Of a stretch of 64,000 nt of DNA, positions 1 to 64,000 are shown piece by piece. The stretch comes from Monocercomonoides exilis PA203. Lineage: Eukaryota; Protista; Preaxostyla. The stretch is taken from NCBI GenBank assembly GCA_001643675.2, contig LSRY02000003.1:1054001-1118000 (forward strand). The letters run 5' to 3'. Position numbers and translations under genes: made by a program. Under the pieces are notes generated by a model, which saw only the letters and a list, made by a program, of their open reading frames with translations, did no database searches and had not been told where the DNA came from. Each line of letters begins with the position of its first letter. The stretch's first letter is position 1.

Positions 1-960
1 AGTTACAATCTTCTTTGGTTTTTCTCCGAATCGTATCTCCAGCAACCTGTTTCACACCACCAAACGGGATTTCCAGCTCCACACACTCCTGCAGCATCAT
101 CCCCATCGAAAACACAACCAACTTCTTTGTTTAATGCTTCTTCATCCCCTCCAGCAGCTCCAGCGTCCTCCGCCGCAAACTCTTAATTGATTGTCTGTTC
201 CCTCAAATGCTGATGAAGGCAACTGTATGTTTCTCCATTCTTGTTGAACGCTGAGCAATCAGAGGAAGATGTGACAATGGCGGAGGTGGATGATGCAGAT
301 GAGGAATCTGAGTCTGATGAGAAGTCCGAGTGGAGCGCAATGCAGATCACCCTGTGCTCTGACAGCAGCACGATGTGCGGGCTCAGGTTTCGCAAAGAGG
401 GAAGTTCGTCTTCCTCAGCTTCAAGCGAGTGCAATGCTCCATTCGCCACCCAGAACAGGATCTGCGCACCTGTCGCCATCCTCTCCTCCACAGTCACGAT
501 CGCCATCTCCTTCGTCTTGTTCCGCCCATGCAGCAGCATGAACAGCGAATCCCTCAGATCCACAATCAGCTTCTCATGAGGCGAAGAACATGCCATTGCA
601 TCCACCAAGTTTGACATCGATGAGGTAGTAGGACACAGATCCTCTCCACGAACAAAAGTTGAATCTGAATCAGTTGAACATGTTGAAGAAATTGATGGTG
701 ATGGTGTTCTCTTTCTTGTTTCATCATCATCTTCTTCCTTTTCCAATACCCATTCTGGGATCTAATCCGAGTTATTCCCCAAAATATCTTCTGTTGAGAA
801 AATTTCGCTCAACAGATGTTCTGATGTCTCTGAATATTTAACATTTTTCTCACATATTCTCTACGATCCATTCATTATTTTTCTCTTCCACTTTGTCCTC
901 CTTTCTCTTTTGAAACTTTTCCAGCATCATCTCCATCGCTACCACACAATCGGCTTTGGA
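1..960 (-). pseudogene. Decayed or fragmentary gene of unknown family, running off the window edge
   Basis: ORF 183..746 continues in frame past TAA(183-185) as EFAAEDAGAAGGDEEALNKEVGCVFDGDD... to position 1. Upstream it continues through two TAGs (..GS*RICEKNVK..NNSD*IPEWVLEKEEDDDE), with an apparent frameshift near 860. Composition looks coding relative to the AT-rich flank. Confidence 0.4.
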
Positions 961-1939
961 CGCCACTCTTTTGATCAAAAACTTATATATTGTCTGACCC
1001 TAAAATCTTTAAAAAAGCCTTCTTTCAACTAACAGTTAACAAATAAAAAATTTGAAGCACATACGACATAATCAATGCAATATTTTTTTTTACACTTTCC
1101 CAAATCAACATATATATCTTCTTGTTTAAATTTTTCATGAACAAACTTGATCGAAATTTCTGTCGTTTACAAAGAACGAGAAATTTACAACCAATTGACT
1201 TTTCAAACCATTTTATTAATATTTCTTATTCTGGAATATCAGAAATTTGAAAAAGGAGTCAGCAACTGAAAGCTACACTGATTTTTTGAAAAATATTTCT
1301 ATTGTTTGTAAAAAAATATTATAACAAGAATTAAGTTAGACTAAATCCTTGTAATGATAAAAAATAAGTTAATAATATACAATTATATTTGGAAATGAAG
1401 CAATTATTATAAGAAAATCATTAAACAAAACTTAATTCAATCAAATTTTATCAAGATAAACTTTCAGATAAACATATTTGTAAATTTGAAGATCAAAAAA
1501 CACTATTCAACCAATTTCTCAGATAAATTTGAAAAAATTACTTTATTTATCTTGTGATAAAACAATTGTGCAGAACAATATAGAAAAAATTATAAGTATA
1601 TCTTATTTGAATAATTAAACGAAAATAGAAAGACAAAGACGATTTATGATCAAGATTGCAGATTAACAAAGAACACACAGTTTATCCACTGATTAACAGA
1701 GTGCAAACCAAGCCTGATGGAGTTATTTCAGGAAAAGCATTTTGATCTATCCCTTTATTTAATTAGACATCAGAACAATCAAAACAATGGAGAAAATAAT
1801 GCAGGAATATATATTAAAATAAAAAAAAATGAATAATTGACAATTATTTATTTCTAAAAAAAGTTTATTATCAAAAAACAATCTATTCTTATTTATTAGA
1901 AGTTTGTCGACATTCCTATGCAAATTCGACCGACTCAAT

Positions 1940-2911
1940 TCACAAAAAATTTAATTGTCGCAAAGGATTAGATGATCCATGGACTTTAATTGATAGCAAA
2001 AATCTTTTGATGTGTGCCTCAAAGACTTCATGATTAATTGACCCCCTGACAACTTCGGAATATCCCATTCTTGATTGGGATGTGGATGTGATTGCCGTAA
2101 GGGCCTGATGAACGGGCAGAGGAGGAATTAGAACCTTCTCTCCAACTGGGGACCATCCATATTTTCTGACGCATTCAACATTCCAAGATGTTTCATCAAT
2201 ATAAAATATCATTGCACCATCCATTTGATATTCGTTGAGTTTTTCAATGAATTTAATACGGAGAATTTTATTTTCTTCTGAATTAGATGCGGATTCTCTC
2301 TTTGTTATCCTTTTGAAGGAAAAAATAGGATATTTTTGGGTATCTTTATATTTTTCAGTCAGAATACGGTATATTGTTGATTTCCCAATCGGGCTTCCAT
2401 GATTCGATAATTCAGATGCTATTTTACTCACTGTGTTTAAAGGATTCTGCGTCATTTTTTCCCGAACAATTAATTGATATTGTTCATTCTCGACCTTTTT
2501 CTTTCTTCCTTTTTGATGCAATGGAAGAGAAATGTCTATTCCCGCCTTCAATTTCGACAAGTACCTAGCTGTAGTAATTGTTGTTAATGTGCACTCATTT
2601 GCGTACCATGTTTCGCTCTTCTCCTGACAATGGATTTGAAAAAGATTAGATAATTTTTTTCTTTTCACATCAGTTGCATTTGTATAAGGATTTTTCGTTT
2701 TTTGATTCTCATGAATTCCAACATTTCTCAGATCTTCTATTTTCTTTCTTCTTTCTTCATCTGCTCTCATTGCTGCTCTCATTTTTATTGTTTGATGAAT
2801 ACGTTCTACCAAAAGATGAACAGCAGGTAAAGAAACAGCACTAACTCTGAATTCTGAAATGCTTGGAACTGATTCTATTATTTTCTTTTTTTTTATTAAC
2901 TGTTCTGGCAT
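1940..2911 (-). CDS. IS630/Tc1-family (DDE_3-type) transposase, truncated after the first catalytic Asp
   Basis: HTH-like segment NPLNTVSKIASELSNHGSPIGKSTIYRIL; first DDE motif IFYIDETSWN followed by YGWSPVGEK and GSINHEVF. The expected second motif (..MDNA..H) and the final Glu are absent, and the ORF ends in unrelated sequence. Confidence 0.85.
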   Translation of the reverse strand: MPEQLIKKKKIIESVPSISEFRVSAVSLPAVHLLVERIHQTIKMRAAMRADEERRKKIEDLRNVGIHENQKTKNPYTNATDVKRKKLSNLFQIHCQEKSETWYANECTLTTITTARYLSKLKAGIDISLPLHQKGRKKKVENEQYQLIVREKMTQNPLNTVSKIASELSNHGSPIGKSTIYRILTEKYKDTQKYPIFSFKRITKRESASNSEENKILRIKFIEKLNEYQMDGAMIFYIDETSWNVECVRKYGWSPVGEKVLIPPLPVHQALTAITSTSQSRMGYSEVVRGSINHEVFEAHIKRFLLSIKVHGSSNPLRQLNFL

Positions 2912-3046
2912 GCAAAAGTTGAATATTTTCCATGTTGAGAAAATGTTAATATGACGAAAGGCGAATGTGGGAAATTAATTTTTTATTTATTGCGGGATGC
3001 TCAACATTAAAAAAGGACAGATCAACATTTTTTGGGACAGACTGTA
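1940..3046 (-). mobile_element. 3'-truncated IS630/Tc1-mariner DNA transposon (one TIR only)
   Basis: On the minus strand the element starts TA|CAGTCTGTCCCAAAAAAATGTTGATCTGTCCTTTTTTAATGTTGAG (TA at 3045-3046, Tc1-type CAGT terminus, internal direct repeat CTGTCC..AATGTTGA), followed by the transposase ORF. No matching second TIR was found to the left. Confidence 0.75.
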
Positions 3047-3569
3047 TCAAAAAAAAGTCACCCATATGAAAAAGTCGCTTTTTCAATTTTTCTCGATAAA
3101 GAAATAATAATGGTATTTTTGTCTAAAAAAATATTTTATTTTTTCTATTTTTAATTTCTGAAATTTTTTCGATTTTTCAAAATGAATCGTTTTAGTTATT
3201 ATTTTAAGCAAAAACGAAAAGTTTCATTTTTTTCAAAATATTTTTCTTTCTGACGAGTGAAATTCACTTTGACGGACGTGGCGATGGATTTTCGCACTTG
3301 TGATACAAGCTAAATAATATGTAATTTTGCGTGAAAAAAATAAATAGAATAAAAAAAATGAGTTATTCAATAAAAAATATGAAATTATTAATTTCCAGAT
3401 TTCGAAACTGCCTTGTCGGTCGACTTGTCGAGGTACTTCGTGAAAAGTCGGCTTGTTGTAAAGGCCTAGTTAAAATATCAATTTTAAAATAATCACCCAT
3501 TTGGGATAAAATTTTTGTCTTTTTGAATTTTGTTCCATCCGACATTTTTTGCTTTTTTTGTTATTCAAT

Positions 3570-4940
3570 TATTTTTCAATATATTTTTGAATAGCAATGA
3601 TGGATGTATTATGATTTGATTGCATGAAAAGTTTGGAATATATCGTTGTTTTTTTTTTCCCATTAATGCAAGAATATCGTGACATATATTAATTTTTGAT
3701 GTATTTCTTTCCTTTTCATAATCATCCTCTTCTTTGAATAATCAAAAAATTATCAAACAGAATTCAAGGTAATTATGAGCAACTACGTCATTCAATGTTT
3801 GCCAACGTGTCTCCCCCAGGATGATATTAACTGTTCCTCCTTTCAATAAGTTTTTAATTGTTCCAGCTTTGTTTATATCTGCATTTCTCAAAGAATAAAT
3901 GCACCGGTTGTAAATGTCTTGGCATTTATCCTTTGCTGCTTGAAATACCTGAACAATGATTCCGAAAAGCCCAACAAATCCTTCGTTCCAAAATTTGAGT
4001 GAGTGAAAGAAATCAATAATTTTATCTATCCATCTCTTGATTACAATCAATTCTTTCAGCTTCATTTCTCCATTTTCCTCTTCTTTTCTTTTTCAATTCT
4101 CGTTTCAAGTCAAAATTTCCAATGCTTTTGCAACTTCTTTCGCAAAATGAAGTTCATTTACAATTACTCCTTTCAAACTTCTTTCTTTGCAAAATCTCTT
4201 TGTCAAAAACTTCTAGGTAGACTGGAGCTCAGACTGTGTCAAGTTGTGATGTTCCTGATAGAACTCGTCAATTTCTTTAACTTTATCGAGTCGAAGTTCT
4301 TCTTTAAAACCCTAATCAAAAAATTAGTGGGAAAACTCAAAAATATGAAAACGAAAATGAAATTCTCATATCAAACTTCCAATATTGTTCAAAACCAGAA
4401 AAGTCATTTCCTCTTCTTTTTTAACTTCCTTGTTTTCTTCTTTCTTCAAGGCAAGTTTCAAAATGCACCAGACAAATCAAAAGCAATTCTCTTGACGAAG
4501 AGGACCAAGTAAAAGTCCGTATTTGAAAAGATCAGTCAACAGCCTCTCATCTTTTTCTTTTTTCTTCTATTCTTTCTTCAATTATCATCTTCTCAAATTC
4601 GTCTCGCAACGAAGTTTTTCCAAAGCTATTTATTTTCATTCCACTTTGTATTTTCATATAGAAATTTCATGATTTCAATCATTTCGTGTATTTTGCTGAA
4701 CAGTAATTCGGTAAAGGCTGGTTTGAATTCATTTCTATCTATATCGTTCATAAATTCAATCATTTCATCAATTTTCTGTTTCTATTCATCTTCGTTGCAT
4801 CGTTTAAGTTCCGAAAACAGTTCTTTATCTAAAATAAAAACAAAAATAAATCCAATCATCATGAATTCAGGCGCTATGATGTTGCAAACCTGCGTACTTT
4901 TCAGTTATATTCCATGCTATTTTTCTTCATGCAACTGTGC
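3570..4940 (-). pseudogene. Pseudogene paralog of the gene at 38140-39579 (expanded helical protein family)
   Basis: Manual translation gives ELFSELKRCNEDE*KQKIDEMIEFM.., KDERLLTDLFKYGLLL..ILKLALKKEENKEVKKEEEMTFLVL and KVKEIDEFYQEHHNLTQ..VIVNELHFAKEVAKALE. These align to ELFFEMDICSADKKRKKIEEMNE, KNEKLLIDLCEC..LLKVALKKDENEEIQKEVEMALLAL and EIKEIIQYHQELRNLSR..VIANELHFAREA. Introns sit at equivalent positions (..ttttgattag acceptor), with several in-frame stops and a frameshift. Confidence 0.8.
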
Positions 4941-5284
4941 TCAAAAAGTTATTCGATTTGAGCATTACAATTATGAGTTAAAGCTTGAAAAGAAGAAATT
5001 CTTAACTATTAAAACAATTAATTGAAAAGAAAAATACATAAAGCACATGAAGCTCATACAAAAATCAAATTTCGAGCAATTTTGAATCAATTTTTCTCGT
5101 CATTTCTTATCTTTTGTTTTTCATATTTGTGAAAACATTGAATCACAAACAGAATGTTTATCTTCACTTCATCCAGGGTTTGTTTAAACAATCCTGATTG
5201 TATCTTTCGCTTCAAACGTTTATTTATTCAATAAAAACAATCAATATCAAATTAAAAATTTTTGAATTAAGGATTATTTGATCA

Positions 5285-7774
5285 ATGACGATATATAATA
5301 AAATAAATAAAAATAGAATGTTCTTCTTTTTTTTCCGTTCCATATTTTTCATTTTAACAATTTCGCAAGAGGTGGACGGTGTATCTTTATATACAGTTTA
5401 TGTAAAGCAAACAGGAGACGACAACAAAAATGGAACTTTGATCGGTTATGAAAAGAAATCATTGAAAAGTGCTTATGAGACATTTAACAGACACGTAACA
5501 TGTCAGATAATTGTTGTAAAAGATACTACTGCACTCACTGCAGAGGCTTTAACTTTTAATAAAAGTCAAATAATTACAATTGAAGGATTTGACAGCAAAG
5601 GAGAAGCAAATGAAATTGTTTCAATTAATTGCGACGTGCATCCAGGGAAACATTTATTTTCATGCTACGGAAAAGTCAGCTTTAAATATTTAGCTTTCAA
5701 TTTTCCAATAACATTGAAAGAAGTGGATGACTCAAGTAATTCAGGTTTTTCTTTGATAGATGGTCATAATGTTGAGCTTGAGATAAGAAATTGCCAGTTT
5801 ATTCGACCATTAACAAGTGGAAAAGTCGTTCACATTGGCTTTGTGCATATTTGGGATGGAAGTTTAGTTATGGATTCAGTTGAATGCACAAATGACGATT
5901 ATTCTGTCACATTTGAAGATAACCTTTTTTATGTACGTGCTATTGGAGCAGTTTCGTTGACAAATGTTTCATTGAAAAAAGTGACATGTGAACGCTCAGC
6001 TATTTTTTATATTTACTCATCTGAAAATCAGATAATTAATTTTAAACTGAATGGAAGTTCATTTACAGAATGCATGTCTCATTTTTATGGAGTATTTTAT
6101 GTTTTCTCATCTAGCAATGAAAGCACGTTTTCAGTGGGGAATGAAGGTGTAACGTCTTTCGATTCATGCAGCTGCAGTGGTTCAGACTTCCAATTTGCTG
6201 CAGGTGGAATTTGTTTGTCTGTGGCAAATGTAACATCAGCCTCTCTAATAAAATGGCCAGAAAACGGACAAAATCTCATATTTAAAAACTGTTCAGTTGG
6301 TTTTAATAATTTAAAGAGAAATACTGCATTAGTTTTGCGAATGGACAATCACTCGCTCTTCGAGGATATCGCGAATGCAATGAGAGAAAGTTTTGCTGCA
6401 AATTACACGCGAATGGATAATAGGAGGCATGTTATTGGATATGATTCTGAAAATCACAGAGAATTTGATTTCACAGTTTTATACTTTGATCCTCATCCTC
6501 CAAAGCCAGAAAATATGAAAAGGGCATTCGTGAAGAACAGAGGAAATGGAGATGGAATCACTGTTGAAAAAGCAATTGATAGCATAAGTGATGCATATGA
6601 TTATTTAGACAAGAGTGGGAAATGTTTCATAGATATTATTAAAACAGATGATTTACTCAAAGCTGATCCCGTTTTATTTAAAGTTAGCAATGGAATAACC
6701 ATTGAAGGAGTGAATGGAAACGGAGAGGGAAATACAGAAGTTGTTGTTGATTGTGATGTTAGTGAATCATCAGTTTTATTCTTTTGCCTGAGAATGGTGG
6801 AATTCAAGTATTTGGCATTCCAATTTTCTGCCACAAAAAAGAGCTGGGATTTTTTTATTAGAGCAGATCCAGGGCTAGAACGCTTAGTCCTTAGCCATTG
6901 TCAATTTGTTAGAGTTGGATCACAATCACAAAGAGGAATGAATTCAAATGATGATGGAGACAACTCGATTGGTTACAACCTTATAACCGTGTGTGACGGA
7001 ACAGTGGAAATGAACACAGTGAAATGCACAGATGAAACCTCATTTGTGACATTTTCATCGTCACCATTTTCATTTTCAGGAGCCAGCGAGGTGTTATTGA
7101 ATGGAGTGGAGATCAGCAATTTGAAATTTTCATACGGACCTGCAATTTTTATTTCGGATTCCGAAGAAACAGCTGCGAAAATTTTCATTGAGGGATTGAA
7201 TATCAAAAATTCACATTCGGAGCTTGGATATACAGCTGGATTGTGGATTTCTTTGGTATCAGAAGAATCGACAGTGGCAATTGGAAGAAACGACAAATGT
7301 TCATTCAAGTCGTGTTCAGCACCAGAAGGGAAATCAGGAGCAATATTTATTGACATGCCCAAGGCAACATCGAATCTTCAGCTTCCTTCTGCTAACAATC
7401 TGGAGATAGACAGCTCAAACACAGCTGGCTCAGAATCAACTTCTCTGTTCATTATCGCGCCAGATTTTGACGAGTTCTGCAAACAAGAAGATGCCTTTGA
7501 GTTTGCAAATGATTACGATGAATCAACATCTGGGTGGATAAAGGGAGCAAAAGATGAAGAATCAGAGCCAGAGGATGTGTATGAGAAGTATGTGAAAGTT
7601 AGGCAAGAACAACTCAAAAAGAAAAAAGTTGGCACAATTGTTGCTATTGTTGTGCCGGTAGTGGTTGTTGTTGTGGCTGCGGTTGTTGCTGTTGTGATTG
7701 TAGTTGTTGTAAGAAAAAGGAGAAAGAGAAATGAAGAGAACGAAAACAAGGAGCAAGAAATGAATAGTTTATAG
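5285..7774 (+). CDS. Single-pass type I surface protein with two internal repeats (pectin-lyase/beta-helix-like ectodomain)
   Basis: Intronless 829-aa ORF; hydrophobic signal-like segment after M at 5318 (probable true start). Two ~370-aa homologous units (YVKQTG..SLKSAYE..ITIEG..CDV..FKYLAF / FVKNRG..SISDAYD..ITIEG..CDV..FKYLAF). Val-rich C-terminal TM followed by RKRRKR. Confidence 0.8.
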   Translation: MTIYNKINKNRMFFFFFRSIFFILTISQEVDGVSLYTVYVKQTGDDNKNGTLIGYEKKSLKSAYETFNRHVTCQIIVVKDTTALTAEALTFNKSQIITIEGFDSKGEANEIVSINCDVHPGKHLFSCYGKVSFKYLAFNFPITLKEVDDSSNSGFSLIDGHNVELEIRNCQFIRPLTSGKVVHIGFVHIWDGSLVMDSVECTNDDYSVTFEDNLFYVRAIGAVSLTNVSLKKVTCERSAIFYIYSSENQIINFKLNGSSFTECMSHFYGVFYVFSSSNESTFSVGNEGVTSFDSCSCSGSDFQFAAGGICLSVANVTSASLIKWPENGQNLIFKNCSVGFNNLKRNTALVLRMDNHSLFEDIANAMRESFAANYTRMDNRRHVIGYDSENHREFDFTVLYFDPHPPKPENMKRAFVKNRGNGDGITVEKAIDSISDAYDYLDKSGKCFIDIIKTDDLLKADPVLFKVSNGITIEGVNGNGEGNTEVVVDCDVSESSVLFFCLRMVEFKYLAFQFSATKKSWDFFIRADPGLERLVLSHCQFVRVGSQSQRGMNSNDDGDNSIGYNLITVCDGTVEMNTVKCTDETSFVTFSSSPFSFSGASEVLLNGVEISNLKFSYGPAIFISDSEETAAKIFIEGLNIKNSHSELGYTAGLWISLVSEESTVAIGRNDKCSFKSCSAPEGKSGAIFIDMPKATSNLQLPSANNLEIDSSNTAGSESTSLFIIAPDFDEFCKQEDAFEFANDYDESTSGWIKGAKDEESEPEDVYEKYVKVRQEQLKKKKVGTIVAIVVPVVVVVVAAVVAVVIVVVVRKRRKRNEENENKEQEMNSL

Positions 7775-8244
7775 TTGATTACATGTTTTAGTTTTAATAA
7801 TGATATTTTTGAGAAAATTTTATTCTTGATTTCTTGATTTCTTTCTTTATTTATTTATTTGAATTGAAAATGCATTTTTATTATTTGTAAATCCTTTTTG
7901 CGAATTAAGGAGTTTTTCCAAAATTCTATCACATCACTTCTTCAAACAATGAAGTTAAATAGGACGAAAATTTTTGTTTTATGAATTTAATTACACTCAA
8001 TTTTTTCTTTTGTTTTTCTCATTTTTTAACTCTTTCATCATGAATGGAGATGGCAGGCTAATAATGATACGATGGAGAAAAAGTTTGGAACAAATTGCAG
8101 TTTTTTTCATTTTTGCAAGAATTTCGCACCACATTAAATGATTTGCTAACAATTCCAACCTTTTATTAACATTCGTAAACAATCTCTAAATTCACAAGTT
8201 TTTAACAAAATAAATAATTTGAGTTCAAAATTTAAAATGAAGAT

Positions 8245-8249
8245 AAAAA
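8245..8249 (-). terminator. Pol III oligo-dT terminator of tRNA-Pro
   Basis: T5 run on the minus strand 6 nt after the tRNA 3' end. Confidence 0.5.
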
Positions 8250-8255
8250 TACAAC

Positions 8256-8327
8256 GGGCTTGTCCGGGAATCGAACCCGGGACCTCTTGCACCCTAAGCA
8301 AGAATCATACCACTAGACCAACAAGCC
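8256..8327 (-). tRNA. tRNA-Pro(AGG)
   Basis: GGCTTGTTGGTCTAGTGGTATGATTCTTGCTTAGGGTGCAAGAGGTCCCGGGTTCGATTCCCGGACAAGCCC. Acceptor stem GGCTTGT/ACAAGCC, anticodon arm CTTGC-TT AGG GT-GCAAG, T-loop TTCGATT; 72 nt, no encoded CCA. Confidence 0.97.
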
Positions 8328-8375
8328 ATATAAAAAAAGTTTTTTTAAAAAATTTTATTAATTATAGCATTCTTA

Positions 8376-11300
8376 TTAATATCGAATGTTAGACTTTGAA
8401 ATCAGACTTCTTCTTAATGTTGCATCATCTTCCTTTGTAAAATGCTTGTATGTTCTGCTTCTTGCAATTCTTATTCTTCTTACAACAAAGAAAATAACAA
8501 CAACAGAGACTATAAACGTTGGTATAAGAACAGAGCATAGAATTATTGTAACATTTGATTTAGTTGAACGTGGCTTATTTTTTGGATCAATTGGCTTATC
8601 TGCGCTTTTGATTGTAAATTCTTGTGTATGAGTTGTGATATTTTCGTCTGTAAATAAAACACGTACAATGACGCTTTGGTTATTTTGGGAGAGTGAAATG
8701 AAGGACGATGGGACTTCAGATACGACAAGTGTTTCGTTGGGATGCTGTTTAAGTGGCAAGCTTATTCTATCAATGTCAGATTCTTCTTCTCGAATCACTG
8801 CCTCGACAGCAAGGTCACAAGGCATTAGCATCTTCCCAATAAAGCGAATTTCGTAGCCTGAATCTACAGTTTGCACAGCCTCATAACTGGATTGAGAGTT
8901 CATTAGCTGAGAAGAAGAAAAGTGATCAGATGTCGAATGAAGTAAGTCTGCATCGATTGAGGATGATAACAATTTGCTTTCTAAATCTTGATCTGAATGC
9001 AACGCACTGCTTAATTCCCTACTGAACGTCTTTTTCCATGTTCTTGAATTTTTCTTCCAAAAACCTGTTGAATCTTTCCTCTTTGTTTCGATTTGCTTTT
9101 TTTTCAACTCATTTACAATTGGAATAAAAAACCCAGAAGACTTTTTCTTTAACAGCCCATCCATTTCGCAATCATTCGTGTCTATCCACATCGAATCACT
9201 CTCTTCCAACCCATCTCCTTCCGTTAATGAATTGATGGTCAAAGACGCCATTGTGCAATGAATGTTTCTGTGAGCAGAAGGAAAATGAGCCACGTGTGCT
9301 GTCCCACCCACAAATGAGCATGAATTCATGGCCAAATTCCCGGTTATCAAAACAACTGCACCTTTCGAACAGTTCACGAAATGAAGATTGTCTGCCGTGG
9401 AATTGCAGCCGGCAAGCAAGAGCGCTCCGCCTTTCCATCCGCAAATAGCATTCCTGTCGTCAGTCTCAGCAACAGCCTCGCCAACAACAGTCACATTGCG
9501 CAGTGTAGTGTTTGTTCCGAGAACAAATGCGAACTCACTGCCCGCTGTGAAAGTGTCATCTGCTGTGGTCAAATCGCTCAGATGGCCGTGTTGAATAAGT
9601 GTTACGGTTTTGGGGATTGTATGCGACACAATCGCAGGACCATCGTCACGTCTTGTAATGTTTGAAAACTTGAAATCTTCGAGAACCAGAAATGGCTTTG
9701 TATCAGATAGAAGAAGTTGAACAGAGGATGTGATCTCATTTTGATCTGAGTCAAAGACTGATTCAACTGAGAAAGATTGTTTTTCTTTTAAAGCTTTAAC
9801 AAGCTGCTTTCGAATTCTTTTCTCCTTCATCACATCAGCAACAACATTTGAAAATCCTACTCTTCTCCAGAATTCCAGTTGAATTGTTCCTTTGCTCACT
9901 TCATTTTCGCTTCTCCCCGTTTGAACTTGAGCTCCCAAATCAAAAATTCCGTTGGTTTGTTCTTTGATGTATTCATTTTGAAGCTCGCGCCAAATCTGCT
10001 TTGCTTTCATCCATTCACTCGAATCACAAGAATTGGATTGACCTCCATTATGTTTTCCTTCAGACTCAAAAGAAGATGCAGATAAAGATAAAAGACTTTG
10101 AATTTGTTCTTCAGAAGCGTCCTTAAAGAAGTCTTCAATAAATTCATTCTCTTCCTCTTCTTCAATCTTTTCATCTCCTTCAGCAAATGGTGAATGAAAC
10201 ACAGTTTCAATCATTGCGGCTCCTTCCATCTCAACATGCTTGCTTGCTGAAAGCTGAATAAATTCTGCCTGTGGCACGCCTTCCTCAACAACAAACAAAG
10301 GCACTTTGCTCCTCACTGCTTCCACAGTGCATTTAGACACAACAAATGAAGATGCTGTCGAGTACAATGTAAAGAAGCAAACCGCTCCTTTGCCATTTCC
10401 TTCCGTACGAAAAACACATTTCTCCAGCTCAGCCCCTCCCTTTCGCACACCAACGAAAGTACTAAACTTTTCTGGTGACTCTTCCGCTATCTCAAAGATA
10501 ACACTCGAGAATATGATTTTTGCATCAATTCCAGCAAGTCCATGGCTGTAGCACTGAACTACCTCATCGCGTGTGGACGCAACTATTCTTGAGCAATACA
10601 ACACAGCCAATCCTCCTTTTGTATCGGCCGACTTCACATCCATCGTGTCCATGTCAATCTCCTCAATCACATCGGCACGGTCAAGAATGAGCAGAGAGCG
10701 ATGCTTGCCGTCTGCATTGAAATGGATCAGCGCCGTCGCTATGGTCTTGCACGGCTGCGCAGTCAGTCCGCAGGAGAGCTTTTCAGTCGCATCTTTGCTG
10801 GTGCTGGAGGCGCAGCTCGTGTTCCGCATAACGAGATTGATCACGTCATAGATGTCTGTGTCCCTCAGATGCTGCGCCGACTCGTCGCTGTAATAAATAG
10901 CTCTTGATAAGTTGTTGAGAAGAGAGCTATTTTGGTGGAAAATGAATCTGTTAACAGCAAATGACTTGTTGAAGTTCTTGAATTGCAGGTAAAAACCTGG
11001 TGCTACGTCTGCCGCGCAATTTTCGAACTGGACTCGGCAAAACTTGAAGTCGCACACATCGCTTGCAGAGTGGAAAAACAGGCAGCCACCTTTCCCGGTT
11101 TCACCCGGCGGGTCTTCGGCCTTCCGCTTTTTGCAGTAGCAGGACTCGAATCTGACATCGACTATACGCAAATAGTTAGTGTCTGTTGGGCAGTGGAAGA
11201 GAGAGCCTCCAGCTAAAGACACGTTGCACGAGCAGTTTTTGAGGGTGCTTCCGCGAAGAGAGAAAGGAAAAGGCTTGTTGGAGGCAGATGAGAGAATGCA

Positions 11301-13865
11301 GGATCCTTCTTGCTGACGCCAAACATGCACAAACTCTGAATCAGCGATGGAAATTGTTGGGACAGATGTCTATCAAGTGTGTATATGAAAAAGAAAAAAT
11401 GGAATATAATTCGTAAAATAAATAAAATAAAACACAATAAAAAACATTTTCAAAAAAAGTAATATTGAATTAAAATCAAAAATTTTTCTTTCAAATACCA
11501 ACGATTTTTCAAAAAGTTTTAAAATAACAATATACGAAAAATGCATTGAAAAGAAAACTTGGATCTTATAACAAACTGTTTCAGGAATCCAGAATAGAGA
11601 GCAGTTCATCAAAAACCAAATATCAATCTTGAACGATTCCAAAGCCAACGATCCGCTTTCCACGACAAACATTGGTGATGTGAAATACTTTGGCTCAGTC
11701 AAGTTCAAACCAGAGTCAACCTTCACGCTAATTTTTGATATACTCGTTTTACTATCCTTCTTTTGCCTCAGCAAAGACAGTGACTTTTGTGTGTCTGATT
11801 CACTCAAAAACACAAAGTCCACGTTTTTCAGCGTCAATTCCCCATTTTCCACATAAAACACTGAGATATTCGTATTCAGCACATTTCCCGGCTCAAAGGA
11901 CGTTGCAATGGAAAAAGATGAATCAATTCTAACTTTCTGCCCGTTGACAACACTAAGCTCTGTTTCCCCTGTTATTTTCTCTTCGATCACAATCCGGCAC
12001 AAAACAGACTTTATTGCACGCTCCAAGCAGTATTTCACAGTCTTGCACTGGCTGTTTTTCTCTCCTCCATATCTTCCACAGAGGAGATTGTCATTGCCTT
12101 CCGTGGGGTTCACTCTTCTCTCTGTCACCCCCTTTTCAAGCCAGTTGTCGTAAAAGCTGCTGTTCGACGCAGAAAACCAGCAGAAGACGCGGCTGTTCTC
12201 GTTGCTTGAAATGCAGTTGCTGAACGGATTGAACGATTGAATGTTGACATCTGAGCTGAACACGAAATGCACATCAAAACCGCTCTGTTTTGTTCTGTCT
12301 GTTGCAACATTGTTGTTGAAAAAGGTGAAAGAAATTGCTATTGGAGTCTCATCATTCTGCCAAAGTGGACTTATTCTTGATGAAATTGATGAAATAGTTT
12401 GTAGATTACTATCAATGGAAGATGAATAAGATGGAGAAGAACATACTCCCGAAGAAGAAGATAATTTGTTTGAAAGATTTATGTTCTTTTTCAAGTTCAT
12501 TCTCATTGCTCCTCCAGTGACCGCTATGCAATCACTAAACTGACTGTTGCTTATCACAACATTCAACTCTAACTCATCGAGCAAAATTCCTCCTCCGCTT
12601 CCATTAACAGCTTTGCAATTCTTGAATATTAGTTGATCCAAAACACATTTGTTTGCTTCAGTTGGTGCTAAATTTTCAACATTCCCAAAATAATCGTTTG
12701 CATTTTTTGCAGATCCTCCTTTGCTTTTGGACAAATATATTCCTCCCCCGCTTCCTGAAGAGCCTGACGTCAAAAATGAGCACTTTGTAATAGTAATCTC
12801 CTTTGTTGAGCCTTCAACATACAAACAACCTCCGCCACAATCTTTTCCCTTTGTGGAGCAATTTTCGAATACGCATCCATCCAAGTTTGTGATCCCGCAT
12901 CCAATCACACAAACACCTCCTCCTTCACGTAAAGCATAGCAATTCTCCACGCGGCATCCACTCATCTCAACTCTATCTTTTTCTCCTCCAACCACACACA
13001 ATCCACCTCCCTTTTGCTCGTTGATCGAAGCTCCTTCAGCTATACACCCCATAAAGCAATCTCCGACAAACGTTGCTGATTCCTTCATTGATTTTCGAAC
13101 ATACCACACTGTTTTTTTCGCACATCTTTGATAAGTGCTATTGTGAGATAAAAACGATCCAAATCCAATCATTCCATGAGTAAAAACACCAGACAAAGCA
13201 TTGTCAACGCAATAAAATTTGCTCGATTCAATATAAGTATTTTCGAATGAATCAAAAGCTTCAAAATTTTTCAGGTCATGTTGATTGCTTTTGTCAATAG
13301 CAGTTGCTTTCCAAGTAATGTTTGAAAAATGACTGTCGCTGATCAATTCTGAATTGCGAGAACCACAAATCAAAAATGGATTTTCAGGAAGTAGAACTAA
13401 ATTGGATAATTGTAATAAAGAATAGCAAGCTGATGAATCATTTCCTTTGATGAAATTTATCGATAAAGGATGGTTCATTTCAGATAAAGATTTTTCTGAG
13501 GAAAATGTGAAGTTGAAAATATTAAAGACACAATTTGATGATGAAAATAGTGTGGGTTCATGTTTTCCGGATATTTGCATGGAACAAGAATGCATTGTAA
13601 GTGCAGAATTTAAAGCAAAATTGTTTCGAGCCTCATCGTTAATTTGGCAAAGAACAACTCGATTAAGCTCAAGAGATGAATTTACAATATTCAGTGTTGA
13701 CTTGATAGTTGATTTTACAACACTTTCATAAGTTTGATGTTGCGTAAATGAATAAAGTGATTGATAGTTGTAAAATGGAACGTTATCCAAAGAAATTTGG
13801 AATTTATCCGAACAAAAAGCATCAATTATAAATAATGTTACCGCAAGATATAAGCAAGCGGTCAT
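8376..13865 (-). CDS. Large (~1760 aa) single-pass surface protein with GG-rich right-handed beta-helix-like repeats; 2 exons (13865-11577, 11369-8376)
   Basis: ORFs 11373..13976 and 8376..11330 join in phase 0 through a GT..AG intron at 11370-11576 (WIPET|TSVPTISIAD). Signal peptide MTACLYLAVTLFIIDAFCS; repeated GGGL/GGGV/GGGI motifs with F.NC; CG...PC.TI motifs; C-terminal TM IILCSVLIPTFIVSVVVIFFVV-RRIR. Confidence 0.8.
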
Positions 13866-14003
13866 ATATGTCTTTCTATTCGAAAAATGAAAAAATAAAA
13901 AAAAATTTAAGATCATATGGCACATAAATATGTGAAAAAAAGAAAGAAAAAAATAATGATATGGGCTAGATTCCACTGTATCAATTACAAAATTGCGGTC
14001 TAA

Positions 14004-17000
14004 ATGTCGGAATTGGACACAAAGTCGATTGGTTCGACATCGTCGTCATCATCGACTGATGTAGCCGTAACATTTGCAAGATTTGACGCAATGGATAAAT
14101 CGTTTGACTTATTTTTATACAAAAATATTTTCCGAGAAAAGCAGAAAAATAATTTAGTGTTTTCTCTTTTTTTACACCATTTGCAAATGTTTGTTTTCAA
14201 TTGTTATATATTTGAGAATTACTTCATTGGTTGCTTTTTTAGAGAAGGATTCAGCTGCCAAATTTTGCGGTTATCATCGTTTGTGTGCTAATGGCATTTC
14301 AATCAACTTTTGTTCCATTGAAAAGAAACGTCACTCACGTTGGCATTGTTGAATTTAACAAGGCTGTTGGGTGTGCGATTTTCATCATTCAAAATTCTCA
14401 AAAAGAAATATCATTTATTTTATAATCCTCTACAGCCTTTACTTTGATCCTTCATTTTATACGCCGTCATTTAGCAGCCTTGCAGTTTTTGTTATTCTTT
14501 TTGTTGCATTTATTTTATTCATTCTCGTTGGATCTGTTTTTGCATGTATTATGATCCAACACGAGAAAAAATTTCCGTTCTTCGTTCAAAGGACGACTCA
14601 AATTTTTACTCTTATTTTGACCACGTTTGGGATGATTCCTATTATTAGCATATTGTCCCTTCCATTGATATGTTTTTATAAATCTCTACACCCTGACGAC
14701 AATTTTTGCGAGAATGATCCTCTGTTACTTCCGTTAATGATTATCTGTATTATTGCTTTGCCGCTTATAATTGTCTTTATTTGGCTTTACCGCGTGTTTG
14801 TGTTCAACCCTAACGGAATCCAAGGGAACATGCTCGCTTCACGTCACGGCAGATACAACGCTCTGATAAGCATACTGCTCATTGCAGACTCGATGGCCGC
14901 GGTTCTGCTTGCGGACGAAGAGAGCGTCATCGTCAGCGTCGTGCACACTTTTCTGCTTGCTATCGCTATCGCCATCTGTCTCGTCGGTCAGCCGTTCCAC
15001 CGGCTCAAAGGGAACGTGCTGGTCTGCAGCTGCCTCGGCGTGAGCTTTGGCGGTGGGATTGCCTCGTTTTTCCTGGAGCTCATCGACAGCTCAGCTGCAG
15101 CCATTGGCAACATCGGCGCCGGTGTGATTTTCTGGATCGTGCTTGTGCTTCTGTGTGCGGGCTTTGGGGTTGCGTGTGGCGTGCTGATGCGAAAGAGGAT
15201 GAGACACATCTGGATTGTGGAGCCTTATCAGTGCAAAGCGAAGACAGACAGAAACGAAGAAGTCGTCGAAGTCGGGTTTGAACTGAAACTGGGGAAAAAC
15301 ATGGTGCAGTTGTATTCTTCTGTGCCGGAAAGAAGACATGCTGAAAAAACAGCTGTTGGAAGGCCAGCCAGCTCTGCTGTGAGCAAGTTAGGACCACTCA
15401 ACTCTTCTTCCAATTCATCATCTTCTTCCTCTTCTTCCTCTTCCAGTTCTTCTTCTTCCTCCTCCTCATCCTCTTCCTCATCCACCTCCTCCTCAGTATA
15501 CAGCACATCCAACGGGTCAGGCCTGTGCTCGCCTTCTCCTCTCACCTCGCCAACAACTGGAATGCCCACCTTCACGTCTCCTCTGGCTGTGAATGTCGAT
15601 CTGCACCAGATGTCTCCGGAATGCTCCTCGCCTGTGACATCGCCTTCGCCCGCCCTATCGCTTTCGCCGCTTATCATGTCTTCCACCTCTTCGACTTCGC
15701 TGCTTCCTCTTTGCTCTTCCTCTTCCTCTTCTTCTTCCTCCTCATCTTCTTCTTCTTCCTTGTCTTCCATTTACTCCTCCACCACGTCGCTGACTTCATC
15801 CACAGACAGACTTCTCCCAAAGCAGAATCCGAATGCAACAAACGGGTCTGACAAAGTCCTCTCGCCAATCGCCAACGAAGACACGCCTTTCAGCGAAATT
15901 GCCTCTCCCTCAGCGCCTCAGGCAAGCTTCTCTTCCTCTTCTTTGGCTTCGCTGTCATCAACTCTGGCTTCTTCAAACACATCTTCTTCTTCGTCTTCGT
16001 CTTCGTCTTCATCATCATCTTCTTCTGCTCCAGCCAAACCAATTAATCGCTCAAATTCCTCTTCCTTCTCCCGTTCGATGCAGCTACAAGTAGTTCCGTT
16101 TGCCTCGTCCTCCCTCACATCGCCCACAAAACCTTCCACGCCACTCACAAGCCCAACTCCCTTAACTTCAGAAAATCCTCTTTCTCCGACTTACACAAAC
16201 ACCTCGTTCCATCTCATCTCCACACACAACCCGTCCCCCTTGGTCAATTCGTATGGCGACAAAGGAATGAAAAAGTGGGGGCAGCAGTCTTCTTCCTCTT
16301 CCTCCTCTTCCTCATCATCATCGTCGTCGTCTTCTTCTTCTTCTTCTTTGTCTGCCTCATCTGCTTCGTTAGAACCAGCCGGCGTCTCCTCCATTCTTTC
16401 TGCGCAGAACGCCAAAAAAGTGATCAAACCTCTCCACAAACCAGAAGACATCGAAGTCAGACTTCGTTTTCTGTACGACCCAGCCATTATGAAGCTCGAC
16501 TGCTACAGCCAAATTGTCGCCTTTGCCGAAGAGATCTACTCGTCTGCCCTGAAAAAACAGCGTTTTGAGAACTCCGCCGACCTGCTTGTTTCCTACATCC
16601 TCTTTCTGGACGTGTTCCGCGAGTGCCACAAGCAGCGCATCAGCCGGCGCGGCGTCTCCGTCCAAGTTGCGCGTCTTCTGCGGCGTGCGTGCGAAAGCTG
16701 CCCCGGCTGGACAAACCGCTGGATGGTGTATCAGAAGATGAAGATGATGGAGAGCGTGCTGGGCGAGCTGACAATCGAGGGAGAAGACATGGCAGCTTCG
16801 GGCAGTTTCAATGGGAGTCTTGTTGGAGCAGCAGGGGCAGCGATGGGGGCGCCAGGCATTATGCACAGAGAGAGCTTCAGCACGGCGTATGGAAGGAACA
16901 CGCCAGCAGCGATGATGCTGCACAGCAGCTCGATGAAGTCGCTGGGGTTTGACGAGGATGCGTATGCGAAGGATGCGCTGGATGTGGAAGGCGGGAGAGG

Positions 17001-20000
17001 GAACAGCTCGTACATGATGCATGTGCAGCTGCAGCAGGCGAGCAAAGACGTGGAGCTGGCGAAGGCGCACCTGCTGCGTGTGTGGATGCTGCTGTCGCGG
17101 CGTGTGGTGGATGTGCAGATGGTGATGAAGCACGCAGTGGAGAGCATCAACTACCGCGAAGAGGCTCAGCACATCTTCGTCGGCCTGATGGAGAGCCACC
17201 CGGAGAACACGAATGTCATGCGGCAGTATGCGCTGCTGCTGCGGGATGTGTTTATGGACGAGGAGGCAGCTGCCAGCCTATTGCACGAGGCAGACTCGAT
17301 TGAGGAAGAATTCACGGCGATGGAGAACTCGGCGATGGACACGATATCGCTGATGTCGATCCACTCGTACAACAACAACAACGAGCTGTCGCCAGGGCAG
17401 GGGATGACTGACAGAGAAGACGTGAAGGAGGACTCGGGGACAGATAACTGGGAGCTGCGGAAGCTGAACAACAAGCTGGGTGCAGTTGAGTACGAAGGAG
17501 CATATTCAGATGCGAGCTCGAAGCAGAAGATGGAGTCGGACAACTGGAACGAGCGGATGCTGGAGCAGCAGCTGGCAGACATTACAGAGCGGACGGAGAG
17601 GACAGAAAGAACTGACAGAGAGGGTGGAGCACATAGCTTGGTAACAAAAGGGTATCGTGACAGACAAGGAGAGCTGAAGAAGCGGATGGCGATGAAGAAG
17701 AAGGACAAGAAGAAGGAGAGAAAGATGAAGTCGCGAAGGAACCTGTCGGAGACGGTGATGGTGACGCAGAACAAGACGAAGAAAATTGTGGTAGCGCTGT
17801 CGCTGCTGTATCTGACGCTGATTCTGGTGCTGATCATCTTTATGGTCTCTTATTTCTGGGCTAATTCGCAGTTCTCCAAAGCAACGGTCTCTTCTGATAA
17901 TGTGCGAAAGGGCGTGCGGATCTCGGCTGAGCTGAATGCCGTGTTCCATCTGATGGAGCTGTACATGTTTGTGTTCTCAAATCGCACAGATATCGGTCTT
18001 TCAATGCAGGAGATGAAGGAAATGCTCGACGTGATTAAAGCTGATGCAGTCATTGCCAGCCAAGAGTCCTATTCGCGTTTCTCAGGCTTCTACAAGAACT
18101 CCTACCAGGAGTCGTCGTGGAAGTCCACAGACAACGTGTGGCTTGAGCCGACCCTGGATGCGCAGTATCAGGTTGTGGCGATGCGGGAAAAGAAGCTGTC
18201 GATGCTGTCGCTCATCAGCTGGGCGCAGGACATTCTGAACGAGGTGTTTGTGGACATGGACATCATGAGCGTGTCGGAGAGCCACATGCAGCAGGTGGCC
18301 TGCACATTTGCAATGAACATCCCATACATCCTATCGGAGAGGCTGAAGAAGCTGAGCTCGGATGCGTTTGTGGATACTTCTGACCTGATGTCTGAGGCAA
18401 CTGTGGTGTTTGCTATCTTTCTCGCAGCGTGTTTTGTGCTGAACATCTGTCTGACATTCCTTCCGTTGTACATTCTGATTAAGCATTTGATAAGGCAGTG
18501 GAAGCAAAAGCTGAGGAACCTGTGCAACTGCACGCCTGAAGAAGCGCAGAAGATTGTGAGCAAACTCGAAGGGAAGCAGAGCCACGAATCGAACAGAGAG
18601 CAGGATATTGCAAAGAAGGAGGCGAAGGAAGCGCAGCAACAGCAACTGCAGCAGCAACAACAGAGGAACACATCGTCGACAAGCACAAGCACAGCCAGCG
18701 GGAGGCCAAACGTGGTGGACGACAACGAGAACGAGTGCTGCAACAACTCTGACTACAACATGAGCGACGTGGACAGAGACTCGAACGTGAAGATGCCCTA
18801 TCGCCTGTCTGTTCCTGACTCCATCGCTCTCGATATGCAAGGCGTCTCCACGCCTTCCTCACACAGCAGTATTTCACCACTTATGGCCCACACCATGTCC
18901 CCACCGTATTCGATGACGCCCATGCCGAAGTCTCCTCTTTCTTCCATTTCATTCCAGACAACACCTCAAAGCGTGTCCCCGCAGGGCAGTTTTTCGATGC
19001 CGCTGGAAGCATCGGCGTCTGAAAACAAAAGCATAAAGACGAAGACGCTCTCAACATATTCTCTTCTGCAGGAGGCAAACTCTGATGCCACTTCTGGGCA
19101 ACCTGCTGCGAGCAAGCGGCAGGCCACAGACAGACAGACAACCGAGCGGCGCGAGCGGCTGTCATCTTCGCTGTCGATTCAGTCATTCCCCAACCTCGTC
19201 ACGTTCCAGTACAACAGTGAGGCTAATCTTCTTCCGTCTCAGCATCATCCATTACCCCCTGGAGAGCGAGAGCCAAAGAAGCACCACAAGAAGCTGTCAG
19301 CGCGGTCGAACTCGGCCAGCGACGGCTCCTCTTTCACGTCACGCGGCACGTCCACAAACACCGAAGACTCGTCGCATTCGCTCAGCGGCAACTCAGAGGA
19401 GTCCAAAATGAAGCGGCTGCAGCGGCGGAAGGAACGGAAGGAGCGGAGGAAGAACAAAGAGAGGGAGAAGCGCATCCAGATGGAGCAGCAGTACATCGCC
19501 GAGAAGGAGTCGGAGGAGAAGCGGAAGTTGGCGCAGAGGATGGCCGACTTCGATGCGCGTGTGTCGCATGTGAAGGGCATCATTCCGAAGAGCATCTGGT
19601 TTCGAGTGATTGTCGGCACAGTGCTGCTGATTGTGTCGTCGTCTGTGTTTTTTATTGTGGGAATATACTTCTTCTCGCAGTTTTCAAATATCACTGCGAA
19701 CATCGTGGTGAATGTGTACAGGCGTGTTATTTTGGTGCAGATTTCTGGATGCACAACGATGATGTTTGCCAATGCAACATATCCGCTTGCTGCTCCAGAT
19801 CTGGAGAGAGTGTTTGATGGATTCACTTCTCCTGCCATTCTGTCGAATAAATTCTGCGTGACGAGGCAAAGCCTGCGCAATGTGATTGGCGTGCTGGCTC
19901 AGCACTTTGCAGAACTGACGACGATATTCATATCAGGGTCAGAGAGTATGCCTCCCACTGGAGACGAGGCATTCAACAAGATTATTATCTCCAGGACACA

Positions 20001-21003
20001 AGGAAGCGACGATGTGCTGACAATGCTCGCATCAAGTGTGTGCGAGTGCATCACAGAGAAGGGAATTAATGTTAGTTGTCCAGCGGAAAAGCTTCCAGGC
20101 ATAACAGGCACGTATTTTGGAGTTCAAGAGCTTTGCACCAGATTTGTAGAAGCAGCGACTGCTGTTAGAAATTTGGACGAAAATCAATACAGCTATACGA
20201 ACGTGAACTATCAGCACTTGATCAAGTCAGCAACGCAAGATTTGCAGTATGGAATAGATCTTATTGAGCTTCACTACACCGATGTTCTTGATGCATTTGT
20301 TGCCAATTCGTCGAGTGTGATGCTTGTTCTGTTTGTGACCATCGCGGTGTTTATGGTGACGATTGCCTGCACCTTCTTTTTGTCGCTTCCGCCGTCGATC
20401 AACAGAGTGGCGGAGCTGACGGAGTGCCTAAGTGACATGTCAGCATCGTCGTCGCTGGTGGCGCAGTGGAAGGAGGAGATGAGCATCGGCGTGGAGTCGT
20501 GGGACTCCATCCACCAGAACATTGTGGAGGCTGCAGGCTCGCTGATCAGCGACATGAAGGACGACAAGCCGCTGACGCTGCTGTCGCAGGAGATGGACTC
20601 GCTGCTGGCAGCTTTCAGCGCGCACTGCGCAGCGGAGGAGGTGATGATGGAGCGCTGCAGCTACCCGACAAAGGCGAGGAGCAAGCACGACACGGTGCAC
20701 GTGTGGATCTTCAGGAAGATGATTGATGTGTGCCAGCAGTTCCAGAAGGGAAAGCCTTCGATGACAGAGATTGATTTGATCTACCAGGCAATTGTGAAGG
20801 ACGAGGTTGATTCGATGGATCGGGAGCTATCTTCGTTTATTCAGGCTTCGTGTAGCGATATGGCGGTGGATGACTTGCTTCATTCGTTGGAGAATGTTGT
20901 TCCACGGTGTGTGGTTGAGTTTTACAAGGGCCCCAACGCCACAATGGTGGAAAAAATGAACTTTGAGCAGGTTAAGGAGCGTATTGATAGCAAGACAGAG
21001 TAG
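14004..21003 (+). CDS. TmcB/TmcC-like polytopic membrane protein (~2300 aa) with C-terminal hemerythrin-like domain
   Basis: N-terminal multi-TM block, Ser-rich insert, TPR-like segment (ADLLVSYILFLDVF..A..F..LMESHPENTNVMRQYALLLRDVFMDEEAA, typical of TmcB/C-family proteins), two further TM pairs, then a hemerythrin motif at 20467-20840. Two short 5' introns (~14189-14242, ~14371-14435). The exon 1/2 join needs either the second AG or a 1-bp T-run correction. Confidence 0.8.
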
Positions 21004-22873
21004 CCATGCTATCTTCTTTTTTATTAATGAATTACAATGATTATAAATATTTAGTTTCTTTATGAATGTGTGAATTGTGCACTTTGTTTTTGTTGAGTTT
21101 TTATGTTATGGAATTATGTATGTATAAACTGACTTCTTTATAGCAAGCACTGAGCTAAAATATGAAGCAATTCACAAATGTTACTTTGCATTTCCACTAA
21201 TTTACAAATCCTAAAATTTCAATTTTGAATTCTTTTCGTATGATTTCTAAAAAACTTATTCGAACATATTTTTAATTGATTATTTGGTTCTTTGTTTCTT
21301 TTTTCTTTTCTGGATATAAATTTTATGGATAGTTTTCATGTTGTTGTGCCTAGTGGAGTAGAAAGATTTTTTCATTCATTCTTTAATTTTTCTTTGCTTT
21401 TCATAATTTTTTTTCTTTTTTCTGTTTTATTTCCTTTTCTTTCTTTCTTTTGTTTAATTTTATTTTTTAATTTTATTTTATGTTTCATCCGAATTAATTG
21501 GTTGCTTTATTTTGTATGAAAAAATCTGTCTGCTAAGCTCTCAAAAGACAGAAATTTCTTATAAAGAAACTGTTTTTCAGTCCATCATTGACGATGCTTT
21601 ACATTTTTATGTATTTGAATATGTATTTCTTTGTTTAATTAACTTTTCTATTCTTTTTTCTTTTCATTTTTTAAAGTCAGCATGTATACTTGAATGCCCC
21701 TTGATTTGTTTATCGTTTATTGTCACCGACTTCTCTTCCTGTTTACCAATGTTTTACCCTATTTTGATTGTGCGTAATATGATTAATGTTTCAAAACACA
21801 ACAATTCTTGTTTTTAAAAGCCAAGGTTGTTTCTTTGTAACTTTTAATTTGCCCACCAACCGTCTTTCAATTTATAAAAAATTTGCATTTCAAAGTTCTT
21901 TTTTAAATTTAAAGAAAAAATAATTATGTGAAAATCTTTATAATTTTTTTCATTGAACACAAATTGATTGAAGCAATTCGGTGGTTTTAATTATTATTTT
22001 TATTATTAAGTTTTATAGTTCATCTTTCTAACGAAAAATTAAATAAAACAAGAAAAGTATAGAAAAAAAAGAAAGAAAGAAAGAAAAGAAAAGAAAAAAC
22101 CCATTCTTTATTTGTTGGCGTTAATTTTTGCCAAATTTTGGAATCGAGATTTACACCTAAAGATTTTTTTAAGTAGAAAAATTTATTCGATATTGCAAAT
22201 GTTTATTCAAGATCGAAAATACATTAATCCCAATTTTTATTTTTTATTCCATATTTCTAATTCAAATCAGTAATTATTCTCTTGTTGAATGATAAAACAA
22301 ACTTGATAATTTCGAATATAATAATAATTTGTTGAGATTTTTTTTGTGTTTGGATGTGTGTAATAGCAAATATATTTCATAGTTTCTTCGAATATGAAAA
22401 TCTGTACTTGTGCAAAGGATGAAAAAGAAAGCCATTTATTGTATGGGGGAAAACAAGAGACTTCAAGCTTTTTCATTGAAAAATTTTGCACTTTTCATTG
22501 ACTTTTTAAAATCAATAAACATAATAAAAATGGGTCCATTTTTTGACATTCATGAAACGTTGGAAAACTTAACGTTTTGATTTCAACGATACCTGTTTAC
22601 GGATATGAAAATCAAATTTATTTTGTAATCTGAGAAAGATATACAAAGTTTGAATGAAGCAATAATTTTGTGCTTTGTGCATATAAAGCTTGAAAGTCCG
22701 TATTTTCCCCCGTATTATCGGAAATATTAATTTAAATAAATATATTCAAAGAAAAAGTCAGTATTTTTTACCTTATTGGGTTTTGATTTTCAAACGTATA
22801 TTTTTTCTACGAAAATTTTCTGTTTGAAAATTTCATTTGAATGCAAATAAATAAACACTGAAAAGGTATAATA

Positions 22874-25585
22874 GTCAGGGAAAAAACCCGCACAAAATAC
22901 GAAACTTGTGCACATGGGCTCAAAATTTAAAAATTGCCATTAGCATAATCAAAACACTAATAAAACGGGAAAATTCTTATTCCGTTAAGTATATTTTTTG
23001 TTTTTTGTTGTCATTCCATATTTTTATGGGTTTATTCACTTAACAATTCATATTAACAACATGTGAAAATGCAAAATAAGTATTTGTTAACCATTTAAAT
23101 ATATAAAAAGTTACTTCCTTATGAGGAAAAGTTTGATTTGTTTTATTGTTATTTGTTGTATTGATAATTATTAGCTCGAAACTTACAAAAGAAGACTAAA
23201 CAAACAATCACATTTTTCCTTCGATTATCATATGAAACAGTGTAATTCTTTCTGTCAAAAAATGAAGCAAAGAAGATAAATGGTATAAAATCTGATTTTC
23301 ATTTTAGAAAAAGTTAAACTCTTAATGAATAGTTCTTTTTTCTGTTCCAGAAATAAAAAATTTTTTTATAATTGCTTCTTATGATTTTATTTATGAAAAT
23401 GCACTTTAAAACGATCTTCGATTCATTATGAATGATTGTTTGATATATTTTTTTGATCTCACATCGAATATAAATCATTATAAATGTTGATAGTCTTTTT
23501 TTCATTTTTAACAGTTTTATCAAAATATTAAAAAAGCATTCGATAAAAAATAAATTATTATTAATAATATTAATATAATATTAATTAAGAGTCACAGCAC
23601 AAAAAAAATTTGAAAATTTGAAATAAATAACGAAATAATCAACATCATTTTTTTGTGTAAATGCAAGCAATCCTTTATCCTGTGATAAACTTTATCAAAA
23701 AACTCATCTGCACTTTCTTGAAGTTGTTTCGTATTACATTACTTTATGCAGCATTCCTTTCTCATTTCTAAGTTTTTCAGGCCACAGAAATTTTTATGAT
23801 GTCAGAATCAATGACAATCGCTTCCAATTTATCCTTTTTCAGTCCATAACAGAAGTTCCTTCTTGTGAAGTGGTTTTCAGTCCTTGTCTTGCCTCCTCAC
23901 TGAATTTGTTCATTAAACGCACATGCAAACAATTTCTTCATTTTTCACTCTATCTCTTTTGTGGGTATTATCTCTCCTCACATCTCAACTTTCAGCAAAT
24001 TTGACATATGTTTTATGTTTTTGATGATTGTTGATGGTAAAACGTCATCAAAGAATTGCGATTTGCTGATTTTTTCTCATTTCATTCTTTCATTAATACC
24101 TGCTGTCTGTATTTGAGTGACTATTTTTAATTAAACATCAATTTGAAATTCTAATTCTTCAAAACAACTTTTTTTGAACAATGGCTAAAAGTGTTAGATT
24201 GAGTGGTGTTGTCAAAACTCGCATCAAAATAATCGAACTAATTCATCTTTCGTTTTCAATTTGAGATATAATTGTTGTAAGTCTTCAACAGTACCATGTT
24301 TGTGCACCAAGTTGCAGAGTCACAACCATATTTGCATGATGATTTCCACTTTCGAGGAAACATTTTTCCATAAACCTTTCAAAGAAAAAATAACTAAAAC
24401 TCATTTCCTTTGCTTCTTTGTTTTCCAGCTGATAAATTCATTAAAGAGTACTTTCGAATACTCAGTGACTGCTTTTTCACAAACAAAATGAACAAAAAAT
24501 ATGGAAATATCAACAAGTCTGATAGATCTCCCAAAAACGTTTCAAAATTCCATTCTTCTTATCACAATCATGTTGCAATGTGAATTTTCTATTTTAAATT
24601 TTGGTGCAAAGTTCTTGTTGCTCATTTAGACAAGCTATGACATATAATGTTATTCTCATCTTTCAGAAAAACTTAATAAATGCAAAGATCGAAAATCCAA
24701 AATTCTCTATTCATATCTTAAATTACTTTCGTTTTCTCTAAAAGAAAATTATTTTATTACAAAATGAACAGATAATATTCCAAGGATCGAATTGAACAAC
24801 GAATGATCAATCAAACTTGAATGTTCACCTGTTCAGTATGCAACAAATGTGTAATTTGAAAAATGTGTTATCTTCATTTTATCTCTTTCACAATTATAAA
24901 TTAAATTAAGTTGCTTTTTTTGTATTCAATTGGATATATATGATGCGATACATAACCATTATTTAGATGTGTCAAACTCAAATTGTGATGTTTTTGCATT
25001 AGTACAGAAAAATCATTTCGTTGAATTAAATCTTTCAATCAATAGTATGTATTTTAGCTTTTCAAATTATTATCGTTGATGCTCAATCTCTACAAATTAT
25101 TCTGATAAAAGATCTTTATGATTTTTATAAAATCTATCATATCTATTCTGTTTCAGAAATATTTGTATTATGTCCTCATAAACGTTTCAAAATGCTTTTA
25201 TCACATGGACAAAAATGTGTTTTTCATTTCAGGTCTCACTTTTTTATGCTCTTTGTACACTTCATATTCCCCCCCCCCCCCCCCCCTTCAAACAAGTATA
25301 TTCATACAAGAAACTTTCATTTTTTCTTCATTGAACATAAAAGAAATAAGACAAGAAAAGTCAACAGAATGACAAAAAACTTTTTAATTTGGAATAACTG
25401 AACAGTGGAGCGAACTCAGATCAAATTTCCCTTATACAGAATGTTTTGTTTCTAAAACAGAAAAATCACCTTAATGCACAATGTTTCTTCCAAAATGAAC
25501 GCTGATTTATATATACATAATTAATGAAGAATATATTAAGCCTATGTGCACGAGTTTTTTCCCCAATGTGGGTTTTTTCCCTAAC
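22874..25585. mobile_element. Degenerate TIR-bounded non-autonomous element, related to the 27468-28154 foldback
   Basis: Left end TA|GTCAGGGAAAAAACCCGCAC..AAACTTGTGCACATGGGCTCA; right end, reverse-complemented, GTTAGGGAAAAAACCCACA..AAACTCGTGCACATAGGCTTA. Both have the duplicated GGG..AAACCCG unit seen in the foldback TIR. The right-hand TA is not intact. Confidence 0.5.
23660..24500 (-). pseudogene. Highly decayed fragment, possibly of the same expanded family as 38140-39579
   Basis: Scattered motif remnants in different frames (MSNLLKV ~ HLLKVAL; NKFSEEARQGL ~ LHFAREASSEM; RINWKR ~ CIDWRKR) with many stops; weak similarity. Confidence 0.3.
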
Positions 25586-26126
25586 AATAACTCCAATTAA
25601 AAGCATCTCTGTCTTTGTTTTTTTATAAAACATTTCTCTTGATACAATTAAAATGAATTTCACATTTCAATGTTAACTTATTTTCAATTTGAAAAAAGAA
25701 TTCATTCGTATTCACACTTCTAAAAAAATGATGTTTTCATAAATAATTACCCATTTTTTCGAAATTTTTAATTTTTGTTAATAAATATTTGCATTGTGAT
25801 ATTTCTTCAAAAATTAGACATGCACTTAAACCTTAAATATCCATGTTTTTTTTATGATTTTAAATATAACATTAACAACTTTGAATAATCTTTTTTCGTT
25901 TCGAATTAAAGTTTTCTATCTAGAATTTAACTTTTTTGATCAAAAAGAATTTTAGGTTTGTTTGTTTTCAAATGAACAAATAATTAAAAAATTCTCTATT
26001 CAATTATTTTCCTTATTATTTATCATCAAAGATAATGAACAATTGTAATTATCACAAACAGTAACATAAAACATAAAATAATATGTGAGATTTTAAGTGT
26101 TTAATAAAGAAAACAATATTCGGGCA

Positions 26127-26386
26127 AATAAAATGGCTAATTTTTTTTTTTTGAAAAGTGACTTTTGTTTTATTTTCAAATAAAATAAAAATTTCATATT
26201 TCGATCAAATTTTTTTCCTTACTTGAGAAACTTCACAAAAATGAAAATTATAACATTGTAAAGATTTTATTTTCGTGACAGTGAAATTTAGCGAGTTGGA
26301 ACAAAAATTTGATCGAAATATGAAGTTTTAATATTATTTGAAAAATAAACAAGTCACTTTTCAAAAAAATTAGTCAAATTTTTATT
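26127..26386. repeat. Imperfect foldback (~120-bp arms), MITE-like
   Basis: Left arm ..ctaattttttttttttgaaaagtgactt..ttttcaaataa..ttcatatttcgatcaaatttt.. is the reverse complement of ..aaaatttgatcgaaatatgaa..ttatttgaaaa..aagtcacttttcaaaaaaattag.., with mismatches and indels. Confidence 0.75.
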
Positions 26387-26815
26387 CTTAAATTTTTTTT
26401 TACAAAATAAATATTCAGATAGTGCAAAAAATTCCGAATAAGATGGATTTCACAATAACCGTGAGATGTATAATTCTGACAATTTCCCTCAAAATATATT
26501 TTATCAATACAAATTCATGTGATATACAAAACTTTCAAAATAGCCATATTTGTGGTCAAAAAATATTATTATAATTATCTCGGAGAAACTCAAAAATATA
26601 TTTCCCCGATATATCGAAAAATAGTTTTTTCTATATTCAGTCTTTATGAAAATGAAAGTCTCTTGCATCATCTGAGTTAGCATTGTGAAGAGATATTTAA
26701 AGTTAAATTGTCAGAAAAATTCCTTCTGCAGTTATAGAGTAATCGATATTGTCAGGTATTTTGTGCACGTTCTATATATTCTTCTGTCATATCCATATAA
26801 GAGAAATGTAATTAA

Positions 26816-27267
26816 ACATGTGTTACAGATTTAAAAAATTTTTGCCACTTCCGTCAGGAATTAAAAATCCACGTCAGTATTGGTATTAAAAAAAAAAATA
26901 CTATTTTCTCTGATTTTTGGAATTTTCGTTACACATATCAAATTTTATTTATATATTCATTTTATTTTATTCTTCGAACTTTTCTTTGTTTCATAAATTA
27001 ATTAAAAACTATTTCCTTGAAGAATACTGACTCCATTAACAGTCACTGACTTCACTGACTATCCGATGATCAATTCATTTCAAATATGATTTTTTGTCAA
27101 TATCCTTTTAAAATAATGTGTTTTTATTCTTCACTTATTTTTGTTATATTTGATAATATTTGTATTAAAAATTATTGTTTTTATAATTAAGGTTCTGACG
27201 TGAAAATTATCTGTCGGTCCGTTAGAAAACCAATTTTGTTTGTCATCAGTCACGAAGTGACACATGT
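26816..27267. mobile_element. Putative TTAA-flanked MITE (short TIR ACATGTGTYAC)
   Basis: TTAA|ACATGTGTTAC ... GTGACACATGT|TTAA, with subterminal inverted CACGTCAG/CTGACGTG. A related degenerate end (CTGACG..TGACGGACGTGGC vs TGACGGAAGTGGC) occurs at ~3250-3313. Confidence 0.45.
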
Positions 27268-27465
27268 TTAAATGTAATTATTCAAATAATAATAATTATT
27301 ATAATAAAGAAAGAAAAAGTAAGAAAGGGAAAAAAAATATACAAAATATCAAAACAATTCAAAAACAAAAAAAGATTCATTAAAAAAAAGTTGAACAATA
27401 TTATTTTAGCAAGAAAGTATCGTTTTTAATTTAATATATTCATGAATTGACAATTTTTTGCATGA

Positions 27466-28156
27466 TAGTCGGGGTGGAAACCCGAGCCAGGGAGGAAACC
27501 CGAGCCAGTGATCTTTTTTCGAATATTTTTCATTTTTTTCATTGATGAACAATTTAAAAAAAACGAAATAATTTCACATTATAATACATGTGAATATGCT
27601 GGTATGCATGCGGTTTTCGTGTTTCTTTGTTGAATGTATCTATGAAAAAAAAATATTTTTGATCAAAAAATTTTTTCAGTGAAAATTTTTATAAATTTTG
27701 AAGAAGAAGAATTTTCACATTTTGTCATCATTTTTGTATATTACACACACATGCAATTCGTTTACACGTGTTTTCAATTTTCTTCAGAGGCTCGTTGCGT
27801 AATGTGAGAAATTGACCCGTTTAGCAACGAGCCTCTGAAGAAAATTGAAAACACGTGTAAACGAATTGCATGTGTGTGTAATATACAAAAATGATGACAA
27901 AATGTGAAAATTCTTCTTCTTCAAAATTTATAAAAATTTTCACTGAAAAAATTTTTTGATCAAAAATATTTTTTTTTCATAGATACATTCAACAAAGAAA
28001 CACGAAAACCGCATGCATACCAGCATATTCACATGTATTATAATGTGAAATTATTTCGTTTTTTTTAAATTGTTCATCAATGAAAAAAATGAAAAATATT
28101 CGAAAAAAGATCACTGGCTCGGGTTTCCTCCCTGGCTCGGGTTTCCACCCCGACTA
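27466..28156. mobile_element. Perfect foldback MITE: 333-bp inverted arms including the TA at each end, 25-bp spacer; Tc1/mariner/pogo-type
   Basis: 27466-27798 is the reverse complement of 27824-28156, with no mismatch found by eye; spacer GTAATGTGAGAAATTGACCCGTTTA. The terminus TA|GTCGGGGTGGAAACCCGAGCCAGGGAGGAAACCCGAGCCAG contains a tandem GGAAACCCGAGCCAG motif. Symmetry stops exactly at the TA. Confidence 0.9.
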
Positions 28157-28160
28157 GATG

Positions 28161-28232
28161 GCCCTTATAGCATAGTGGCAGTGCGTATGCCTCGTAAGCA
28201 TAAGGTCGAGGGTTCAATTCCCTCTGAGGGCT
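28161..28232 (+). tRNA. tRNA-Thr(CGT)
   Basis: GCCCTTATAGCATAGTGGCAGTGCGTATGCCTCGTAAGCATAAGGTCGAGGGTTCAATTCCCTCTGAGGGCT. Acceptor GCCCTTA/TGAGGGC, anticodon arm TATGC-CT CGT AA-GCATA, T-arm GAGGG-TTCAATT-CCCTC. Confidence 0.96.
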
Positions 28233-28235
28233 AAA

Positions 28236-28241
28236 TTTTTT
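28236..28241 (+). terminator. Pol III oligo-dT terminator of tRNA-Thr
   Basis: T6 run 3 nt after the tRNA end. Confidence 0.55.
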
Positions 28242-28295
28242 CATAATTGTTAAGGTTATATAATTTTTATTTTTTGTAATTATTTTTTTGTGAAT

Positions 28296-31018
28296 ATGGA
28301 AACAAGACAAGCGAATTTGCAAGACATATTAAAGTTTTATAATTTCATTTATATTTTGTTGATTATTTGCTGTACTTTTAATATAGATGGTCGCTTCAAT
28401 ATTCGGAGCCACTTACAGATGAACAAAAAAAAGATTTGAAGCCTATTGTGTGTAATTTGGAATTGAGATTTTTTCATAGATTTATTTTGTTAAATGTTTT
28501 GCTAATGATATTTTGTTCTTTTTTAATTTAATCAGGATAAAAAGTGGTTTGACATTATGTTCCCAAGTACATTCAAGCAGATGCAGGCGTGAAATAAGAA
28601 AAAATTTTTTATCAAAATGATTTACTTATTTACAGGAAGATATAGTGGCGCTGGATCCTCTTTTTTCAGTGTCTGTTCGAACAAGATCTGTTGAAGATCT
28701 TTCAGATTTGTGTCTGAACATTGATAACGCAAGCGGTTTGTTCATTCATTAGAGCGGGTCACAATTTTTTATTTTTTCGTTTATCATTCAGATCTCTTGA
28801 AGATTTCTTCATCGCTGCAGTCAATTATTTATTGCCTTCAAAGTTCACCTGAAGAGTCAATTCGATCTTATCAACAATTTGAAGAATATATCAAAATAGT
28901 TGATAAAAAGCTTGTGAAAGAGAAAGAAAAGCAAAAATCTAGCGAAAATTCAGAACCAAAACTTCAAAATGCATCACTTCCTTCAAGAGACAAACTTATT
29001 GCTGAATATTCATGGAAGAAATTCGCTGAAGCATTTTATCGCATGACAGGAAAGCGTGCAGAAGGAGACGAAGACGAAGATGAAGACGAGAAAGAGAAAG
29101 AGAAAGAAGAGAAAGCAAAAGCCGACGAGAAAGAAGACGACGACGAGTATCCGTGGTGTGCGCGGGACAGAATCAAAATCGACAACCCGACACAAATGAG
29201 CGACGCAGAAAGGAGCGCTGCACATTCGAAGCTGCGGATGGTGACAGCACGTTGTGTGAACTATCTTGCTCAGAACCACCCGCAGCTGCAGATTGAACTG
29301 ACGAATGCGGGAATGATTGAGGAGCTCATGTCCCTGCTAAAAAGAGACAGTGCGGCGCTGTATCGGAAGGGCGGAAAGGAAGAGAAAGACGAAGGCAAAG
29401 TTGAAGACGAGAACGGCAAAGAGGAGTGTTTGATCGATGAGAACCAGTTTTGGGATGAAAAAGCGGCGGCTCTGTCTGCACTGTCTGTTATTGTTGATCA
29501 GCACAAGCCGGCGGTGCTTCGCTTTTTGGCGGGAAATGGCTTTGAGATTGTGGGAGATATCATCAAATACGGAAGTATGAGACAAAACTGAATGAAATGG
29601 AGCGCAGTAGAGATGGAGGTGAAGAGCTGTTTGAAGCAATTTTTGGTGTTGACTTGAATCTGAATGAGACTTTTTATTTATTTATGTATTTATTTGCTTA
29701 TTTATTTATTAATTTTTTAATAATATTTCAATAAATCCCAATGATTACCAAAATCCTTTAATGTAATTATCCATCAAACCAGACCAACGTGCACGCATCA
29801 AAGCTCTTTTCTTTGCGAAGAAGCTGCTCCAATACGAAGAAGAAGGGCTGAACGGGAACGAGAAGTTTGTAGAGGAAAGAAAGAAGTGGAAAGACGAAGA
29901 AACTGGATCATCATCATCATCTTCTTCTTCCTCTGGCTCACACTCACAGCTCGATTCACAAATAGAAGCGATCAAGTCAGCAGTGAAGAAGGCAACAGGG
30001 AAAGACGTCGTTGTGGCTTTCAACCCGAAAGAAGAGCAAACAGAAAAAAGTGACTCGAAAGCGAAGCACAATGAATCTAAGAAGGCCAGCCAAAGATCCA
30101 ATGACAGTACAAATGACTCATCATCATCATCATCATCATCTTCTTCTTCTTCTTCTGCTTCGATGGGCAAATGCTGCAAGTGCGACAAAGATGCCTCGTT
30201 CCGATGCTCCCGCTGCAAAAAGGCGATGTACTGCAGCAGGGAATGCCAAATGGCTGACTTTCCTCAGCACAAGCAAGTCTGCGTATCATCACAATCTTCT
30301 TCTTCTTCTTCCTATTCTTCTTTGCCGGCAACTCGTGCCATTGAAGGGCTGGTGGAACAGGCTGCAGCATTGCTGCCTGCTGCGTGCTCTTTCCTTGCTG
30401 TGCAGTTGGAATCAATGTTTGTCGACAAGAAAGAAGAAGAAGGAGGAGAAGGAAAAGATGAGTCTGCAAAAGCGTCTGGCTCTGAAATAAGCGATGCGAA
30501 TGAAGCGTTGTGTGGACAGATAGCAGATTCACTCGAATTTGTATGTGATTTATCCTTTCACAATTTTCGATTTACTAATTTCTTCTTCTTTTTTTCAAAA
30601 AAAATGAATTTTTTGATTTGATGAATGTAATTTTCAGATTGCTCCAATTCTTGTGTCGCTTCAAAAATTGCAAAAAAAGAATGCAAGTTCTTCTTCTTCT
30701 TCTTCTTCTGCATCTGCCTCTGGAAGCAGTGGCGTGCCTTCTGACATGATTCATTCATTTACTTCACTCTGTGAAAGAACTGTTAAAGAACTGAATCAGA
30801 TCAAAATTTATTCCGTTTCGCAGGCTGTGGAGTTGCAAAAGAAGAAAAATTCCATTCAAACAACAAAAAATAAGATTATATCCGAAGCCGATGAATTGGA
30901 TGATGAAGAAATGGATCTTATCGATCAAATTACAATGAACAAGGAGAGAAGAGAAGATTGTGATAGACTCATCCAAAATTTGAATAATTCGAAAAAACAC
31001 TTTCAAAGTCTATTTTAA
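28296..31018 (+). CDS. FES1: Hsp70 nucleotide exchange factor Fes1/HspBP1 (ARM-repeat) with inserted MYND zinc finger; ~7 exons
   Basis: Spliced N-terminus METRQANLQDILK|WSLQYSEP..|DKKWFDIMF..|..VEDLSDLCLNIDNAS|DLLKI, followed by TARCVNYLAQNHPQLQ, KAAALSALSVIVDQHKPAVLRFLAGNGF and RIKALFF, all matching Fes1/HspBP1 motifs. MYND finger CCKC..CSRC..YCSRECQ..HKQVC at 30172-30282. Confidence 0.8.
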
Positions 31019-31131
31019 ACATTTATAACATTTCATTTATAACCATTCGCCGTATTTTTATGTTTGGCAAATTGCTTTAATCGAACATACAATAAAAATT
31101 GATCACATCTGAAATATAAAATTTATTTTTT

Positions 31132-31738
31132 ATGTCTGCATCATATTTCACTTTTAGACTTATAGACGGTCAGCAAGTGACCGTTCGCAAAGAAATTGTT
31201 CGTTTTATGAAATCTGTTTTCATTGTCGCAGAGGTACAGAATAACATGCATCTTTTTTATTGAAAATGATAAGGAAAATTAAACTTTGAAATAGGTTGCT
31301 TCAACTTCGGTAAATGCAAATGAAACACTTGATTTTGATATCACATTATCTGTTTTTGAGCTTATCGTTGAATTCATTTCGCATCATATTGAAGAGACAC
31401 ATGAAAATGATTCCAGGCTAATGTCTGAAAACTGGGAACAGCAGTTCATGCAACGTTCAATGGATCAGCTTCCTCAATTATTTGAAGCGGCCAATAAGCT
31501 CGGAGTTGATTTATTATTAAGCTTCCTTTGCGATCAAATGGCTAATGCAATCAGAGGAAAATCTGCTGGAGACATAAGAATGCTGCTCGACATACCAAAT
31601 GATTTTTCTGATAAAGAGAATGATGCAATTGCTTTGTGTGCATTATTTTATTATTTATATTTGCACTTATTTATTCTTTTTTATTCCTTTATTCATTCTT
31701 TTTATGATAGAGAAACTCAAATGTTTCATGTGAAATGA
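31132..31738 (+). CDS. SKP1: SKP1-family protein (divergent), 3 exons
   Basis: MSASYFTFRLIDGQQVTV..|..VFELIVEFISHH..WEQQFM..LFEAANKLGVDLLLSFLCDQMANAIRGKSAGDIRMLLDIPNDFSDKE matches the Skp1 POZ and dimerisation motifs. Confidence 0.85.
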
Positions 31739-31959
31739 AAAATATTTATGAATGCATCTTTCAACGATTTACCAAAATACCGAGCCCTATGAAGTATAAG
31801 CTTTGAAATGTTAATCATTCAAAGATAAAACGATTATTTCGAAGATTATTAGCCCATAATCGATTAATATTGTCAAATATTCATTTCAAAAGTTGTTTTC
31901 CCTTCATTGAGTAAAAAATGTTAAAAATTGACATAAGCTTAATTTCTAAGTATATTAAT

Positions 31960-33220
31960 ATGACATTCCCTTCTCTATATAAGCAACCAATTGAACTTCC
32001 TGAAGAGCTAAAAATTTCTGTTACTCATTCTGTGAACATAATTCTTTTAGCAATTGATCGACTTGGGTTTATATCAATTTTTGAAATCATTTTTCAGATT
32101 TGTACTTCTTTATAGGATTGAGAATGTTTTATTTTTTTTTAATGGAGGAAAAGATTCAACAGTACTTTTTCATCTTTTGAGACTGAGTCTTTTCATTTAT
32201 GAAGACCACAAAAGCCATATTGAATATGATGATAATCTATCTTCAAAATTCAATGAATGTTTTTCTCAATTTAACTCCTATATTTTAAGCCATCCGATTG
32301 ACAAATCATTTTTTGAGTCAAGCGGTTCTCTTCCTGCGCTTTCTCCATCTCCTACAATGCACAAAGATCTTGAATCTTGTAAAGCATGTTCATCTTCTTC
32401 ATCAAGCTTTGAGAAAGATTCGACTACTGAAGCCCATATCGAAGATGACAATTTGAAGAACAAGTTGCCATCTCCTCAGTTGATAAATTCATTTGTAACG
32501 GTATTTGTTAATGATGAAGTTGATGAATTTGACGAAGTGAGAGAATTTGTTTTATCAACTTCTTATGATTATGGATTGAAATTGATGGTTCCAACAATGA
32601 AGGGACTGCCTTTTATTACTATCATCAATAGAGTCATGGGAGATCATTTGACAGCTCATAAATCTGTTGACGAGCAACCACCGCCTTTGGGTGTTTTATT
32701 AGGAGTTCGACGATCGGATCCACGTTCAGGTATTTAATTTTATTCCAAAGAAAAGTTAATTTATATGTTGTTTTTTTATCAAAATTAACAAAAAAATTTT
32801 CAAAATTCAGATAAACTAGAATGTTTCACATTTTCAGATGTCGAATCTGGCTGGCCACCAATGCTTCGTATATTTCCGATTATTGACTGGGGTTATTTTA
32901 CAATATGGTCATTTTTGCAATTGTTTAATGTTCCTTTTGTTTCTTTGTATCGGATGGGGTTTGAATGATCATTTGTGAACAAAATTACTGTTTATTTCAT
33001 TTTGTCTTTCCGTTCTTTAAATATTTTTCATGCTTTAACTTTATTATTTTCCAGTTACACATCTCTTGGACCTCGAAAAACCACAGTGAAAAATCCACAT
33101 CTTGCTGTTAAAGAGGAAGGAAGTGAAGAAATATCATATCGTCCTGCCTGGCTTTTGGAAAAAGAAGAGTGGGAAAGAGACGGTCGCATCCCAAGCAGCA
33201 AAAAACTGGAAAGCAGTTGA
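31960..33220 (+). CDS. FAD1: FAD synthetase (FMN adenylyltransferase, PAPS-reductase fold), 4 exons
   Basis: Motifs FNGGKDSTVL, GVRRSDP, GWPPMLRIFPIIDW, SLYRMG|YTSLG, NPHL, YRPAWLL and ERDGR, joined across GT-AG introns. Confidence 0.9.
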
Positions 33221-34575
33221 ATGCCTCTCGGAAATATTAAAACAATTTGAAAGTTCGAGAGTCATTGAAACATTAAAAGTACTATAACTACAAGCACCTT
33301 TGGTAATGTGTTGTGTTCAAAGCTGGATAATATTCAATGGAAGATTATAGAAAGCATATTTGAGCCAAAACGAGTAACTCTATGAACAGTACAACTTCGA
33401 AAAAAAGAATTCTTTGAAGACGAATAATCAGGAAGAGGATTTTTTAAATAACAACAGGAGATGCTATTTTCAAGAACATTTGCATATTCATATTCAACTG
33501 TTTGTAATTTTTTATCTTCAGGTTAATATTTAGCATTCAAATCCATATTGAATTCATAATTCGATTAGTAATTCAAGAATTACGATGAGTCTGCCGTTTC
33601 ATAGGAAAGCATGCCGCCAACTCATAAACAGATTCAGGATCTTTCATAAAAGCAAAATGATTTTTTTCATATCAAGAAAACGGACAGTATCGGTCTTTGA
33701 TCGTTGTTAGCATTGAAATCTTGGCTCTTTTCACATTATTCACATAAGATCAATGTTTTTGTTCCATTTCACATCCTTTTGCTAAACAAGCGATGCAAAT
33801 TGAGTTAGTTTATTCAATTTTTTTTTTCTTTTTTTGAGGTGATGAAAGTTGTTGAGATGAAAAAGAAACAATGAATGAACAAATTAATCAAAATCGATGG
33901 GATGTTCAAAAGATGGGGGAAAAAAAATAGCTTTTTAAACATTACACTTTTGAACATTAGTTCGAATAAAGTGATTCTTTTGTAAATTAGTTGAAATGAT
34001 CAACAAAATTATGATTTTGAAAAGAAATATAAATATTTTTTTAAAATTATGACCAATGAAAAGATAGAAAAGTCAAAATAGACGAACTTTTGGCGTTATT
34101 TTAAACATAATTACACAAAAAACAAAGTGTTCTTTAATCATGTACAGCTTCACTTATGTTAGATCTCACTTTTCCCAAATGAACATTTACACATTTATTC
34201 TCCTTTTTTCAATCTTAAAGCATTCTTGCCTGCATAAAATGGTTAATTATAATACGTTTTCCTTGTAAATACATCACACATAAATAAGGGCAAAATTCTT
34301 GTTTCTCAAGCTCGATTATTTCTTGGCTGAGATACTTTTCGTTGTCATTCCATTTGCATCTTCATTTTTTCAGGCTTCAAATGTTTCAACCGACTGATAA
34401 TTTTGCTTCATTGCTGATCGCTTTGCCATCTCAATTGTTTTCCTTTCATATCACACACTTTTCAGAAGCAAATCCAATTTCACTTTATCACTCAGATTAA
34501 AATCACTTTGCATTTCCCCCTTTGAAAAAAAAGTCTTCTTTTTATTTTTTTCTGAAGTCTGAAATTAACCAATAT

Positions 34576-37500
34576 TCACAATCCATCCAATACTTCCTTA
34601 AAAGTTGGGTATCCTTCTGTTCTGCGGTGCGTCAAATCCTTCCTCTCGCTCAAATACATCATTATTCTGCTGTACATCCCCTTTCCATCAATTTCTTCCT
34701 CAAACTCTCCATCTTTTCTCTTCTCTTCCATTTTTCCTCCTTTTTCTGTTTCATTCTCTTCTTCAATCATCACCTTTTCATATGACTGTGAATCAATAGC
34801 CGACTTTATGTTCAATTTTGGTATCTCTTTAATCTTCCAATCATTTGCTGTTCTGTTAGTAATTTTTCTTTCCAACTGTCTCTCAGTCATATGACTTTCG
34901 CTATTTCTTCTCTCTTTTTCTTCTTCCTTGTTCGATTTGTTCAACCAATTTGGCTGCGTTTTTTTCTCTAAACCTCTTTCTGCTGAATCGACTTCTCCCT
35001 TTCTTCCTTCACCCATTTTACTCTTTTCATCATCAAATCTTTTGTTTTCTATTTCTTCTTTAATATCTTTGTGTGCTTCTTCTTCCTCTTCCACTTCCTC
35101 ATATTCATCCATCATCTCCATTTCCCCAACCCATTCTTCATTTTCTGCAGCCAAAAACTTCTTCTTCCTCACAATCCATTCATTTGTGCGCCTTTCAGAA
35201 AGCGTCTGTTGCATATACGGCTTCTCATCCAGCACCCTCTTCAGTATCCTTTTCTCTTCCTCCTTCGCATCCTCCTTCTGCAGCGTCTGCGTATAATGCG
35301 CTCTCCGTTCTTCCATCGAGCCCAAACGAGCCATCTCCATCACATCCACCTCGTCCAGCCGCTCGTCGTCCCACCACTCCATCACCTCCATCTCAGCCGC
35401 CGACCGCACCGCACTCTCCCCTCCTTTCTTGTCTGTCCCCAACGTCTGCTCTTCCGAAACACTGCGGAAATACGACGACAAAACGGGGCTTTTCGTCTGG
35501 CACAGGCGAAGCAGCTGTGGCGTCTTCGACTCTGTCTTCATCACTTTCTCGCGGCTCCTCCCAGTCATCACCTCCACCCGCTCCATGTCCACTTTTCCAT
35601 CTCCACTCACAATTGGCCGTTGTCCTGCGCTTCGCTGAAGCTGCTCTTTCTGTTTGCTCCTGTCAGATGCTCCTGAAGTGAATGTTTTTCTCAATCCAGT
35701 CATTTGCTTCGTGCTCCTGAATGTTTCAACAGGAGAATGAGAAGGAGTTGAGCGTATTGATGTTGGTGTTCTTTTGGTTTGTTCTTTTTGGACAGTTGCC
35801 AATGGAGAAGAAACAGAAGGTGACGAACGAGAAGACGAAGATGTTTGCAACGAAGAAGATTGAATGCGATTAAAACTTGCTTTAGAAGTGTCTTTTCTGG
35901 AGCTAACAGAACCAATCTTTCCAGATGATCGGAGAGAGGCTGGAGATTTCTCTTTGTTGGGGATTCCAAATGAAGACTGTCCTTTCGCCTTCAAATTTGT
36001 TGGCACAGGACTATTCCTATCAGATAAATGGCTTTCTTTTGCTTGTCTTTCAGAAATGGCACCTGCTCTGTTCATCTGACGTTTCTGAACAGGAGATGAC
36101 AAATCCCAATGAAGTGTCTTTGGTGCTTCGTTTGTGGAAGCCATAGAAGTTGCTGCTCCTTTTTCAACTCGATTGAAAGATGAAGTCTCAGTACTTTTTG
36201 ACCCTTTTGCCTGCAAATCGTCTTCTTCATTATTCAATTCCGCATCACTTTTCATTTGTTGCACATAAATCGAAGCTCCACTTGCTCCATCTGCTGTATC
36301 ACTTTCAATGATTGTCTGCTTTTTAACAGCAGCTATGTGATCCGCAGAGCGAGTCGCTCCTTGTTTGGCATATCTCTTTGCCAGTTCTGCCTCTCTTCTG
36401 AGCATCCGCTCGTGCTCATTTTTCTCCGTCTCGCTCTGAAACACAACTTCTCTCCGGCTGAACATCGGGCTGGCAAACAGATTCCGCATCTCTTCCTCAA
36501 TTTGTGTGCGATGCGTGTCGCTAAACACCAAACGACAGAACACAACGCAGTATAATTGCAAATCCTGCCATTAATTTAAATAAAAATAAAAAATAAAAAA
36601 TAAAATAAATGAGAGAATCAAAAATTCAGCAAGAAACAAATCAAATTCAAAAAATTTATTTGTTTCCATTCAAAAAGGAACATTTGAATGAGAAATATGC
36701 AAAATTGTAATTGTTATGTTCATATTATAAATACGATTTATATAATAAGAGAAGGAGCACACTCGATAGAATTCATTCAGAAGCGAAGTTGGAGTCCGAT
36801 TCTTTGTCCCATTTCCAAAGCAGGCATTTGCGACAACACTGAAATACGCTTGGCATATCATTCCAAACCCCAACTCCAGTTCTTTCTGGAGCTTATCGTC
36901 CAATTCTGGATCTATTGATTCAAATAAAGTTGTTGGAGTCGTTCTGGAACAGCGATGCACATGAAGGATTTAATAAAAACAAACAGATACATAATGAAAT
37001 CAAGATCCATATTTTATAATATTAAAGAACACACAAATCTTCGTCCAGCCGCAACATTGCCCGTTGCGTTTGCCTAAATAGCCACTTTTTCAAAAAAAAT
37101 GCCTTAAAGTATACAATTACTTGAAAAAAGAGTTGTTTTAAACAATAAATTGTGATTTAACCCAATTATTTTGCAAAAAAAAGATAAAGGTCCAATGATG
37201 AAAAAGATAAAAACTAAAAAATTTCAACAATTCACACACAAGACAACAGTAATCTATTTAGCAATATCTCCCTTTCTTTCCATCGAATGGCCATCTTGAA
37301 CAATGATCCGCCTGCTCTGCCTTTTTCTACCTCAAATTGCTTAAGTGCCTCTTGTTTCATTCCAAGAAGACTTGTATCTCTCACCTCTGGATTTTCAAAT
37401 TTGACAGAATGCACTAGAATACCACACAAAGAATCATTCGTTTGAAAACGAGGTTTAAAAAAACATAAAAAATTAAAATGAGCAAAAATAAAAGTTAAGA

Positions 37501-37684
37501 GACAGATAGCTAAAAATCAAACAATTTAAAAACCTTTAAGCTCTATGTCTGGTGATGTTGAAAACAACGTCCCTGTGTTGGCTGATTGCTGTTCTTTTAT
37601 TCTTCTTCTTGGTGTTGTACATAACAACGATGTTGCAGGAAGAGATAATCGTGAAATTGTGCCACGAAACTTCCTTGTTGTCAT
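34576..37684 (-). CDS. Hypothetical multi-exon protein with Ser-rich and charged C-terminal half
   Basis: Exons near 37684-37534, 37413-37245, 37075-37034, 36947-36762 and 36564-~34590 are bounded by GT/AG; the terminal ORF is 661 aa. No recognisable domain; the 3' end is uncertain (possible further exon near 34440). Confidence 0.6.
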
Positions 37685-38139
37685 TCAACCTCAAATAAAA
37701 CTTTTATTTGAATATATCGAATAAGAACAAGAAAAAATCTATGATCTAGATATAATTTTTTATTTTTTCACATTAAGCTTGAAAAGGCTAAACAAAAGAT
37801 ATAACAGAATAAAATGTGTTTTTCACAAATACTCCTGTTTCTAAAATTAAACTTTTTTGATATATTTCTTTTAATACAAAAAAACTTTAAAAAAAAAGAA
37901 GATTTCGACTGATGACTGTTCTTTGTGAAATTTTGCGGGCTTCATGAATCAATAGATATTTGAACTTCTGTCTTTTCTTTTAGATTTTTTATGCTCATTT
38001 TTTAAATAATATATTCGAATCAAATAAGTTCAATTATTTACAAAACCATTCATTAAAAAAATATCCTTTATTTTCATTCTTTTATTGTTCCAAGAACATA
38101 TATAAGAATATGCAAAATGGAATGGAAATAAAATTTGCT

Positions 38140-39579
38140 TCAAACATTCAAAAAATAATGTGAAATATCTAATGGCAAACGAGGATAATAACTCTTGTGA
38201 AGAATAGGAAGTATTTCACAAAATCCCGTGATAGAATCTTCATATCCTTCTTCTTCTATCTTTTCGAATATCTTCTTTTTTGCTGCCTTTCTTTGTTTTT
38301 CGTCGAATTCACAACTTTCATTTTCTTTCAGTCTTTCTGAAATTTTCATAAAGAAAACTAAACAATCCCACATAATTTTGTTCTCCAATGTTAATTGCAA
38401 AACTTCCTCAAAAATCAGATCAACAACTCCTTCCTTCAGCAAATAATCAACACTGACACATTTGAATTCCGCCATTGTCTTTAAAAGAGAAAGACACTTT
38501 TCAAATACTTCTCGTTCGTTCTCTCTCGATGCCTTGCATAACCATACAAGACAACGAATCAGTCCATCATATTTGTCAATCCACAGTTTGCTCCAACCAA
38601 AAACCACTTCAAATGTACATGCCCATCTCCATATGATCTTCACCCCTTTCATTCTATCCGCTTCATTTCCTCTTTTCCTCCAATCAATACACTTTGCTAT
38701 CTCTTCCATTTCGCTTGATGCTTCTCTCGCAAAATGCAGTTCATTTGCGATCACTTCACCAAATGATCCACTGGAAATTAATCTATTCGCCATAAACTGC
38801 CAAGCACACTGATAGGCGAGTCGTGAAAGATTCCGAAGCTCCTGATGATATTGGATAATCTCTTTGATCTCATTCAAATAATGTTCTTTTTCTATTTTCT
38901 AATCAAAAAAGAAGAAGAAAATCAATAATGTCAAAAATGATACAGATATGTTCATACTACTAATCGACTAATGCTACTCAAAGCTAGCAAAGCCATTTCC
39001 ACTTCCTTTTGAATTTCCTCATTTTCATCTTTCTTCAATGCAACTTTTAGAAGGTGAGCCACACATTCAGCAAGTGTTTCTTTCGCAAGGCAGCCTTCCG
39101 TCAACAAAAGACAGCATTCACAAAGATCTATAAGCAGCTTTTCGTTTTTTCCTTGTTTTTTGTTTTCCTCTTCAACATATAGCAATTCGAATCTTTTGCT
39201 TAATTGAGATCTTTGCAAAGCTAACTTGAATTTGCTTTTCAATTCTCTGCAAAATCCATAATGCTTCAATAGCACTGCAATATCGTCGGGCGAAACTTTC
39301 TTTTTTTCAAGCAAACCGAGAATAGAACTGAACATATCTCTTGTGAAAACTGTATCAAATTCTTCATCATCCATTTTCACAAGAATTTCATTCATCTCTT
39401 CAATTTTCTTCCTTTTCTTATCTGCTGAACAAATGTCCATTTCGAAAAACAATTCTATATTACATATTAAAAGTTTAATGTCTAAAAACAACAGATAAAA
39501 TGATTAAACTGAAAAACTCCTCCCTCAGAGACATTTTACGAATTCCAATACAAGATGAACCAGTAATACATGCTTCCAT
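38140..39579 (-). CDS. Member of a lineage-expanded all-helical hypothetical protein family; 3 exons (39579-39510, 39454-~38958, 38898-38140)
   Basis: MEACITG..REEFF|KLFFEMDICS.. and ..SRLV|KIEKEHYLNEIKEIIQYHQE.. splice in frame through GT-AG introns; a paralogous pseudogene lies at 3570-4940. Confidence 0.8.
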
Positions 39580-39939
39580 ACAGATTTTTGTGAAATATGG
39601 AAAAAGTTTTCTTGTTAAATCTTGCAATTTACAAAATGATGTAAAAGTACAAACATTTTGATTTATCTGCAAAATGAAAGTGTCTTATTGTAAAAATAAA
39701 TAATTTTGCAGTATGAATGTAGACGAAAAAAGAAAATTCAATTAAACAAGTTATCTAAATTGTTTTCATGTACAAGAACAAACATCAATTTCTGTTTGAT
39801 CAAACCCACATTCGTTAAAAACGAATAAGTTTAATTATTAAAAAATGTTTTTTCTTTTCTGATAGTTGTTTCTTCGGTATCCAATTTATATTTTGTTCTG
39901 TCATTGAAAAGAAAATTAAACAAACAACAAATCAATGCT

Positions 39940-39940
<1 letters not shown>

Positions 39941-39972
<32 letters not shown>
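39941..39972. repeat. A32 homopolymer flanked by a short inverted repeat
   Basis: CAATGCTC-(A)32-GAGCAATTG. Confidence 0.8.
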
Positions 39973-39976
<4 letters not shown>

Positions 39977-40479
39977 AATTGTTATTTTAGAAGTTTAAGT
40001 TTTCTCTTATGGAAAACATTTTCTATTTCATTAATAATAAAGAACAACAATTTTTCTCATCGAAAAGCGCCATTGTTGTATTTTTTCTGTACAAATAATC
40101 TTTCTTATCTCAGTTTCTATGATTATCAAATATCAATCTCTTGTTTTTGAATAATAAACACAAAAAACGAAAATCCATCATTGGATGAAAAAAGTCGTTG
40201 CTGAAGCACATAGAATCAAGCAACAAAAATTATGACGCATTTACTCCTTCACGAAAACATTTTTAATGAAAGCAAATGTTTTGAAAAAAAAAGAAGAAAC
40301 AAAATATTTAATAAAAATAAGATTAAAATATATAAAATGAATGTATATTTTGTCCGAATTTTTGATTTGAATTTCCGCATCGGAAGAAATCCGAAAAGTT
40401 TTGTTTAATTTCTTTTCCCATTAAATGCTTCAAAAGATCGTCACATTAAAAAACCTGTATTTTGCCAAACAAGCGATAA

Positions 40480-43400
40480 ATGAGAATTGCATATTTATTG
40501 CTGGCTATACTACTATTTTTAAAGTGCGATAGCAAAGGGTATGCAGAGTTTAGTTGCAATTATGTTGGAGTATGCCCAAATAACAACGATTGTGTTATCA
40601 AAGAAGGTTCCGAAGGGCTGGGAAGCGATATTTTTCTACGGGCACGAAAAAAGTGTGTCAAGAGTGATATTCCTATTTTTTGAGTTAAATTATCACATTT
40701 CATTTCATAATTGAAAATTATAGAAAACTTGCAGCCGAGGAGCCTTGGACAGACAGTTGTGTGCCTTATTGCGTCAGTAGCTCCAACAAAATATATACAG
40801 CTATAATTGAAGCGAATACAAGCCTGGAATTGCGAAGCCTGAATTTGGAGCCGATTTTTGAGAAACGCATTTGCGAAGTTGTTGATTCATCGTCTTTGGC
40901 TGTTTGGTCGTGCCTGGTCGTCTCTTCTCGCACAGGGTTTGGCATTTCATCTCCGATCCTTTCGGCAGCAGGAGGCAACCGGGTTATGCTTTGCAACGCC
41001 AGTGTGCTTCCATCATTGGCGAATGGGCTTGTGAGTTCGCTTGTCGAGGCGTACCAACCTCCATTTCATTCTGTGTCCGAAACAACCATTTCTGTTGTGT
41101 TTTGTGCGTTTTCTTCGTTGAGTGTTGCTTCTTGTCCGTTTGTGGGGTGTGCTGGCAGCAGCTTCATTTTCTTGGAACATTCTTTGTTCGCAAACATTTC
41201 ATCGCCTCATCCATTTCAACCAACCCAATCAGCTCCCCTGCAAGCAGGCTCCACATTTATTGGCTGCTGTTCGTTTTCATCTGTTTGGGATGTGTATGAT
41301 AGGGGGATTGTTCCATCTCTCAACAACCCTTCGTCTTCGTTATCTGCCTCAAACACCTCATTTGTCAGATGCTATCGCTCTCGGAATGTTGCAATCAGCG
41401 GGAGTGAAGGAAATCCTTCGAAAGCAGGGAGACAGAATCAGACAGACAATGGGGCAAATTCGTTCACATGGTGTGAGTGGAACGGATCGAGAACAATTGG
41501 AAACATGAATGATTATACTGATGGAACATCAAATGGAGGGGCAATTTACATATGTAACAAGGTATCTGGAACACTTTCGGTGAAATTTTGTTTATTCAAT
41601 GATTGCCATGCGTATTGTGCTGGGGGAGGAATCATGTGTCGTACAATCAGTTCAATTAAGATTGAGAACAACTCATTCAATGCTTGCACAACACAAAATT
41701 ATTATGGAGGAGGGATGTATGCTTTTTCAATTTCGATATGCGTCAGAATCAGTGGGTGTGAATTTCAGAGATGCACAGCAAATGGTTTTGGAGGAGGACT
41801 TTATCTTGATGCAATTTGTGTTTCTGGATCTGGATGTGTTGGAACAGAAAATGGGAAAGGGGAGAGCGCTTGCGTGTTTGAGTGTTTCTTCACTTCATGC
41901 TCCATAACAAATTCGAATGGCGGAGGGATGTGTTGTCACACTGTTCCTGCGGTATTCAAAATGAGGAGTGTCCAATTTATTTCATGCTTGGCAGTATCAA
42001 ATGGTGGAGGATTGGATTTTCATACAGTTCAGTCAACACCTCCAAGCAACAGCATTTATTGCTATTTCCTCTTCTTCCACGATTGCAGTTGCAAGGCTTC
42101 CACTCCATATGGCCACGATGTGTATTTTCAAGACAATAAAAATCTCTTCTCATCTCACAATCCTTTTTATGAATCATATACAACGAATAGCGATGAAAAG
42201 CGAGTATGCTACATTTATTATTCAAGCAGTTGGGCGTATCAGCACACAGAAAAGAAATGGTGGCTGAAGGAAGGAATGAAGGATCGGTATGTTGGGGTGA
42301 GTGGAAGTAACGCAAACAATTTGTGTGGGATGAGCGTGGCAACGCCTTGCCTCACGGTAGGGTATGCGGTGGAGTCGAGCATGAAGCAGCTGAGCTCGAC
42401 AATCACAGTGCTGGGTGGGAGGCATATGAGCGAAGGGGCGACGATCAATGTTGGGGAAAAGAAGATTTCAGTTGTTGGGAAAGGGAAGACAGTGAGTGTG
42501 ATTGGGATAAGTGCGCTTTCGACCTCTTCGACAACGCTGTTCAGCATATCTACTGGTCAACTGGAGGTGGGGCATGTGGGGATCGATCACAACTCGATGA
42601 GAAGCCCATCACCGAGTGTGTTTGTGGTGTCTGTGGGGAGTGGGACTCTTTTGCTGGAGGATGTGGCGATCAGTTCTTCCACATCAGGAGGGAGTGGAAT
42701 CTCGTCATCTGTGTTTGAAGTGGCACTGAGGCAGTTAAAGACGATTGATGTGGAGATAAAAAATATGAAAATGAGTCAATCACTATTTGCCGAACCATCA
42801 TCAGCAGGATCGTCATCAGGAGAGAGTGTTTTGGCGAATGCGACAATTCTGAATGTGAATCTGACTGAAGGAGATGGGGTGGTTGTGGCAAAGAATGTGA
42901 ATGGAGAGGAGACATTTGTGGTGAGCAACACAACAATTGAGGATTGTGTATGTGAGAATGGGAATGGTGGAGGAATACATATTTGTTTGCAAGGAAATGG
43001 GAATATGGTTATGAATGGAACAAGTTTGATTGATGGATGTGTTGCAATGGGTATTGAAGGAAATGGAGGGAAAGGAGGAGGAATATATGTGGGGATGGAG
43101 AATGAGGGATGTGGATTGACAATTGGAGAGAATGTTGAGTTTTCGAAAGTGAATGGGAATGTGGCATTATATGGGAAGGATGTGTTTGTTGATTGTGGGA
43201 GCGGAGTGTTTTTGGAGTCAAAAGTGAATACAAGCTCATTTGCCTTTTTTGACGCAAGAACCATTCCATCAGATGTGTTGAAATTGAGTGGGAGTGAAAA
43301 TGGGGATGAAAGTGAAGTGATTCCACTGTTTGTGTTTTTGTGCTCAATGGGAACGAAGGTGCTTGTTGATGGGAGTGGAAGAAATGGGATGGATCACAAC

Positions 43401-46400
43401 CATTGTGGATATGAAGGTTTTGGCTGTTTGACAGTTGATTATTGCGCGAACTCAAGAATGAGTGAAAGTTCAAAAGAAATTGAGATTGTCTCTTCTTCTT
43501 CAATTGCCAAGGAAATAACAGGACCGTCATTTGGTGTGTTAATTTCAGGCAGAATAGTGTCATCCGATGGAGAGAGGATGGGAGTGAATGTGAGTGATGG
43601 AGGATCAGCCACACAAGAATGGCTTGCTGGATGTTCAAGTTCACTGACAATAAGGAGACTTTCATTTGTTGTGAAAGGTCAGTTGAATTCAAGGAGAAGT
43701 GCATTCATCCATTCAACATCAACACTCAAAATTACAAACTGTTCAATCTCAATTGAGAGTGGGGCATTGACTGATGGAAAGATAGGATATTATGTGATAA
43801 ACATTGAGGGAGGAGAACTGATTATTGATGGATTTGTGATGGAAAGTGGAGTGACAATGAATGGGAAATCGCCAATATCAATGACAAGTGGAGTGGAAAT
43901 GGAGATTTTGAACATCAGAATGAGTGGAGTGGAGGTGGAAGGTGGGAATGGAGGAGGGGGATGTTTGAATGTTGGGATGAATGAAGGAGGGAATGTGAAA
44001 ATTGAAGAAAGCAATTTTTCATCAAGATGCTCAGGTGGAAGTGGAATGAAAGGAGGAGGGATGATGATATCAATTGGAAGTGAAGGAAGTTTGGAGATGA
44101 ATAATGTGAAATTATCAGAATGTGAAGCGCCAACAGAGGATAGAGAGGATGGAGGAAGAGGAATGGGAGGAGGGATGTTTGTTGAACTTCCCAATCAAAT
44201 TGGATCATTTGTGCTTGAAGAAATGAAATTTGAAGAATGCGAAGCTTGGAAAGGGAAGAATGTGTTTGTCTCTGGATGGGATCTGAGTGAGATTGTGAAT
44301 AAAGGGAACTTCAAATGGGAGATGAGTTCAGAGGAGTTGAGATTGTTGGATGAGCTGTGTGGATGGGAGAGAAAGACGACAGGAGAGGAGGGATATGTGA
44401 TTCCACTGGTTGTATATTTGTGGGACAATTGGAGCAGGAATGGATTTGTTTCGAAAGAGAAAGGAGGAGACTTCAGTGGGTGTGGATATTCAGAAGCACC
44501 ATGTTCATCGATTGACCACTTGATATCACTGAGATATGAACCACTTGGAGAAGGGGAATCACACATCAACGTTGTGGGATCAGGTTCTGTTCAAAAAGCA
44601 ATATCATTTTTGTTATCATCATCTTCAAACACTACAGTTGTGTCAATTGAGGGAGAGAAAGAAGGAACAGATCTGAAAGTGAGTGAGGGGGGAAGAAATG
44701 AAGGCGAAGGAGGAGGAGGAGGAGGAATGATAACATTGAATGTTTGTCTTTCATTCACCAATATTTCATTTTCTTTGCCAAATGAATTGGGAGGATATTC
44801 ATCACTCATTCACTCAACTTCATCCTCAGCAGCATCACTTTCAATCATGAGATGCTCATTTGTTTGTGAGGATGCAACAAAGGAAACAAAATATTGTTTA
44901 ATGAAAGCAGATGGAGGGAGTGTGACGATTGAGGATGTCACTCTTTCTGAGTTCAGTCTGACAAAAGGGTTTGTTGTATTCACAACAGATGTGAAAAGTG
45001 TTGATGTGATGAATATGACGATATCGAACACAACAATATCAGGAAACAGTTTGATTTCGCTGAGTCAGCCATCCACTTCAAACATGTTGATCAAGAAAGC
45101 AAAAGAAAACACAGAGCAAAGGGTGAGAGTGAACGACTCCTCGTTCACAAACATCACATGTTCAGAGAGCAGAGCATGTGTGATGAGTGTGGGATCATTT
45201 TCATCTGGGATGGAATGTGAGATCGAAGGGTGCGTGCTGACGAAGTGCATGAGTGAGAGAAGCTTGGAAGGAGGAGGGATGAAGATGCTGATGAAGAGAG
45301 GAGAGTCGGAGGTGAAAGTGAGTGGGTGTTCGTTTGGGATGTGTGTGTGTTCAACAGGGAATGGAAGTGGAGGAGGGATGATGATTGATGCACTTGACCC
45401 GAATGTGGAATGCTCCAACAAGGAAATACCACCACTTGGGCTGAGATTGGAGAACATCCGATTCATGATGAATGATGCGTTTGTGGGGAAGGATGTGTTC
45501 ATCCGATGTGAATCGATTGCCTCGCAGATCAATGAAAGACTGTTTTTGCTGGACTTCAGTCAGGAATCTTTGAAGTTGAACAACTCGATGTGTGGGAGTG
45601 ACGGAGAAGGGACTATTGATGTTGATCTGATTCCGCTGATCACATTCTATTATTCTTCACAGGTGTTTGTCTCAGTGAAAGGGAGCGACAGCGCGCAATG
45701 TGGAAGACAGGATGCGCCATGTGAGAGCATCAGCAATGGAGTGCAACACATTCAACGAAGTGTTGTGAATATGATTCTTATTGATGGAGAAGGGAAGATA
45801 GGAGGAGAATGTGTGATTGGGGATGTGAGGATGGAGCCTGTGAAGAAAGCAAAGGGGAAGATCCATTTTGATGGGAAGATAGAAAAAACATCAGAGGAGG
45901 ACAGCATCATGAAGTTTGTGAATGAGAGTGCAGTGGAAAGATGCTCATTTGAGTTTGGAAGTGAGTTTGAGGCAAATCACAAGTTCATTTTGAAAGTGAA
46001 AAATGACTCAATGGAGATGCGAAGTTGCGAGTTTATTTCGTCTTCTGTTGAGCTGAAGTTGGGCAACACGATTGTGAGTGTGGAAAGTGGAGAATTGAAA
46101 ATGTGGGAAATGGAATTCAGCAGTTTGCATCTGAGAGCACCATTGATTGTGTTGTGTGAAGAGTCGAAAGTGTTGATGGGAGAAACAAACATTTGGAATG
46201 TGATGTGTGAAGGAGATGCAGCTATTGTTGTTGTTGTTGTTGGAGGGAAAGCAGAGTTTGAGATGAAAGAAATGAGGTTTGAGAATATTTCTCTGTTGAC
46301 GGATGGATGTGTGATGGTGATTGATGGAGCAGAAGAAGAAATACGAGTGACTAATTGCTCGTTTGTGAAATGGGTGAATATGAATGGGAAAGGAAGCATG

Positions 46401-48194
46401 ATGGAGATGAGAGAATGCAGGGAAGTGCAGCTTGAGGCATGCTTGTTTGATGGAGAAAGAGGTGAAGGCGGAGAAAAGAAAATCAATGGGAAAACGAATG
46501 AGGAAGAAGATATGTGCAGATGGTCTGGATCTCTTGTGGATATTGTGAAGAGTTCAGTGATGATGAAAGACACAACAATATCAAATTCACCAGAAGGTGG
46601 AATAACAATGAGTGGAGGGGAAATGACTGTTAATGATGGAAGATTTGAAAACAACAATCCCTCAATTGAAGGATATCCATCATTGAGAAGAAATATCATC
46701 TGTTCAGATGCAGGAACATTGAATGTGATGAGTTTGAAAGGAGGAGATGGAGTTTTGCCGAACACATCTCTTTGGATGTTGAATGAAGGGTGCAGTTTTG
46801 AAGGGATTGTTTCAGAAAGGGATTCATCATTCTTCATTCCTGTGTTGGAAAGTGTTGAAGCAAAAGAAATAACAGATAGAATGAAGCTGATATTCAAAGG
46901 AATGCTTCTTGTTCCATGCAATCTGTCATTCTCAGTTGTGAAGAGGAAGGGAGAGGAGAAAGAGATTGAAAAACACAACTTTGATACAAATCGATTTTTG
47001 TCAGAAAGAGAAGCAGAAGGAAGTGTGGCAAAAGATCTAATCAGTGGTTGTGGAAATGAAATAGAAGTGAGCGTGTGCGTTCTGTTTGGGAATGCAGAAT
47101 CTTCTTCTTCGACAAATTCATTCATTCTGAAGAACAGAAGTGAGGTTGAACCAAAAGGAGATGAAATAATCTCAAAAGGAGAAAACAAAATTGAATGGGG
47201 CGTTATTGCCTTTATTTGTTGCGTTGCCGTTCTTTTAATTTTTGTTGCTTTGTTTGTTGTTGTTGTTGTGCTTCTGAGAAAGAAACTGAGAGAATCAGAA
47301 AAGAATGTTGAAAAAAAGAGATTAGAAAACGAGCAAATAATGGGGAAGATTGAGAGGAGAAGAAGGGAAAACAACGGAGGGAGCTTTGAGATGAGCGAAA
47401 TGCGATCAACATTGCTGGAAGGGATGACAAGCCAAATTCCACTTCTCATTGACAACGATGAAGATCTTCCAGAGCCTCCTTCAATGGCTGATGGAGAGTT
47501 GAGCGAAAATGATCTTCCAGATTTGGAACCACCATTGCCATTTTCAGAGAATGCTTCTGTTCCTAGAATATCTCAATCACATTCATTCAATGTTATATCA
47601 GCCAAAAAGCCATTTCGAGAAAAGGAGAAAAAGAATATCAAAACATTACACTCAGCGATTCATTCTGTGCAAGGCAATTTCACATTGGGAACAAGAGCGA
47701 TGGATGTTGTTGATGGGAAGGAAGTGGTTATGGCAGTGGCAGAGCTGTTTGAGCATTTGATTTCTGTTGGAGACGAAAAGGTGGAAATGATGGCGAGGCA
47801 GCTGTGCCCGTATTCGATCTTTGTTGAGGAAGGAAATAATGAAATATTTGTTTTGACAGAGGAATTAGAGGATAAAAAGGAAAAGGAAGAAATGAAGCGA
47901 TGGAAGGCACCAGAAGTGGGAAACGAAGATGAGGGAATTGAACAGGCAGTTGCTTTCACACTTGGACTGATTCTCCATGAAATGACAACCGGGGAAGTGC
48001 CGCTGAGTGAATGCAATGCAGAAGAGGCGCAAGAGATGATGAGGGATGGAGTACGACCGCTGACAGAAGGAATCGAAGAGGAAGAAATGGTTGAGCTGAT
48101 GGAAAAGATGTGGGCAGACGAGCCAGATAGCAGACCCACATTGGGTGAAGTGATTCAATTGTTGACAGAAATAGTGGAGAATGATACAGAGTGA
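40480..48194 (+). CDS. Giant receptor-like protein: signal peptide, Cys/Gly-rich beta-helix-like ectodomain, one TM, degenerate TKL-like kinase C-lobe; 2 exons
   Basis: Exon 1 (MRIAYLLLAILLFLKC..) joins ORF 40761..48194 via an intron at ~40653-40723. Many GGG[IM] and CG....PC motifs; TM at ~47195-47277; C-terminal RWKAPE..FTLGLILHEMTTGEVP..GVRP..MWADEPDSRPTLGEV (kinase subdomains VIII-XI) without HRD/DFG. Confidence 0.85.
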
Positions 48195-48811
48195 CATGAG
48201 TTATGAATTCAATTGACACCAACTTGAATGAACAAAATATCAAAAAAAAAAAGATTATAGTTACTCTAATGTTTGAATATTTAAAAGTTGCAAAGTTTTG
48301 TTCTTGTTCTATTAAAACAAAGTTGAGAGATAATAATTTTATTCCCATTCGCAATTCTTCATATTTCAAATCTCTTTCTTTTTGAACATTTTCTTTATTT
48401 TTTGGCATTTGTATATCAAAATATTTACCAAATTCTTCAAGAACTTTCTCATTTATTATTTCTTTTCTAAAGTCGAAAATTATTCTTTTGTTGTTCGAAC
48501 CAAAGCATAAGCAAGAAATAATTCTAAGATTTGTAAATACAATAACCCCCTTCAAAGGTGCCAATTACAAAAACAATGAGGTGTATATTTTATTTTATTC
48601 TACTATTCAATGAAAAAACTAAAATTATCAATAAAATACATACTCCTTTAAAAATACAAATCAAAAAGAACTCTTGTAACGTAAACTAATCCACAGAATT
48701 ACATTAATGAATATATAAAACATCAATTACTCACTCCAAATATTTTTAAAAAAAGACAACAAGCCCATGTTAATTTTATGAATAAAATACTATTTCCAAA
48801 AACAAATTATT

Positions 48812-50906
48812 CTAAAAAGATGAACAAAAATCTGAAGATGAAAACAAAGAAATATCCGAGAACAAAGCCTTTTCGCTTGAGTGAGATTCGTTATGACTCT
48901 CAGGCGAGAGTCTCTCCGGATAAGAAAGCATTGATGAAGTCTGAAAGTCCAAATGATGCAACTCCTCCTGTGGGCTTAACGCTTGTGTGATCTGAGGTGT
49001 GTTCTGGATCATATTAATCTGTTCATTAATCGTATTATCAGACCCAGTCGCTGAATTGATGCTGTTATTCCCTTCATTTCTCAATTGTTCCTTTCTCTCT
49101 CTCTTTTCAGCTGCTTCTTTTTCTCCTTCTTTGACTTTGTCCTCGTGTTCTTTCCATTTCCTCAGTTTTCTCACAAACACACCTGCATCCACCACACTGA
49201 CATTTCCTTTTCGATCTCCAATGAAAATCAATGAGCCACATACGCTGCAGTGCGTAGAAGCTGTACGAAGACCAAAAGACGCAAGCAACGAGCCGTCCTT
49301 TGAGTCATAAAAGAGAAGAGAATGGGTAGAAGAAGAGGAAGTACTGGAAGAAGAAGAAGAGGAGGTCGGAGAAGATGAAGGTGAGGAAGAAGACAAGAAT
49401 CCAGAAGATGGAATTGGACTGGTGGAAATCAACGAATAAGAGGATGCTGCCGCAGCAACTGAAGAAGAAGATGATGATGAAGCTAACGATGAATGAGAAG
49501 ATGAAGTGGGAGCCTCAGTCAAAGATGTCTGAGACAGAAACGTAGTTTGCTTTTCCGAAGGCAAAATTTGTGGTGGTGTCAATTGCAGAGAGGCGACAAT
49601 AACTCTGGGCACTTTCTCAACTTTCGTATCTTCATCAAATTCCTCTTTGCCACTTTCCATTTCCATTCTTTCCTTCAAACTCACTTGCTCATTTCTGTCT
49701 TCATCTTCCTCCTTTGCCTCGACAACAGGCAGCCCAAGTGTTTCTGCTGTGTTCTGCAGCAGCAAAGCCGATGCATCACATTGAGAGCTTCCCTTGTTTG
49801 ACTGCAGCGGTGTGGAAAACGTGCCTGGCTGCGGCCTCTCCAGCGGCTTGAACGAAAAGAATGCAGAAAGCATCGACGAATCTGACGGTGATTGCACAGT
49901 TCTTTCATTCAAATGAGCTGAAAGCAAATGATCAATGGTATTGTTATCAGCATGCGAAGGTGTTGATTGCAAAGGCTCTGGCTCAACATCTGTTTCTGCT
50001 CTTGTTGAGCTCTTCTTCAAGTTCTCAAAATGGAAATGAGTGCTATTTTCATATCTGCTATCATCTGTGCTATTCGGCTTCCATCTCTCAAAACTAATTT
50101 CTTTTTTATCAACTTCATCTTTATTCTTTGTTCCTCCTCCTATTCTTTCTCCTTTCTCTTCATTTCCTTCTTCTTTTTCTTCTTCCCTTTCGCTCACAAA
50201 CCCAATTGAGTGCACAACTGCCCTTTCGTCTCTTGATGTCTGCACAATCCTCCTCCTCAGGCTCTCCTTCTCCACAAACACAATCTGCCCTTCCATTGTG
50301 CCGATGGCAGCAGCACAAGGAGACAGCGAGAGAGACATCAGACGAGGTGCATTGGGCACAGGAAGAGTGAGGAGAAGAGAATGAGAAGGGAACAGACGAG
50401 GGGAAAGAGAGGAAGGAGAGGCTGGGGATGGAGAAGAGGATGAGTGCTTCAGAGAGGAAGAGGAAGAGGAAGATGAATATGACGAAGAATAGGAAGAAGA
50501 AGGGAAAGATGAGGAATAAGAATAAGAAAAGGAAGTGGGAGACATCTTTCGTCTTTCAGAAGAGGAGGATAAAGAACGAGAAGGAGAAGAGGAAGCAGAA
50601 TGTGGTGTTGCTGAATGCGAACGAGATGACAAGTTAGAAGAAGAAGATGATGAAGAAGACAATGAAGAAGTTGGAGACCTCTGGATAGGAGAAGACACTG
50701 GAGAGGGAGAAGAAGAAGTTTTTGTTGTTATTGACGAGGATGATGATGATGAGGAGGAGGAGGATGATAAATAAGGTTTTGAAGGAAGATCAATGCCAAA
50801 TGAAACGGGTGTCTCTTCTGTTGCTGCAATATGAACAGGAGAGAAACTAACTGTGCCTTCAATTGGGTTGCTGGGAGGAGTGATAAATGAAGTTGGTTGT
50901 GAAGAA

Positions 50907-50941
<35 letters not shown>

Positions 50942-52415
50942 AGATGATGATGATGATGAAGAGGAAGAAGAATAGCTTGAACGAAGAGGAGAAGGAGAAT
51001 GATGATAATCTTGTTGTAAAGAAGGTGGAGGTGATTGAGGTGATGATGTTTGTGCGTTCTCAGAAATGGACAATGAAGTTGGTGATGAATTCACCGGAGT
51101 AGGTGATGAATGGGGAGAAGGAGAAGATGAAGTTCTTGACAAAGAGGAAGAAGAATAAGAGGAAGAAGCAGAAGCAGCAGCAGCAGAAGAAGAAGGATTT
51201 ATTTTTGAATGAGAACGTTTGAACTGCATGGCAGAAGAAGACGAAGAAGAAGATGTAGAAGAAGAAGAAGAAGCAGAAGCAGAAGAAGAAGTTCCCTGAT
51301 AAGCAGAGCAGCAGTTTCTGAGGAGTTTGTGGAATTTGGATGACAAATGGTGTGTGGAATGCAAGTTCCACTGCTTCATCAGACCATCCTGTGAAATGCT
51401 CACCACAAACAGAGGCTTGAAAAAGAGGGTTTCTTCGATTTCATTCGAAAAAGAGGAGGAGAAGGAGGAAGAGGAAGAAGAAGTGGAAAGAGAAGAAGAA
51501 GATGTTAATGTGGAAGATGCAAAGGAATTTGTAGCAGTAGAAGAATTGGTATGAGAAGAAGAAGAAGAAGAAGACAAAGAAAGAGAAGAAGGAAGATATC
51601 TGTTGTGTGAAGGTGAGCGAGAGGGAGAACGAGAAGAAGAACGAGAATGTGAATGAGAGCGAGAAAGAGGAAGAGGAGGTGGTGGTGGAAGAGGAGTCAG
51701 GGGGAAAGGAGGAAGAGGCGTTGAAGAAGAAACAGAAGAATAAGTTTCGTTTGTTAAATGCTGATGATATTGAGGAAGACATTGATGATCATAATTATTA
51801 ATATGATAATTATGCTGTCGATGATTGTGATTGCGATTGCGATTTCTGTTTTCTCCATTTCTGAAAGAAGAGTCTGGCTGAGAAGGAGGAGGGCACGGCT
51901 GGAAGTGGAGAAGAAGTTTTGATTGAGGGGAGTGAGGAGAATGAGGAGGTGGAGGAGAAGGTGAAGAAGAAGAAGAAGAAGAAGAAGAAGATGCTGTTGA
52001 AGAAAGTGAAGAAAGTGAAGAAAGTGAAGAAGAAGAAGAAGAAGGAGGAGGAGGAGGAGGAGAAGGAGAAGGAGAAGATGTTGTTGATGAAGTGGAATGA
52101 TGACTATCTATTTGCGAAGACGAGTTTGGAGTTGGAGAGGTGGAATATGTTAGTGATGAAGATGATGAATTTGAAGAGTTGGAAGAAGAAGAAGAAGAAG
52201 AATTTGAAGACGATGACAAACCAAAAAGCGATCGATTCATTTGAGAACTCGAAAGATTGCTGAGGGTGGGGAGGTAGTCAGGAACAGGAAGCTTTTCATT
52301 TGTGCCATCGATTGGAATGTCAGGAAATGAGGTGTCTTGAGAGGGAGAATAGAAAGTGGTGAGAGGAGGACTCAGAGTGTGGGGGGAGAGGGAAGAAGGA
52401 GGAGAGGCGATAGAG

Positions 52416-52456
<41 letters not shown>

Positions 52457-53492
52457 TGATGATGGAGAGGAAGAATGTGAAGAAAATGATGATGATGATG
52501 AAGATAGAGAAGCAAATATATCCAAACAGCATTGTTTCAGCCATTTTTCATTCTCTTCCGGTTTCTTTTTGAGCACAAGAGAAGAATCTAACAAAGACAA
52601 TTTCTTCAAAATGCTGAAGAATTCCTTCAAACTTAGCAATTTTGGAGGCAAATGAGGAAGATGGAGGAGAGGAGGAGGAGGTTTGTCATCGACAATGGAA
52701 GAAGAGAATTGAGTGTAGGAGAAGAAGAAAGGAGAGGAAATGGGAAGAGAAGAAGAAGAAGGATGAGAAGAAGAAGAAAAAGAAGAAGAAGATGATGATG
52801 ATGAAGGGAAGGAAGATAAAGGAGGAGGAGGTGTCGGGTGAATATAAGAAGTAGAAAAAGGAGGAGGAGGTGAAGGAGAATGAGAAGAAGAGGAAGAAGA
52901 AGAAGAAGAAGTTGATAAAGAAAACATTTGAGAGATGGATAGAGAATTATGCACAACAGAATAGCCCAAGTCAAATTCAGGGCCTGTTTCATTGGAAGCA
53001 GCAAGCAAAGAAGAAATGTATGAAGAAGGCTCATAATTGAATGAAGAGAGAGAATATGAAGGGGAAGAGGAGGAGGAGGAGGAGGAGGAGGAGGAGGAAG
53101 AATAGGATGAGGAAGAAGAGGACGAAGAAGATAATAATGGTGAATGCAGCAAAGAAATGGCTTCATCATTAGGAGAAGAAAATGAGTTGTTTGAAATGGA
53201 AAGTGGAGAAGAAGAAAGAGGAGAATGAGAAGATGTTGATGATGATGATGATGAGGAGGAGAAAGAAGAAGAAATTGAAGAAATGGATAAAGAAGAAGAA
53301 GATGAAGGAAATGGAAGAGGAGGAGGGGGAGAAAGTTGAAGAGGAGGAAGAGGAGGAAGAGGAGGAAGAGGAGCAGATAAATTTTCAGATTCCAAAGAAG
53401 ACAATCTTAAAGAAGAAGGATGAGAAGAGAAAGAAGATGAAATTGGAGAAGAAGAAGAAGAAGAAGAAGAAGAGGATGATGATGAAATAGAA

Positions 53493-53524
<32 letters not shown>

Positions 53525-56500
53525 ATTAGACAATGGAGATGAAGCAATAGATGGATTAACAGTATTAACAGTATTGGTATTATTAACAGCAGAAGAAGAT
53601 AAAGAAGACAAAGAAGAAAGAGAAGGATGAGAAGAGAATGATTTTAAAGAAGATAAAGGAGAAGAAGAAGATGATGAAGTTGAAGAAGAAGATGAAGAAG
53701 AAGATGATGAAGAAGAAAGAGAAGAAGAAGAGAAAGGTGAAGAAGAAAATTTCAATGAAAGAGGTCTTTCCGAATGAAGAGAAGAAGAAATAATCTGTTC
53801 TTTGTCGAAAGGAGCGAAGAAGACAGCAGAAGGAGGAAGAGAATGACGGCATTGAGGTTGGGTGTATTTGGAGAGGGTAGAAGAGATGAAAGAAGAGGAA
53901 GAGGATGAGGAAGAATGAGAAGAAGAGGAAGAGGAAGAAGAGGAAGAGGAAGGAGGAGAAGAATGAGAAGGAAAATGAGAAGAAGAAGGAGGGGAAGAAG
54001 AAGAAATTGTTGAAGAAGAAGAAGATGATGATGAAGATAAAGCAATTGGTACACCCACTAATATCTGAGGAGGAGGAGAATGAGATTCTGATGGGTTTCG
54101 CGATAAATGCTCATAAACAGTAGAAGAGGAAGAGGAAAGAGAAGAGGAAGAAAAAGAAGAGGAAGAATTGGAAGAAGAATTAAAAGAAGAAGAAGAAGAA
54201 GAAGAAGAAATAACATTCTGATTTCGATAAACTGATTTTACTGCTATTGTAACTCGTTTTTGAGGCATTTTCATTTCCTTCTTCTTCTTCTTCTTTGTGC
54301 TATTGACAATACTTTCATGTTGTGCTTTTAATATCATCGTGTTCACTTCTTGATCAAATTCTTGTTCGCTTAATTCTTCTTCTTCTTCTTCTTCTTCTTC
54401 TTCTTCATTGTTTTCTTCTTCTTTAATTTTCTTTAATTTTTTATCATCTTTTTCATCTTTTTCTTTTCTTCTTGGCTTTCGTTTCACTGTTTTTTTGCTG
54501 CATTCCATTTCTTTTCTATTCTTTCCTTTTTCCTTTCCTTTTTCTTTTTCTTTCTCTTCCTCTTTCTCCTCTTCCCTTTTCTTCTCCTCCATCTTCTTCA
54601 CAATTTCTTCTTCCTCTTCTTTCAGCTGTCTCAAATTCATTTCATTTCCTGACAAAGATGCAACAACCATTTCATTTCTTATTTCGCTTAATTTTCTTTT
54701 CAGCTCAGAAAGAGAGAGAGAGAGAGAGAAAGAAGAAGAAGATATGGATTTAGATTTAGAAGTAGATGTTTCTTCTTTGTTTTTCTCGTCTTCTTCCATT
54801 TCTTCATCTTCCTCCTCTTCCTCTTCATATTCATCATCATCATCTTCTTCTTCCTCCTCTTCCTCTTCCTCCTCCTCTTCTTCTTCCTTTTTATTCATTT
54901 CTCTATTTATAACTCCATTTCTCTTTCTTTCCTTCTCCTTCTCCTTCTCCACGTTGATTGATTCTGGTGTAATCATCAGATAATCTGATATATCATTGTC
55001 TTCTCCTATTTTCTCTCCTCCTCTCATTCTATTGCTTTCTTCATCTTCTTCATCTTCATCATCTTCTTCTTCTTCTTCCTCTTCCTCCTCCTCTCCTTCT
55101 CCTTCTCCTTCTCCTTCTTCGAATTCTTCTTCTTCCTCCTCCTCTTCCTCTTTATCGCTTTTTTCTTCTTCAAGTCTTGGAGATGTTGCATTTGACACTT
55201 CCAAAGAATTATTTGATTGATACTTTGAAGAAGAAGAAGAAGAAGAAATATTATTGTTATTTGAAGAATGCATAGAAAGAGGAGAAGGAGAAGAAGGAGA
55301 AGAAGAAGGAGAAGAGGAAGGAGATGAAGAAGAAGAAGATGAATTGGAAGAAGAAGAAGAAGGAGAAGGAGAAGGAGAAGAAGAACGTAAACACATATTT
55401 CCTATTGAACCAAGCGAAGAAACATGCTTAACTTCGATTTTTATTTCATTTTCTTGTTTATTTTTGTTTATTTGTTTGTTACTTGAACTGAAATGGGATA
55501 ATTCTTCTGTATTTGCAGGCATTGAAAGAGAACGAGAAGAAATCGATTGATTGTTCTTGATGGAAATGGAAGAGGAACAATTGAAGGAGGAAGGAGGAGG
55601 AGAGGAAGAGGAAGGGGAAGGGGAAGAGGAAGAGGATGAAGAAGATGATGAGGGAAGAGAAGAAGAAAGAGAAGAAGAAGGAAGAGGAGAAGAAGAATTT
55701 GACGACGACGACGACGACGAAGAAGAAGAAGGAAATTGAGGTATTATTTGAGAAGGATAAGGAGGGTGTGATAAATCAGGGGGCAATGGATTGTTTTGCG
55801 TGTTTTCTGCTTCTTTTTGAATGGAATTCATTTGTTGATCTTCATCTTCACTTCTTCTTCTTCTTCCACCACTTTCTTTCTTTTTCTTGTTCAATTCGTT
55901 TTCTTCCTCTTCCTCCTCTTCCTCCTCCTCTTCTTCTTCTGCCTCCTCTCCTTCTTCTTCACTTTCTCCTTCTTCTTTCTCTTTCCCTTTCCTTCTCTCA
56001 AAATTCTCTTTTTTCCCTTTCCCTTTCCCTTTCTCTTTCTCATTCTCTTTCATATATTCATCAGAAAATGCATATTTCCTTTCAAATTCAACATTTTTAT
56101 ACAAATTGAGATTCGGTTGTTTTGGTATTTGTGGCTTTATCTTCTCTTTTTTGTCTTCTTTCCGAATAACTTCAATATAATCATTAAGTTCTTCATCATC
56201 ATCTTCATATTCCTCTTCCTCTTCCTCCTCTTCTTCTTCGCCTTCTTCTCCTTCTTCTCCTTCTTCTTCTTCTTCTATCTCTTCTTCTTCCTCTTCTTCC
56301 TCTTCTTCCTTCACATACAATTCATCCAATTTTTCTCTTCTTTTTTCTTGTTCCTTCTTCTCCTTCTCCTTCTTCTCCTTCTCTTCTTCTCTTTCGCTTC
56401 TTCTTCTCTCTATCACTCTTCCTCTTGTCATTTGTAACCCAATCTCTTTATAACTTTCTTTTTCTTCTTCTTTTTCCTCTCTTTCTCTTCCTTTCTCTTT

Positions 56501-59500
56501 CCCTTTCCCTTCTCCTTCATCTTCATCTTCATGCAATTCAATCTCTTTGATAATATCATGTGGTCTTCTTCTTTGATTATTTGCGTCTTCCTCCTCTTCC
56601 TCATTTCTTTTCTTCATCACTTTTCTCATATTCTTCCTTCTTCTCCCTTCTCCCCTCTCATTATTGTTCTTTCTTCTCTTCCTCACTTCAGAATGCAGAG
56701 GAGGAGGTGGAAGTGGAAGAGGAAGAGGAAGAGGAAGAGGAAGAGGACGAATATTAGGACTAAGAGAAGAAGTTCTTGAATTGCTGCTTTTGTTTGATGA
56801 TATTTCGCTTTTATTGTTCATTAAATAATCATTTTGTGTGAATTTTTTGGTTTTTATTGGTTTTTTCCTTTTTTTGTTGATTTTGCTTTGCAATTTTTCT
56901 CTTTCTTCTTGTGATATATCTTCGTTTGCTATCAAAACTGTTTCATCATTATGCACATTATCATCGACTCCCTCTTCCTCTTCCTCTTCCTCTTCTTCTT
57001 CTTCCTCAAATTCTTCCTCTTCATATTCTTCCTCCTCTTCCTCCTCCTCTTCCTCCTCTTCTTCTTCTTCATATTCATCATCTTCTTCCTCACTCCAATC
57101 ATAATGATCTGCTATTTCATCTCCCCAAATAACATCTGCACCTCTCAATATCAACTCCTTTTCTGTAAATGTATTCTTCTTCTTCTTTCTTTCTCTTCCT
57201 CTTTCTTCTTCATCATCATCGCCTTCAACATCATCATATTCTTCTTCATATTCTTCTTCCTCTTCCTCTTCATCTTTCTCAATATTTCTCTCTCTCCTCT
57301 TCGTTTTTATTCTTCTTCTGTTATCTTTCACATCTTCATTCAACTCATCTGTGAATTCATTTGATTTCATATATGCTTCTTCATTGCTTATTTCTTCTTC
57401 TGTTTGTATTTCTTCTCTTCCTCTTTCAAGTTCCATACTCTTCTTTCTCATCCCTTCCTCTTTCTTCTGCTTCAATCCAATTTTCCTGTTAACATCATCT
57501 TCGTCCTTCTCCTCTTCTCTTTCTTCCTCTCCATCTCTTCTTTCTTCTCTTCTTTCTTCTCTTCTCCCTTCTTCTCTTCCCTCCTCCTTCCTCCCTCTTC
57601 TCCCTTCTCTCTCCTCCTTCCTTCCTTCTCTTCTCTCTCTCCTTCTTCTCCTCCACCTCTCCTCCTTCCCCATCACCTCCTCACTCACCTCCACTGCACT
57701 CACACTCAACGAATGCCCTTTCATCCTCCTCACCCGCCCCGTCTCCATCCACCACACCACTACACTGCCATCTGCACAACCACACACCACTACAGGCTCT
57801 GAGAGGGATTCGAGGGAGAAATGGGGGGTGGAAGAGGAGGAAGAGGAGGAAGAAGGTGATTTAGAAGGAGAAAGAGAGGAAGGAGAAGGGGAGCGTGATG
57901 ATGATTGTGAAGGTACTGGCGACACAGTTGGAGCAATAGAAGTATATGAAGTAGTAGATGTCGATGTTGCAATATCAGACACTTTTATTGTTGATGCTGT
58001 TGATGATAATGAAGACGATGATAGATTCTGTGAGAGTTGTAGTGATGCTGCTATCAATGGATCATTCTCTGTTGAAGAAGAAGATGATGATAATGATGAA
58101 GAGGAGGAGGAGGAGGAAGAAGAAGAAGAATTTTTATTCAATTCTGATGGAAATGAAGATATTGGTGGAGATGTTGTGTTGTCTTCAATCTTGTTTTCTT
58201 TTTCTTTCTTTTTATCTTCTTCTTCCTCTTTCATTTCTTCTTTTTCTTTCACTTCCTCTTTTTCAATTTCTTTTTCTTCTTTCTCTTTCTCTTCTGTCTT
58301 TGTAGAATTCGCTTCTTGTACTTTCTCTTTCTCATCTTTCTCCTTTATCTCTTCTATTTCTTCCTTTTCATCCTTTATCTCCTTCTCCTTCTCCTTCCCC
58401 TCTTTCTCTTCTTTCTCTTCTTTTTCTTTTTCTTTCTCTTCATTCTCCTCCTTTTTCTTCTCCTTTTTCTTCTCTCCTTTTTCTTCCTTCTCTTTCTCTC
58501 CCTCTCCCTCCATCCACCTTCTCCTCACCCTCACATCCCTCGCAAACTTGATAGATGCAATTCCGGAAGAGCAAATTCTTGTCTTGTGAATCAAAGAAAA
58601 ATCATTCAAAACATCAAAAACGAACAAAACACCAGAAGAAGTTCCGACAAACAGGAAAAGAGGAAGAGGAGAGAGAAAAGGGGAAGGCAAAGAGGAAGAT
58701 AAAGAGGAGAGGGAGGAAGAAGGGAATTGATCGGGGGAGGTGAGGGAGAAGAAGGAAGAGGAAGAGGAAGAGGAAGAGGAAGAATGAGAAGAAGAAGGTG
58801 AAGAAGAAGAGGAAGAAGAATTAGGATTATTATAAGCAGAAAACGAAGCTTCATATAGTGGCTGAGGAGGGGTAGGAGAAGAAGAAATAGAAGAAATAGA
58901 AGAAGAGGAAAATGAAGAAGAAGAAGAGGAGGAGGAGGAAGAAGATGATGATAAAGATGAATAAGAGAGAGAAGGAGAAGAAGCAAAAGGAACCATAGCA
59001 CTTTGAATAGGAGAAGAAGATAGAGAATTTTGACTTGGAGAAAGAGAAAGAGGAAGAGGGAAAGGAAGAGGAGCATTAAGAGGAAGAGAAAGAAGAGAAG
59101 AAGAAGAAGAGGAGGAGGAAGAGGAGGAAGAAGAAGAAGAAACAAATGAATTTGAAAGAGGAGGAGGTAAAACAGGAGACAAAGAAGAAGGCTGAGAAGA
59201 ATTAGAGAGAGAAGAAGAAGAAGAAGCAAAGAGAGAAGGAGAAGAAGCTAAAGATAGAGATAAAGAAGGAATTTCATTGTTATTGTTACTATGTTTATCT
59301 AATTCTTCATTTGTTTGTGTGTTGTTGGAAGAAAGAGAAGGAGGAGGAAGAGGAGGAAGAGGAGGAAGAGGGTTGCGAAGAGGGATGGGGAGAGGAAGAG
59401 AAGAAGGAAGAGAAGAAGGAAACGAAGAAGGAGGGAAAGGAGAAGAAGAAGAGGAAGAAGAAGGAGAAGGAGAAGAAGAAAAGGAGGGAGAAGAAGGAGA

Positions 59501-62500
59501 ACGAGAAGGAGATAAAGAATGAGGAGAAGAGAAGGAGGAAGATAAAGGTGTTATTGATGTGGATAGAGAAGAAGCAATCAGTTGTTCAGGTGAAAGAGAA
59601 GAAGGAGAAGAAATAGAAGAAGAGGAGGAGGGGGAGGAAGAAGAAGAGGAAGAAGAAGATGATGAAGAGGAAGAGAAGGAATAAGAGGAAGAGGAAGAAT
59701 GAGAGAAAGAAGACGATGAAGAAGGAGAAGAAGAAGACATAATATTAACATTTGGCATTTTATTTTCAGAATTATTCATCAAATGAATCGTTTTGATGAG
59801 TGAAGGCGGAGGAGATGGAGGAAGAGGAGCAGAAGAATGGAGAGGAGAAACGAAAGAGATCTGAAGAGAAGGAGGCGGAGAAGGAGAATGGCGGGGGTGA
59901 TGGGAACGAGATGGAGAAGAAGAAGAAGAGAAGGAAGAGGAGGGGGAGGAAGAAGGAGAAGAAGAAACGGAAGAAGAAGAAGAAGATGATGATGATGATG
60001 ATGATGAAGATAAAGGTGACTGTGAACGTTGATGAAGAGTTGAATGAGAGGGAGAGAGAGAAGAAGAGGAAGAAGAAGAAAAAGAGGAAGAGGAGGAAGA
60101 TGAAGAAGAATTCGAAGGGAAAAAAGGAGAAGGGCAATCATTTGATTGATGGAAGATAGCATTTCCGCTGAAAGGCGAATGAGAAGAGAATGAATGAGAA
60201 GAAGTATCAGAGGGGGACAAAGGAGAAGAGCCATGGGGCGATATAAGAACGATTTGTGGGTTTCCATCCAGAGAAGAAGGAAGAAAAGGGGAAGGGAGAA
60301 GGCTGTTGTTATTTTTATTAGTATTATTGTTATTGTGGTTGGAGGCATCAGAAATGTTATTGGAGTTGGAAGGAAATGCTGATGTTTCTTTCTCTTTCTC
60401 TTCTTGTTCTTCTGCTTTCTTCTTTTCTCCTTCTCTTTCTCTTTCTTCCTCTTCTTCTCTCTTCTTCTTTTCCCTCTCCTTCTCTCTCTCCTTCTCTCTC
60501 TCCTTCTCCTCTTTCTCCCACTCCCTCGCCTTCTCCACCTCCTCCTTCGTCCTCTCCCTCTCCCCCCAGCTCAAAGAAGTCACCGAAAATCCGCTCGTCG
60601 CCTTCATTCTCAGCAAGCACTCGCCATTCCGGACAGAAACAACCACAATTTCTCCTCTTTGCGAGCCGGCCGCAACAATATTCCCCCCGTTGGCGGGGCA
60701 GAGGGCGGTGACAGGGGCAAATGCGGAAAATACACGGGGAAGTTGGGCTGTGTGGAGAAGGGGGTGAAGAAAAGGGAGAGAGAGAGAAGGGGAAGGGGAA
60801 GAAGAAGAAGAAGAAGAAGTGGAAGAAGAAGGGGAAGAAGATAGAGAAGAAGGAGAAGAGGAAAGAAGAGGGAAAGGTACATTGGCAGAGATGAAAGGAG
60901 AGAGAGAAGAATTGAAGGAAGGAGAATGAGAAGAGGAAGGGTTGGATGGGCTGAGGGAGTCTTCGAGTGTGGCTGGGATGATGCTCTGCAAAAGGAAAGG
61001 AAGGAGAGGGGAAAGAGGAGAAGAGAAGAGAAGAGAAGAGAAGAGAAGAGAAGAGAAGAGAAATGGAAAAGATATTGAATAAAAGAAAATATCATTTGAA
61101 AAAAAAAATAATGCATTTAAATAGATAGAAAAAGTAATAATAATAACAATAAATGAAAAACGATAACAATTGAAAATAAAAAATAAAATATTTCTCTTTC
61201 TCTCTCTCTCTTTATCCATCTATCTTTTTTATTCTTTCTTTCTCTCTCTCTCTCTCTCTCTCATTCTCTCCTTCTCCTCATCCTTCCAATTCTCACATCC
61301 ATTTCCCCAATCCCCTCTCTTTCTCTCCCTCTCCATCTCTTTCTCTCACTCACTCACGCACACATTCCAATCTGGCACCTCCACCTGTGGTATCACATCC
61401 TCTGGCCCAGGTGGAGTCAGCAGCACATCCAACATGAAATCTTCATCAAACTTGATGTGTTTTGGCTTAGCTCCATCCAATTCCTTCGGGGCAAGCGAAA
61501 TAAGAGTGTTTGGTTGATGCATCCCGGTGTGGAAGGAGAAACGGAACATGATTTTCTCTTTCTTTTTCATGTATGGTGGATAAGAGGAAGAAGAGGAGGA
61601 AGAAGAAGAAGAAGAAGATGATGATGATAATGATTGAGAAGAAGATGAATTTGAAGAGCCAGATGATGCATAAGATGTCTCTCTTGTTTGGGAATGATGC
61701 ACATTCGAATAAGACGATGCCTGCATGCTATGCTCATCATAACTCGCAATTCCATCATTGACTCCTTTCTCCCTTCTCCCTTCTTCTTCCTCTGATGCCT
61801 CTGAATCTTCCTCCTCATCTCCCCATTTGTCCCATTTACCTCTCCCATGCTTCTTCTTCTCTTCCTCCTCCTCCTGTTTCTCAACCGTCTCTGCCCCCAT
61901 CTTCCTTCTCTGTGACGCTGTTCTTGCATGCCCCAGATGGTAGAACACGACCAGCACATCGCCATTCACCACCACATTCACCCGGAACTTCACTGCCTCT
62001 TCTTCGCTCCGCACAAAACGGGGCGGCGAGGGAAAGGGGCGGCAGGTCTGGCGGTCGATGCGGGAGTCGAAGATCTGCCGATGCTGCTGGAAGATCTTGA
62101 AGTACGGACACATCCCACGGTCTTTGTCGCACTTGGGCACGGAGCGGAAGAGGATCGTGGAGATCTGAGGGGAGTGGAAGAGGGAAAGAGGGAAAGTGAA
62201 AGAAAGAAAGAAAGAAATTAATAAAATAGATTGAGAGAGATAGAGAAAGAGAAAAAAAAATCAAAGAAATGAAAGAAGAAAAGCGGAATGAATTTGAGAT
62301 TATAAAATAATGATAATTGAAAAGCGAAAGACATGAAGTGTATTCAATAGAACTACTTTCATTTAGATAAAAACAGAATAAAACATCACTCTCTTTCTAT
62401 CTATTTATCTATCTATCTTTCTATCTCACTATCTTTCGCCGGTGGAAAAATTCTTCTCAAAAATTTCAAACTTTAAGAGGTTGAGTCGATGGATAAATCT

Positions 62501-63236
62501 CTTTGCTTATGATCCTCCAAAAATAATCCACATATCTTCTCTGAGAAGGGATTGCAACACCACCAGTAATTCGATGAGCTCTTCGAATTGCAAAGAAGTT
62601 CATGGCCGCTTCAGGCGAATTGAAAAATCCCATTGACAACAAATAGCAGCATATAATAAGCCCTGTTCGACCTTTTCCAGCCTGTAACACAAATATAAAA
62701 ATAAAACATCAAGAAACGGAAAAAAAATTCATTTTCAAACTTTGCAGTGAACGGCAACAACATTTCTTTGGTCTGAACGAAGATAATCTTTCATCCACTG
62801 AATTACGGGGAAAACCTTATGTAATTCTGGTGCGTGATGATCAGGAAATCCAAAATCTTTAACGGAATTGTGAAACTTCGAATAATCATATTTCAATTGT
62901 GAAAGGTTTAAAACGGTATAATGACCAAAATGTCGCTCATCCAGAAAAGAAGACACTTGCGCTAAACTATTTCGATACATGCTTTCAACTCCTTCTGCAG
63001 GAAGGCCCATTGCTATTAAAAACAAGAAACAATATTCCCACGGAAAAAGAAGCATTCATGCAAATAATAATTTATCAAAAAATTGTTCCATCCAAATTAG
63101 TGAAAAAGATTATTTTCGCTAAATGCAAACCAATAACATTTGAGGTGATATATGTAAGATCAAGATTGTATTTCTTATCTATCAAACGGACACGATCGCC
63201 CGATACTTTTGTTCGAATAAAGTTAATGACTGACAT
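48812..63236 (-). CDS. PTEN: PTEN-family lipid phosphatase (phosphatase + C2) predicted to be fused to a ~4050-aa Ser/Glu low-complexity region containing WD40 blades; 5 exons (63236-63131, 63012-62741, 62681-62472, 62164-61364, 60985-48812), ~4520 aa
   Basis: MSVINFIRTKVSGDRVR..LDLTYITSNVI|AMGLPAEGVESMYRN..FPDHHAP..VAVHCK|AGKGRTG..GVAIPSQRRYVDY, and C2 motifs GDVLVVFYH / MFRFSFHTG / LAPKELDGA. Exon 4 ends in phase 0 (..PDWN|gt) and exon 5 starts in phase 0 (cag|SIIPATL). The PTEN identity is firm; the fusion is inferred. Confidence 0.8.
50380..60960. repeat. Coding trinucleotide low-complexity tracts (GAA/GAG/TCT/TCC) giving alternating polypurine and polypyrimidine blocks
   Basis: Kilobase-scale imperfect (GAA)n/(GAG)n and (TCT)n/(TCC)n runs encoding poly-Ser and poly-Glu/Lys/Arg. 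Confidence 0.9.
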
Positions 63237-64000
63237 TTTTCTTATGATGAAGCGAAATAGCTAAGTGCATATAACCAAAGATAGTAAATAAAAAATTGTT
63301 TTAAAAAAATTGATGATCTTGGGCTATCAAATAATGGTTAATATTATTGAATCATTAGATATTTAACCATAACTATGAACTGTTTCGTAAAAAATTATAA
63401 ATTCTGGATACAAACAAGTTTTTTCAAATAGTTCAACTTGTTAGACGAAACATCTATGTTGTTCCTGTAATTACTCATTCTTTCGATAAATATAGTTTTT
63501 TTACTGATAAACCATGAAAAACCCGTAACAAGTCTGTCTTTCTCGTAATAACCCTGTCTTTTTTGGTATTCATTTAAATGAAATTGTTGTGGGATAATGA
63601 AAAAAACTTTCAAATCCATCAGTCAGCGAATGAATTTCTATATTTGATTGATTTCATTTGTATATTATGTTGTGAACATTCATTCTCGATGAAAAAATGA
63701 CATAATTTTCGTTTATCAATAGAAAAATTGGTCGAATATTGGAAATATTTTCCATTGTTTTTTGCAAATGTGTGAATGTTTTTTTTGTTGTTTTTTTGAA
63801 ATTCAAAAAATCTCCAGAAACATCATTATATCTCAATGCAACAATAGTTTCCATAAAAGGAAATACTCTTTGACAGATATCATGAGTTATTCTCGTAACA
63901 AATGCTTCTTATCCGTTATAACTGCGACTTATTAGTAATAAGTTCATTATTCAGAAAAGAATCATACTCTTTGTAAAATATCTATAATTGAGTATGATTG

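Follow-up and report, generated by a model that had tools for sequence, protein, structure and literature searches.

The locus examined here raises the question of what a bacterial-type hemerythrin domain does at the end of a large eukaryotic membrane protein, and what it means that one of its iron-binding histidines has given way to a glutamate. The window, by which we mean the whole analysed stretch of 64,000 nucleotides from Monocercomonoides exilis PA203 (contig LSRY02000003.1, positions 1,054,001 to 1,118,000), contains a hemerythrin motif within a long plus-strand open reading frame ending at 21003. RNA contigs from four runs of one study skip three GT-AG introns upstream (14102-14157, 14189-14242 and 14370-14434), and an exon-by-exon check found the exons open and the frame kept from the ATG at 14004; this start is supported because all three introns keep the frame. 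From 16000 to 21200, 99-100% of the sampled words are present in the RNA contigs of the library. The gene is expressed in an RNA library, the evidence consisting of contigs from that single study. Its features are collected in Table 1.

Table 1. Features of the TmcB-hemerythrin gene, in positions of the window.
Feature	Position	Strand	Details and basis
TmcB-hemerythrin gene	14004..21003	+	4 exons, 2274 aa, 12 predicted TM
Exons	14004-14101, 14158-14188, 14243-14369, 14435-21003	+	RNA contig joints
N-terminal 8-TM block, first TM in exon 3	14264..15177	+	hydropathy; kept in paralogs
Large cytosolic region: Ser-rich low-complexity stretches and conserved helical TmcB region	15178..17784	+	
TPR_TmcB (PF25474)	17026..17310	+	39.2 bits against a cut-off of 27
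TM9, first extracellular domain (about 190 aa), TM10	17785..18459	+	hydropathy, positive-inside bias
Cytosolic charged low-complexity loop	18460..19608	+	
TM11, second extracellular domain (about 215 aa), TM12	19609..20373	+	AF2 model, conserved Cys, sequons
Bacteriohemerythrin domain	20467..20850	+	profiles, AF2 model, alignment
Glu codon at the His101 position (DcrH His118, Fe1 ligand)	20803..20805	+	alignment; Fe1 assignment from PMC3947700
C-terminal cap, three short helices	20851..21000	+	AF2 model, family alignment

The ATG of the gene lies close to the likely start of a divergent, head-to-head open reading frame (11373-13976, minus strand), whose GG-rich repeats are typical of beta-helix surface proteins. 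Neither this frame nor two other large ones (5285-7774, plus; 8376-11330, minus) gave a Pfam match over the cut-off. Elsewhere in the window, a Tc1/mariner-like element (1940-2911, minus) has DDE_3 and HTH matches below the cut-off. A 2477-aa frame (40761-48194, plus) ends in a partial Tyr/Ser-Thr kinase match and probably belongs to a large M. exilis receptor-kinase family, and a 4135-aa frame (48812-61219, minus) combines weak WD40 propeller matches with long, strongly skewed low-complexity stretches.

The original prediction had placed a hemerythrin domain on the tail of a TmcB-type polytopic receptor, and the profile searches support this. The NF033749 bacteriohemerythrin profile matches with an E-value of 9.5e-15 over 123 of 129 positions (54.9 bits, cut-off 84), TIGR02481 matches over nearly its whole length (E 1.2e-12; 48 bits, cut-off 51.75) and PF01814 matches at E 0.002. 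All three hemerythrin matches stay under their cut-offs, whereas TPR_TmcB exceeds its own; 18 paralogs pass the TIGR02481 cut-off by themselves. A single-sequence search of the PDB with the protein returned no hemerythrin, but a profile built from 16 paralogs did, matching DcrH-Hr (4e-14) and McHr (1e-13) and placing the glutamate of the window gene in the column of DcrH His118. The AF2 model of the tail (pLDDT 90.8) is a four-helix bundle, as had been anticipated, with an N-terminal Trp loop and three short cap helices. Its best structural match is DcrH-Hr (2AVK; Z 15.7, rmsd 2.0 over 131 residues), and it also matches McHr (Z 14.9) and an invertebrate hemerythrin (Z 12.8). Judged by sequence and modelled fold, the tail is a true bacteriohemerythrin homolog of the DcrH/McHr type.

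The ligand set was correctly read at the outset, with all named residues present. The codons start at 20467 (the N-terminal Trp), 20512 (His25), 20623 (His54), 20635 (Glu58), 20686 (His73), 20698 (His77) and 20818 (Asp106), so that six of the seven ligands are canonical; with glutamate for the fifth histidine, the tail departs from the five-His pattern H-HxxxE-HxxxH-HxxxxD. It likewise departs from the conserved hydrophobic O2 pocket (Phe55Cys, Trp97Ile, Leu98Val and Val for Ile102); among the matches, Phe and Trp are the residues in 91 of 98 non-TmcB hemerythrin domains. The cysteine at position 55 (20626-20628), beside His54, is common to the three closest M. exilis genes with an acid at 101 and may be redox-active or a metal ligand. 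An assembly error is an unlikely source of the glutamate: the C2 paralog encodes it with a different codon despite saturated synonymous sites, and the RNA contigs hold 99-100% of the sampled words of this part of the gene.

An even number of transmembrane segments and the positive-inside bias of the sequence argue that the hemerythrin tail lies on the cytosolic side. The spacing of TM9, the first outer domain and TM10 is identical in all full-length paralogs. The second extracellular domain has a conserved Cys pair and N-glycan sequons, and its AF2 model (pLDDT 93.7) is again a four-helix bundle, although its structural matches (PilJ Z 13.1, PcaY 11.6, McpN 11.2, NarQ 10.4) lie near the chance background of helical bundles. 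They support, but do not prove, a PilJ/McpN/PcaY-like ligand-binding fold of the kind used by chemoreceptors and histidine-kinase sensors. Compared by BLAST, the two outer domains show no mutual similarity. Within the family, one branch conserves the three-helix cap behind the hemerythrin domain; bacterial hemerythrins lack it.

TmcB/TmcC proteins usually carry one or more PAS domains after the TPR region. In the window protein, Pfam profiles detected neither PAS (none at E 1) nor cyclase, as had been predicted, and the region after TPR_TmcB, where a PAS domain would be expected, is poorly conserved among paralogs. Genome-wide, PF13426 (PAS) had no match, and the four cyclase loci (PF00211) are far from, and unlinked to, any PF25474 match. 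A fusion to either domain is ruled out by the protein and genome-wide searches. Dictyostelium TmcB/TmcC share the TPR_TmcB domain behind an N-terminal TM block, which has eight segments in the window protein, but the latter has no PAS domain and ends in hemerythrin. By topology, the closest likeness is to the TMACs of Trichomonas (PMC2914791), which likewise have 6-8 TMs at the N-terminus, then a conserved cytosolic domain, two extracellular domains framed by four TMs and a C-terminal cytosolic domain, along with a large paralog expansion including pseudogenes, as in the family described here. The TMACs end in a class III cyclase where the window protein ends in hemerythrin, and thus bear out the expectation that similar receptors of other protists carry a cyclase. 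The only other link to Parabasalia that we found is a PAS-bearing Atlas cluster with a TM score of 0.44 over the outer-domain module.

The gene had been treated as a singleton; it is in fact one of about 59 loci. The genome searched comprises 82,301,135 bases in 101 contigs, as published for the M. exilis ONT assembly (PMC8767320), and profile searches found 69 TPR_TmcB matches and 59 hemerythrin loci in it. Coordinates place 57 of the 59 downstream of, and on the same strand as, a TPR_TmcB match, whereas published work has mentioned M. exilis 'hemerythrin' only as an oxidative-stress protectant (PMC6759080). The remaining two are broken copies of a single gene, C47:119k, one with an internal deletion and one truncated. 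In the former (L032, C47:470.9-473.5k), the first 381 aa are joined to the last 487 aa and the TPR region is deleted; the latter (L033/L010, C47:218.9-219.4k) comprises a 3' portion that contains an in-frame TAG. A further paralog (L031, C80:949.3-958k) falls into two overlapping long frames near L031:4090-4403, which may reflect a frameshift, an intron or an ONT error. About 12 of the 69 TPR_TmcB matches have no hemerythrin match. The 69 matches contradict a 2021 survey that sampled M. exilis and reported tmcB homologs to be absent from the sampled metamonads other than Carpediemonas (PMC8516963).

Relatives with the full module occur in Blattamonas nauphoetae, Streblomastix strix, Paratrimastix pyriformis and metagenomes, so the same architecture extends across Preaxostyla, and all named matches with both modules belong to this group (30 looked up among the best 150 matches). 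Some carry database labels such as 'putative hemerythrin' or 'TmcB/TmcC TPR repeats domain-containing protein'. Our literature search, which covered subscription papers poorly, found no paper that combines TmcB with hemerythrin, and the receptor family is apparently undescribed. In one Paratrimastix protein (P0058, KAJ4460679.1), an outer domain and an intact-site hemerythrin (750-866) are followed by a protein kinase domain (960-1229), which may be an output domain or come from a fused gene model.

Across 71 aligned family members, Glu58, His73 and His77 never vary, and conservation of His101 and Asp106 is at least 90%. The histidines of the O2-binding iron are treated differently: His54 is kept in 22 of 96 members, and about four in five lack His25 or His54 and yet keep the Fe1 ligand set. 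Most members thus retain His101 and have lost the O2-iron histidines, and the window gene shows the reverse pattern, altering the Fe1 ligand that the intact- and half-site M. exilis paralogs conserve and keeping the Fe2 ligands that most of them lose.

An acid at position 101 is not confined to the window gene. Glutamate also occurs in C2:778k and in Paratrimastix PAPYR_2376 (L042:15200-15844), and aspartate in C91:576k, MONOS_10741 and the JGI metagenome protein P0018; the count leaves out 39 M. exilis paralogs, some of them covered by public proteins, and more copies may exist. P0094 was discarded from this set because its apparent acid reflects a one-residue misalignment. All six well-aligned acid-101 proteins keep His25 and His54, compared with 12 of 66 members with His101, although five of the six, four M. 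exilis genes and P0018, are related to each other and make up a small subfamily. Trp97 is lost in all six and Phe55 in five, in three of them to Cys. With the trait columns removed, the window gene, C2, C91 and P0018 form a clade with moderate support (SH-aLRT 89, bootstrap 92). The place of MONOS_10741 in the tree is unresolved, and its joining this clade was not rejected (p-AU 0.36). The AU test rejected the joining of PAPYR_2376, for which an independent, convergent origin of Glu101 is only a lead, resting on a predicted gene model; this protein has Cys97, Ile55, Pro102 and His103, and the neighbouring gene is also of the TmcB type.

No M. exilis gene is more than 30% identical to P0018, which places the variant in a second organism. 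The window gene and its C2 paralog agree at 7/7 site residues, with saturation at synonymous sites and a pN of 0.24 over the hemerythrin domain. Among the non-TmcB hemerythrin domains matched, a list biased by the profile, none of 98 has an acid at 101. Where well-aligned members replace His101, they do so only by another potential ligand, an argument for a metal still being present at Fe1. On these sequence comparisons, the acid persists over long branches and is a real, conserved ligand variant.

Our preferred reading, which we hold tentatively and with a probability of roughly 0.45, is that the tail forms a low-potential, fast-oxidising di-iron redox switch in a plasma-membrane receptor. 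It would bind two irons through four histidines and three carboxylates, with Glu replacing His101 on Fe1, and Fe2 would keep His25, His54 and an open site. The anionic ligand gained by Fe1 would favour the ferric form, and solvent would enter past the smaller pocket residues Cys55, Ile97 and Val98. Because of both changes, rapid oxidation of the site by O2, peroxide or NO would take the place of a stable oxy adduct. This chemical prediction draws on general metal-ligand principles and on pocket mutants. A point against it is that Glu and Asp alternate at position 101, the shorter side chain of Asp perhaps not extending as far as Fe1; the AF2 model of the tail carries no metals. In DcrH, His118 is a ligand of Fe1 (PMC3947700), and O2 binds Fe2, the iron with two histidines (PMC9388753), so that the swap would lie on the iron to which O2 does not bind. 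Rapid autoxidation is already known from characterised bacterial hemerythrin sensors with canonical sites, some of which do not form an oxy adduct at all (PMC9388753).

DcrH-Hr is itself a redox/O2 sensor on a receptor tail, and the profile and fold match to it counts for the redox-switch reading. With DcrH-Hr, Bhr-DGC, Bhr-HD-GYP and McHr the window protein has in common the fold, the ligand spacing, the N-terminal Trp loop, the position as a cytosolic receptor tail and the anaerobic host. In contrast to DcrH-type sensors, it has Glu at the His118 equivalent, smaller residues at 55, 97 and 98, an extra three-helix cap, and a eukaryotic TmcB scaffold of 12 TMs that lacks an MCP, GGDEF or HD-GYP output. 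As the receptor contains no enzyme domain, its output would have to go through a separate protein: the redox state could pass via TM12 or the cap helices to partners at the TmcB/TPR region, and might be combined with the input from a ligand that the outer four-helix domains bind.

The strongest competitor to this reading, unlikely in our view but a real contender, takes the tail for a metal-stabilised docking or output module. An Fe1-side metal (Fe, Zn or Mn) would be structural or allosteric throughout the family, Glu or Asp at 101 a tolerated ligand, and the input an extracellular ligand. The family pattern speaks for it, with about four in five members keeping the Fe1 set and lacking His25 or His54; since most members have lost the O2-iron ligands, the common job of the family may indeed not involve O2. 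The two extracellular domains are sensor-like, and hemerythrin occupies the place of the Trichomonas output cyclase. What this explanation accommodates poorly is the retention of His25 and His54 in every acid-101 protein over long branches, when they are so often lost elsewhere; this points to a second metal site under selection.

It had also been proposed that the swap recalls the iron-sensing hemerythrin-like domain of FBXL5, and the tail could then act as an iron-occupancy sensor whose site loads only at high cytosolic Fe(II) and whose apo form unfolds or frees a partner. M. exilis depends on Fe-S enzymes, and a cytosolic position would suit such a role. The count of four histidines and three carboxylates, equal to that described for the human iron sensor (PMC6993866), is the part of the likeness that stood, and the only feature common to FBXL5 and the window tail. 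Sequence and fold do not follow: the 16-paralog profile search gave no match to FBXL5 at E 0.1, and the tail superposes on it poorly, with a TM score (by target) of 0.30-0.45, compared with 0.75-0.83 for bacterial hemerythrins. Membership in the FBXL5 type was rejected on these grounds, the tail being closer to O2-binding hemerythrins. The swap itself differs as well; FBXL5 keeps the helix-4 His and has its extra Glu directly after the helix-2 His. An iron-occupancy sensor of FBXL5-like action is accordingly quite improbable.

Very improbable, too, is a catalytic di-iron site, at which Asp or Glu101 would only hydrogen-bond to a water on Fe1, leaving both irons open to turn over H2O2, O2 or NO at the membrane. 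Such a site would explain the interchange of Glu and Asp and the opened pocket, and wild-type DcrH-Hr disproportionates H2O2, with one change beside His118 leading to peroxidase-like chemistry (PMC3947700); but a receptor of 2274 aa with two outer domains is ill suited to carry a detoxifying enzyme, and no reductase partner was seen. That Glu101 is mere drift in a domain no longer binding metal is highly improbable, for although the tail scores below the TIGR02481 and Pfam cut-offs, Trp97 and Phe55 are changed too and the family includes broken copies, the six other ligands are intact, five divergent proteins, coming from two organisms or more, retain the acid, and purifying selection relative to the C2 paralog is strong.

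On the boldest reading, the roughly 60 Preaxostyla receptors might fall into three tail classes tuned by first-shell ligand swaps, namely an intact di-iron site, an Fe1-only half-site and the acid-101 site. The last would be a natural site of four histidines and three carboxylates, either low-potential or doubly open, set for another threshold or for an oxidant other than O2 (peroxide or NO), and the three together would provide graded oxygen or redox sensing without mitochondria or HIF. We regard this scheme as distinctly unlikely as it stands. The tail, at 190 aa, is small and easy to express, and the intact-site paralogs, among them C50:68966-69493, are natural controls for the exchange of a histidine for a carboxylate on Fe1. 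The TmcB-hemerythrin family gives candidate receptors for the sensing of oxygen or oxidants in amitochondriate, anaerobic oxymonads.
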